Below are positions 1 to 64,000 of a stretch of 64,000 nucleotides of DNA, in pieces. How positions within the stretch are numbered: the first letter of the stretch is position 1; every line of letters begins with the position of its first letter. The stretch is from positions 248,001 through 312,000 of the forward strand of contig NIVC01000305.1 in assembly GCA_002269645.1 (NCBI GenBank), read 5' to 3'. The translations under genes were made by a program, and so were the position numbers. Source of the stretch: Macrostomum lignano (taxonomy: Eukaryota). Under the pieces are notes generated by a model. The model searched no databases. It was not told the origin of the DNA and saw only the letters and a list, made by a program, of their open reading frames with translations.

Positions 1-240
1 AATTATGACGATTTATTAGAGATATTAATATTATATTACTAAGCTCACTATGACGGGGTGATTCGGCGTGCCGAAAGTTACTTAAACTAAATTAAGTTGA
101 TGCGCTAAGCAAAATATCAATTAAGAGATTGAATGTTAACGACAAACGAACTAGTTTACTCCACAAAACAAAACACGGGGAAGGAGGGGTGGGGGTAGGG
201 GAGGATTGAATTGAGGAAGCGACAGGCAAACGGTTATATG

Positions 241-1393
241 TGAGGTGGGGGCGGTTTAGATTGGGTGGTCGTCCGGTGTTCGCTTGATTTAATGTCGAGT
301 TTGAGCGGCTCAGGCCTTTGAATCGGCGCCGTCGTTAGTTCACACGAATTAAATCCGGAAATTTGCGTGGCCGATTCCCAATTTAGAAGTCTCGTAGATA
401 CTCCGTCTGCCGGGGTCCTCAATTCTGGGGGGAGGGTAGTTTTAGTCGTAGGCGAGCGGTCTTCGTTGGCGCGAGCGTTCAGAGCGGGTCCTCAGACACC
501 GAAACTTAATGCACCTCGTATGTTTGACTTGTTACTAACAGTAGAGTAGCGCTGCCACCACCGTAATTTTACGTATTACGGGACGTTAAAGTCTCAGAGC
601 TTTCTTCGAGTTGAGAACTTAGTAGTTTTATATGCCCCGTGGGCAAATGACTCAAAATAGGCTAGGCTTCGGATTAATTAATGAGAGATTAAAGTTGTTG
701 CAAATCGTTTATTAAGTAAAGTGAAGAGATGTTTTAGCTGTTCGTTGGCGACTGAGTTAAACTGGCGACCGTATCAAAATTAATAAAACACGCTAGAGAT
801 GTCCGAGTGACCGAGAAATGGGAATACTCAAGCCTAATCCGGCGGATGATTCGGGCGGTGCCGCGGTGCACTAATAACCAACTTAGAAACAATCGACTTG
901 AACACTTGTCGCAAAGTGAGTCGGGTGGATTTAAATATTAGTAGATAAATTGAATGGGTCGGCGGAGGGAAGGAAGGAGAAGGAGAAGAAGAAGACGAAG
1001 CCGAAGCAGGATGAAAGTTGGGCAACTCCAGGGGGCACCAATAAATAGAAAAAAGTCGTAGCAAATGGACGAATGGGGTCAAACGCTGGAGACAAAAGGT
1101 GGTCGCGGTGACCAAGCATTGAACGGAAGAAATCATCACGGAAATACATGGACACAAACAAAATTACCAAACAAGGGACGCGCAAGGCTAGAAAAAGGGG
1201 CAGGGTGACCAGCGCAGGAATAGGAGAAAAAGATGAAATATCCCAACAGCTGGGGGCACAGGGTGGACACAATAAGCCAAAAACTGGGGACAGCGGAGAA
1301 GGGTCATGGGGTGGTCTAATAGATAAAAATAAAATTTCAAAAAAAATATTAAGCGTTAATTTAAATAGTCAGTGGCAGCCCCCAACTGCCACA
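241..1393. mobile_element. Solo LTR-like element, copy C1 of a ~1 kb family
   Basis: Starts TGAGGTGGGG and ends GTGGCA-n7-TGCCACA (TG...CA). 4-bp TSD tatg at 237-240 and 1394-1397. Shares its core with copies at 1661, 6597, 7646 and 41477. Minus-strand TATA-like and AATAAA motifs suggest minus orientation. Confidence 0.75.
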
Positions 1394-2280
1394 TATGCAA
1401 CACAATTTCGCATACTTCAAAGGGGGGAACAAGGAGGGGAACACCAGGTGGAGCACTAGCTGGAAAAAGGGGGCAAAACCCGGAGAAAAACACATTAAAA
1501 CAAGGGCGGGACCAAGAGAAGGAGCAACAAGGGGAACAAAGGCGGGAGCAACCAAGGGAATGTTAATAAACATTCAAAGGAGCCGTCGGTGACGTCAATT
1601 GTCGCGCCTCCGGAGGGAGACGTCGCGCTGTCGCCAACCGCTGCCTGAAGCCCAGTTGTATGAGGTGGGGTGGAGAAGGTTTTTCTTGGAATGGGTAAAT
1701 TTGAAATTAGTTGATGACAGCAGTTAGGTGGGGCGGATTCCACGTTTCAATTGCCGCCGGCGTTGTGTCCGCACAAATAAAGCCGGAAAAACCGCGCAGA
1801 CAGATCTCAACGAATTTCTTCTCCTTTTACTCCGACAGCCGGGTTCTCAAATCCGGGGGGGGAGGGTAGTCGTAATCGTAGCGGAGCGGTCGTAGAGCGG
1901 CACGGTCGTTCAGATGATAAATCACCGGAGGTTCTGACTCCGTAAATTAAGGCGTCGATGTGTTGAACTTGTTACTTTCAGTAGGGTAGTTGCTGCCACC
2001 ACCGTAATTCTCGTATTACGGAACGTTGATGGTCTCAGAGCTTTCTTTGAGTTGAGACTTCGGTTATTTTACGCCTCACGGGCAAATGATTCAAGATAGG
2101 CTATGGCTTATGTCAACGGAATAATTATTAAATGATTAAGTTTGTCGGTTATTTATTTATTGAAGCAGGTTTTACTGGCTCGCGCGGATGGTTAATAGGT
2201 TGAGACTAATTACTACAGACGATAGATATCGCGGGCGCCGGTGCGTTAATGAAACTTAAAATAAAAGAAAGCTGATACGC

Positions 2281-3399
2281 TGGCTCGCGGCGCGCTGCCT
2301 CTCGTGCTTCGTGCGTACAATGTACCGGAGCAACTGATTTCCGCCATCATGGCGATGTACCAGGACACGACCGCTTCGGTGATGACGCCAGATGGACTGT
2401 CAGACCAATTCAGCACGTCGTCAGGCGTGCTGCAGGGTGACACTTTGGCGCCTTTTCTGTTTGTGCTGGCACTGGACTGGGTGCTGAGAACCGGCCTGCC
2501 CAACCTGGATGACGGCTTCCTTTTGAGAAGACGCACGAGTCGGCGGCACCCGGAGAAGCGGCTCTCCGTTCTCGGCTATGCGGACGACCTCGCGCTACTT
2601 TCATCGACGGCTGAAGGTGCCCAGCGGCTGCTTGATGGCCTGACGGCGGCAGCGGCGCGGGTCGGCCTTAAGCTGAACGCGCGGAAGACGGTAGTGTTCA
2701 CGGTGCCCTCCGACTTGCTGGCCGAGATCAATTACCGAGACGCTGCCGGGAATGCATTTATGCTTACCCGCTGCGAGCGCTTTGTGTACCTCAGCGGCTC
2801 CGTGCCGGACGTTGCCGACGACCTGAAGAGACGACGAGGACTGGCCTGGGCCGCATTTCGATCTGTGCGCTCCGTGCTCCAATCTGAGGCCCTGGACGAC
2901 GGGCTCAAGGCTCGGCTGTTTCAGGCAGTCGTCGAGACTGTCCTGTTGTACAACGCCGAGACTTGGACCCTGACGGACGCCTTGGAGAGGCAGCTGGACG
3001 CTGCGCATGCGGCAATGCTGCGTGCGGCTTTCGGAGTGCGCAGCGGCCCAGGCAGCGAGACCAATGCCGCGCTCTACACGAGGGCGCGCCTGACGCGGCC
3101 TTCTGACCTGCTGCGCGGGCGGCGACTTCGACTGGCTGGCCACGTCATCCGGTCGGAGGCCCGCTGTCCTGAGCCGCTACACGACGTGCTGCTGCTCAAG
3201 CTGCAGGGACCGCGGAGGCGAGGCCAAGGGCGAACGGTGCGATACCCTGACCGACTTCTGAGCGACGCTGGCGCCCCGGACCAAGCAGGGGGATGCGACT
3301 TCCTGAGGGCAATGGCCCAGAGACGCGCTTTCTGACTGCTCCCCCCTTTCTGGCTACTTTTCGTGGCCGGCGGGAGCAGTACCTTGTTGTTGTTGTTGT
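2281..3399 (+). mobile_element. 5'-truncated RTE-like non-LTR retrotransposon
   Basis: TSD tgatacgc at 2273-2280 and 3400-3407, (GTT)n tail, 3' UTR hairpin actgctccc...gggagcagt. Confidence 0.85.
2304..3335 (+). pseudogene. C-terminal half of a LINE reverse transcriptase (RTE-like)
   Basis: Motifs GVLQGDTLAPFLF, LGYADDLALL, GLKLN, FVYLSG, VETVLLYNAETW, RLRLAGHV. 5'-truncated. Confidence 0.9.
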
Positions 3400-3849
3400 T
3401 GATACGCTAAACTTAACTCGGAAACAAATGACAGGAAGAACAAACCGTAACAACAAAACTAAAGGAAAGAAAGGACAGAAAAAGGGGAAATGAAGAAACG
3501 AAAAACTAAGCAATTGGTATTTATAATAGAAACGTATATTACATCCAAAGCATGGGGGCTAAGTTGGCCAGCGTGGGGGCCATGCAATGGCTAGTGAACC
3601 AAAAATAACTGAAAAAAACACATAAAATGATTAAATTCCACGGGTGATATTGCGTTTAGCCAGAAAATGGGGAGCTAAAAATCAGAGAGTGGTCCTTACT
3701 TGGGACCAGCGGAGGGAGGTGAGGTCATAGTATACCATGGTTGGCCGCACGGGTTGGCATTCACGAAAAAAATATTAGCACGCATTTAAATGTTAGGAAA
3801 TAATTATTTAAAAAAAATTATTGTCCGTGGCAACTCTACTGCCACAATG

Positions 3850-6596
3850 CAGGGATTCTTAGAGCGATATTCAAGATCGATATTTAGAAACAACAAAAAT
3901 ATCTGTTTTTAAAGCACCAAACGCCATGATTTTTTACAGAAGAAACATCACCCACGAAATAAACCGACTTAAAAAATTACAGCTACAGATTGAAAGGATT
4001 TTTTACAATTTGCCAAAAACTGGTGCTTCCCTATCTCCACAGTGTATTAAATTGATATTCGATTTCGAGTACTTCTGCTTGCTCTCTGTCGCTGAAAATT
4101 GACATACAGGACTTCACCCAGACACTAATCGATTATCATAACTCAAACTGAACTCAAAGCTTCATGCTCGAGAACTATTTGAGAAAAACTGATGTTCCTA
4201 TCTCCACAGTGTATTAGATTGATATTCGATTTCGAGTACTTCTGCTTGCTCTCTGTCGCTGAAAATTGACATACAGGACTTCACCCAGACACTAATCGAT
4301 TATCATAACTCAAACTGAACTCAAAGCTTCATGCTCGAGAACTATTTGAGAAAAACTGATGTTCCTATCTCCACAGTGTATTAGATTGATATTCGATTTC
4401 GAGTACTTCTGCTTGCTCTCTGTCGCTGAAAATTGACATACAGGACTTCACCCAGACACTAATCGATTATCATAACTCAAACTGAACTTAAAGCTTCATG
4501 CTCGAGAACTATTCGAGAAAAACTGATGTTCCTATCTCCACAGTGTATTAGATTGATATTCGATTTCGAGTACTTCTGCTTGCTCTCTGTCGCTGAAAAT
4601 TGACATACAGGACTTCACCCAGACACTAATCGATTATCATAACTCAAACTGAACTCAAAGCTTCATGCTCGAGAACTATTCGAGAAAAAACTGATGTTCC
4701 TTTTTCTACAGTGTATTAGATTGATATTCGATTTCGAGTACTTCTGCTTGCTCTCTGTCGCTGAAAATTGACATACAGGACTTCACCCAGACACTAATCG
4801 ATTATCATAACTCAAACTGAACTCAAAGCTTCATGCTCGAGAACTATTCGAGAAAAAACTGATGTTCCTTTTTCTACAGTGTATTAGATTGATATTCGAT
4901 TTCGAGTACTTCTGCTTGCTCTCTGTCGCTGAAAATTGACATACAGGACTTCACCCAGACACTAATCGATTATCATAACTCAAACTGAACTCAAAGCTTC
5001 ATGCTCGAGAACTATTCGAGAAAAACTGATGTTCCTATCTCCACAGTGTATTAGATTGATATTCGATTTCGAGTACTTCTGCTTGCTCTCTGTCGCTGAA
5101 AATTGACATGCAGGACTTCACCCAGACACTAATCGATTATCATAACTCAAACTGAACTCAATTGCTTCATGCTCGAGAACTATTCGAGAAAAAACTGATG
5201 TTCCTTTTTCTACAGTAAAGTGTAACATTTTATATTGAGTTAAAAGTTTTTTTGATCTGAATAAATTATAATTTAGGTGAAACTCAACTAGCTCTTTAGT
5301 CTTACTCATTTAATAAAATAATAATTTAATCATTAGATTAAAAAAGCGGACGGAACACTCGCCCATTGTGGAAAAAAAGTTTAAAAGACATGTTACAGCA
5401 TAGCACGCGCATTTTCATCTAGCAAAAATGAAGCAAAACAAGCAGTTTTTGTTCCTTTCTGCTGTTAAATGCATTCTATGGGTCACATTATTGTAGACCA
5501 AATGCATTTGTCTCAAGAATTGCTGTCTTCATAATTTTATCCTGGTTGTCGAAGTAAGACATCATCCGAAAGGAATGTCTTGCTGTCTAGTAAGGGAACG
5601 AAGAAATTGACTACTCGGATTCAGCATGACAGTAGACCGGCTGATATACTAAAACTTTACTAAAAGCTAAAACTTTCTGCACAAATTCTCATGTATCGTT
5701 GCATCTACTTCTGAAGAGTCAGGGTCGAAAAAATAAAAAACTTGGCCTTCTAAACTTTTTGCACAAATTTGGAGTGGTGCGTCCTTATAGTCTAGAAGTC
5801 CTTGAATAGCGTACGCGTCATGCATATTTAATGCTGCACAAAGTTAAGCCTTTGAATTGTATGCTAATCGATCAGTTGAGTAAATTGGTGCAGTTCGAGC
5901 AGCAGAAGTTTGCCTTTTCTTGCGTTGTCGATGCACAGATGCAGTGGATCCAGTCTAGACATGATGAGCACTCGATCTACCAGAAGTGCATGCACAAGAA
6001 TTTTAAAAGTAAAGTGTACGTGCGTATGCATGGATATTTAGCACAGAGGCTGCAGCAGGTCTTTATATACCTACAAGAATTTTACAACTCACCCAATAAA
6101 TTGTTGCTGCACCGTCTGCTTTTGTGGCTCTTCTGCTTGACAAATGGCACAAAAACCTTGGTTGCTATCGACGGCGTTTTTGCTAGCTGATTACTCGAAC
6201 AACGAAATCGAATATAGCTACATCTACATGTAATACTGTGGAGATAGGAACATCAGTTTTTCTCGAATAGTTCTCGAGCATGAAGCTTTAAGTTCAGTTT
6301 GAGTTATGATAATCGATTAGTGTCTGGGTGAAGTCCTGTATGTCAATTTTCAGCGACAGAGAGCAAGCAGAAGTACTCGAAATCGAATATCAATTTAATA
6401 CACTGTGGAGATAGGAAAGCACCAGTTTTTGGCAAATTGTAAAAAATCCTTTCAATCTGTAGCTGTAATTTTTTAAGTCGGTTTATTTCGTGGGTGATGT
6501 TTCTTCTGTAAAAAATCATGGCGTTTGGTGTTTTAAAAGCAGAGATTTTTAGTTATTTCCAAATATCGATCTTGAATATTGCTCGGGGAATCCCTG
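3850..6596. mobile_element. Non-autonomous DNA transposon with ~550-bp imperfect TIRs (CAGGG termini, hAT-like)
   Basis: cagggattc...gaatccctg ends. 3850-~4250 is the reverse complement of ~6190-6596. No TSD or transposase found. Confidence 0.7.
4031..5215. repeat. Tandem array of a 167-bp unit (~7 copies)
   Basis: Unit starts ctatctccacagtg at 4031, 4198, 4365 and onward. Near-identical copies; ~1.3 inverted units at 6190-6420. Confidence 0.95.
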
Positions 6597-7248
6597 TGAG
6601 GTGGGGGCGGAGAAATTTTACTTGGAATGGGTTTATTTGAAAATTAGTTGCTGACACCAGTGAGGTGGGCGGATTTCACGTTTGAATTGCCGCTGGCGTT
6701 GAGTTCGCACGAATGGTTCCGGAAAATCGCGCAGAAGAATCACAACGAATTACTTTCTCCTGTTTTACTCCGACAGCCGGGTCCTCAAGTTCCGGGGGGA
6801 GGGTAGTTGCAATCGTAGCGGAGCGGTCGTATAGCGGCGCGGTCGTTCAATTGATAAACACCGGAGATTCTGACACCGTAATCTAATGCGTTGGCTTGTC
6901 GAGCTTGTTACTTTCAGTAGGGTAGTTGCTGCCACCACCGTAATTTACGTATTACGGAACGTATGGTCTCAGAGCTTTCTTTGAGATGAGACTTTGGTTA
7001 TTTTACGCCCCACGGGCAAAAGACTCAAAATAGACTATAGGCTTCTTATTAGTTAATGAAAGTATTATCGCTTAATATTATTTATTATTATTATTATTAT
7101 TAACTGACTTTTAAAATAATATTTAGCAGGCAGGTAATAATTATTATGGTGCGATCGAAATGATTTGACGAGCAGAGCCGGAGTAAGGTAGATGAAGAAA
7201 CTAAAAACGTAAAACGTAACAAAAACGCAAGAATAAAAGGAGAGTGAG

Positions 7249-7311
<63 letters not shown>

Positions 7312-7645
7312 GAGTGAATTAGCAGCGCTTGAAACATGCGAGATAAATAGTTAGTATAAATTCCAAGTACAGGGGCGAAACTTGGACGGGTAGCTGGGCA
7401 GCTGGTTGGGCAAAGGAGTGGGCACAAGGTTGAGCGAAGGCAGTTTTACGCAGAAATTAAAAGAAAAGAAAATAACAAACAAGAGTGGGAAACATGGATT
7501 CATAGGTGGGACAAATTGGAGGAACAAAAATTGGGAAAAAGGAAAACATACGGGAAAGTGACTAAATAAACAACTATTGGAAAACAATACGCAAAAATTT
7601 CCGGGAGTTGGGGCACGTAATTAAATTCATAGAAACTGAGGTTAC
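6597..7645. mobile_element. LTR-like copy C3 (right end missing)
   Basis: TGAGGTGGGGG start, core at 6687-7040, internal (GA)n at 7252-7308. No terminal GTGGCA/TGCCACA before C4 begins. Confidence 0.65.
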
Positions 7646-9443
7646 TGAGGTGGGGGTGAAGAAAGTTTTCTTGGAAATTGGTTGGAATTGGTTGGAACGT
7701 TTGAATTGCCGCCGGCGTTGAGTTCGCACGAATAAACCGGAAAAATCGCGCAGACGAATCACAACGTAATATTTCTCCTTTTACTCTGACTGCCGGGTTC
7801 TCAAGTCCGGGGGGAGGGTAGTCGTAATCGTAGCAGAGCGGTCGTTAGCGGCGCGGTCGTTCAAAGAGATGAAACACCAGGGATTCTGTCTCCGTAAATT
7901 AATGCGACGATTTGCTGAGCCTGTTACTCTCAGTAGGGTAGTTGCTGCCACCACCGTAATTTACGTATTACGGGATGATAAGTCTCAGAGCTTCCTTTGA
8001 GATGAGAACTTTGGTTATTTTACGCCCCTCGGGCAAATGACTCACGAAATGCTATGGCTTTAGTTTAAACCACTTCGCGCCCAAGCTTGGTTCTGTAAGA
8101 TGGCTTAAAAGCCCAAAGGCCTGCAGAGCAGTCCATAGACAAATTTGTCTTTTTTGCTGAATCGAGTGCACACCCTAGAAGCCCAGAAGTAAAGTATATC
8201 ACATAGTTTTCAGCTAGCTCCTGTTCAAACCTTCCTACCCACAATGGCTTTTACGCGGCCGAATAGGACAGCTAAAAGTGACGCCTCGCGTAGACTGGGA
8301 CTCGATTCCGATTCTGAAGACGCTTTATCAAGCAATGACTCGACGGTTTTTGAGTCAGAAACGGAGTCGGAAGGCATGGATCCAGAAATTGATCCTGACT
8401 GAAGAGTTTCTCACCACAGTCTTGTCACATGGACCAATGAGCGAATGTGGTTGGCAGTCAGGGAGTTCCAGCAGGAGAGTGCAGAAAATGGCGAGGAAGA
8501 GAGCGAGAGTTGTTGTTGAGCTTAGCCGCGAAGTGCTGGGCGAAGGATACCACATATACACGGACGACTCCCAGCAACGGAAGCCCAGACTCGCCCAAGC
8601 AAACGATTCCGAATTTGAAACCTGACGTTCCTGCTAAGAAGACAGTATTTTGCTGCAGCCAATGTCCCGAAAATCCTGGTCTCTGTCCAGATCCATACTA
8701 ATTCATCCACGCTTTATTTCCCCTTTAAAATTTCCCATTTGAGTGAAAACACAATGGAAATGCATAATGGACGTCTTTAAATCAGTCATGGCCCGCACAG
8801 CAGGCCATACTGGGCACTTTCTTTAGTGATTGGGAGGTGGTTCTTGATGCCATAGACATTTTTCAATCTCTGGGTCTCTGGGCCGTTTCGGTATGGCCTG
8901 CAGTGCAGGCCTTTGGCTTCCAAATGGTTAATGAGTAAATAATAATGGTTAAAGTTTATTAAATTGGCTTATTTTGAGCAGGCTGGATATTAAAAATAAA
9001 TATTACTACGGCGCTACGCGGATGTGACGCGGGCCGAGGCCGAAATAAAAGTTTCAACTGGGCTTAAACGATAAACACAAAAGTAAGAAAAGAAAAGCAG
9101 AGAAACGGGAATGAGAGACAGTCATGTAATCATCGCGTTTAAATAGAGGAGAATTATCGGTCACGCAGCGGGGACAGAGGCTGGACGTGCACATGGGAGA
9201 GAAAATCACGAAAAAGGGCATAATGTGGGGCGGCATAAACACATAAGAAAAAAACAAAAATTTACTGTACACATCCAGCTTCGTGTAATCAAAACACGTT
9301 GCGGGTACAAACAGAATCCAGCATCGGGAGTGATGTCACTCCAAAAATGGGAGAAAACGCGACAATTCACCAGGCACATGCAAAATTAAAAAAATGACAA
9401 ATTCAAGTTTTATCGCATCTTACGTGGCAACCCGCCTGCCACA
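7646..9443. mobile_element. LTR-like copy C4, interrupted by a piggyBac remnant
   Basis: TGAGGTGGGGG start and core at 7706-8060. Family sequence resumes after 8931 and ends GTGGCAacccgccTGCCACA at 9424-9443. Confidence 0.7.
8066..8931 (+). mobile_element. Internally deleted piggyBac-like transposon
   Basis: TTAA near both ends with degenerate inverted repeats (gcccaaaggcctgca / tgcaggcctttggc). Acidic N-terminus MAFTRP..DSDSED, VVELSREVLGEGYHIYTDD (DDE_Tnp_1_7-like) and C-terminal Cys motif KKTVFCCSQCPENPGLCP. Confidence 0.75.
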
Positions 9444-9461
9444 TGCGCAGGGCGGCCGGCA

Positions 9462-10090
9462 TCACTGGCGAAAATTAGCAGCACCCGCTGCCGATGTACG
9501 TCCTCGGCCGCCGCGGCCGTTTGGGCGAGGGTCTCTCGGCTGGTCTTCGGTTGGGACTTGCTGGGTCGGTCGGGCTGGCGCGTTGACCGGCGCCGAGTTG
9601 ACGGCTGGGGGCCATCCTTGGATTGTAACGCGACCGTCGATAATGCGGAGCCGCTCCGGGTACTTCTCGACGGCCGCGTCCCAGAAGGCTTTCAGACGCT
9701 CGTCCCAGCCGGCCTCCAGATGTCCGGCTTCGAAGTAGGCAAGCGCAAGGAAAAGCGCTAGAGCCGGTCGGGCCTGGCTTTTTTGCCGGTGTTCCTCGGC
9801 TCGGCCTAACTGCTCGTCCAGCAGATCGCGAGTTGAAGCCGGAGGCATTATGCCGCAAAGTTGCGCCACGGGGCGTCGATCTGTACACGGCCTTTCTCGG
9901 CGGCCTGCGCAAATGCCTTGAATAGCGCCTGTCTGAGGCGGATGCGCGCCGGTGCTGCACCGGTCGCAGCGGCATTGATGACCCGGAGGGTCATGGCGTC
10001 TTCCTGGCTGAGCCATGGCGCCCGGCGCAGTGAGGCCTCAAGTTCGGGCGCGCGGAGAGCTTGGTCGCTGGCTGACTCTTGGTTTGCCAC
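9462..10090 (-). pseudogene. Unknown ~210-aa ORF with one frameshift near 9850, downstream of the Gypsy integrase
   Basis: ORFs 9848..10090 and 9462..~9850 join into a continuous GC-rich, protein-like sequence. No recognised domain. Confidence 0.4.
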
Positions 10091-10576
10091 TCGTAGGATG
10101 ATTTCCGCAGAAGAAAATCACAAACGGAGCAAAATAAATGAATGGAGCAGCAAAGGAAGCAAAAATATATACAAAGGGTTAATTACAGCGGGGCGATGAG
10201 GGATGATGCGCGGTCGAAAATAATAGCCGAAGAAAGTTGATAGCACGGAGGCAAAGTTAAACAGTTTGAGAAATTTTGGACCAGAGATAAATCGCGGCCT
10301 TAAATACGACGGAAACCTCCAGTCGCTGGAGAAGGTTTCCAACCACGGGGAACGACCACCACCCCGCTTGCACTCTATGGCGGGCACACATGGAGGTGGG
10401 GTGGGTGACAAAAAGTAGAGTCATAAAACGGATAGTTAACCGCGGCTGGTTCGACTTTGCTTTCGTCACTCGACTCGTAGGGCAGCATTGGCCGCTCTGT
10501 CTGGCGCGGCGGCTCCTGCGGTCGATCTGCCATCACTTGCGGCACCTTGATGACGTTATTGCGGTGTACGAGCATC

Positions 10577-11536
10577 TCAGCAGGGCGTCCACGTCGGGCT
10601 GTTGCAGTAGGCTACTTCGCCGACCTTTCTGTTGACTTTGTACATACTCTTGTACGGTCGGTGAAACTTCGGCAGCTCGCCCAACTCGAAATGCGGCGAG
10701 AATCCCGTCTTACGGTTGACAGCTGATCGCAGGGCTGTCAAAGCGGCTGGCAGCATCTTGTCCCTCTGTTGATGATCTTCGAGGAGACAAGTGAGCACCT
10801 TCTTGATGTTTTTGTTGCACGACTCAGCTTGACCGTTGGCCCAGGGCGAGTATGGCGGCGTCGTTGTCTGCCGGATGCCATAGACTTCGCAGAAATGTCG
10901 AAACTCATGCCCAGTGAACTGCTTGCCTTGGTCCGAATGGATCCACGCGGGGATTCCGGTGATCGGGAAGACTTGTTCCTGCAGCAGAGTTATAATTGTC
11001 TTGGCGCGCTGATTTTTCATGGCGAAGGCGAATGGGTACTTCGACGTAGTATCGACGTAGGTTAGGATGTACTTATTGCCTCGGTCTGTCGGGTCTCCAG
11101 TGGGGCCCATGATGTCGATTGCGCATCGCCCATAGATTTCGCAAACCGGGAACGACTGTACATGCGCCGGAACTCGTCGGCGTCCTTTGCTCTGAGTGCA
11201 GGTCTGGCAGGAAGCGACGTAGTCGGACACGGCCTTGGCCAGGGCCGGTCGCCAGAACCTCTCGCGTACCTTTGCGATGGTGAGATATCGGCCCATAAGT
11301 CCGCAGTAGGGCGAACCATGCAGGTCGGCGAACACCGTGGCGTCGAGACTCTTCGGCAGGACGATCCTCGCTTTATCCTCTTCGCCAACATCGTCGAGAT
11401 GGATGACTAATAGTCCGTCGTCTCGGACTTCCAATTGCTCATAGAATGCTAGGAGATTTCGCTCATCTCTTGTTAGATTTAAACACTGATTTAGCGGCGG
11501 CTTCGGTTGTCGAATTTCAATTAAGTTGATCATCAT
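10577..11536 (-). pseudogene. Gypsy integrase (internally deleted C-terminus), element B
   Basis: Zn-binding region H...G...FWRP..CQTC, AIDIMGP, IHSDQGKQF, YSPWANGQAESCNK. Truncated after FELG. Confidence 0.9.
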
Positions 11537-12116
11537 CGCGATGGCGGAGTCAGCACGCTGATGAGTCTGGAGCTCCCGCGAGTGACTGGCCTCGGGATGT
11601 GATCGGTTGGATTCAATACTTGGCGTCGGTTAGTCGAATTAGTCGGCGCGGCTTCGGCTGTGGCGGCATGGTTCGGGGTCTGGAGCTCCCTCCGCACGAT
11701 CGCTACTCTGACCGATTGCCGGGTCGTTGAAGAATTTGAAGGCCGCTCCTTGTCGGTCGTTTCGGCGTCACTTTCGTCGGAATTGGACTCGTCAGCAGAT
11801 GAGGGTGAGTCAGCAGAACTGTCGGCGTCGAGGCTGAATCTCACTTTCTTGAACACAGGACGGCGAGTGGATTGGCAGCGGTCGTCGCTGGCTGCGCTGT
11901 GGTCGCTGTCCTCGTCGCCTTCAGCTAGTAGACGGCGGCTCCTTGACGGGCAACATGTCGTGCTGCTAACGTGCTGGTGGGCGACTTCTGAGAGTCTCGA
12001 AAACGGCTGGCTGATGGCCTCGGCTTACTTACTTACTTACTACTGACGGGGGGCGCAGGCGCCGCGAATAGGCCGCGAGGCCCCTATCGCAACCCCAAGG
12101 TAAAAGAGCACAAGGA

Positions 12117-15100
12117 TTAGCCTTGGGGGTGCGCCCAGTCCCCGCCAGTAGTCGGCAGGTCCGCAGTGGAGGCATCGGCGACCCTCATCCGGCCGGAGTC
12201 CCGGACGAAGGCGCGGAGGTCTCGGATATTGTCCGCGGTGGTCAGCTCGTCCATCCGCTGGGGGTGGCCGAGGTATTTGTGCCGCGCCTTGTTGAAGTAA
12301 GGGCAGAAGGTGACGTGATGCTCCGCGGTCTCCTCTCCTATGCCACAGAAGGGACAGGTGGGAGGGCAACCGGTTTGCAACGATATATGTCTCTGGAAGA
12401 ATCCGTGGCCGGTTAGGACCATGCACATCTCCCTGAGGTCGGTTCTGTTAAGCGAAATCAGATAATCAGAGACTTTCCTGTTCAGGTTAGGCATGGCAGA
12501 GCGGCTCTGCCTGTACTCGGTGCAGCTGTTCCAGTGGAGCTGGTGCTGCTGATGGAGCCACCTGTTGATATGGCGGGTGACTTGCGACCTGGGGGTGGGT
12601 AGCCTCATCAGACGGTGGTTGCCGTCTGGGTTGCTGCCCTCCTTGGCGAGAGAGTCCGCGAGCTCGTTGCCCAGGATGTTGCTGTGACCAGGTGTCCAGA
12701 TAATTCTAATCCTGTTAAGGACTGAGAGAGATTGCACACTGCGGTGGCATTGAGATACTGTAGCAGCGGAGATATTCTCAGTGGTTAAGGCCTTAATAGC
12801 AGCTTGGCTATCAGTGTAGAAATTAATGTCAAAATTATTAATGTTCGCCTGAAACAGTTGCTGGGCACACTGCTCAATGGCGCAAATTTCAGCTTGGAAA
12901 ACTGAGGTGTTCTCACCGAGGTGCAGACTTTCCTGGAGAAGCATCTTACCCTCGTGGAAAATGGCAATACCCGCTCCAGCGCGGCCGTTGAACAGCGAGC
13001 CGTCGGTGAAGCAGTGAATGCCCTGGCTGCGCCGGTTCACACCGACATCCAGCGGAATGTTGTCTCGGCCAGGGATGGCGGTCTTGAAGCCCCTCCTGAT
13101 GTTGAGGGCGGGAGGTCGACTATCCACATTGCCCAGGTCCATGTGGATGTTGTTAAGGTCGCGGCGGACAAAGTCCATATGCGGGATTAATGTTTTCATT
13201 GGCATAAAGCCAGAGGGCGCGTTATTTAACGTTTTATCTCTGATAAGCCGGGAGGCAGACTTCATAGCCTCCGCCCTAATAAATAGGTGAAGCGGAGGTA
13301 GGTTAAGGATAGTGTTCAGCCCCTCGTAAGGGGTGGACGGGTACGCACCTGTGATGGCACGGCAAATGCTGCCCTGAAGCTGGTACAGCCGCTGACGGGC
13401 GGCCTTCTGCTCCAGCACGCTAGTCCAGATGAGACTCGCGTATGTGATACTGGGCCGGATGATGCCGGTATAAATCCAACGGACCGTTCTAGGCGAGAGG
13501 CCCCAAGTCGGCCCGATGGCTCTGCGCAGCTGGGCAAAGCAGCGTTTTGCCCGACCGATGACGTTATCAAGGTGCTTCGTCCAGCGCAGGTCATGCGTTA
13601 GCGTCACACCGAGGTATTTGACCTCCTTCTTGAAGGGGATGTTTCTGCCATAGACAGTGAGGTTTTTCATCTCCCACTTACGGCGCTTGGTGAAAACGAC
13701 AGCGACAGTCTTAGTGACGCTGATTTTTAGGCCATGCTGTGTAGCCCAGTCGGCCGCCTTGTCGGCGAATTGCTGCATCAGGTTGCGCAGAGTGGCGGGG
13801 TCGGGTCCGCTGACGACCGCGGCAACGTCATCGGCGTAGCCCGCCCTGGTGATACTGCTGGGAATGTCAGCGGTTAGAAGTTCGTCCATGACGAGATTCC
13901 AGAGAAGTGGAGTTAGCACGCCACCTTGCGGGCCGCCTTTCATCACCGCCCGGGTGAGGGTAACGCCCATAAGTGTGGATGTCACAAACCTTTTGCGGAT
14001 CATAAAATAAATCCAGCGAACAATGCTGTGTCTTACATTCCTGCGGGAAAGAGAATTTCTGAAGGAGCGGAAGAGGACATTGTCAAATGCTCCTTCGAAG
14101 TCAACGAACAACCCGCAAGCGAGTTGTTTGCTAAGGATGGCACTCTCAATTTTGGAGGTAATGGCGTGGAGAGCATGCTCAGTCGTCCTCCCAGGCTGGA
14201 AGGCGTACTGGTACTTACTGACAGGGTCGGAGCGCAGGTCGCACTCTCGAAGCCTCCACAGGATGAGCCTCTCCATCAGCTTAACACAAAAGGAAGTGAG
14301 GCTGATGGGCCGGAAGGATTTCACGTTGGTGTAGTCACCCTTAGCAGGTTTCGGGATGAACACGACTCTGGACATTCTCCAGATTGTGGGAATGTAACCT
14401 GTGGTATAACAGTCAACAAGCAATTTAGAGAAAGAATCAGCAAAGTTTTGCAGCTTTAGCGCCTCCTGCAGGATACAGGGGGCGATATTGTCAGGGCCAG
14501 ACGATTTATACGGTTTAAAAGAATTTGCTGCCAGCTGGAGTAGCTGGGGGTGGCGCACTGCTGGAAAAGCTTGTGATCACAAGGCCTGTGGTCATCGACC
14601 ACGTACTCCGGTTCGTCAACCTGCGGAAAGCAGGTGGAGAAAAGAAGATTTAGCGAACCTTCGGCACTGGTAGTGTAGTTACCATCCAGGTGCAGAAGGG
14701 AGTTACACTGAGCTAGCGTGTCGTGCCTGAGAGTCCTGACCAGCCGGGCTGTGGGGTGTTGCCCTTCCAGGCCGGCGCAGTAGGCTTTCCAGGTGGTCTT
14801 CTTAGCCCTTCGGATAGCACTTTTGTACATCCTCAGAGCAGAGTGGTAGTTCTCCCAATCCTCTGGGGTATTCGAGCCGTTTGCGAGGCGTTGCAGTCGG
14901 CGGGTGTTTTTCTTCATGCGAGTGAGCTCTTGACTCCACCAAGGAGAGTATTTCTTCCTGCAAAACAGCTTAGGGGCGTTAGCGCGTATGGCGGTGTTTA
15001 GGATCTCAACGAGGGAGTTGCACCGATGCTCAATGCCAGGGAGATCCTCGCTGGAGTCCGGTAAGTTGGCTTCGGTCAGGAGTTTTAGCAGGTCTCTTCG

Positions 15101-15933
15101 AAAACCTGTCCAGTCGGCCTTTTTCAAATTAAGGCGGTCCCGGTTCTCATGACGGGCTCCGACGGAGCTGATGCTGTACTGAATGTACGAGTGGTCGGAA
15201 AGCGATGGGAGGTCATCCCTAACCAGCCAGCTGTGGACCTGATTGAGGGCGTTGTTGGAGACGAGAGTGAGGTCGATAACCTCACGCCGATTAGAGACAA
15301 TAAATGTGGGTTTGCTGCCTCTGTTGCAAATTTGTAACGAGGAGGAGTTAATGAAATCAATTAGTAAGTCACCGCGCCTGTTAGTATCGCTACTAGACCA
15401 GGCAGTGTTGTGGGCGTTAGCATCGCAGCTAACGATAAGCTTCCGATCCTGGAGATTACAGAAGTCCGCCAGCTCCTGCAGGAGGGGGGGAGGGACGTCC
15501 TCCTGAATGTCCAGGTAAGCGGAAACGAAGGTCAAGTCAAAGACTGAGAAAGTACACATGTCTTTAGAGCAAAACATTGGCATAATAGTGGCCGGGAGGT
15601 CGTTTTTGACGAGGGCGATAGCTCTGGGGGTGTCGTTCGCGCAGAGGTACAGAACCTGATAGCCTGGCGGCAGGCAGGTCGGCTTCCCCTTGCGGGTATA
15701 CGGTTCCTGAATAAGGTAGATGTCAACTTCCTTGTTGGCAAAGGTGCCTGAAAGGTTGCTAGATGCTGCAAGGGCGTGGTGCAGGTTGATCTGAATAATG
15801 TGCAGGTTAACAGGTTGGTTCGCCGGCGGCGGATTATTTATTTGGTTGCTGGTGGCAGTGTCATCATTGGGCTGGCCGTTAAGGTTCGCCCTCAGCGCCC
15901 CGCTCCTAGTTTGGCACGGGGTTGGGAACGGCA

Positions 15934-15934
<1 letters not shown>
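12117..15934 (-). CDS. LINE ORF2: APE endonuclease, RT, RNase H and C-terminal CCHC; one frameshift near 14548
   Basis: [28 protein letters not shown] (APE); [29 protein letters not shown] (RT); FTDGS, FQAE, TDSQ (RNase H); CPFC..E..EHH..C. The frameshift lies in a C5 run. Confidence 0.9.
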
Positions 15935-17202
<1,268 letters not shown>

Positions 17203-17419
17203 TTAGCCAGCAGCCAACTACTTAGCAGCCACCTGCCCCGCAAAAAAGCAGCAGGGGGGATCCGTCCCCCACCAGCAGACCAAGACGAGGAAGCTAGCCG
17301 CTTCCACGCCAGGCCAGAACGAAAAGGAGGGGGAAGAGCCTCCTCGAAAAACGAAAAGCTGGCGGATGTCACAGAGTCCCTCGGTTTAAGTTGCCGTTTG
17401 CCCCCCATGGCCTCGGCTT

Positions 17420-18390
17420 CGTCGCCGGCGGGTGCAGCGCTGTCAGCGGCTTGCTGTCGGCTGCCGATGTTGCTGGCGGCGTAGCCTCGCCGTTGGACTC
17501 CTTCGGCTTCGTCGACGGTTCCCGTCGATTCCGGCGGGTCGGTTGCTTCCTGCTCGGTGGAGGGCTAGGGTGGCTGCTGTCGGGGACCTTCGGCGCCGTT
17601 GCGCCAGTTTTCGCGGCTGGCTGCTTACTTTGGTCCTCGTCTGCTGCCTCACGCTGGGCCTCCTCCATGCATTCGGCGTCGTCCTCGGGCCGTCTCGAGA
17701 GACCGTCGGCGTTCTGATGCTGACTTGATTTACGATGCTGGATCTCGAACTCGAATTCACTGAGGTGCTGTAGCCATCGTCCGAAGATTTCTTCTTGTTG
17801 AGTTCTTAAGATCCATGTTAATGCGGCATGGTCAGTTCGGCAGATGAACTTTTTTGCCAGCAGGTAGAATCGGAAGTGTCGCATCCCGTCCACAACTGCC
17901 AAGAGTTCTTGCTTTGTAATAGGATACCGGGCTTCGGCCGGTTTGAGTCGCCGGGAGAAATAGCCAATTGGTCGCTCAACTCCGTCAGCTTGGCGTTGGC
18001 TCAGGCAGGCTCCGATTCTGGTCGCAGAAGCATCCGTGTCCAGGATAAACATAACATTAGGATCCTCGCTGAACTGCGGATACGCGAGCACAGATGTCGA
18101 AGTCAAGGCTGCTTTAAGCTGATCGAACGCGTCTTGCTGGGCTTTTCCCCATAGACAATTGAAATTTCGGATCTTCTTCTCCTTGATCAGATCGTGGAGC
18201 GGAGCAGCAAGTTCTGCAAAGCCAGGTACGAATTTTGAATAATAAGCGCACGTGCAGACAAAACTTTTAAGTTGTCGCGCTGTTTTTGGTCTTGGCCAGG
18301 TCTGAATAGCCTCGATCTTCGCCGGATCAGTTTTGATTCCATCTTTTGTTACAACATGGCCCAGGTAGTTTAAGCTTGCCCGAAATAAAT
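17420..18390 (-). pseudogene. Gypsy RT C-terminus and RNase H, element B
   Basis: YLGHVV..GI..DP.KIEAI..WPRP, LDTDAS, IGYFSR, YPITKQELLA, TDHAAL, NADGLSR. Continues left of the LINE at 11536-12013 as the pre-integrase linker. Confidence 0.9.
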
Positions 18391-19977
18391 TCCGGTGTAA
18401 AATTCGATGTCGAATCTGGATCGAATCGAACAAGAAATGGCACTCAGAAATTTTCTTAATTAGACGATCGAATATTCTGTCTAATTTCGACCAGTAAATT
18501 TTATTCAATACTCATACTCATATTTATGTATTACTCATAGTAGTAGTGATAGTAAGTAATAAAGCAAAAACTTTTTAATGGGAATCAGTATAGTGTTATT
18601 AGCAGAGCTCGCAGGCAATATATTTGTATTGTATTGTATTTGCTACATTTGAATCCTGTACAGTGTGTACACACGTTGAAACGGGTAAGTAAACATCGGG
18701 TTTGTTTTGTTAAAAAAACTTAATTAACTGTCAAGGTCGTAGTACATTTATAAATGAAGTGAACTTCAGTTGCGCTTTACACCTAATCAGATAACGAAGG
18801 AAAACTGAAATAATAACAATGTATCCTCAGTGTGGAAAGTAATAACACAACAAATCAAGTCACGGTTTATGTAACAGTATATCTACAATATTTTACAGTA
18901 TTTATTGAGCAGCGTACTACAGAAAATAATGATACTTGTACATTGTAATTACACTCAGCAACATTAAAAAGGCGCCATAACAGAAGATTCCGTCTGTGAT
19001 CACCACTTTTGAGAGTGCAGGTAAAGTCTCTCGCTCTTTACGAGTGACGCAACTCAGCTACGCCGCAGCAGACTTAAGTTAAGAAATGAAGTGGGGGGAG
19101 CGGTGTGCGAGGGTTGGACGGATTAAAGGTTAAAGCTACCCCAATCAGTTAACTGCTAGTGAGCTAGCAGTAGAGTGGCGACTTCTCGATATTTCTGAGA
19201 ATATATAAAATTAATAGTACACTGTAAATTTACACTGTATAGTACACTGTAAAATTACACTTTACAGTCCTAATAACTACATTGTACTATTATAATTACT
19301 TCTGTAAAGTGTAATTTTACTGAATTACACAAATATAAAAATTGAAAATTGTCCGATGATTAAAGTGTACTACAAAAGAAGCATGATGGAATAAAAATGA
19401 TCTAATCCTGATCCATAAATGTAGGTGTACTGTCTAGGCAGGCTGCTACGGAAGATCGCTTTCGCTGGGATTTCCGAATCCCAGTCCGGACAGGAGCGTC
19501 GGACAAGTAGTTTGCTATCCGCTGCTCAATGTCCATGGCCGGATACTGTCCATCTGGTATGATGGCTTCTGGTATAAAGAAAAATATATATATGCAGGAC
19601 TTTTCAGGGGCCGATCAGGGACTACTCAATTCTCGGGACGGGAAACGGCCAAATCATGCAGAAAAAAGATGGAGGCCGATTTTCTCTGTTCTCTGCTGAT
19701 TTTATGTTTTATCGCAAGAGCTTCAGCTTTTCACTATGTACACAAAATTTATCCCTCTTCAAGTTCCTGTAGCCTGTTTCTACTCAAATAATTTCGGATA
19801 AATGCTAGGAGACATTTTATACAGTACCCCTTTAATACACAAACTTTAATGCAAAACGCACATGAACCAGAACAAACAAAGTAAGCATAACAAAGTATCC
19901 CAATAGTAGTAAGCAAATATAAGCAATGCGACAAATCGAATTCGTAATCCAGTAGTCTCAGTCGGTATCAATCGCGC

Positions 19978-20826
19978 TTATAAACGAGACGAACTGCGTA
20001 GCTTTGTGATTTTACGATCACCCTCGTCTGGTGTTTGTTCTGCAGTTTTGCAGTTTCGCACAAGTCCTTTGAAAAAGCAGTTTGATAGGCGACGATTCAC
20101 CGAAGTGGTATGAATGTCCTTGTCTGGAAAGAAATATTCGGCGATAGCATTGAATATCTGTTGCACACGGGTTGCACAGCTTGGTGAATATGATGTGAAG
20201 CTAGCATAACAAAGGCGTGAGAATTGGAAAAGCCATTCTGGTGGATGCGCTAGCTTTCCACGGGAAACCAGCTCCGTAAATTCGCAAGGTTCATTTCGTG
20301 CTGCTTCTGCGTCAGCGGGAATTCCTTCCTTTGCTGCAACGTAGCCTAGGTAGTTAAAACCAAAAAGATAAATGAAAGTAGATATATATATACGAATATT
20401 ATTATACTCGTGCAAGAATACAAAATTGCTTGAAGAAGCAATGAAACTTACCTGAAATGTAATATAGGGCAGCATTCTCATGCGATGTCAAATTCTCCGC
20501 AAAAATGCAGCAACTGTCGACTGTCCCTAATTCCTCATCTGATAGTTGACTGTCGCTGCAGTGGCTCTGTTGGTGACTGAAGTCGGACAATTCAAGCGAT
20601 GTAAAGAGCTTCATTCGTCTCAGTCGGGCGCTAAGAAAAACTTGTTCGACTGAAATAAAATAGTTGCCTCCACTCATTTGGCGATAGACTCCGAATTCAC
20701 CTTCTAAAGGATCAGTGTTGAATTCAGATAGCAGAACATACTGCATAGCACCGGTTTCCAGCAGTTGGTGACACATTTCTACCACACCGAATAATGCGTT
20801 AATTGCGTTAAAGTAGAAATGTGTCA
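19978..20826 (-). pseudogene. P-element/THAP9-like transposase, 3' fragment with an intron at 20346-20451
   Basis: YVLLSEFNTDPLEGEFGVYRQMSGG resembles the P-type ..SQD.LE..FG..RQ..G motif. GTAAG...TAG splicing restores LYYISG|YVAAK; C-terminal SRGKL.HP motif. Confidence 0.75.
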
Positions 20827-21044
20827 CACTGCTGCGCCTCAGAGGGCGAAGCTGCCTCGACGGCCTTGGGCGAGGCGGTGTTGGCTGTGGCCTTTTCGGA
20901 ACTCTGCGAATGTTGGATTTTGTGTTGTAAAGTTTAGTACTTTTCCAGTATTTGCAAAACCTACTCCAACAGTTGGTGACGTTTAAGTACATTTCTAAAC
21001 ATAATACATAAGCATAGTAAATTCTTATGTATTTAAAATCTATA

Positions 21045-22250
21045 TTAGGTTCCTACCTCGCCGGCGCTCTCCGACGCCTCAACTGAGCTCCCCGTGGCCG
21101 TGGCAGCTGCTGCGGCGGCGGCGGTGTCCGCGCCGGCAACCCGTTTGGTCGCCGTCTTCACCGCCCGCCTCCGACCAACGCGCCTGCACTGCTGCGCCTC
21201 AGAGGGCGAAGCTGCCTCGACGGCCTTGGGCGAGGCGTTGTTGGCTGTGGCCTTTTCGGAACTCTGCGAAGCCGCGGCGGCGGCGGCGTCGGTGCGCCCG
21301 TCAGTGCGCCCGTCTCGCGCCTCGGAGGGCGAAGCGGCCTTCAGCGCGAAGGGCGAAGCGGCCTCCAGCGAGGCGGAGGAGACCGAAGCCGATTCGGAAC
21401 TCTGCGAAGGCGCTGCCGCCCTTTCCGAATGCTTGGGCTTCGTGCTGGCCGACGATTCAGCTTGAAACTGGGCGACAGCTGGGGCGCTGCGGCGCTGCTG
21501 ATCGGATTTCACAGCCTGCACTAGCCGCCTTTGCACGGATGCCGGATCCAACTCGCGGTCGAAGAGCATTTCAGTATAAATCTTTGAATGCTCATTCAAT
21601 TCAACTACGCCATTGAACTGAAGGCGCTGTAGGCCGTAGGGTTCAACACGCGAGGCCGCAGTTGCATACCTCAGAATGGCTGACTCCACGCCCTCCAGCG
21701 CATTCTGCTCAACGGCGAAGTTGAACAGGATCGCGAGAAGGTCGTACTGGTCCATGGAGTTTACGGCGCCAGCAAGTAGCGCCAGCCTGTTGCGCCCTTC
21801 GTCCGACTCGTCGTAGTGGCGCAGCAGCGCACGCCGCACATCCTCGCCCTCATCGGCCCTCGCCGACAATAGCGTCAACACAAGCCAATCAGAAGGCAGC
21901 GCGTGTTGCCTGAAGGCCGCAGCGTCCAGCTTCGGCTTGTCAAGCCCGTCCAGAATCCGGTGTACACTAACCAGTGGCGTCATGGACTTGGACGAACCTG
22001 AGCTGGACGGCGTTGCAGCAGCTGCGACTGCGGGTGCGGCTGCGGCAGCGGCGGATGACGGCCCGGCAGCAGAGTCTTCGCTGGCGCGCGGACTTTTACG
22101 AGGTGTTCGAAAGTGAACCGTTCGTGGCAACTCGTCGGACAACACCGACTCCGATGTCGTCGAAGGCGAACGCTGCGAACGTTTTCGTCCATCAGTGCAA
22201 GGCAGGGCCGGCATTAGCGGCTTCTTCCGCTCGGGATTGGCCCGCGCCCA
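21045..22250 (-). CDS. Unknown protein (Ala/Ser-rich flanks around a ~150-aa helical core), 5'-truncated at the LTR junction
   Basis: 389-aa ORF whose frame stays open up to the LTR junction. GC-rich coding-like composition; no recognised domain. Confidence 0.5.
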   Translation of the reverse strand, partial: WARANPERKKPLMPALPCTDGRKRSQRSPSTTSESVLSDELPRTVHFRTPRKSPRASEDSAAGPSSAAAAAAPAVAAAATPSSSGSSKSMTPLVSVHRILDGLDKPKLDAAAFRQHALPSDWLVLTLLSARADEGEDVRRALLRHYDESDEGRNRLALLAGAVNSMDQYDLLAILFNFAVEQNALEGVESAILRYATAASRVEPYGLQRLQFNGVVELNEHSKIYTEMLFDRELDPASVQRRLVQAVKSDQQRRSAPAVAQFQAESSASTKPKHSERAAAPSQSSESASVSSASLEAASPFALKAASPSEARDGRTDGRTDAAAAAASQSSEKATANNASPKAVEAASPSEAQQCRRVGRRRAVKTATKRVAGADTAAAAAAATATGSSVEASESAGEVGT

Positions 22251-22252
22251 GT

Positions 22253-22852
22253 GGAATATAATTTGGATATGAAGTCAAGTGGCAGGCGAATGACACAATG
22301 GCGACGTGACGTGAGCAGTGGCTATGAGCACAGTGAAGGCAGTGAAACGTAGTGGCGAGTTGGCGTCGGTCGTGGCGTGAAACAGTCAAGTAAGTGTGTG
22401 AGCAGGCTGGCCCAGACAGAAGGGCCGTGGCGAGAAATAAGGAGGCTCGAGGCAGCCAGACAAACAGATAAGACAGCTAAGAGGCCGCAGGGAAGGAAAC
22501 AAGGAACAAGCGGAGAGAGAGGAGAGGGAGGAGAGAGGAGTGCCCGCCGCCAGGCGGGGGGTTTAATAAAAGAGCGCAGAGGGGGGTAGCGCGAAGCACG
22601 AGTGATTTCATTGGCTGGCGAGAGAACTTAAAATTATCGATCGTGCCAATTTTATACGGTTGCGAGAGAGGATAGCAAAATATACAATGAATTATAAATT
22701 GCGACAAAATCGTTGGGCACTACTACAAGTAAACGTCGCAATAAACGAATGGAAAAGTTTAGTTGAAACGGTGAAACTGAAGGGTTGAATGACTATGGAG
22801 AACAGCAGTCCAACGGCCCTTTTCGGGACCACCTTAAACTGACAACGTCACA
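22253..22852 (-). repeat. 3' LTR of element A (distal ~230 bp missing)
   Basis: Matches 31806-32404 almost base for base. Minus-strand PPT ggaagggaggcggg immediately precedes TGTGACG at 22853-22866. Confidence 0.9.
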
Positions 22853-23329
22853 CCCGCCTCCCTTCCGAAAAAGGATAGGGTCGCGCAAAAAGAAAACCAA
22901 CACGCGGGGTGACGGCAAGAAAAACACAACGTGACCGCAGTTTATGAAATTATAGCAGAGTGAATTACAGTGGGGCTGAGTCAGTTTGTATGAGCATATG
23001 ATTACCGGACAAAATTACAAAGTTCCAAAGGCTACAGACTATTACGAGAGCAGAACATTACAGGGCAGTAGAACACGGTGAGCACGAGCAATACAACATG
23101 GTGGTGTTACAAAAACATTACAAAATACAACAATGGTTACGGAAAGTAGTGCACGACGGAGCGCGCGGCGCGCGCGAACACAAAAACGACAAAGGACGCG
23201 CAGAAGTGATACGATGGATGAGGCAAACACAGAACAAGGATGACAAGGTGGATGAGGCAAAGGATGCAGAGCAGAGGCACGGAACAGAGGCACAGTCCGG
23301 ACAACTGCGGGCAAACGACGACAAGCGTC

Positions 23330-23910
23330 AAGGGCGGCGGGACACGGCGCGGCGCGCCAAACAGGCGGGAGGGGGAAACCGGCGAGGGAGCGCCCAAGGC
23401 GGAGACAGGACGGCGCGGAGCGCCAAGGCAGAAAACGGCGCAGCGCGCCAGGCGGAGAAAGGCGCAGCGCGCCAAGGCAGGAGACGGCGCAACGCGCCAG
23501 GCGGAGAACGGCGCAAGAGCGCCAAGGCAGGAGACGGCGCAACGCGCCAGGCGGAGAACGGCGCAAGAGCGCCAAGGCAGGAGACGGCGCAGCGCGCCAA
23601 GCAAAGGAACGGCGCCACGCGCCAAGGCAGGAAACGGCGACAGGGCGCCACGGCAGGGAACGGCGCCACGCGCCAAGGCAGAGAACGGCGCCACGCGCCA
23701 AGGCAGGAAACGGCGACAGGGCGCCACGGCAGGGAACGGCGCCACGCGCCAAACAGAGAACGGCGCCACACGCCAGGCAGAGGATGGCGCCACGCGCCAG
23801 AGGCAGAGGATGGCGCTACGCGCCAAGGCAGAGGATGGCGCTACGCGCCAAAGGCAGAGGACGGCGCAGCGCGCCAGGCGGAGGACGGCGCTACGCGCCA
23901 AAGGCAGAGA
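23330..23910. repeat. GC-rich degenerate tandem repeat (~25-30-bp units) in the 3' region of element A
   Basis: Repeated ggcgcagcgcgccaaggcag(a/g) motifs, followed by (GT)n at ~23927-23944. Confidence 0.85.
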
Positions 23911-25051
23911 GAGCGTGCGTGCGGTGCGGTGTGTGTGTGTGTGTAGTGCTTACTTTACCCCACAAATATTATCTATTAGCCTTATTATGAAATTTGCGAA
24001 ATATGAATAAAATCTGCAAATAATTTTTGACGAAGGTGACGCTGCTGCACTCGTCAATGGGCTGAGCAGCGAACTAAGCTTGCTATATTCCTATATACAT
24101 TTTTTCGAGTTTTCAATGGTTGCTTTTTCAGTTTTTATTTTCCTTTTTGAGTTATTTATGCGTTTCACTAGTCGCCAGTAGTTATGCTTTAATTACTAAC
24201 CGTATATTGCACATTATATGGTTTCGGGGTATTACTATTAGCGTCAGAGATGACGCACTTATTCATTTCATCGACTTTGGTAATACCGAACGGATGCTAT
24301 AGGATTATTCTAAGCTATTAATTATTTTAATTATTTTTGCCATTGCTATAATGTTTATACGTGCCCTAGTGTATTTTATCGATTATGGCAACGCCGATGC
24401 AGGCAGAGGACGTCTACAGAATATTTTGACAACTATTATATTTATAATATTCATCTCGTAATCATTTTTCGACCAATATATGCATTATTTTATGCCATAT
24501 TTATGCATTAATTTTTTAGTTTACTTTTGAATATTTGAGCTAAGGCTAATGTCTTATCTACTATTTGTTTCTAGCGCCGTAGTGTATTCTATAGACTACG
24601 GCAACGCCGACCAGGTGCAGTCGGAGTTGGGTGCTGCGATATTATATATATTCTTGCGTTAGAACAATATAGTATTTATACTGTCGGCATATTATGCTAA
24701 TTCTGCTAGTGTTTTATTTTTATTTTTTTTATTTTAGTTAGCTATATAAATTATCAAATTGCAATGTCGCTGCAGTTTATCCCCTTGGCTACGGTGGTTG
24801 GTTGTTGGCTGGTACAGCTGTGGAAGCTGTGCACACTAGTATCTGGCAGTGAGTAACAGCTGTGGCTTGTGTTTTGTGGCTTGCGGCTGGCAGATGCCGC
24901 AGGGACCTGTGACCAACAGGTGCCACAGGAGGTAGTTTAACGCCTTGCCCGGGGCGTGAGCTTGCGGTCTACAGGTGCCGCAGAGACCTGTGGCTGACAG
25001 GTGCCACAGGAGGTAGTTTTACGCCTTGCCCGGGGCGTGAAAAACTGGCGG

Positions 25052-28000
25052 TTAGTGTCTGCTTCCCCACTGCTGGAGCAGGTCGGACACTTGACAGGTC
25101 CGGTACCTGACAGGCGGGCGGATGGGGCGTCCGTACCTGGATCTGGGTACGTCAGCCGGGGCTGGTGGCTCAGCTGCTTGCGCAGCGACTGGATTCGCAG
25201 CAATCTCAGGTGGTTCTATTTGCTCGGAGGAAGGGTCCCCCAAGGAAGCCGTGTACAGCGACTCTGAGCTGTCTTGGCTGTGGCTGGTGTCAGTGTCTGT
25301 GCTGTCAGTGTCAGTGTCTGGTTGTGGCTGTCCCTCAATAGCTACAGCATCGCCAGCTTCGGCGAATGGTTGGCCTTCTCCCGCTTCAGCTCCCGCCCCC
25401 TCCTCAAAGGCGCCTGAAGCTGGCGGTGGTGGATTTGGCCCTGGCGCTCTGCGTGGGCTCTCTGGCCGGGCAGAGGAAGGCTGGGGAATGGTGACGAGGC
25501 TAAGCTCGCTCGCGGGTCCGCTGGGCGGGTTCACACTAGGCGCTGGAGACCTGGCATGGGTGGCCTCACCATACCGGTCAACTACGTCTTGGTAAGTGGG
25601 CTGTCTGATGCACGGTTTGAGGCGGTCAATGTTGTAAATGTTATGGCGCGGATTTGGCACCCGATCTGCTGGGTTTAGGAGACCATACTCGGGGACTAAA
25701 CGGTAAGTCCGCTCGGAGCAGCGCTGCACTACTCGGTATGGCCCCAACCACACAGCGGGTTCTATGCCCTTGTGGTTCGGGTTCAAGACCCAGACTAACT
25801 CTCCCTCGTGGAACTCAGCGCGGAGGGCGCGGCGGTCGTAATACCTTTTCTGCCTCTCCTGGGCTTTACCCCTAGTGCGGCGGGCTAGGGCAGAGGTTTC
25901 GACTAGCGTGCGGTGCAACTGGTGGGCGTACCTCTCCGGCTGGTAGTGTTCATTTGGCGGTGGATTGTGACAGAGGTCGAGCGGTAGTTCGAACTCACGC
26001 CCGAAGAAAAGTTTGGCTGGAGTAAATCCGGTGGATTCGGCGACTGTGGCACGGATTGACAGGGCGGCCAGGCGGCTGGCAAGGGGCCAGTCGCATTGTC
26101 TCTCAAGACAGATGGCTCTAATCTGGGCTTTCACCGTCTGGATCATCCTCTCAGCTTTACCGTTAGCCTGAGGGCGACGGGCTGTGATCCGACCCATGTC
26201 AATCTGTAGGAGCCTAGTTAATTCTATCATGGTACTATTGATGAAGGCAGTTCCGTTATCAGACACCAACTGCTCCATCACCCCATACCTGGCAACCCAT
26301 TCAGTCAGGATGGTTGTGGCAGTGGTCTCTGCGCTGACGTCGGGAACAGGAACTACTTCGACAAACCCGGTGAACCGGTCAATCATAACCAGCAGGTACT
26401 TGTACCCCTCACACTCTTCGAATGGGCCTGCGTGGTCCACGTGGACAACCTGGTTCGGGTAGCCGGACAGTTCTGGTTGCATAGGGGCCTTGAGCTTACG
26501 CTTTGACTTCTTAGTCTTAGCGCAAACGGTGCATTCGGCCAGGACCCCCTTGACTATAGTATCTAAGTCGGAAATAACGAAGCGCGCCTTCAGGGCGGCC
26601 ATCGTCTTGGTGATACCGCAATGGTTCAACTGGCCATGATACTGAAGGACCAGATGACCGACGTCTGCGGTCTCAGGCACCACCAGGCGCCTGTTGGCAG
26701 TCTTGGCTTTGGAGGATTTGGCTAAGTACAATAGACCCTCGACTACTTCAAGGTCATTGAATTGAGCCCAGAGTGAGCGCATTTCCCGGCTACAACCCTG
26801 CAGTTCGGCCTTGGACAATGGCTCAGTCTTACACTGGACACTGGCGATTAGGCGCGCCATGTCAACACAGGAGTCCTGGGCATTCTGGGCCCAGATGAGC
26901 TCAGGTGGCACTTGGGATTCGGTTTCAGGTTGACGGGATTCAGTCTCTGGGCTAGGAACAGCACCGCTAGCAGTAGCGCGGACATTCGGCGTTGGTTCAG
27001 CCGGGGCATCTGTGTCAGTCTGACACGCTACGCTAATGCCTATGGTCTGGACGCACACCTGTCGCAGTTCTCTAGAGGGGGGCGTACGCCGGTGCTTTGG
27101 GTCTTGGTCCAGGAATTTCCCCTTAAATTCTGGAATCTGGCTGCACGTCGGGCAGTCAAAGTGATCGGCTCTGAATTTTGGCAGTTTACTAAGAGCGTCA
27201 GCAGGCACGTGGTCAACGCCTGGACGGTACTGGACTGTGAAATCGTATTCGGCTATTCGTTCTAGAGTGGACTGCTGGACCTTCAGCGGGTACAGTTCAA
27301 TGGTGGCAAGCCATTGGGCCAGCATACCAGTGGCATGCTTCTTAGAATGCAGCCATTTGAGCGCGGCCGCGTCCACCCGGACAGTGAAAGGCTTGTCTAA
27401 TAGATAAGGACGGAAATGCTCGAGCATCAGAACGAGCCCTAGCAACTCCCTCATGGTGGCGCAGTAGTTTCTCTGGCTACTGTTGAATTTTTTGGATGCG
27501 TAAGCTATAACTTGCTCTTGGCCATCTGGCCCGAGCTGGTACAGCACACCCCCAGTGCCGTCAAGCGAGCTATCGCAGTCCAAAATAAATTCGCGCCCTT
27601 TGGCAGAGAGGTCTGGATACGCCAGAATCGGTGGTGAACAGAGGCTATGTTTGAGTTCTTGGAAAGCCCGTTCATGATGCGGTTGCCATAGAAACGGAGC
27701 ATCCTTTTTGGCTAAGGCATACAAAGGCGTGGCGATGATTGAGAATCGCGGCACGAATTTCCGGTAATAATTCGCAAATCCCAAGAATGATAGAAGCTGT
27801 TTCTTAGAAAGCGGTTTAGGCCAGTCTTGGACAGCCTGAGTCTTCGCTGGGTCAGCCTCAATGCCCCGGCTAGACACAACGAACCCCAGGAATGCGACCT
27901 TGTCCTTAAACAGCTCACACTTAGACGGCTTAATTTTGAGACCGGCTTTTCTAAGCTGCCAGAGGACCAGCGCGAGATGCGCGATCATTTGGTCATTGTT

Positions 28001-30817
28001 GACAGCCTTAATGATAATGTCGTCTAAATAGATGAGGCTGACCTTCATCAGGAGAGGTCTAAACACTTTGTGCATCAGTTTCGCGAAATTGGCAGGTGCC
28101 GTCTTGATCCCGAATGGTACTACCTTCCAGCGGAAGGTGCCTTGGGGGCAGGCAAAGGCGGTGTAATCTCTAGCCTCCTCTTTGATCCCTACCTGCCAGT
28201 ACGCGGAGGTCAGGTCAAGGCTAGAGAATACAGTGGCCCCGGCAAGGCTGTCAAAAGATTCTTCTATGAGTGGCAGAGGGAAGCTACACGGCTTGATGAG
28301 CTTATTGACGGCCCTATAGTCTATACACAAGCGTTGAGTGCCGTCCTTCTTCTTGACTAGAACGATAGGTGACACCCAGTCGGAGTCGCATTCCTCGATG
28401 ACCCCTTGCTCGAGCATCTGCGCTATGTTCTGGTCTAGGAATTCCTTTTGGGCTGGCGTAGTGCGCCTGTATGGTTGCGCAACAGGCTTGGCCTTGGGAT
28501 CTATTAACTCTATGCCCATCTCGTGTAATGTGGTATGGCCTAAATCTGCGTTTGATCGAGAGATTTGGCTATTGAAGTAGTTGAGCAGTTTCAATACGGT
28601 GGCGAGTTGGCCCCTAGACAATTTGGCTTGGTCTAGTTGGAACTGCGTTGTCAGCCATTTGGCTAACTCCCTACTAGGCGGCGACAGCTTACTGAGTTGG
28701 CTGGTGAGGTTAGCTACATTGTCCAGGCTAAAGTCAGACTCCTTCAGGGTCGTCTGAGCTATGACCTCATGGCTATCTAATTCCTGGAATGAGGCAATTT
28801 CTTGCCCCCTAGTTATCTGAATAGGCTGCTCCCCACTGTTGAGCCCGCGCACTAGTATGTGGTTAGTATCGCTAACTGAGTCTAGAGTCTTAGCTACCAA
28901 CTGTTCGGTCTCTGGTCCGAGGATCCGGGACATGACTATACCGGAGGTGTACGGCGAAGAGTCGAGGACACGACTGGGAATCAGGGTTTCCGAGTGCGGG
29001 GGCAATTCTACGGTGCCGGCGGCCATCACTCTTCGGAGTTGGAAAATTCCCTTGTCCCCCTCAATGACTGGTACTGACACCCCTGCTACTAAAGCTCGGC
29101 CAGAGTTGAAGTCTAGCAGCATCTCGAAGCTGCGCAGGAAATCCATGCCTAACAGGGCTTCCGTGGTACAGTAAGCAGTGACTAAGAATACATGCTGTTT
29201 AGTCGTATTACCTAAGTTGATTTCGCAGCGTAACGATCCTAGAATGTCTACCTGAGAGCCGCCGAAGGCGGTGGCACGCTGCTTATTGGCACTAGGCGTG
29301 AATATGTTATTGACGGGGTCAGCTGCAACCAGTTTGGCCTTCACGTCAGCACCCATGATGCTGGCATTGGCGCCTGAGTCTAGACAGGCCAGAACTTTAG
29401 AGTCTCCTACTCCTAGCTGCACGAAATAGCTAGACTCAAAGGTGTCAGCTGTGTACCCCCCTTGTCGGCATTGTGGATCACTGTCCCCTGGCTGAGGTTG
29501 CACATTACAGGCCTTGTCGTGCTGGCGCCCGGGGTCGACCTGGCGCTGGAATTTCACCCTAGTCCCCCTAAGGCGGTGCTGCTCGACTAGGCTACGCAGG
29601 CTGGGAGACAGTTGGCTAATGTGAACGAACAATTTCTCTGGCAGGTGCTCAGATTGGATGAACCCGTAATTCTGAGACCATGTGGCAATGGTTCCTAGTT
29701 CAGTCGTGACTTTTCCACGGCTGGGCTGCTGATTTTGGCTCCCCCGGGGCTGCTTTGGCGACTGTGGCCTCGGCGAGGGCGATGGACAGTCAGCGATCAG
29801 GTGATCGGTCTGGCCGCATCGATGGCAAGCCCGCGGAGGGCGAGGAGCTGGCCTAGGTTGTCTATAGGTTTGGCTAACTTGTGGTGGGCCCCCAGTGGGC
29901 TCTGTGCGAGCGGGCCCCTGATTGGTAGTGACAGGCGGAGTGGTCTGGCTTAATCTATTGGCTTGGTCGGTCACCATCTTCTCAAGCTCAGCGACCCTCT
30001 GTTCTAACGCTTTCTTCTCAGCGTCAGGTTCTATGGCACGAACCTTGGCTATAGTAGAAGGCACGTTCAGAAGCTGGCGGACCCCGACAAGATCTTTGGC
30101 CTTCTGCATCAGCTCTTCTGCAGAGGTGGCACTGTCGGTTTCCTGATCCCATAAGAGGAGCTTTTCGGCGAGGTCCTTATCCCTCAGCCCATGGCAGAAT
30201 CTGGCCTTGAGTAGGGGCTTCGCTTCAGCGAGCGAGAGACCCGCTAGTCTAGAATAGGAGACCAGTCTGTCGAAGAAATCAGACATCTGCTCATTATGAG
30301 ATTGGGCGGCAGCAACTAATTCTACGTAGGCCTTGTCCTACTTCTTGGCATCGGTATACCTTTCCCTGAGCAGCCGAAGCGCAGATTCGAAAGGCAACTG
30401 GTCACACCGGTAATTAAGATATACCTCTTGGCATTCGGCTGACAGCAAAGATACGAGAATGGCGGACTTCTGGTCCTCGGGAACGCGGCAAGTGGCTAGA
30501 TACGAAGTAAGCTGAGCTTCCCACGTATCAAAGTTCATCTTCGGCTGATAAGCGATTGGAGGGCGAAGGCGTATGTCTGGCTTCGCAGGCGGCGAGGAAT
30601 TTGGCGCTGACGGCGAGGAAACGGCGAGACGCTCTTCGAGCATCCGGTGAAGAGAGGCTAAGGTTTGAGTCAACAAGAGTTGCTCACTAGGAGCTGGCGC
30701 GGCGGCAGCAGCTGCACCTGCTGGCTGCTCACCGGCATCGACTGCGTCCTGATCTGGCACGACGGCATCTCCGTCAGCCAATGACGCTGCAGCGTGGTTG
30801 TCCCCGTTGTCGGACAT
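25052..30817 (-). CDS. Gypsy Gag-Pol: capsid, CCHC, CSD-like, protease, RT, RNase H, integrase; in-frame TAG at 30338-30340
   Basis: CHRCGQTDHLIADC; LDSGA; WVSPIVLVKKKDG.QRLCIDYR; YLDDII; LDCDSS; HVDHAGPF; VSDNGTAF; ANGKAER. ORFs 30338..30817 and 25052..30286 are in the same frame, 17 codons apart. Confidence 0.95.
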
Positions 30818-31551
30818 TGTGCAAGATTGAGTGAGACGAATGAACCAAGCGTGAACGAAAATAAGGCTCCAGAGAAAACGAATTGAGGTTGATGACGCGA
30901 GAGAGATGAGAGAGATTGCGTCCTACTAACAAAAATACGTGCCTGACAGGGGCAAACCACAAAAAGCCTAGTATAGGGGAGAGTCCTATCACGCAAACCA
31001 CCCGGACTAACTGTCAGGCAATAGTCCCTACAAACAATCAGCGCACAGCGTAACCTGGCGTGGCTTGGCACACGCAGCGGAGCTATCTTGGCAGAGCGTA
31101 AGCTCGAGCTCAACGCAGTTGACAGCGACGACCAGCGACGACTCGCGGCGACGAGCGAAGACCGGCCGGGCAGTCAGGACCCCTGGGCCTGACGTGGCAC
31201 AGGCTCTCGCAGCCTTGCGGACCGAACCTCAGGCGTGGCACAGGCTCTCGCAGCCTTGCGGACCGAACCTCAGGCGTAGCACAGGCAGGCAGGTGCTCAG
31301 TCACGAGCCGGCAGAGCTGAGCAGAAGTCTCGCTGGTGGCTGGTCCTTGGTTGCAGACTGGCAGGACTGAGACGAAGTCTTGATGGCGCTGATTACGAGC
31401 TGGCAGGGCTGAGCAGAAGTCTTGATGGCACTGACTTAGTTGTGAGCCGGCAGTGCTGAGTAGGCGTCTCGGTGGTGCTTAGTTTCGAACGTGTTGATGT
31501 TGAGCAGAATCTCAGTGGCGCTTAGTTGCGAACCGGCAGTGCTGAGCTTGG

Positions 31552-31568
31552 TCTCGGTGGGACCTCCA
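31552..31568 (-). other. Primer-binding site for tRNA-Gln
   Basis: The + strand tctcggtgggacctcca equals the 3' end of metazoan tRNA-Gln(UUG) including CCA. It lies 6 nt from the 5' LTR. Confidence 0.85.
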
Positions 31569-31574
31569 AAATTA

Positions 31575-32404
31575 TGTCACGTTATTGGCGTAGCGGCCAG
31601 CTATGCGGTGACCCTTAAAAGGGCCGTTTTAGTCCCAAAATAAGTTGAAGTCAATTCTTGTAAAGCGGATTTTGTAGCGGAGCACTTGGCGATAAAGGCA
31701 GGAACTGCCGTAGTTGTCTTTATTGTTAATATCAGTATTAAGTTTGGTTGTTACTGGCAATAAACAGACTATAGCTTTCTGGGCACTGGCGGCTGCAACA
31801 ATGGGTTGAATATAATTTGGATATGAAGTCAAGTGGCAGGCGAATGACACAATGGCGACGTGACGTGAGCAGTGGCTATGAGCACAGTGAAGGCAGTGAA
31901 ACGTAGTGGCGAGTTGGCGTCGGTCGTGGCGTGAAACAGTCAAGTAAGTGTGTGAGCAGGCTGGCCCAGACAGAAGGGCCGTGGCGAGAAATAAGGAGGC
32001 TCGAGGCAGCCAGACAAACAGATAAGACAGCTAAGAGGCCGCAGGGAAGGAAACAAGGAACAAGCGGAGAGAGAGGAGAGGGAGGAGAGAGGAGTGCCCG
32101 CCGCCAGGCGGGGGTTTAATAAAAGAGCGCAGAGGGGGTAGCGCGAAGCACGAGTGATTTCATTGGCTGGCGAGAGAACTTAAAATTATCGATCGTGCCA
32201 ATTTTATACGGTTGCGAGAGAGGATAGCAAAATATACAATGAATTATAAATTGCGACAAAATCGTTGGGCACTACTACAAGTAAACGTCGCAATAAACGA
32301 ATGGAAAAGTTTAGTTGAAACGGTGAAACTGAAGGGTTGAATGACTATGGAGAACAGCAGTCCAACGGCCCTTTTCGGGACCACCTTAAACTGACAACGT
32401 CACA
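31575..32404 (-). repeat. 5' LTR of element A (830 bp)
   Basis: TG...CA ends; minus-strand TATTAAA near 32120 and AATAAA near 31715. Confidence 0.9.
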
Positions 32405-33439
32405 TACTGCTAAAATTTTTTAAGATGCTTAAATAGCTATAAACAAGGCAAATTATCTTTTAGGGCATTAAAATGAACCAAGACAAGTTGACAAATATAA
32501 ATAAAATGATGAAGTATAGTTGGTTTCTTGCCTATGGTTGTCTAGAAGTCTTCAATTGAATCGCTGCCACCAATGAAGTACAGGTGTAATATTTTATTCC
32601 TTGTCTTAGAGGCAGTCTGAACTGTTAGCAATCGTGACAAATAATTAGCTGAATCATCGTATTGATTTAATGTATGTTCACTCTATATGTACATCGCAGG
32701 CTTAACTTCAACTTGCATAAATAAAGCGATCACTGCCTCACGGGGCCTTCGTGTTTTTGGTGCTGCCAAATACCGCGTGTTACAAGTGGTAGCAGAGTGT
32801 ACTATGGCAGAGGGCGGCAGTCACCATGCGATTCCTAGCCCAGTAAAAAATTTACGTCCGGACCAACGTACGACCACTCGTTGGCCAGGCCAACTCCTCT
32901 GGTCGGTCAACCGTCCGTCTTTGTTCGGTCGGGCCTACGTCGGGCAAGAAAAAATGAAGAAATGTTTTTTACTGCTACTTCTAGTAGCTCGTAAAAAATA
33001 TTTATACCGCAATTTGAATGGCCCACTGTATACTTCAGATTTTAATTGAGAATTTAGTACTTGAAATCAAAGCGTTTCAGTTCAGTTGTGAGTATCTTTT
33101 CACATTGTTTCATCGAAATGACAAGATTTTGATGTTGAAATTTAAAACATAGCATAGCATTGGATTGTGAGAGTGCATGAATATTTAAAGCAAAAAGTAA
33201 AAATGAAAACAATACATCAAATGAATGAGCAAATATGGTGAGAGATAAGATTGTACATGTAATAAATAATTTTAATTTCTCTGATTTCAATCGGCAACCC
33301 TATGCCCCTATATAGTATTTAATGCTGACAGCACGAGCGACTCAAGTGCGAGTGAAGACGAGCAGCAGTTAGAGATCCGCCTCGTCAGCCTGGCCAATGT
33401 TAGTCAGCAGTCGCCGCAACAATCAACGCTCACGCCGTC

Positions 33440-34860
33440 ATTGATGGCGACGACAGTGTCGAAGCAAGTTCAAGTTCAAGCGTCTGAAAACTTGCGACGG
33501 ACGGCGACGACCCAGATGACACAGCCGCCAACACCGACTACTAGCCGGCGAGCGGTTTTTGACAGCCCCGGTGCATCTATGGCGTTTTCTGCAAATGGCC
33601 TTGACAGCCTGACTGCTGAAATCGAGCAGAAGCTGGGTTGCAGCGTGCAATCAGAGCGAGGCATTGCCTTCATGCTTGTCAACCTTTTGCGTGACCAGGC
33701 TGCAACTAGGGAAAGCGCCGAGAGGCACCGGCGGTCTGTTAGAGCAGAGTTGGCAGGAATACGCCTTTCAATTTCTGAGCTCATCAAGCGGTAAGATCGA
33801 CTGGAGAAGAAAATTGACTCTCTCAGGCTCGACGAGGGGACAAATAATGAGCAGAGTGCAAGTGAAAACCCAAATTTAGGGGTGCGAAACCCATGGCCAC
33901 TGAGCAGCTGGGACGAGTACATCAACTCTATCAATTCTCCCTTCATGAAGGCACAGCTGGTAAGTGCATAAAGTTTGTAATTTCCAGTTACTTTACTTAT
34001 TAATAAGAGTTAAGAGTTCAGAATTATGCTTTGCCAGCTTTGCTTTGCTCTGAACTTGTTTTGCTTAGAAATGCGTTTTATAGCTGCTACTTATAGTATA
34101 AAGAAGTGAGCTTTAGTTAATAGCATCAAGATTAGAAATAAAAAGTTATCGAAAATAAACCCTAGTGCACATAGCCAAGATAAATGGAACTAATTTTTTT
34201 TATCTACAAATTTTAATTACTATAAATGACTTAGCTTGAACTCGAATAACTACTTCTCAATACTCAGAAACTGGAGCTACTCTTCTGCAAGGCGGATAGT
34301 GGTTGGCGTGTTACGTTGGGCCTAATGTTGGACAAAGTGCTTTCCGTACCAATGCAGCGACAGATCAACTACAGCGGCAAAAAAATTGCTAAAACGATCT
34401 GGCAGCACTGACCTGACTGATACTCAACTCAGCTTCCAGCGGGTGTTGCTTCCAGTTTTTATGGGTGAGAAAGACAATGCATAGATGAATATGTACTTTA
34501 CAATAAGCTTAAATGTAAAATATAATTTTTATTTCATTTTACAATCTCAGATGTAATTGAATCTCTGTACGGTGCTAAGCGACCAAGTGACCGGAATGTT
34601 GAGAAGGCGGTCATCTCAGCACTGAAGCACGCTGGTGACCGTGACGGGGGTCGTACCCAGCGTCGGAAGCCGGCAGCGGTAGCTGCTGAACAAGGCCAAA
34701 TTCAGGCTTCCAATGCCGCTGCTTGCGCTGCGACTGCGTCACCCACAGCAAACACAGCATTATCGCTAAGTTCACTCCTGCTGTCCGGCGTGGCTCAAAG
34801 CGTTTTTGTAACGATAATGAAGATGTAATCGTAGATGACTTGTTTAGTCTTTAACTTTTT
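33440..34860 (+). pseudogene. CACTA accessory gene (DUF4806/BEN-like), spliced, with a stop
   Basis: Exon fragments ..LSISELIKR*DRLEKKI, LDKVLS..RQINYSGKK and VEKAVISALKHAGDRDGGR; GTAAGT donor near 33960. Confidence 0.5.
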
Positions 34861-35180
34861 TTATAATTATACGACTGCAAATTTATGGTGGAAGAAAAAC
34901 AGTAGCAGAACTCGCAGGCTTTCTGCTGTAGAACTTTAGGAGCTTAGTAGTCTACGAGCTCGAATTTTGAAGAGACGGTACCTTGTGATGTAGATAGTAT
35001 GGCTGCATCCTGACACTGCTGTTGTTTACTTCTTTCTTGATTGCGAGCATCAGCATCTGCTCTCGAATGCCACCAGTCTGAATCACTGTCCGTTCGAATC
35101 GTCTGGTAAATGTAATCAAGGTGGCAGTGCTATGAGAATGAAATGAAATATATATCGCTAAAAATATCTCCAGTTTACAC

Positions 35181-35480
35181 TTACGTCGAAATTCGGAACT
35201 CGTGATCTCCCGTCAGACTTGGCCACCACACGTGTTTGATACTCTTCAATACAGTATCAATGCTCGCATTTTTAAGTCGCAACAGTTTTATAACAAAATC
35301 TCTTGTCTGTTTTGTACTGCGATTGTCGTCAAGATAGACCTGGACTATGACAGCATCCCAGAGTTCGTCCTCATATATGGCTAAGCATCGCCACACTTCC
35401 TATGAGTCCCTGTGCATCAACCATTCCTCAGCAGTTTCGCGAGGATGTGGCAGATCACTAATGAACACTTGCTCAGCTGG
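35181..35480 (-). pseudogene. Exon of a divergently oriented CACTA accessory ORF
   Basis: YEDELWDAVIVQVY...KHVWWPS reading frame with splice-like flanks, head to head with the transposase. Confidence 0.3.
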
Positions 35481-35990
35481 CACTTCCAAAACCTCCTTGT
35501 CGTACTTATAAAGAACTAAAAACTTCATTTGTAAACTTATCGAAAATTAGAAATCTAGAAGCAAGAATTGTTTGTTGTTATACCTTTATAATGATAATTA
35601 TTTAAAACTGCGTAGTCTTGAGGGCCCTTTAGTTTACGGTTAGAGTTTTATTAGAAGTTAGGGCTGGTTTTGGGAGTTGGGGCAGACAGCCAATAGGATA
35701 AGAGGCGGCAAATGTCGCATCCAATTGCTGAAGGAAAGAATAGCAGAATGGGTTTTGTTGGCTCCAAAATAGGAAGGGGGGGGGGTAAATTCTACTTTTC
35801 CTTCTGGCGTGCATTGCATGTACACTGTGAACTATGAGTGAGCAACAAAAGAAAATAACTGAGTGGGCGACAGATTGGTGAAATTGGTTAAATTAGATGT
35901 ATTCAGATGTGTTTTGATGCTCTAAAGTCATTTCTAATAATTCCTACAGTACTAATCATTCTAAGCTTCTTTCAACAACTATAAAATGTC

Positions 35991-38020
35991 ATGGAGCATA
36001 GGCGTCGCAGGAAAATGATTCTTCAAGATATACTGCAGGAAGTCGAATTCGATAGCAGTGCAAGTGCAAGTAACGCTGAAGCCGAAGTGTTTGCTGTTCG
36101 CCAGGAGGAAGCACTTGACGCTGCTAACGGTCATACTGCTAGTGAGCAGTCGGAAGATGAAGCGAATAGTGATGCAGAAGAAGGTCCAACCGAAGAAGAA
36201 AATTCTGATGTTTGGGCCGATGAACTATACAATCAAGATGAGGAGAACGAGAACTTCGATGATCCTGTTGCATTTAATGAAATTGATTCTAGCAGCGAAA
36301 GTGGAAGCGATAATGAAGACACGGCTCGGGTACCACCGATGGACCAGAGAGAACTCGAGAAGCCACTAAACGATCTACTATTCAGCTTTTTCATTATTTA
36401 TAATGTGCCTCACAGTGGATTCAGCTTTCTTCTTACTGGCATGCGTCGTCTTGGCCTCCCTGCTGCAAAATCGCGGTTTCGCTTATGGAAGGATCAGAAG
36501 CTATTGAAGACTGAAAAGACTTCTACTATGGGTACTGGGCATTTTTCTTTTGTTTCTATCGTCAAGAATCTGTCTCATCTAATTCGCGAAGGATTTTTAC
36601 AGCTGAAAGACAGGTATAAGACACCCAGTGGAGAAGAAGCGTGTAATTTGGAAATGTCCTGCAATGTTGATGGTCTTCCGGTTTATAAAAGCAGTAATTT
36701 TTCGTTGTGGCCGATTTTATTAAAAGTCATTGGGAGTGGCACCAAACCATTTCCTGTCGCCATATATGCAGGAATCAGTAAGCCGCCGCTGAATGCTTAT
36801 TTGGAAGACTTTTGCGCTGAATTGCGTCTTTTCTTAACCGATGGCGTTGTCATCTGTGGCGTGCGTATTTTTTTGTCATCTGTGCGTTTTGTTTGTGACA
36901 CTCCTGCCCGATCATTTATTTGCAACACTTTTGGCCACACATCTAAAGTAGGATGTGGTTACTGCCGACAGGTAGGAAAATCAAAGAGCCATCGAATGAT
37001 TTATTCCAAAAGTGCAGCGAGTTCAAGAACACCGGATGCTTATCGCTCGGGCCAGGAATCTAATCAAACCGGCAGAGAAATTTCACCACTGTTAAGACTA
37101 CCTAATATTCACTGTCCTAGAGACTTTCCTTGGGATTTCCAGCATGCTATTTGCCTTGGTGTGGTTCGGAAGCTTTTCTATTGCTACTTTTTCAGCGATG
37201 AAGGACGCAGGTGCAAACTGAAACCTGCTGTCATTAAGCGCTTGTCTGATAAAGTACAAACCATAGCATGTTTTACACCAAGTTGCTTTCAGAGGCGTCC
37301 AAGAAGAATAGACTCCGATTTACGGCATTTTAAAGCCACTGAGTACCGCCTATTCGTCCTGTACTGGCACCAATATTGTTTCGCGAATTTCTACCCGATA
37401 AGCTCTACAGGCATTTTCAACTTCTTCATTTTGCTACCTATGTGTATAGCTGTAATAATTACAAGCTTCACGAATTCAATAATACTGCTCAATTGTCCTT
37501 GCAACTCTTTGTAAGAAAAGCAAGATCGCTTTACGGTCGAGCGTGTATGACTTACAATATGCACTCTCTGCTTCATCTGCATCAGTTTGTAGAACAATTT
37601 GGGTGTTTATCTAACTTCAGCACGTTTCCATTTGAGAACTTTTTGTCTGCAATTAAACGACGGCTTAAAGTAACAAGATTTGCATCGACCCACAGTTTCA
37701 ATCAAGTTTTGATTACTGCAGCTTTAGTCTGCCGTGAAAGACAAGAGCCACATCATCATTCGAAAAAGCATGGCGATAACTGCTGCCTTATCGGTTCGAA
37801 GGTGGTTTATATACGATCAGCATACAACAATCTAGTCTCAGGGCAGCTTATGATTCTAAGAAGACCATTGTACAACTATCCTATTGATTCGACAAAACTT
37901 GGAATTGGGATCTACGTAATTTCTCGAACTGTTGTGCAAGGCACTCCAACAGGAAAGTGCTTTATGATTCCCCAAGATGAAGAGTTTGCGGTCATTCCAT
38001 TGTGTGGAAATGATTACTAA
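35991..38020 (+). CDS. CACTA/EnSpm Tnp2-family transposase, frameshift near 37367
   Basis: NVDGLPVYKSSNFSLWPIL, FVCDTPARSFI, GH..K.GCGYC, DFQHAICLGVVRKL, FKATEYRLF, YNMHSLLHL, FPFENFL. Confidence 0.9.
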
Positions 38021-38107
38021 ATACTAATGGTGAGTGATTTTCAAAGCACTTAGTTATTAATTTTCCTGTCTTTCCCTTAGTTGAAAGTTGAAACATTCCC
38101 TCTGAGA

Positions 38108-39163
38108 GGATTGCAGAGCGACGTGGTGAGTTTCTGCCAGGAGTGCCAGACCTGCCAGCTAAAGAAGGCACAGCAGCGCCCCGCGGCCCCACTTGGAGAG
38201 ATGCCGATCGGCAAGCGCTGGCAGACTGTGGCCATCGACGTGCTGAAAGTGCCGCTGTCAGACCGCAGCAGCAGCTACCTGCTGGTGATGCAGGACCAGT
38301 TCTCCAAGTTCCTGACCGCCATTCCGATGCCAGACCAGACTGCCAAGACCATCGCGGACGCTGCAGTCAAGTTTTTCTCGCTGTTCGGAGTCCCATCGGT
38401 CAACCACTCGGATCAAGGCGCGAACTTCGAGAGCGAGCTGTTCCAGGAGACGCTGCGAGCGCTGGGCATCAGGAAGACGCGCACATCGCCCTACCATCCG
38501 CAGGGAAACGGCCTTGTGGAGCGCGGCAACAAGTCGCTGTTGCAACTGCTGCGGCTGTTCACCGAGAGGGAGTCCAGCTGGGAGGAGCAGCTGCCGCTGG
38601 TGGTCCTGTCCTACAACTCCAGGGTCCACAGCTCAACCAAGGTGACGCCGCTGACTGTGATGACCGGCCGCGACCCGCAGCTTCCACCACAGGTGCAGGC
38701 TAGCGAGCAGCAGTATGACATCGGCACCTACTCGGCGCTGCTGGAGTGTCGGTTGGCCCGCATCCGCAAGTTCGTTGAGGAAAACCTGGTGGCCGCCGGA
38801 CAGCAACAGAAGGCGGCGCACGACAAGAAGGCGTCGGACCTGCCGCAGTTTCCGCAAGGCACCGAGGTGTTGCTCAGCATCGAGATGCGGCGATCGAAGC
38901 TGGCGCTGTACTGGGAGCCGGGCTGGACGGTGCTCGAGCAGCGCGGCCACTCGGTGCGCATCCGCCGCGCCTTCGGCATTCGGCCGGTCCGCTGGGTGCA
39001 CGTGAACCGGCTGCGCAGGCGGCTCGCAGCCCAGGCCGATGCGGAGCAGCTCCGCGAGCAGCCGGTGACCCACGAGGTCGCCCCGGAGTCGAGCCAGGCC
39101 GAGCGGCGGTACCCGGCCAGGGTGCGGCGTCCTCCGGACTACCTCGGTGTGAGCGCTGAGTGA
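38108..39163 (+). pseudogene. Gypsy integrase of element C (N-terminus lost)
   Basis: C..C..CQ, VAIDVL, HSDQGANFES, YHPQGNGLVER, C-terminal RRYPARVRRPPDYL. Confidence 0.9.
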
Positions 39164-40472
39164 CTGAGGCCATGGACTGTCAGAGACTGTGATTGAAAAT
39201 GTACTTTACTGTCTGCGCTCCTCTTTTTACTCTACATTTCGCTAGCTGTGTCTCACTCTCATCTTTTTATTCCCTGTCGCTATGCTCCTTTTGTGGGGGG
39301 GGGGGAAATGTATTATTCCTTGCCTTAGAGGCAGTCTGAACTGTTAGCAATCATGACAAATAATTAGCTAAATCATTGTATTGATTTAATGTACGTTCGC
39401 TCTATATGTACATCGCAGGCTTAACTTCAACTTGCATAAATAAAGCGATCGCTGCCTCACAGGGCCTTCGTGTTTTTGGTGCTGCCAAATACCGCATGTT
39501 ACACAGGCTTCTTCGATGTTGACTAGAGATGGCCTGGTAGGTCTCCCAGCGGTTTCTCGTTCTCGTAGTTCTCGTAGCGTAGGTAGTGCTGCCACCAGCT
39601 TCGCAGATTCGTAGCCTTCAATGAGGTGCTGAGCTCATAAAAGCAAATAACTAAGACGAGAGAGAAAATCAAGCACTTCGTGCAGATTTAGCAGTTCTCA
39701 ATCAGAAGTGACCACAGTCAGCAGTCCCTGCCAGGTTAGTGCAGGGTTAGAGCGATGGTGCTGCTTCGGGCGATCTAAGCTACCATGCTAATAGATAGCA
39801 AGAACAATCAGAAGCAGGCACGCGCAAAGTCAGGAGTCTTGAGAGTCAAACTTAAGCGCAAATCTACACTCGGAAGAAGGGCTGAGAAACGAGCTCGTAG
39901 TCTGAAATCGGGGCTTGTCTGAACCAAGCCATGAGAGGGGCCGCATTTATATGGAGGATCGATTGCACCATAGCACGGAAGACTCCTGCTGAGGGTCATG
40001 AGTGGCTATGTTGCTACCAGGTATATTAGCAGCAAACGAGCGGGCCCTGCCTCAGAGGAGGCAGGAGGGTCCAGGCGCACGTGATCTCCCCATAAACACG
40101 AGCCCAGCGCACAATGATGAAAACATTGCACTTTGGACTAAAGCAGGAAGAGGGCCTTGTCATGTGACATGGCTCACATGACAAGGGGGAAAGGCCCACA
40201 AGTGAAGGCACTTGTGACTGTGGGACCAGAAAACAGAACAGCACTCCAAATTTGGAGATGCCAAACAGAGAATGAAACCGAGGCATGCCAGACCAAGCTG
40301 TCTGGGCACTGCAAAACGAGAACACAAGACAAAAGGGGGCAAACGAGGACAAACAGACAGACAGGCAAATGGGCAAGGGACAGGCCAGAGGACAGGCGGG
40401 AGGGACAGGCAACTGCCCAGTGGCAGACAGAAGCCTGGGGTGAGGGCAAGGGAGGCAGCTGACTAGTGTGGC

Positions 40473-41145
40473 TGTCACGTTATTGGCGTAGTGGCTAGGG
40501 CCCTTAAAAGGGCCGTTTGACGAGAATTATCGTAAGACGTTGTAGTCCCAAAATGAATCGAAGTAAATTCAGATACAATGGTGACGCAACGTGGTGGGTG
40601 ATGGCGATGAGCACAGTGGAAGCAGTGAGTAGTAAGTAGATGGGCAGATAGTAGCGGCGAGAATGGCGTTAGCTGTGGCAGTACACAGTGGAGTAATGGT
40701 GTGTAACAGGCGGGCCCAGACAGAGGGGCCGTGGCGAGAGATAAGGAGGCTCGAGGCAGCCAGGCGAGAGAAAGGGAGGCGCAAAGGAGACAAGTGAAGA
40801 GAGGCGCAAAGGGAACAAGCGAAGGGAGGCGCAAAGGAGACAATAGAAGACCCCCCAGCCCGCCGCCAGGCGGGGGTTAATAAAGAGCGCAGAGGGCTAG
40901 CAATATACACGCGGAGAATTTTCATTGGCTGGCGAGAGAACTTGAAATTATCGATCGTGCTAAATTTTACAGACGAACGCAAGGTCTACCAAATACACAG
41001 TGAATTAGCAATTAATACAGATTGGTTGCACGCTACTACAAGTAAACGTTAAAATAAACCATTGGAGAAATTTAAGTGAGAAATTGCAAGGGAAACTACA
41101 GTCCAACGGCCCTTTCGCGGGACCACTTTAACTAGCAACGTCACA
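40473..41145 (-). mobile_element. Solo LTR related to the element A LTR
   Basis: tgtcacgttattggcgtag...caacgtcaca, colinear with 31575-32404. 5-bp TSD gtggc at 40468-40472 and 41146-41150. Confidence 0.9.
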
Positions 41146-41408
41146 GTGGCGCCTAACTAAACTAGTGACTCACTACAATAAATAAATCCAATTTTAAATA
41201 GCACAAAACAATTTTTAGTTTTTTTTTTCATTTTTAATTTACTTCTATTTTGTCTATTCTAACAAACAGTGTTTAATTATTCAATTTTAATTTAGCTTAT
41301 AGATATTAAGTTTTATTTAAAAAACATAAATATAATAATTAAATGTAGTAATTTTACAAAAATACCTAAATGTGATATATTTCAATTTTTTATCGAAGTG
41401 GATTCCAT

Positions 41409-42678
41409 GGGCCTTTTCATATTACCAATTCCAGAACCAGAATCGGTTCGGAATTCCAAGAAAAACAGCAGTATAATGAGGTGGGGGTGGAGAAGTTTTA
41501 ACAAGGTTGAAATTTGGAGGTCGGCCGGTAATTCTTCAAAACCGGTAGCGTTGCGTTCGCACGAATAAAACCGGAAAATCGCGCAGACGAATCACAACGA
41601 AATTCTTCTCCTTTACTCCGACTGCCGGGTTCTCAAGTCCGGGGGGAGGGTAGTTGTAATCGTAGCGGAGCGGTCGTAGAGCGGCACGGTCGTTCAGTTG
41701 TAGAAAACACTGGGGTAGATTTGACACCGTAAAGTAATGTGTCGATTTGCAGAGCTGATTACTGTCAGTAGGGTAGTTGCTGCCACCACCGTAATTTACG
41801 TATTACGGAACGTTTAGTGATCTCAGAGCTTTCTTTGAGATGAGATTTCGGTTATTTTACGCCCCACGGGCAAAGGATTCAAGATAGGCTATGGCTTAAG
41901 TCAACGGAATAAATATTAAGCGTTAATTTGTTGTTATTTATTAAAGTAATTTGGTTATTATAATTTTAAAGCAGGTTGTTTATGGATTAATGAGTATTAT
42001 AATGACGATGATGAATACACGGGCGCCGGTGCGCTAATAAACTAATAAATTAATGAACCGTAGAGATAAACAGACAAGATAGTGAGGGAGCGATCGCGCA
42101 AGAAGAAAAGGGGGAATTAAAAAATTGGCAACTGAGCATGAGTAGTTTATATAAGCAAAAGTAGGGCAACGTCCAAAGCATGGGGGAAAGATTAGCCAAC
42201 AAGGGGGCCATACAATGGTTAAAGGAGTAATCACACAGAAAATATATAATGAACCGCTTAATTCCAACTAATGAAAAGGCTGTTAGCCAACGATGGGAAA
42301 CTGATTAGCAACGGTGGGTCCACACACGGGGCCAACAGGAGGAGGGGGGTGATGTCATATAACAATGGTTGGACTCACGGGTTGGTATTCACGAAGAAAA
42401 AGAATACGGGCGCGCATTCAAAATGGAAAAAATTATTAAAATAAAATTATTAAATGGTGGCAACCCCACTGCCACAGTAACTATTAAACTCTGTTAATAT
42501 TTGACTGCCTTAACAACCTAACTTAGCACAATTTTTCACTTTCTTCTTGGCGATTGTCATTCAATAATAAAAACTTTATAGCACGTATCTCCCTCTAGTT
42601 ATGGAGACAAAAAGTTATAGGCCTACTTCACGAATTGGTTCTGGTTCTGGAACCAGAGCAAGCAATATGAAAAGGCCC
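41409..42678. mobile_element. PIF/Harbinger-like MITE hosting LTR copy C5
   Basis: TIR gggccttttcatatt / aatatgaaaaggccc plus subterminal ccagaaccagaa; 3-bp TSD cat/cat. Confidence 0.6.
41477..42476. mobile_element. LTR-like copy C5 (1000 bp, uninterrupted)
   Basis: TGAGGTGGGGG...GTGGCAaccccacTGCCACA; flanks ataa/gtaa (one mismatch); minus-strand TATATAA near 42150 and AATAAA near 41938. Confidence 0.75.
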
Positions 42679-44059
42679 CATTTTGAATCAATATACACTT
42701 ATTTCTCATGAATTCCTTGTGAAATCCACATCAACATTAGGACAGTAGAAAAAAAATAATGCATAAAACTTTGCATACTATTATGTAATCTTATTTCAGA
42801 TTGAAATTATAGTCATTTATTTGTAGTCATTTATTTGAATTTACATTTAAATTCCACATGGCCACATAAAATCCACATAGAATCCATGAATCATTTTTCA
42901 CTGGGTCTGTGTTAAGTAGAAGTGTCTGTCAGCAGATGTCAAGCTGGACCCCCAAAATACACTATGGAGATAGAAACAGTTTGCAGGTGAATAAATTGTA
43001 CAGGCTTCAAGGTAGGGTGCTGATTTTTTACTTGCCAACGCATCATGCGTGTGTCAAGATGAAAACAAAGTTTTATAGGTCTGTATATGTTTTAAGATGT
43101 TCTGCTGAGTTGCATAATAATACACTATGGAGATAGGAACATAGGCCTCTATTTTATATGTGAATTACTTGTACAGGATGTTTTTAAATGCTGAGATATT
43201 TTACGTAGTTCTTATTCTTTTTGCATCAAAGTTTTTGTAAATTTTTATAGCGTTTCATCCAAGTAAAAAAAATTATAGTGGCTTTGTTTTAAAATTTGAA
43301 TGTAAATCTTAATGTCTATTGGGAAATAAATACAACATATTGGTGAGTCCCTTATTTTGCTATATAAAATTTTGAAATTTTTTTGCAGTATATGGAAGTG
43401 ACCCTAGCCTAATGAAATTGGGTTCCAGTCGTTTCGTCTGCTGACAGTTCGTCTGCTGACAGTTCGTCTGCTGAGCAGACGAAAAGTTTTCTCTTTTTAA
43501 AACTGTTCGTCTGCCGGGAAATGGGGGTGGAGGATACGGAGTGGGGTGGGGAGCTGCCCAACCCCACCCTGGGGTTAGGGTGGGGCTGGTCTCTTCAAAA
43601 TGAATCTCTTCATAAAATGTCATCCGTGCAAATTGACCTACTGGGAACTTTTTTTTCAAATTTTCCAATTTTCTGAAAAATTTTTAAACGCATGCCCTAG
43701 AAGCGGCGGCTGCAGGTCAAAAGGGCAACAGATCAAAAAGGCAACAGTCAAAAGGGCAACAGATCAAAAAGGTGACAGTCAAAAGGGCAACAGTCACAAA
43801 TACTTGTTAGAACAAGCTGTTGAAAGTTGAAACTATTTTGAACCCGGGGGACTCCATTCCCGGAATTATTTTTGCATGTATTCTGAAATCTGAGATCAAA
43901 TTCAAACAAAAACTTGTTAATAATTAGGATAAAGTTAAACATAAAAAATAGAGTATACATTCGTGTAAAATTAGGATTTGAAGCAAGCATTGAAATTGTT
44001 GGCTGCATGGGGTGCTGCGCAAACTCTGGCCTCTATCTCTGCCTTTCCCTATGTCCCTT

Positions 44060-44390
44060 GGATCCTTTGAAACTTTTATCTTCTTTTCTGTTTAATATCT
44101 TCTCTCTCGTCTCTCATCTCTTCTTTCTTCTCTCATCTCTCCTCTCTCACCTCTTCTCTCATCTCTGATCTTCCCTCTCCCCCTCTATTCTTTTCTCTCT
44201 CCTCTCCTCTCTTCTCTCTGGTCTCTGCATGATCTCTCATATCTCCTCCTCTTTTATCTCTTCTCATTTCTCCCTGCTCTCTACTCTCTCTTCTCTCTCC
44301 CCTCTTCGAGAGGGGATATTAGAGTAGAGAGGTGAGGAGATGAAAGGAGAGAGAGGAGAGAGGAGAGGAGAGGACTAAGATTTCCCGATT
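44060..44390. repeat. CT/GA low-complexity tract
   Basis: Degenerate ctctc runs followed by gagag runs. Confidence 0.8.
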
Positions 44391-45602
44391 TTCCTTGATC
44401 TCGGTTTCACTTCAACTCCATACATGCACATACCGAGTTTGTATGGGAGTATTATTTGTCACTCCTATATAGTCTCTTACAGGTATTTACAATGTGATGA
44501 AGTGTAAATAGACTTTTATGTAGTTTAAGCGCTTACAAAAGTAACTACATGTATTATTTATTCCAGTTGAAGCATTTTACATAAGACGATCATGGGTTCA
44601 TTTGACATATTACAAATATTATATTAGACATATTACATATGACATATTACAAATATTCTACATACAGTATTCTTGCTACATGTATGCGCAATAGCCGCAT
44701 GCATATGTAACAATATATACAGCTATTTAAGCATAGCTGACAGTCAAACACAACTATAGTTTCATTGCGTTATTATACTTGAGTTAATAATAGTTAAACA
44801 GTTACGCCCCTGTGCGTCCACTGCTCTCAACAACACGGCGGTGCAGTGGCTATAGCAACTAGAGTTTAAGAATATACCAGGTACTTGTAAATTATGCAAT
44901 CTATTGAACTCATAGAACTATGATTGAAACTGCAAGAATTAATTCTTTAGTTCTCATAGCTAAAGTATTTTGACTTCTGAGTTCTGACTCGCTCCTCCAG
45001 GCCTATTAACACAAATGAACACAAAGAGCAATGTGTGAGAATGAGTAATTCGACAAACGGAGCTATTGTTTATTTTGTAAGGCTGTATGAATTTTGGATA
45101 GTGATGCAATGCGAGCAAGCTTATGGGATGGTGTGGACATGCTGAAGGTGCTAATTAATAAGATACATACTATTGACATTGATTGTTCAGTCATAAAATT
45201 TATCAATTTGTTCAATTGTCATTATGCACAAGCGGCAACTTAACAAATTTGGCTGTGAGGCTAGCACACAAGCGCAGAAGGCGCATGATGTCTGCCCTCT
45301 GGCGAGCACTGTTGTCAAACTCCTGCCAGGCAGCTTTAATCTTCTCTTCACGCCGCCTGTAAATTGGTCTAACTTGCCTACCAGCACTTTCCGACGCTTG
45401 CAATTAATGGGCTTGAAGAGCCCCCAAGGTAGCCTGCTGAGCTAGCAGATCTGCCAAGGCGTACAGATTTAAGTTGCCCTTTCTTGCTCTTCATTGAGGG
45501 CCATGTGCCAACCTTCGACAGAATTGTTGGTGCGCTCTCTCTTGCGGTAGACCAAAAGCTCTTCGAGACTCCATATGTTGCTGGAGAGCCACGTCGTGTC
45601 TA

Positions 45603-48106
45603 CCCACTGAAAAAAACCCTAGGGGCCCCCTCTGGGCTGAGCGGAGGGAGCCCCAAGGGGATAGCAAGGGGAATGAGAGTGGATTCGGTAGGGGGCCCCT
45701 AGGGGCAACTAGGGGTTCTGTAGGGGCAAACCCCAATGAAACCCCTATAAATGTATTGAATAGGGGCTAACCCCTAGCACTTTTTGTAGTACTTGTACTG
45801 CTTTTTGCATGTTTGTAGTTGAAATTGGCGATCCTGTCGTAGTACGAAAAAAGGAAAAATGCATATTAATTATTAACTTTTAAGCACATGGATAATTTGA
45901 TCTGGAATTTTACATTACTGTAGATCTTAGAAGTGAGGCGCCGAAAACTATTTATTTTACTACCATTTTACCTTCACGGACACAAGCCAAGCCTCAGTAA
46001 TTTTACAGTAAGAAACAAAATTGATAACTATTAATTTGTTTGCCAATTGCGAAAGTAAAAAAAATACTAAAAACAATATACTCATATTCAAACTATAAGT
46101 ATATGGATGCATTAAGCTTACACGGCGCAATAATGAGTAATGACCTAAAACATACTATTTAAATTCAAATTGAAGTGGTAATTTTTTAGATGGCAATTGG
46201 TTACAAAAAATTAACCTAAAGTAGAAATAGTACTAATCCGAGCAAAAACTTCCAAGAACCCTCTTAGCAAGAACCACTAGGGGTAGAAGAATGGGTCGCT
46301 GCACTTCTAAGAAAAACTCTTGACAGCTGAAAAAAAATCACTTTGCAGATAGACAATAATCTGCAGAATTAGTGTAATACATTGTTCACATAAAAATCTT
46401 AGCAATTAAGAATCAAACAAACAAAAAGGCCTCTTAATAAAACACAGATGCTACTTTTTCCCGAGATTCCCAAGAATTGTGAAGCGTACTTGCGATCAAG
46501 TCGGTTATTTTGTGGTCCATGGCATTTGGAAAACTTTTTCGCACTGCTTGCATTACGACGTCTTTGAGCGGACCGGAAAATGTTTTTTTTTCCGTCCGTG
46601 CCAGTCCGGTTAAAATTTGGACTTTGACATTATCATAAATTGTAAAAATATTTTAGTTAGGCCTATAAGTTACATATATAATATACATAGATTAAACTTG
46701 AAATTGAAATTAATGATTTATGATCACAAAACTATGCTTAGGACCTATATTGATTTGACAAAGAAAATGAAATATAAAGTTATAAATTGAATATGGAATT
46801 TAAGGCTTGCAATTGCATAGGCCTATATTTACTAAGTACTTAAATTTCTTGCAGGAGACCAAAGAAGGAGTCAAAATTCTTGTTTGGTTTGAAGATTCAC
46901 TTTTCAATTGATAATCTTTTAAATTTAACCTTCTTTGGACAATTCTTGGCTACAGTGCATTATTAAGCAATAGGGCCTATCCCATTTAAATTAACAATTA
47001 ACATTAAAGTGCCTATAAAGACTTGAAATAATGTTTTGCTAATTCATCATTAAGCTTAATTGATTCCAGTTTATTTTTCTGCAAGTTCCAAAAAATGTTT
47101 CCAAGAAAACAATTTACTTAATGAAAGAGAATATATGCCTCTTAGATTTCTGGCCTAGGCCTAATCCTAGGCTTGTGGCTTTTTGCTACCAAATACTTCA
47201 ACTTAGTCTTAGTGTTGATGTTTTGTTTTGAACTAAGCTTATACATGTTTGGTTGTATTATTCATGTTGATTTGTGAATAATTTTGAAGGCCCAAATTTT
47301 GTCTTGGCTAGGCCTAACACCTATTTATAGCATAACATATTAAAATAGAATAGAATACATGTAAATTCTTAAAATTAAGCACTAACAGCACCATTTAGCA
47401 TTGCCAAGTCAACAAGTGCACAATGAAAAAATTCAATGCTTCTTGCAGTGATAGGGGGGCCTAGGCCCTACTGAGCAACAAAACTTAAAGCTGATTAAAG
47501 TGGGCAACAATGTGGGCAACAAATGATTCAGCTAGAATAAATACAGAAATTTGTATACATTTATTTTAGAACTAAACATTACTAACTTGACTAAGCCTAG
47601 GAAACCTTTTAATGCAAACAATACAATAAAATGGATGAAACATAGTACGCCTGTCAATATCAAATGTTAAAGAGCCGAAGCAATCAAGAACAGAGTCATT
47701 AAAGGTGCAGCGTAAAAATGGTTTGAAACCAAGAAATTGTAACAGTAATTTTTTTAAAGACCAGCAGAAAATGTATAATAAAACTCTTTAAAACATGTTT
47801 GCGCATTGCTTAACAAGTTATAACGTTCAATAAAAGAAAAACATAAAATGCTTTGTTGAAACGGTTGCTCTAGGGGCATTGTAGGGGCCCGCCCCATTAA
47901 CATGAGAGCTAGGGGTGGGCCCCTATGGTAACCCTTAGCCTATAAAGCAGCTATAAACATTTTATTTTTGTACTTTAAAATGGAATTATCAGGAATTCAC
48001 TTTATTTTTAACTCTAAAACCCTTTACAATAAATTTTTTTCTCCCCGACTGAGCCCCTCAGCCCCTTCAAATCCCCTAGGGGTCCCCTCAAACTTTTTCC
48101 AGTGGG
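45603..48106. mobile_element. Non-autonomous CMC/EnSpm-type element
   Basis: Termini cccactg...cagtggg with TA duplication. Removing it restores the MULE codons TAC GTA GAC. Confidence 0.75.
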
Positions 48107-48380
48107 TACGTAGCGACAGAGTGCTACCAGCGCTTCGGAGTTCGCCTCTTCAGCGAGGGCGCTAAACGCCGTGTAGATGTGTTCAGCAGGAAGGTGGATG
48201 AGCGCCATCAGCTTTCTGCAGAAGAGTCTTGTGCCTCCATCTGCTGCGTAAGACGCGGAGAGCCCAAGCTCCTGGACTTTGCGAAATATACTTTGTGCAA
48301 AGTGGAAGGCACAACCTTGTAGCTGAGCATTGGGGCAGGCATGATGCAGCGCCTCCCACATGGCTGCCTCCCTCCCACAT

Positions 48381-48700
48381 GACAGCTGCAGGTGGATCGG
48401 CGGCAGCGCCGGCGTGGTGGACAGCTGCAGGTGGATCGGCGGCAGCGCCGGCGTGGTGGACAGCTGCAGGTGGATCGGCGGCAGCGCCGGCGTGGTGGAC
48501 AGCTGCAGGTGGATCGGCGGCAGCGCCGGCGTGGACAGCTGCAGGTGGATCGGCGGCAGCGCCGGCGTGGTGGACAGCTGCAGGTGGATCGGTGGCAGCG
48601 CCGGCGTGGTGGACAGCTGCAGGTGGATCGGCGGCAGCGCCGGCGTGGTGGACAGCTGCAGGTGGATCGGCGGCAGCGCCGGCGTGGTGGACAGCTGGTA
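48381..48700. repeat. 39-bp minisatellite (~8 copies)
   Basis: Unit gacagctgcaggtggatcggcggcagcgccggcgtggtg; one unit is 3 bp shorter. Confidence 0.95.
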
Positions 48701-48744
48701 GATTGGCGGCGGCTGTCGGCACCTACCAAGATTGGTATCAAGTA

Positions 48745-49997
48745 TTCGGTTGGGGAGAAAGTTCCCGCTGTTTCTAGAACTTTCTGTCAAACTGAGTTTT
48801 TTTAAACAAAAAGCCAATTAAGAAATAAAATAATCACCATCACAATCGATCACCTTCTGCCATTTTTCGGGCAGACTCATAATACCGTCACTGTAAAATT
48901 TCTCTGGCTTTGAAGTGAAAAAGTTGTTCAGCCAGTTATCGAGCTCTTCATCATCAGCGAAGGTTTTGTTGTTCAAGGCGTTGGCCAGAGACAAAAACAG
49001 GTGATAGTCGCTTGGTGCCAAGTCTGGTGAATACGGTGGATGGGGCACCAATTCCCAGCCAAGGTCCAGTAGCTTTTGGCGAGTCACCCTAGCAGTGTGT
49101 GGACGAGCGTTATCATGGAGGAATCATACCGGGCCATGGTTCGGACGCTTCTGTGCGATGGCGGCGGCCAATCGGTCCAGCTGTTGGCAGTATAGGTCGG
49201 CCGTAATCGATGTGTTGGGTGGCAGCAGTTCGTAGTAGATGACGCCCTTGCAGTCCCACCACACGCATAGCATGACCTTGCGTGGGTGGAGTCCGGCCTT
49301 TGGCTGCAGCTCAGGCGTCGCATCAGCATCAACCCATAATCGTCGACGTTTGATGTTGACGTACAGGCACCACTTTTCATCGCCCGTAACGATGGACTTC
49401 AGCCAGTTGTGCGTGCGCCTGTAGGAGAGGAGAGAAGTGGCCACCTCTGCCCTGCGCTCCTTGTCCCAATCTGACAATTGGTGGGGTACCCATTGTGCCA
49501 GCTTGTACACCTTGCCCAGCTGATGCAAATGACTGGTGACCGTTTTATGGTCTACATCAAGGACTTGCGCTAACTCACGCGTGGTTTGCCGAGGGTCAGC
49601 CTCTACGAGTGTGCGCAGCTGGTCGTCATCAACCTCGGAGGGACGACCTGACCGGGGCAAATCTTCGAGGTTAAAATTTCCCTGGCGAAACCGCGCAAAC
49701 CAGTCCTGGGCAGTGCGTTCAAACACGGTACCCGCACCAAATGCAGCGTTGATGCGACGGCTGGATTCTGCGGCTGACAGTCCAGATTTGAAGTCGTAGA
49801 GCAGGAGACCACGAATATAGGCCCGAGAGAGATCCATAATGCTGGTGACTAGTGAGTAATCTCTTTGGTTTAAATAGCATGTTAGAATCACACACACCCA
49901 CCCTCAATATATACCCACACAGCCGGGCTCTGGAATGTTCCAGAAAGTTCTTAGACAGAAAGTTCTAGAAACCGCGGGAACTTTCTCCCCAACCGAA
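48745..49997 (-). mobile_element. Mariner transposon
   Basis: TIR ttcggttggggagaaagttcccg... at both ends, TA TSD, 1253 bp. Confidence 0.95.
48818..49837 (-). pseudogene. Mariner D,D34D transposase with one in-frame TGA
   Basis: WVPH.L, IVTGDEKW, GPV*FLHDNARPH, PYSPDLAPSDYHLF. The only lesion seen is the stop at 49124-49126. Confidence 0.92.
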
Positions 49998-50102
49998 TAT
50001 TTCATTTCGACAATTTTTTCACTGACATACACGTACACATAAATATATGTGCCATTTCTTAAAAATGGATTAAAAACGATAATGCAATCATTACTTTGCT
50101 TA

Positions 50103-50270
50103 CCTTTTCCCATTTACAGCGGGAGCAAATCCAGTTAAATGAAGCGTCATCTTCTAGAATCTGACGATACTCCTTTTGGCTTATGCCTGAACCACATATT
50201 CGGTGCTGCCATTTACTGCAATCATCACATTGCAAAGCTTGCTGTCGAGTGCTCACACACTAACAGTTTC
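50103..50270 (-). pseudogene. PHD-finger exon inside the MULE
   Basis: ALQCDDCSKWQHRIC...NWICSRC with a GTAAGC donor; the first Cys pair is degenerate. Confidence 0.65.
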
Positions 50271-51689
50271 TGTTCCACTGTTTTCAGTTAAGCTTTCTTA
50301 TCTTAGGTGTATATTGTAAAATAGTTTGTTAAAATGATAAAAGACCCCTGACATGCAGCGCTTATAATAATTCAATGGACAGAGGGTTGTTGGGCAGCGC
50401 TCCCCCAGTCCCCACCCCACTCCTCATCCCCACCCCATTTCCCAGCAGACGAACAGTTTTAGAAGAAAAGGGCGTTTCGTCTACTCAGCAGACGAACTGT
50501 TGGTAGACGAATGAACTGGAAACCATGAAATTTACTTGGACCTATATGCTATGGAAATGCATAGAATAATTGCTAGAGGTGATATTGTAGTATTTTCGAC
50601 ATTTTTTCTTGGTTATTTTTTGTTTTTTACCTATAGGCTATATTTTATTTTTTTTTCGTTCTGGTACTGGGAGTATCAACATTTTCTTGTTCTTATTTGT
50701 ACAATTCTTTTAATTTTCTTAAAAAATGGGAAGAAAAATTTTTGGTACAACAACTACCATATATATGCTATAGGCCTACAGTAGTTGAGCTGCTATTTAT
50801 GTATATAAAGACTTTTCTTTCCCACTTTTGTAGAAACCAAGGGCTAGGTATTGAGCATTAGCCACTCAACTCAAAGGCCAAATAAGGTTTCAGTCTAAGA
50901 CCATGGGCCACAGGGGCACACCAATGCTGCCACTAGTGTAAATATTGTAAGATCCACAATGAAGGGCTTTTTGGGTCCCATACAAATCAATAACACTATT
51001 TCTATTAGTTAGATATTTTAATGTCTAAATAATAGGACTCTATGGTAGCAAATGGCCTAGGTAGTATAATCCTAGCATTGACTGAATTAGTCCACGCTTA
51101 AATGTGTCTAAATTAGAAGATTTTAACTTTGACTCTCTTTACTAACTAATGTGATAGTGCAGATGGTGGCAATTTTAAGTCTTATGATTGAAGCAGTAAT
51201 AGGACCTGCTACTAATCTACTAATCTAATCTAATCTACTAATCTAGCTAGTTCTTAGGATTGCATACAAATGCTACATTATGCAGATCTCTCCCACACTT
51301 ATGCCACATTTATTTATGACATCTTGATTATAATGCTTTAATGTTGCTTTTCATTTTAGTGCTTTATCAATATTAAATTGCTATTTACAAAACACTTGCT
51401 TAAAATATGTAAATATATAGAAGTTGTTTAGGCCTAGGTCCAATGAATACAGAGGATATAGCAGTTTTTGGAACTTTGTAGTATTACGAGGCCAACTCCT
51501 CCTCTGGAGGAGAAAGGGGAAGAACTCCCATCACCGGAATTCCATTCCCTGAAATCCATCAGCTGAAATTCCATGACTTGAATCCCATCTTCCAAATCAT
51601 CTCCAAATCCTCTGTAAAGCCTTTCAAATACCATATCTTGTTTTCCCTGTTCGCAAAAACTGACTGCCATTGTCCAGACTCAGATTCTT

Positions 51690-52110
51690 CTGTCTCCTCT
51701 CTTCTCTTTTCTCTCCTCTCACGTCTCTCATCTCTACCAACTTATTTATCTCTTCTCCCTCGTCTTTCGTCTTTCTCTCCTGTCTCCTTTATCCCCTGTT
51801 TTCTTCTCTCTCCTCTCTTCTCTCCTCTCTCATCTCACATCCCTCATGCCTCATCTCACTATTTCTTTCTCCTCTACTCTCAGCTCCTCTCTTTTCTCTC
51901 CTCTCATCTCTCCTGTCTCCCTCTGCTATCTCATATCTTCCCTCTCATCTCCTCTCTCCTCTTTTCTTCTCTCTCCCTCTTCGTTCCCGCCTTACTCCCC
52001 TCTTCTCTCCCATCTGTCATGTCTAATCTGTCCTCTCTCATCTCTACTCTCTTTTCTATAATCTCTTCTCTCTTCTCTTTTCACTCTTGTCTTTACTCTC
52101 TTTACTGACT
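51690..52110. repeat. CT-rich low-complexity tract
   Basis: Degenerate (tctc) sequence; the ORFs here are artefacts. Confidence 0.85.
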
Positions 52111-52129
52111 GACTGAAGATACCAAAATC

Positions 52130-52380
52130 CCTCCGTGAAACAGAAATCCTCTCCGCGAAACAGAAATCCTCTCCGTGAAACAGAAATCCTCTCCGCGAAA
52201 CAGAAATCCTCTCCGCGAAACAGAAACCCTCTCCGTGAAACTGGGCTCCATGGAAATCCTCTGAGTGAAACTGACATCCATCAAAATCGTCTCCGTAAAA
52301 CAGAAATACATCTAGATTCTCTCCACGAAAAAGAAATCCTCTCCGTGAAACCGAAAACCATCAGAATACTCCGTGAAACT
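52130..52380. repeat. 20-bp tandem repeat cagaaatcctctccg(t/c)gaaa
   Basis: About 5 good copies followed by degenerate copies. Confidence 0.85.
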
Positions 52381-52519
52381 GGACTCAATCGAAATTTTCT
52401 CTGTCAAAAAGAACTTAACTCTTAGTTCATTGGTTAGGGTTAGGGTTAGAGCTGCCCAGAGCTGCGTGTTGAATTAATTGAATCAATTAATTGCGCAAAC
52501 CATTTCTCAGTCAGACAGT

Positions 52520-53714
52520 ATCAGTCTTATTTAAAGTTAAATAAACGGTTGCGCAATCTAAATCAACCCTCCAATACGCAGCGGCAGACCCCCTTCCAAT
52601 ACGCCCAACTTTATCTATTACGTCTCGCAAAACTGAGTACAATTTTTGCAGAAAGTTAAAAGTATGGAAATAGTTTTTTAAATGCTGTGCTTTTTCTTTT
52701 CATATTTAAAGCATACAACTTATATCCCCGAACTCAGCGTTGCAAGATCTTTCCAGCAATATAAGTCTCTCCTCTCAAAGTTTAAAACTCGAGGAACAGT
52801 TAGCGTTTGAAATTTACCGATTTCCCGACTGCTTGCTAGAGAAGCTCGCAAGTTTATTCATTGAATTTCACTGCCAAACTAATACACAGGGCTGCCAATA
52901 ATAAAACCAAATGAATCTATCAGTCTTATTTAAAGTTAAATAAACGGTTGCGCAATCTAAATCAACCCTCCAATACGCAGCGGCAGACCCCCTTCCAATA
53001 CGCCCAACTTTATCTATTACGTCTCGCAAAACTGAGTACAATTTTTGCAGAAAGTTAAAAGTATGGAAATAGTTTTTTAAATGCTGTGCTTTTTCTTTTC
53101 ATATTTAAAGCATACAACTTATATCCCCGAACTCAGCGTTGCAAGATCTTTCCAGCAATATAAGTCTCTCCTCTCAAAGTTTAAAACTCGAGGAACAGTT
53201 AGCGTTTGAAATTTACCGATTTCCCGACTGTTTGCTAGAGAAGCTCGCAAGTTTATTCATTGAATTTCACTGCCAAACTAATACACAGGGCTGCCAATAA
53301 TAAAACCAAATGAATCTATCAGTCTTATTTAAAGTAAATAAACGGTTGCGCAATCTAAATCAACCCTCCAATACGCAGCGGCAGACCCCCTTCCAATACG
53401 CCCAACTTTATCTATTACGTCTCGCAAAACTGAGTACAATTTTTGCAGAAAGTTAAAAGTATGGAAATAGTTTTTTAAATGCTGTGCTTTTTCTTTTCAT
53501 ATTTAAAGCATACAACTTATATCCCGAACTCAGCGTTGCAAGATCTTTCCAGCAATATAAGTCTCTCCTCTCAAAGTTTAAAACTCGAGGAACAGTTAGC
53601 GTTTGAAATTTACCGATTTCCCGACTGTTTGCTAGAGAAGCTCGCAAGTTTATTCATTGAATTTCACTGCCAAACTAATACACAGGGCTGCCAATAATAA
53701 AACCAAATGAATCT
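52520..53714. repeat. Three tandem copies of a ~399-bp unit
   Basis: tcagtcttatttaaag begins at 52521, 52920 and 53319; near-identical. Confidence 0.92.
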
Positions 53715-56700
53715 CGACACAGTCTATCTATTTACACTGTACAACTGCTATGTACACTCAGCCCAAGCCCAACCCCCGTTCTGGGGAATCATTAAATTTA
53801 ACTCAACCCCCAACAGGCGGGGGTTTTATTTGCATTGAACCCAGAACACGCGCACCCACCACCCCTCAATACACAGCGGCCCGCGGGCGGAGGTTGGGGT
53901 GGCTATTTTTACAAACTGGCTGCAGCCCCAGTCAGAGTGGCCAAAGAAGGTTATTGGGGTTAAAAAAGCAGTTTTCTGCTTTTTTAGGGATGTTAAAATG
54001 TGAAAATTAAAAATTAAAATAGCCTAAAGCCTGCTCCGGAAAATTTGCAGTTTTCCCATATAAGTTTCGACGCTGACTTGGCAGTATTGTAGGAGTTCAC
54101 TTGCTACATACAGACAGACAGACAGACAGACAAACATCGCGTCAGTTTTAGTATTAGGAGGAGTAGCTACTTTTGCAATAGGCTAAAGCATTATTCAGTA
54201 GTAGACTAGTAGTATATTGTAAATTAATATCCCCATTGATTTTTTATTGTCTAGTATAAATAGATAATTGGATTAACACAATAAGTACCTTTGACTAGTG
54301 TTCTGCCATAGCCATAGCTATTGCTACGGGATCCTATAGCAAATATGGTAAAATAGATGCTTATGGCAACTATGGATGTTCCTATGGTAGTTAGCTACTC
54401 TTATGGCTACAACTACGGAAATATGGTAGTTGCTGTCACATTCTATAGATTCCTGTTACCATAGTTATTAATTTAAAAAAATGGAAATATACTAGAAACA
54501 GGTAGAATAAAACAAAGATACTTTAGTAAGCTGTATTATCAACTTAGAAACTTATACAATATAGTATATACCTAATAAATTACAATAAAACACTAGCAAA
54601 CTCTAATTTTTATTAATGTAAAAAAGTTCAGCATTAGTATTTTCAGTAGCAATTAAGTATTATTGCTTTGTAAAAAGACAAAATGTAATCTTCCAAAGGC
54701 AATTGAGTGTTTCTTCTATTTTCTAAATTAATTTGCAGTTGTTTAAGCACTAGGTTATCTTCTTGATTCAAAATATTTTGTTTTATAGACTTTTTTTTAA
54801 AACTATGGCTATGGGAACTATAGGAATATGGTAATATTGGTATCCCTATGGCTACGGATTATGGAGAGTTGGAATAAGCCATAGTTTTGCTCATGGTACA
54901 TAGACCCTCTTTACAGTAGAACACTGCCTTTGACTATCTGCTTATTAGACAAAAAGTCAAGCAATAATAGGCTTTTGGTATCCCATAAGATAGTCAACAA
55001 GATCTTGCTTGGGTTGCACATAGTCTAACTTTAATAGTGCAATTTAACTCTCACTTTGACGGGATCATAGTGGTTTGATAAAGATTCTTGAAGATAAAAA
55101 TGCTAGTATAAGATCTCAATCACCTATAAGCTTAAGATTAGAAAGCCTAGTCTTCGCTATAAATTATTTTTCTTTAAGTTGTCAGTCACTATCAATTATA
55201 TTGAAAATATCTAGAATATCTAAGCTCTAGTTGATAGTGATTGACAATAGAAAGCAAAAGAATTTATAACAGAGACTGTGCTTTTTTGATCTTTAGCTTA
55301 TAATGTCATTGAAATCTTATACTAGCATCTCTATCTTCAAGAATCTGCCAAGTAGATCCTAAAATTTGACAAAAATTATTATTTTATAATCAGCTTGATT
55401 AAGGATCATCTATAAGTGAGTTCATGCTTAAAGGTCATACTTGAACTTAGGTACCCAATTTTAATAGGATATTTCAATAGCCATCAAATTTAGATTCAAG
55501 AATTTGGTTTTGAGCCTTCTAGGGTCAAGGATTTGGTAATTGCTTTGTATTCAAATTTTAGATCTGAAGAATTTTCCATGATAATGACAATTCATTTTCC
55601 ATGAATAGCTAGAAATATTAAGGTATAATAGAAAATATGTAATACTCAGGGAGTTGAAAAAATTGTCATAGCCTTTTATTATATGGGTGTTTTGATCATG
55701 ATTTTAGCACTATATTACCATTAGATCATAATCAAGTTTTAAACTTTTTAGTGTTCTTTATAAATTGATTTATATTTTTAGAAGTTTTATACTAATATAA
55801 GTCTTGTTGCCAGTACCTCCAAGCAAGAAAACCAGTAAAAACAAGACATTTTAACTTGAATCATTTAGATACTATCCATTGGCTGCAAGCATGTGCTAGC
55901 ATCTTGCCATGCTAGGCTAGGTAGATCTGTTCTAGTCCAGAGCAAATCCACATAGCCTTAGGAGAGGGCCTCTTGATAGCTGTTGAAGCCCAAAGGTCAT
56001 GTCCCAAATTAGTCACAGGACGTTTATGATTCACTAGAAATAGCTCACCATTTGCTAGGCATCCACCATCTCTGCATGAGGCAATTTAGTCAACTGAGAA
56101 TTGCTTGTTGGCTGTGAACATGACTATCAATAAGGACTTCTACTTTGTAATGGCATTTAGGTACTGTTTCTGGGGCTCTCCTTTTTCAAACAAAGTCTTG
56201 TTCTTAATCTTAGTCTTAATTCTATGAGCATCCCAATCCTAAGACACCCATGTCTCATCTTGTATATGCAAATTATACCTTGCCTCACATCTGTCTTTCC
56301 TTATCATTATCTCTGAGGTTGTGAGTTACCCATACTTAGCATACCTATCTCAGCTATAGATCCTCTCAAAGGATACAAAGTATAGTGCTATGGTCCACTA
56401 TTTAGCTGCTTAGCTAGATCACAAGATGAGAGGTGAGGATCCTCACAAACTATCTCCTTTACCTTTATGGCCAAGTGCTTCCCATTTCTTATCAGTGGCA
56501 TCTTTTATCCAGAATCTAGCAATATATGGTTTTCAGGGATAGAATATCATTGCCCCAAGCAGCTCAATCACCAAGCTTTAGGCAAGTAAGCCTGTGAAAT
56601 TGAAAATGCATCTTATCAGGCTCAATGCTTTAACTGTGCTTTTCTTAGGCTCATTGCATGCCTTATAGACAAGGGTTTAGAGCTTGATTCCAAGTAAGTT

Positions 56701-57167
56701 TTTCATAGCAAGCCAGTTTGTTTATGGCCATTTTTGATTTAAGTGAAAAAATTATAGATTATTAATTTTTGTAATTTATAGTTTAAACTGCAAGTTTTGT
56801 TTACCCAGAATGTATTAGATAATGCAAAAAAATATGTTTTAAATATAAATTATAACATATCCTTTGCAATTTTTATCTGTACAATGACTACAAATATTGA
56901 GGATCTATCTATAAGGTGGATTAAAAATTTAATGAGAACTAAATAATACATTCTATTAATGTGAAGCCTTTATGAACCTCCTTGGGCTATTGAGATTTGC
57001 TTTTAATAGAAGCTTTATTTGGCTATTGTATATTTATACACAAAATTTGAACCTAAACAGCGTTTTATCTATAATTAACTGAAATTGCCATTTCTTTTCA
57101 GATTTTATTTATTTTCATTCAATGCAAAGCTATTGCATTGTTGGGATATTGGTCACTATAAAGCAAT

Positions 57168-59318
57168 ATGACAAGCTTGTCTGGTAAAGGCTTGGTCACT
57201 CTGACTGATCTTCCATATATGATACAGCTGCAGATACTTGCATACCTGGACCTGCCAGAACTATTAAATAAAGTTGCACCTCTCAATAAATATTTTTATC
57301 ATCTTGCTCATAATAGCAGGTTTTGGCAAAAGCTTGATTTCACTAATTCTCAGTGTCATTTATCATTATCCTACTTGAGACAGCTACTTGGATTTGCACC
57401 ATTGGCTAGCACTTTGATTTTGAGTCGGCAGGCCTGTGATAAAGCTGAATTATCAGATGATGTTGCAGATATTGTTGGTGAAGTGTTGCACCGATGCCCA
57501 CGGCTAATCTATCTGCAACTGGCCTATTTAAGACCTAGTAAAGAAGCTCTTGCAGGATTATGCATTGGGTAAAGCTCTTGTTAATTTACAGTTTGTACAT
57601 GACGCTTCTTGTTTCATTTATATAATAATTTTTTATAATAAATTATCTTTCTTTCTGGCATTGTCTATCCTCCTTTAACTAGAAAGTAAAACAGCTTTCT
57701 ACTTTCAGTTCAGTAGCAAAGACGAATACATAAGCTATTTTATAAAAATAGAGGCAGCTGAAATGACTTTGATAAGTTTAGAAGCCCAAGCTTGCAGGCG
57801 TAAAACAACTTGCTAATTGGTTCAGCAATAATGTACATTAGCCAGTCTACTGAAATATACATGGCAGCTTTGGGCTGGAATTCCAAGAAAGGCACTAAAA
57901 TTGGGGTGGGCGTGGGCTCTAACGTATTCGTGTGGAAAGGCGCGGTTGGAGGGTTTAACCTGGGGGGTAAGAGCCAATTAATGAGCCTTGGCTTTAAAAA
58001 TACATGCAAATGTTTCTTTTCAACTTACTACTAAACTGAAAGTAGCTTACGCGGAAATGTGCTGCGTCACCCATCTAGTTATTCTAGTATCTGTGATCCA
58101 CTCTGAGCACATTCCCACACGCTCTGTTCTGTCAGACACAGGCACATGCAATCCAGTCAGCCAGTTGGTGGTCACCTGCTTCATCTGGATCTGAGCGGCA
58201 GCGACCAGCTTACACCGGAGCTGGTTGAAACGCTAGCCAGATCTTTTCCTCGGCTTCAATCGCTCTGTCTGGCCCACTGCAGGCGAGCCTGCGATTCCAC
58301 TACTGGTCATCTTGGTCGCCTGCTTACTCAGCTGAGCTATATCAATTTAGATGAGAACACGACGCCACCCGAGGCGCTTAACCTGTTGTTGATGTCCCGT
58401 ACAGACACCTTCGAGAGGGTGGTGCTTGATGCTAGCGGTTGCGAGTCGAGGCATCTGGCTCCGGCTCTGGCTAGCTGCTTGCGCTTGCGAATGGTGCGCG
58501 CGCTATATGCCTGTCTTTGTTTGTCGCTGTCCATGATAAGAATACATTATGGAGAATACAAAGCCTTGTTTTATATTATGACATAACTATATGGGCCATA
58601 TTTATCAGAAAAGCCTACTCTAGTCATTATTTCTAAATATTTGAATTATTGTCTAGTAAATAAATTCTCAAAATATCTATGCAAATTTTTATATCCCCGA
58701 TCATCCCCGAATCAGCTTTGCTGCGACTTCGCCGAAGATGTCTCCGACGAACTGCTGGACTCTGGCATCAGCCAGCTTGGCTGTCTGGAGTCCCTGACTT
58801 TGCGCAAAGCCTATCGAATCTCCGATGAGGCATTCAATCGCCTTGGCCAGTTTGGACATTTCCCCAGCCTGACTCACCTTGACCTCACCGAGTGTCGCTG
58901 CCTCACAGATGAAGGCCTGCATCATCTGGTGTCCAATTTCGGTCATAGGCTAGAGATCCTAGTGCTCAACTGGTGTTGGAAAATCACCGACAATACTGTT
59001 GATCTGCTATTTGACACGTGTCGCCTGATGAGCTCGTTGAGTCTAGTTGGTCTTCATCAGCTCACCGGCAAGCAGCTGCCGCTCGTTCCGGAGCGCATGC
59101 CAGATCTGCGCTTCCTGGACCTGCGCAACTGTAACGCTATCCAGGACCCGCTGTGTCATCAGCTGGTGGCCCAGCGGCCGTGCCTCTGCATCGTCGACTT
59201 CTTCGGCTTCATTGTTGACGGCAGCTGCGATGCTGGCGGAGTCCCCGAGCCTGAGTCTGCCGCTGGGTTCGCCTTCACTGAGCGTTGGACCCGGCCTCTG
59301 CGGCTGCTGAGAATGTAG
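57168..59318 (+). CDS. F-box/leucine-rich-repeat protein (FBXL-type), 3 exons: 57168-57568, 58142-58493, 58716-59318
   Basis: F-box LTDLPYMIQLQILAYL..ELL..VA...K.FY..A....FWQKLDF and AMN1-type LRRs (LTHLDLTECRCLTDEGL, LNWCWKITD, LDLRNC). GT-AG junctions keep frame, ~451 aa. Confidence 0.85.
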
Positions 59319-59356
59319 CTTAATTGGTTTTTATGTTCATGTTTAACACCTTCCCA

Positions 59357-59667
59357 GCCTCCCAAATTCTCAGCTGCTGGGCCAGCCGCCCAGACCCTCA
59401 GTTTCAGTTGCTGGGCCACCAGCATCTCAGATCCTCAGTTGCTGGGCCAGTCTCTCAGATCCTCAGTTACTGAGCCAGCTTCCCAGATCCTCAGTTGCTG
59501 AGCCAGCTTCCCAGATCCTCAGTTGCTGAGCCAGCTTCCCAGATCCTCAGTTGCTGAGCCAGCTTCCCAGATCCTCAGTTGCTGGGCCAGCCCCCCAGAT
59601 CCTCAGTTGCTGGGCCAGCCTCCCAGATCCTCAGTTGCTGGGCCAGCCTCCCAGATCCTCAGTTGCT
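59357..59667. repeat. 28-bp minisatellite cctcccagatcctcagttgctgggccag
   Basis: About 10 tandem copies just 3' of the F-box gene stop. Confidence 0.9.
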
Positions 59668-60307
59668 CAGCCATGCCTTTAGGTTCAGAGTCAAACTACA
59701 TAGTTACTAGGCTTTCTTTTTCGCAAATATTTGTTGCTACCAGCTGTATGTGTTTTGTTATGTTTCATAATCAACTATACCAAAAAAAAGTTCGCTTGAC
59801 AAAAACTGAAACTTTTGATTCTTGTTGCATATATTGTGCAGTTGGTTGAGATAGCAAATCATGTGGATATGCTCTCAGCTACATGTTAAAGTTTCAACCC
59901 GGAAACCAGTGGTCAACTTTTCTCAAATCTGAAATTTGTCGACCATCTGGTTTTGGGGTAGAAAATTGAACATTTCGCTGATGTAACTTAATTGCATTTC
60001 AATTTAGATTGTTAAGGCTGCACTTACTAACCTGGCATGCGCCCAACTCTTGTACTTTAATTACTGTGATGGCTATTTTTTTAATAAAGCAACTATTCCT
60101 TAAAAATTGAAAAGAATTTGGCATTTCAAACAAGTTGCTGATTCCGGAATCATTTTTGACATTGTAAGTTTTTAAAGAGTGTTTTTAAATGCTAGGTTTT
60201 CGTTCAAACCTATACCGCACTTGTTTATAAAACTGCCTTGCGGTAAAACCGTTTAATTATTTTATTTGTTTGTTTCAGCCAGCCAGACACAGGGCGACTG
60301 CGTCTCA

Positions 60308-61282
60308 ATGATCTCTTCAATTGTTTCAAGTGCTCGCTTGGCAGGACCTCTGACCCAGAGACTCGGTTGGGTGTCTCTTCTTCCGACGTTAACGAAAACT
60401 TCCTCTTTAATTTTGCGTCACTCGTGTCGCTATGCTCAACCAGTAGCTTTGTCGTCAACCCGATCGGTTCAAGTCAGTCCGAGTGTCAGGTTCTTCTCTT
60501 CGAAATCTTCGACTCCAACGCATTCGTCTTCGTCTGATAGCGATAGCGACTCCGATAGCGACTCTTCTTCGTCAGATTCGGATAGCGAATCGGAGGAGGC
60601 TGGTTCGAATCCCGGCCCAACGCACAAGTCCGTGTCGGGATCGTCCACTAAGACTGGACTTAAAGGGGGTCTTGATGGTGGTGGCATTTTTGCCGCTGCT
60701 GCCGCTGGTGTGGCCGCGAAAGCAACAAAAGGATTGACAGAAAGTTCTTCGATTGGTTCAAAGCAGCCAGATTCCGGAAGTCCTTCCGGTTCCAAGCCGT
60801 CTTCCCCAGAAAGTCAGTCTAATTCGAAGCCATTAACCGGAAGTCCACCAGCTTTGAAACTACCAACTACCGGAAGTCCACCAGCTTCGCAACCACCAAC
60901 TACCGGAAGTTCCGCAAGTCCACCAGCTTCAAAACCACCAACTACCGGAAGTTCCGCAAGTCCACCAGCTTCGCAACCACCAACTACCGGAAGTTCCGCA
61001 AGTCCACCAGCTTCAAAACCACCAACAACCGGAAGTACCGGAAGTGCATCGGGTTCAAATACGTCAGCAAGCGGCAGTCTACTCGCTACTTCAGGCGCCT
61101 TATCGGACTCAAGTCGTATCTATTTGGGCAAATTTTCGGCCAGCATTGATTCAGTGGACAAGTCTCTTGACTACAAGAACACTGAGTACTTTGTGTTTGA
61201 CGACTTGTCTTTCTACGACTACGAGATGATGATGGAAACTAAGCGTCTGCCTCAGCCTAAGAGCAAGCTCACCGATTACTGA
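60308..61282 (+). CDS. NDUFV3: NADH dehydrogenase flavoprotein 3-like (long form)
   Basis: Arg/Ser-rich transit-peptide-like N-terminus ending RFFSS, Ser/Pro/Thr-rich middle, C-terminal LDYKNTEYF.FDDLSFYDYEMMMETKRLPQP resembling the NDUFV3 ..YKN..H..Y...TF.D....M..FRLPQP motif. Confidence 0.65.
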   Translation: MISSIVSSARLAGPLTQRLGWVSLLPTLTKTSSLILRHSCRYAQPVALSSTRSVQVSPSVRFFSSKSSTPTHSSSSDSDSDSDSDSSSSDSDSESEEAGSNPGPTHKSVSGSSTKTGLKGGLDGGGIFAAAAAGVAAKATKGLTESSSIGSKQPDSGSPSGSKPSSPESQSNSKPLTGSPPALKLPTTGSPPASQPPTTGSSASPPASKPPTTGSSASPPASQPPTTGSSASPPASKPPTTGSTGSASGSNTSASGSLLATSGALSDSSRIYLGKFSASIDSVDKSLDYKNTEYFVFDDLSFYDYEMMMETKRLPQPKSKLTDY

Positions 61283-61814
61283 CTCATCAAACGTTTTGCC
61301 GCACTCTGTCGACTTATCAATCGTTAGAATCTCTTCAGAATACGAGTAGCTCTGAACTATAATTTTATTTGTATTTTCGATTGACAACCGGAGTTGTCAA
61401 GGACAGTTCTTCGTCCTTGCCACTGTTTTCGGGTTTTGAGCCGTGCCATCACATTCTATATTTTTGTAAGAAATGTGTTCCGAGTCCTGATATAGCCTTT
61501 GGTTTGAATTTACTGAGTTACGGATAAGTATAATTTTATAGCCTTTATTTCTCTCAAAGATCATTTTCAACTGTCGTTCATTCTTAACAGCCAGTTTTAA
61601 AAATACGAGTATAAACTTCTAAATTCTTTGTTACTTAAAAATTTCAACGCACTTTGTTTTGTACCCACTATACTATTTAATAAAAATTAAGTATGTAAAT
61701 TCCTTTTTATTCATAGTAGCTTATTAATATTATCAATATAATTGACAGATTTTAAATTTCTTTACAACTTTTTTCACGATTAGTGTATTTGCGATACTTT
61801 GTAAAAATACATGA

Positions 61815-62812
61815 GGATTAGCGGTGCTCAATCATTAAGGTGCCTGGGATTGGCGGTGCTCAATCATTAAGGTGCCTGGGATTGGCGGTGCGCAATCATT
61901 AAGGTGCCTGGGATTGGCGGTGCGCAATCATTAAGGTGCCTGGGATTGGCGGTGCGCAATCATTAAGGTGCCTGGGATTGGCGGTGCGCAATCATTAAGG
62001 TGCCTGGGATTGGCGGTGCTCAATCATTAAGGTGCCTGGGATTAGCGGTGCTCAATCATAAGTTCCCTGGGATTAGCGGTGCTCAATCATAAGTTCCCTG
62101 GGATTAGCGGTGCTCCATCATAAATGTGTCTGAGATTAGCGGTGATCCATCATTAAGGTACCTGGGATTAGCGATGCTTGATCATTAAGGTACCTGGGAA
62201 TAGCGGTGCTCCATCATTTAAAGGTACCTGGGATTAGCGGTGCTCCAGCATTAAGGTATCTGGGATTAGCAGTGCTTTTATCATTAAGGTACCTGGGATT
62301 AGCAGTGCTTTTATCATTAAGGTACCTGGGATTAGCAGTGCTTGATCATTAAGGTACCTGGGATTAGCAGTGCTCGATCATTAAGGTACCTGGGATTAGC
62401 AGTGCTTTTATCATTAAGGTACCTGGGATTAGCAGTGCTTTTATCATTAAGGTACCTGGGATTAGCAGTGCTTGATCATTAAGGTACCTGGGATTAGCAG
62501 TGCTTTTATCATTAAGGTACCTGGGATTAGCAGTGCTTGATCATTAAGGTACCTGGGATTAGCAGTGCTTGATCATTAAGGTACCTGGGATTAGCAGTGC
62601 TTTTATCATTAAGGTACCTGGGATTAGCAGTGCTTGATCATTAAGGTACCTGGGATTAGCGGTGCTCAATCATTTTAAGGTACCTGGGATTAGTGGTGCT
62701 CCATCATTTAAGGGTACCTGGGATTAGCGGTGCTCCATCATTTAAAGGTACCTGGGAATAGCGGTGCTCCATCATTTAAAGGTACCTGGGATTAGCGGTG
62801 CTTGATCATTAA
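61815..62812. repeat. ~32-bp minisatellite, ~31 units
   Basis: Unit ggtacctgggattagcagtgcttgatcattaa with variants; no unique spacers. Confidence 0.95.
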
Positions 62813-62889
62813 TCCTTTTTAATAGGTATTAATAGGTCCTACATCTGTCAAACATGAATAAATTGGTCACCCTCAGCATCATAATCATC

Positions 62890-63563
62890 AGCTGGACCCC
62901 AGCGGCTTGCCTGGCACTCGAGTCACAGTGCCAGGCTACCGTAAGGCGCCACCGAATCACCCGGCCGTGTCGCGTCTGAAATCGGCGCCAACTCTGTATC
63001 AACTCCGGGTCGCTCGGCCCGGCCAGCCGGCCTACAATCTGGAGAAACTGTTCGCCGAGTTCGAGTCGCTGCACAGGCAGACTCGCCGGCATTCGCTGTC
63101 ATTGAATCCTTCTGTTCCGCAGCCAAGACTGCCTAGCAGACTGTCTGGACCCGATACTAAACGTCACGAGTTCGAGTCTTATCTAGCTGGCATGCTTGAA
63201 TTGGCTTCTCAACCGGGTCAGTCCGCGTGCGCTCACGCTTTAGCCGCTTTCCTGTCGCCGCCAGTTGCCATCCATTCGGAGTCTTCACCGAAGCAAAAGC
63301 TTCCAACCCGGGCAGCCGCCGTCCTCATTGACTTGGAGCCGGACAATGCTCCGCAGTCTCAGTTGGACTCTTCAAAATCTGCCTCGAATTCTTTTTCATC
63401 TTTTCCGGCACAGAATCGACAGGAGTTGGTCAGTCAGCACGCTCCGGTTGTGATGCTGAGCGAGGTAGAGGCTCTGCCTCGGTCGGAACTGGACCCGCTG
63501 ACCAGCGTCATTATCGATACAGTCTATATGAGCGCTTCCGGCTCTTTGCTTGATTTTGACTGA
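62890..63563 (+). CDS. PX (phox homology) domain protein, start codon or 5' exon not identified
   Basis: TLYQLRV, LEKLFAEFESLHRQ (KRYSEF-type), P.LPSRL and L.AFL pattern. No in-frame ATG upstream before a stop. Confidence 0.55.
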
Positions 63564-63685
63564 GCTTGTCTTTTTATTCGGCATTGAAGAGTAGGTTGGG
63601 ATTCACCCTGAAGATGAGCAAAAGTGATAACAAAAAGTGCCGATAAATTAAATAGAAAATTGGCTCACTGATATTTTGAGGGGGA

Positions 63686-64000
63686 CCCCAGATCATCAGT
63701 TGCTGGGCTGTCAGCCTCCCAGATCCTCAGTTGCTGGGCCAGCCTCCCAGATCCTCAGTTGCTGGGCCAGCCTCCCAGATCCTCAGTTGCTGGGCTGCCA
63801 GCCTCCCAGATCCTCAGTTGCTGGGCTGCCAGCCTCCCAGATCCTCAGTTGCTGGGCTGCCAGCCTCCCAGATCCTCAGTTGCTGGGCTGCCAGCCTCCC
63901 AGATCCTCAGTTGCTGGGCTGCCAGCCTCCCCGATCCTCAGTTGCTGGGCCACAGCCTCCCAGATCCTCAGTTACTGGGCCAGCCTCCCAGATCCTCAGT
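63686..64000. repeat. 28-32-bp minisatellite, same family as 59357-59667
   Basis: gcctcccagatcctcagttgctggg(ctg)cca tandem running off the window end. Confidence 0.9.

Follow-up and report, generated by a model that had tools for sequence, protein, structure and literature searches.

Repeats sharing a conserved core in Macrostomum lignano are LTRs of a Ty3/gypsy-type family group, with the core probably in U5

Diverged repeats that share a conserved core in a 64-kb stretch of the Macrostomum lignano genome (hereafter the window, meaning the whole stretch of DNA analysed) are the LTRs of one Ty3/gypsy-type (Ty3/Mdg4) family group of this flatworm. Past selection kept the core while the U3 was free to change, and a low mutation rate is not the cause of its conservation. 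Only this family group has the core; the LTR of a sister family is without it. Judging from where it lies in the LTR, the reason for its retention is most likely a U5/leader role in the replication cycle; we assign a probability of roughly 0.7 to the combined reading that the repeats are Ty3/gypsy LTRs and that the core is the body of a U5 kept for the usual work of U5 and leader. In this way, a repeat arrangement that stands out in the genome of a model flatworm is traced to ordinary LTR biology, and the analysis yields the anatomy of the family: its LTR ends, target duplication, putative primer-binding site, orientation, autonomous partner, and the part of the LTR that was under selection.

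Searches by blastn (query, positions 41441 to 42300), by self-comparison, and with an nhmmer profile located the core exactly five times in the window, each time on the + strand and where a sequence-only reading of this DNA had placed it (C1 to C5, Table 1). Identity to the C5 core is 85 to 87% in C2 to C4 and 71% in C1, with E-values from 1e-34 to 1e-129; some of the figures that compare C2 with other copies were computed with a foreign insertion nested in C2 skipped. As had been noticed, the copies align poorly elsewhere: only C2 and C5 can be aligned outside the core (69% over 379 nt), and the other tails show no significant similarity. The short hairpin motifs and their loop variants are likewise present as described. 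TTACT-nnn-AGTAG (loops aac, ttc, ttc, ctc, and gtc) and GCC(C/T)-nnn-GGGC (loops cgt, cac, cac, ctc, and cac) are found in every window copy, CCGTAAT-n6/7-ATTACGG and GGTAG(T)-t-GCTGCC both recur, and GTCTCA...TGAGAC becomes ATCTCA...TGAGAT in C5. All of these motifs also occur in copy C6, on another contig, and local hairpins were seen in nine of nine copies of the comparison set, which was drawn from four contigs. Indels of 1 to 2 nt are visible in the core alignments, so the region is non-coding, as had been proposed. Seven loci around unrelated gypsy genes, together about 150 kb, contained one additional core copy. A protein search for further copies with the stop-free minus-frame translation of the core returned nothing, and exact-pattern scans with an invariant 31-nt core motif gave no match in metagenome, prokaryote-genome, or viral collections.

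Table 1. Features of the LTR family group in the window (window positions; an empty cell means no entry)
Feature	Position	Strand	Core copy	Basis or remark
C0, U3-side fragment of another LTR copy, without core, truncated at the window edge; opens the head-to-tail array	1-240	-		attatgacg... region common to other tails; window edge and array by direct reading
C1, subfamily B LTR	241-1660	-	338-669	Tail motifs common to C6, C7, and C8
C2, complete subfamily A LTR	1661-3846	-	1760-2157	
C3, subfamily A LTR without U3-terminal hairpin	6597-7645	-	6690-7044	
C4, 3' LTR of element E4	7646-9443	-	7715-8064	Adjoins the E4 internal region
C5, solo LTR, 1000 bp, TG...CA ends, within MITE	41477-42476	-	41545-41897	
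C5 conserved core	41545-41895	-		Sense strand: 69-419 nt from the LTR U5 end
U3-terminal hairpin GTGGCA-n-TGCCAC, then A	42457-42476 (C5); 3827-3846 (C2); 9424-9443 (C4)	-		
E4, internal region of a 5'-truncated Ty3/gypsy-type element	9444-18511	-		Pfam RT_RNaseH, Integrase_H2C2, rve; blastx
E4 pol remnant, broken	10444-18511	-		5' part missing, one foreign insertion

To the right of C4, on the minus strand, the window encodes an IN and, past a nested non-LTR element, a gypsy-type RT/RNase H, with Pfam matches to RT_RNaseH, RT_RNaseH_2, Integrase_H2C2, and rve in the strand order RT, RNase H, IN. This element, E4, has a 3' region and what is left of pol (part of RT, RNase H, and IN), in which a minimum of two frameshifts and two in-frame stops break up the IN-coding part. 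With the E4 integrase as query, an exhaustive protein search recovered M. lignano relatives at 79 to 88% identity, the best of them on contig NIVC01000504.1 (locus L009). At this locus, direct repeats at 6575-7453 and 15497-16376, 94% identical and in the same orientation, each contain the core and flank gag, PR, RT, RNase H, and IN on the opposite strand; pol is interrupted by one inverted segment, and the element is of the same family as E4 (84 to 89% nucleotide identity). Both repeats have TG...CA ends, the pair is surrounded by a perfect 4-bp duplication (ATAA), and a TGG-type 18-20-mer, TGGTGTCAGCTAAGTGGGAT, starts one base past the core-side end of the gag-proximal LTR as a putative primer-binding site. 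Together, the LTR pair, its target duplication, and the primer-binding site demonstrate that the unit is an LTR whose sense strand is the minus strand of the window. They also ruled out monomers derived from a LINE untranslated region, as well as a 1-kb satellite, and on the same findings we dropped a SINE or non-LTR 3' tail and a Helitron-like rolling-circle unit. The copies had been called LTR-like from their letters, and they are true LTRs; a guess at minus-strand transcription agrees with the gag-pol of both L009 and E4 being encoded opposite the core + strand and with a sense-strand AATAAA. The sequence-only reading had also reported that no autonomous partner was identified. Because the paired L009 copy flanks gag-pol, that "missing" partner has been found, and a truncated copy of it lies beside C4. 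Exact look-ups of three window ORFs gave no match, and a candidate homology of 9444-10650 to the LTR unit was rejected (only 12-mers match; E = 1.6).

The LTRs measure 0.9 to 1.4 kb. Each copy starts on the + strand with TGAGGTGGGG; the U3-terminal hairpin and its trailing A close C2, C4, and C5 some 1 kb further on. The + strand unit runs TGAGG...CCACA, giving TG...CA termini, in C2, C4, C5, C7, and C8. Comparison with an empty copy of the surrounding MITE (L001 24076-24335) shows that precisely this unit was inserted and reveals the 4-bp target duplication of C5, at 41473-41476 (ATAA) and 42477-42480 (GTAA). In C1, the U5 end is intact and the U3 end is without about 14 nt of its terminal hairpin; an apparent TATG duplication around this copy was dropped, the hairpin at 1372-1392 being internal in that subfamily. 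On the sense strand, AATAAA lies 405 to 501 nt from the U5 end in C1, C2, C3, C5, and C6, at the upstream edge of the core, a position that fits a U5 of about 420 to 450 nt when the R/U5 border is inferred from motifs. The core also adjoins the putative primer-binding site, and both neighbours bear out its earlier placement in U5. Of the parts of a full element that had been named alongside that placement, the LTR pair, a TGG-type primer-binding site, and gag-pol are present and the purine-rich tract is missing. Ahead of the 3' LTR, neither L009 nor the window has a polypurine tract; its place is taken by a C/G-rich run (window 9444-9461; L009 7454-7480), and on the sense strand the run at the C4/E4 junction resembles that before the L009 3' LTR. 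The missing tract is a departure from the rule for LTR retrotransposons. The sister family at locus L010 (44 to 49% protein identity) has TGGTGGCAGCGGTGGGAT at the matching place after its own unrelated LTR, from which the core is absent.

On the U3 side, the tip hairpin differs between subfamilies on both arms, taking the form GTGGCA..TGCCAC or, in the L009 LTRs (7433-7453 and 16354-16374), GTGGTAG..CTACCAC; an isolated 66-nt fragment at L001 8219-8283 bears the latter form. A CRE-like palindrome, TGACGTCA, located at 284-291 in C1 and also in LTR tails of L001 and L009, is kept in the U3 of the subfamily B copies C1, C6, C7, and C8.

The case for selection rests on a comparison at two depths. 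Between lineages, the core is 71 to 87% identical, and the tails are 69% identical or cannot be aligned. Between the two LTRs of the L009 insertion, in contrast, identity is 94.0% in the core and 95.3% in the tail, and the substitutions that separate the pair are very strongly biased (39 of 43 are transitions). Because core and tail have decayed equally since insertion, the core is not a mutational cold spot; the difference between core and U3 arose in active lineages and therefore points to a cis-acting function under purifying selection. The earlier reading had staked its case on a core better conserved than its flanks, and that is what we found between lineages and not within one insertion.

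Read on the sense strand, the LTR begins with TGTGG and a short hairpin in U3. The remainder of U3 is rich in pyrimidines, changes fast, and contains microsatellites; next come an AT-rich stretch that holds AATAAA and a U5 estimated at about 420 to 450 nt, which ends in ...CCCCCACCTCA, one base ahead of the TGG-type primer-binding site. In the window, C5 is a solo LTR, C4 the 3' LTR of a decayed element, and C0 to C3 are LTR copies stacked head to tail beside C4. For the function we propose, by analogy with the U5 regions of retroviruses and LTR elements, that the U5 may serve in tRNA primer placement, the start of DNA synthesis, first-strand transfer, RNA packaging or dimerisation, and the binding of integrase at the U5 tip. 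The core would act through its sequence and a few short local hairpins and not through one large fold. One result sits apart from this proposal: the alignment gives its stronger folding signal on the complement of the genomic RNA, which a pure leader-RNA reading does not predict.

As an explanation of the conservation, a folded structure is weak. Folding of the single C5 sequence against dinucleotide shuffles gave z = -1.28 for the + strand as RNA, z = -0.12 and -0.31 for the - strand as RNA, and z = +0.35 for the + strand as DNA. For six copies, the RNAalifold energies were -62.7 kcal/mol (+ strand) and about -42 (- strand), with unfavourable covariation terms (+1.2 and +2.0); with nine copies, the + strand gave -45.2 with a covariation term of -1.4. 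When the alignment was folded against column shuffles, which ignore dinucleotide content and are known to inflate z-scores, the six-copy alignment reached z = -2.74 on the + strand, a score that 1 of 200 shuffles matched, and the nine-copy alignment -2.97 (1 of 150), versus -0.09 and -1.65 on the - strand. Four pairs are changed on both sides in the nine copies, compared with 1.9 +/- 1.0 in shuffles, and 30 of 500 shuffles reach at least four. Double changes that keep the pair come to one or two. CCGTAAT/ATTACGG turns into CCGTAAA/TTTACGG in C6 to C8, which counts as one event. The other is the ATCTCA/TGAGAT change in C5, which had been read as a compensatory pair; the change is real but the pairing is ambiguous, since TCTCA in C5 has two possible TGAGA partners downstream, of which the C5 minimum-free-energy fold takes the inner one. 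Paired columns vary in 28% of cases, versus a mean of 36% (minimum, 24%) in column-shuffled alignments; a test of stem against loop variability built on such columns was dropped, the excess of invariant stem columns being mostly an artefact of RNAalifold prediction. A few local hairpins are plausible, with the 7-bp CCGTAAT/ATTACGG stem best supported, and none of a large fold, a ribozyme, and a folded strong-stop DNA is supported.

These numbers bear directly on an alternative in which the core is kept for a strand-specific fold and the + strand is the one selected, as minus-strand strong-stop DNA or an antisense LTR transcript. The alternative would account for the stronger alignment signal on that strand, for one-sided stem changes that are mostly G-U compatible there, and for the two pair-keeping double changes, of which the one in C5 is ambiguous. 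The single-sequence values (+0.35 as DNA, -1.28 as RNA) speak against it, however, as do the non-significant count of both-side changes and the inflation of the column-shuffle scores. Furthermore, the helices were picked on the + strand, which biases the count of wobbles, and neutral substitutions are nearly all transitions, so wobble-compatible changes are expected without selection. We consider this explanation unlikely. The same data bear on several claims of the sequence-only reading. That its chain of hairpins rises above chance is not confirmed, and its folded minus-strand strong-stop cDNA finds no support in the + strand folded as DNA. The wobbles that it took to fit the + strand mostly do fit it but are explicable by the transition bias, and alignment folding on both strands, which it had put forward as a check, leaves a + strand score near -3 with nothing comparable on the - strand and covariation terms that are weak or unfavourable.

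Downstream leader enhancers occur in insect LTR elements, and the core might instead be kept as double-stranded DNA, its palindromes being dimer sites for transcription factors that bind downstream of the start site and drive or tune LTR transcription. The half-sites are invariant, the 3- to 7-nt spacers vary in sequence and hardly in length, and excess folding energy is absent, all of which would suit such sites. However, the CCGTAAT and ATTACGG arms change together in C6 to C8, which is unexpected for a protein site. LTRs of M. lignano are known to carry functional factor sites in the form of heat-shock elements (PMC12801592). The present LTRs differ in this respect: no canonical heat-shock element was found in any copy, nor was a known motif identified in the core. 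On balance, a role as protein-binding DNA seems improbable.

A further possibility is that the core is under no constraint and that the U3 has merely been replaced fast, through microsatellite slippage, indels, and recombination between lineages. The tails are indeed purine-rich on the + strand, with (GA)n and other simple repeats, and most of them are unalignable rather than of low identity. Replacement of this kind would nonetheless leave unexplained the one tail that can be aligned: counting substitutions alone, C2 and C5 agree at 69% in the tail versus 87% in the core. The equal decay of core and tail after the L009 insertion also places the origin of the difference in active lineages. We hold this account to be quite unlikely.

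Similarly doubtful is a stronger version of the structural idea, in which the long U5 is a modular, strand-specific structured element that acts as the first cDNA product or as an antisense LTR transcript, kept by selection in this family group and lacking in its sister family. The presence in the core of a self-cleaving ribozyme, or of some other RNA family already described, after the manner of retrozymes and Penelope-like elements and as had been entertained for this DNA, is close to refuted: only the tandem arrangement and the hairpins speak for it, the units are LTRs of a gag-pol element, and Rfam 15 gave no match at the gathering score across the whole window or at E <= 10 for all copies on both strands.

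The U5/leader reading can also be set beside known systems. Leaders of retroviruses and LTR elements include the TAR, poly(A), and PBS hairpins of HIV-1 and the primer-binding regions of Ty1 and Ty3. Like a retroviral R-U5 and leader, the core lies between a polyadenylation signal and a putative primer-binding site, is the best-kept part of the LTR, and forms a chain of short hairpins; unlike a retroviral R-U5, the U5 described here is, at about 420 to 450 nt, several times the usual length, and its fold is without statistical support. Retrozymes and Penelope-like elements share with the present repeats a tandem arrangement and a conserved non-coding block, but those bearing hammerheads differ from them in that here there is no ribozyme match, and true LTRs surround gag-pol with an integrase-type target duplication. 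Cassandra TRIMs, plant LTRs with a block derived from 5S RNA, likewise combine a conserved block with variable LTRs; in contrast to that block, the core matches no cellular RNA family, and the element is autonomous and not miniature.

The closest comparison is with the host itself, in which 137 families of Ty3/Mdg4 (gypsy) elements have been catalogued (Ustyantsev et al. 2025, PMC12801592). The present elements share with these the host, the RT-RNase H-IN order, TG...CA ends, a 4-bp duplication, and a tRNA-type primer-binding site. By this comparison, which was made on features and not on sequences, they add one more family to a known kind of LTR retrotransposon, and its conserved U5 is long. 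Specialists in transposons may note three oddities, namely, a U5 several-fold longer than usual, a 3' LTR without a purine-rich tract, and a head-to-tail stack of LTRs; none of the three touches a long-standing question.

The stack consists of C0 to C4, which follow one another in one orientation across window positions 1 to 9443 once nested insertions are set aside. Within it, the U5 ends are intact and the U3 ends are mostly shortened. At one junction, the sense strand reads from the U5 end through a single T into an intact U3 start; elsewhere the neighbour's U3 start is shortened. This arrangement points to unequal recombination, or to LTRs having repeatedly inserted near the U3 end of one already in place.

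Several of the insertions are themselves recognisable elements. C2 is split by a fragment of a non-LTR element (2282-3399) that is 5' truncated, ends in a (GTT)n tail, and is flanked by a 9-bp duplication, TGATACGCT; in C4 the interruption is a small inverted-repeat element, nested at about 8061-8915. A foldback-like element at 3850-6596, with inverted ends of about 390 bp (94% identical) around an array of 167-bp tandem repeats, sits exactly at the LTR-LTR junction of C2 and C3. The non-LTR element nested in E4 (12027-17406) encodes endonuclease, RT, and RNase H and is unrelated to the fragment in C2. The MITE that C5 splits in the window (41405-41476 and 42477-42685) is about 260 bp long, with inverted ends beginning GGGCCTTTTCATATT. 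It is intact at L001 24076-24335 and L009 16561-16814, and the L001 copy is nested inside the LTR copy C6.

The window as a whole is a nest of transposable elements. A long open frame at 25052-30286 encodes a polyprotein 99% identical to M. lignano BOX15_Mlig033625g1, and the contig of that protein, NIVC01001280.1 of assembly GCA_002269645.1, was found to contain the window. The minus strand at 22251-32404 carries a young Ty3/gypsy element. Its two 602-bp LTRs agree at 99.5%, and it has a single open frame, of 1744 aa, in which a zinc knuckle and a cold-shock domain (PF00313) stand ahead of PR-RT-RNase H-IN. The PF00313 match is just above the Pfam cut-off and is also flagged in M. lignano relatives of this element. 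Among public gene models, A0A1I8GNL1 (3732 aa), named for a GPCR family 3 domain, includes parts that translate the LTR core and the pol of the element, and the model is probably chimeric. Window positions 49124-49897, 52519-53714, 59354-59678, 63687-64000, and 61802-62812 hold several tandem-repeat arrays and the remnant of a mariner-type transposase. The arrays in the right part of the window have 400-bp units at 99% identity and units of about 60 bp and about 30 to 95 bp, and they lie near an NDUFV3-like exon at 60266-61282.
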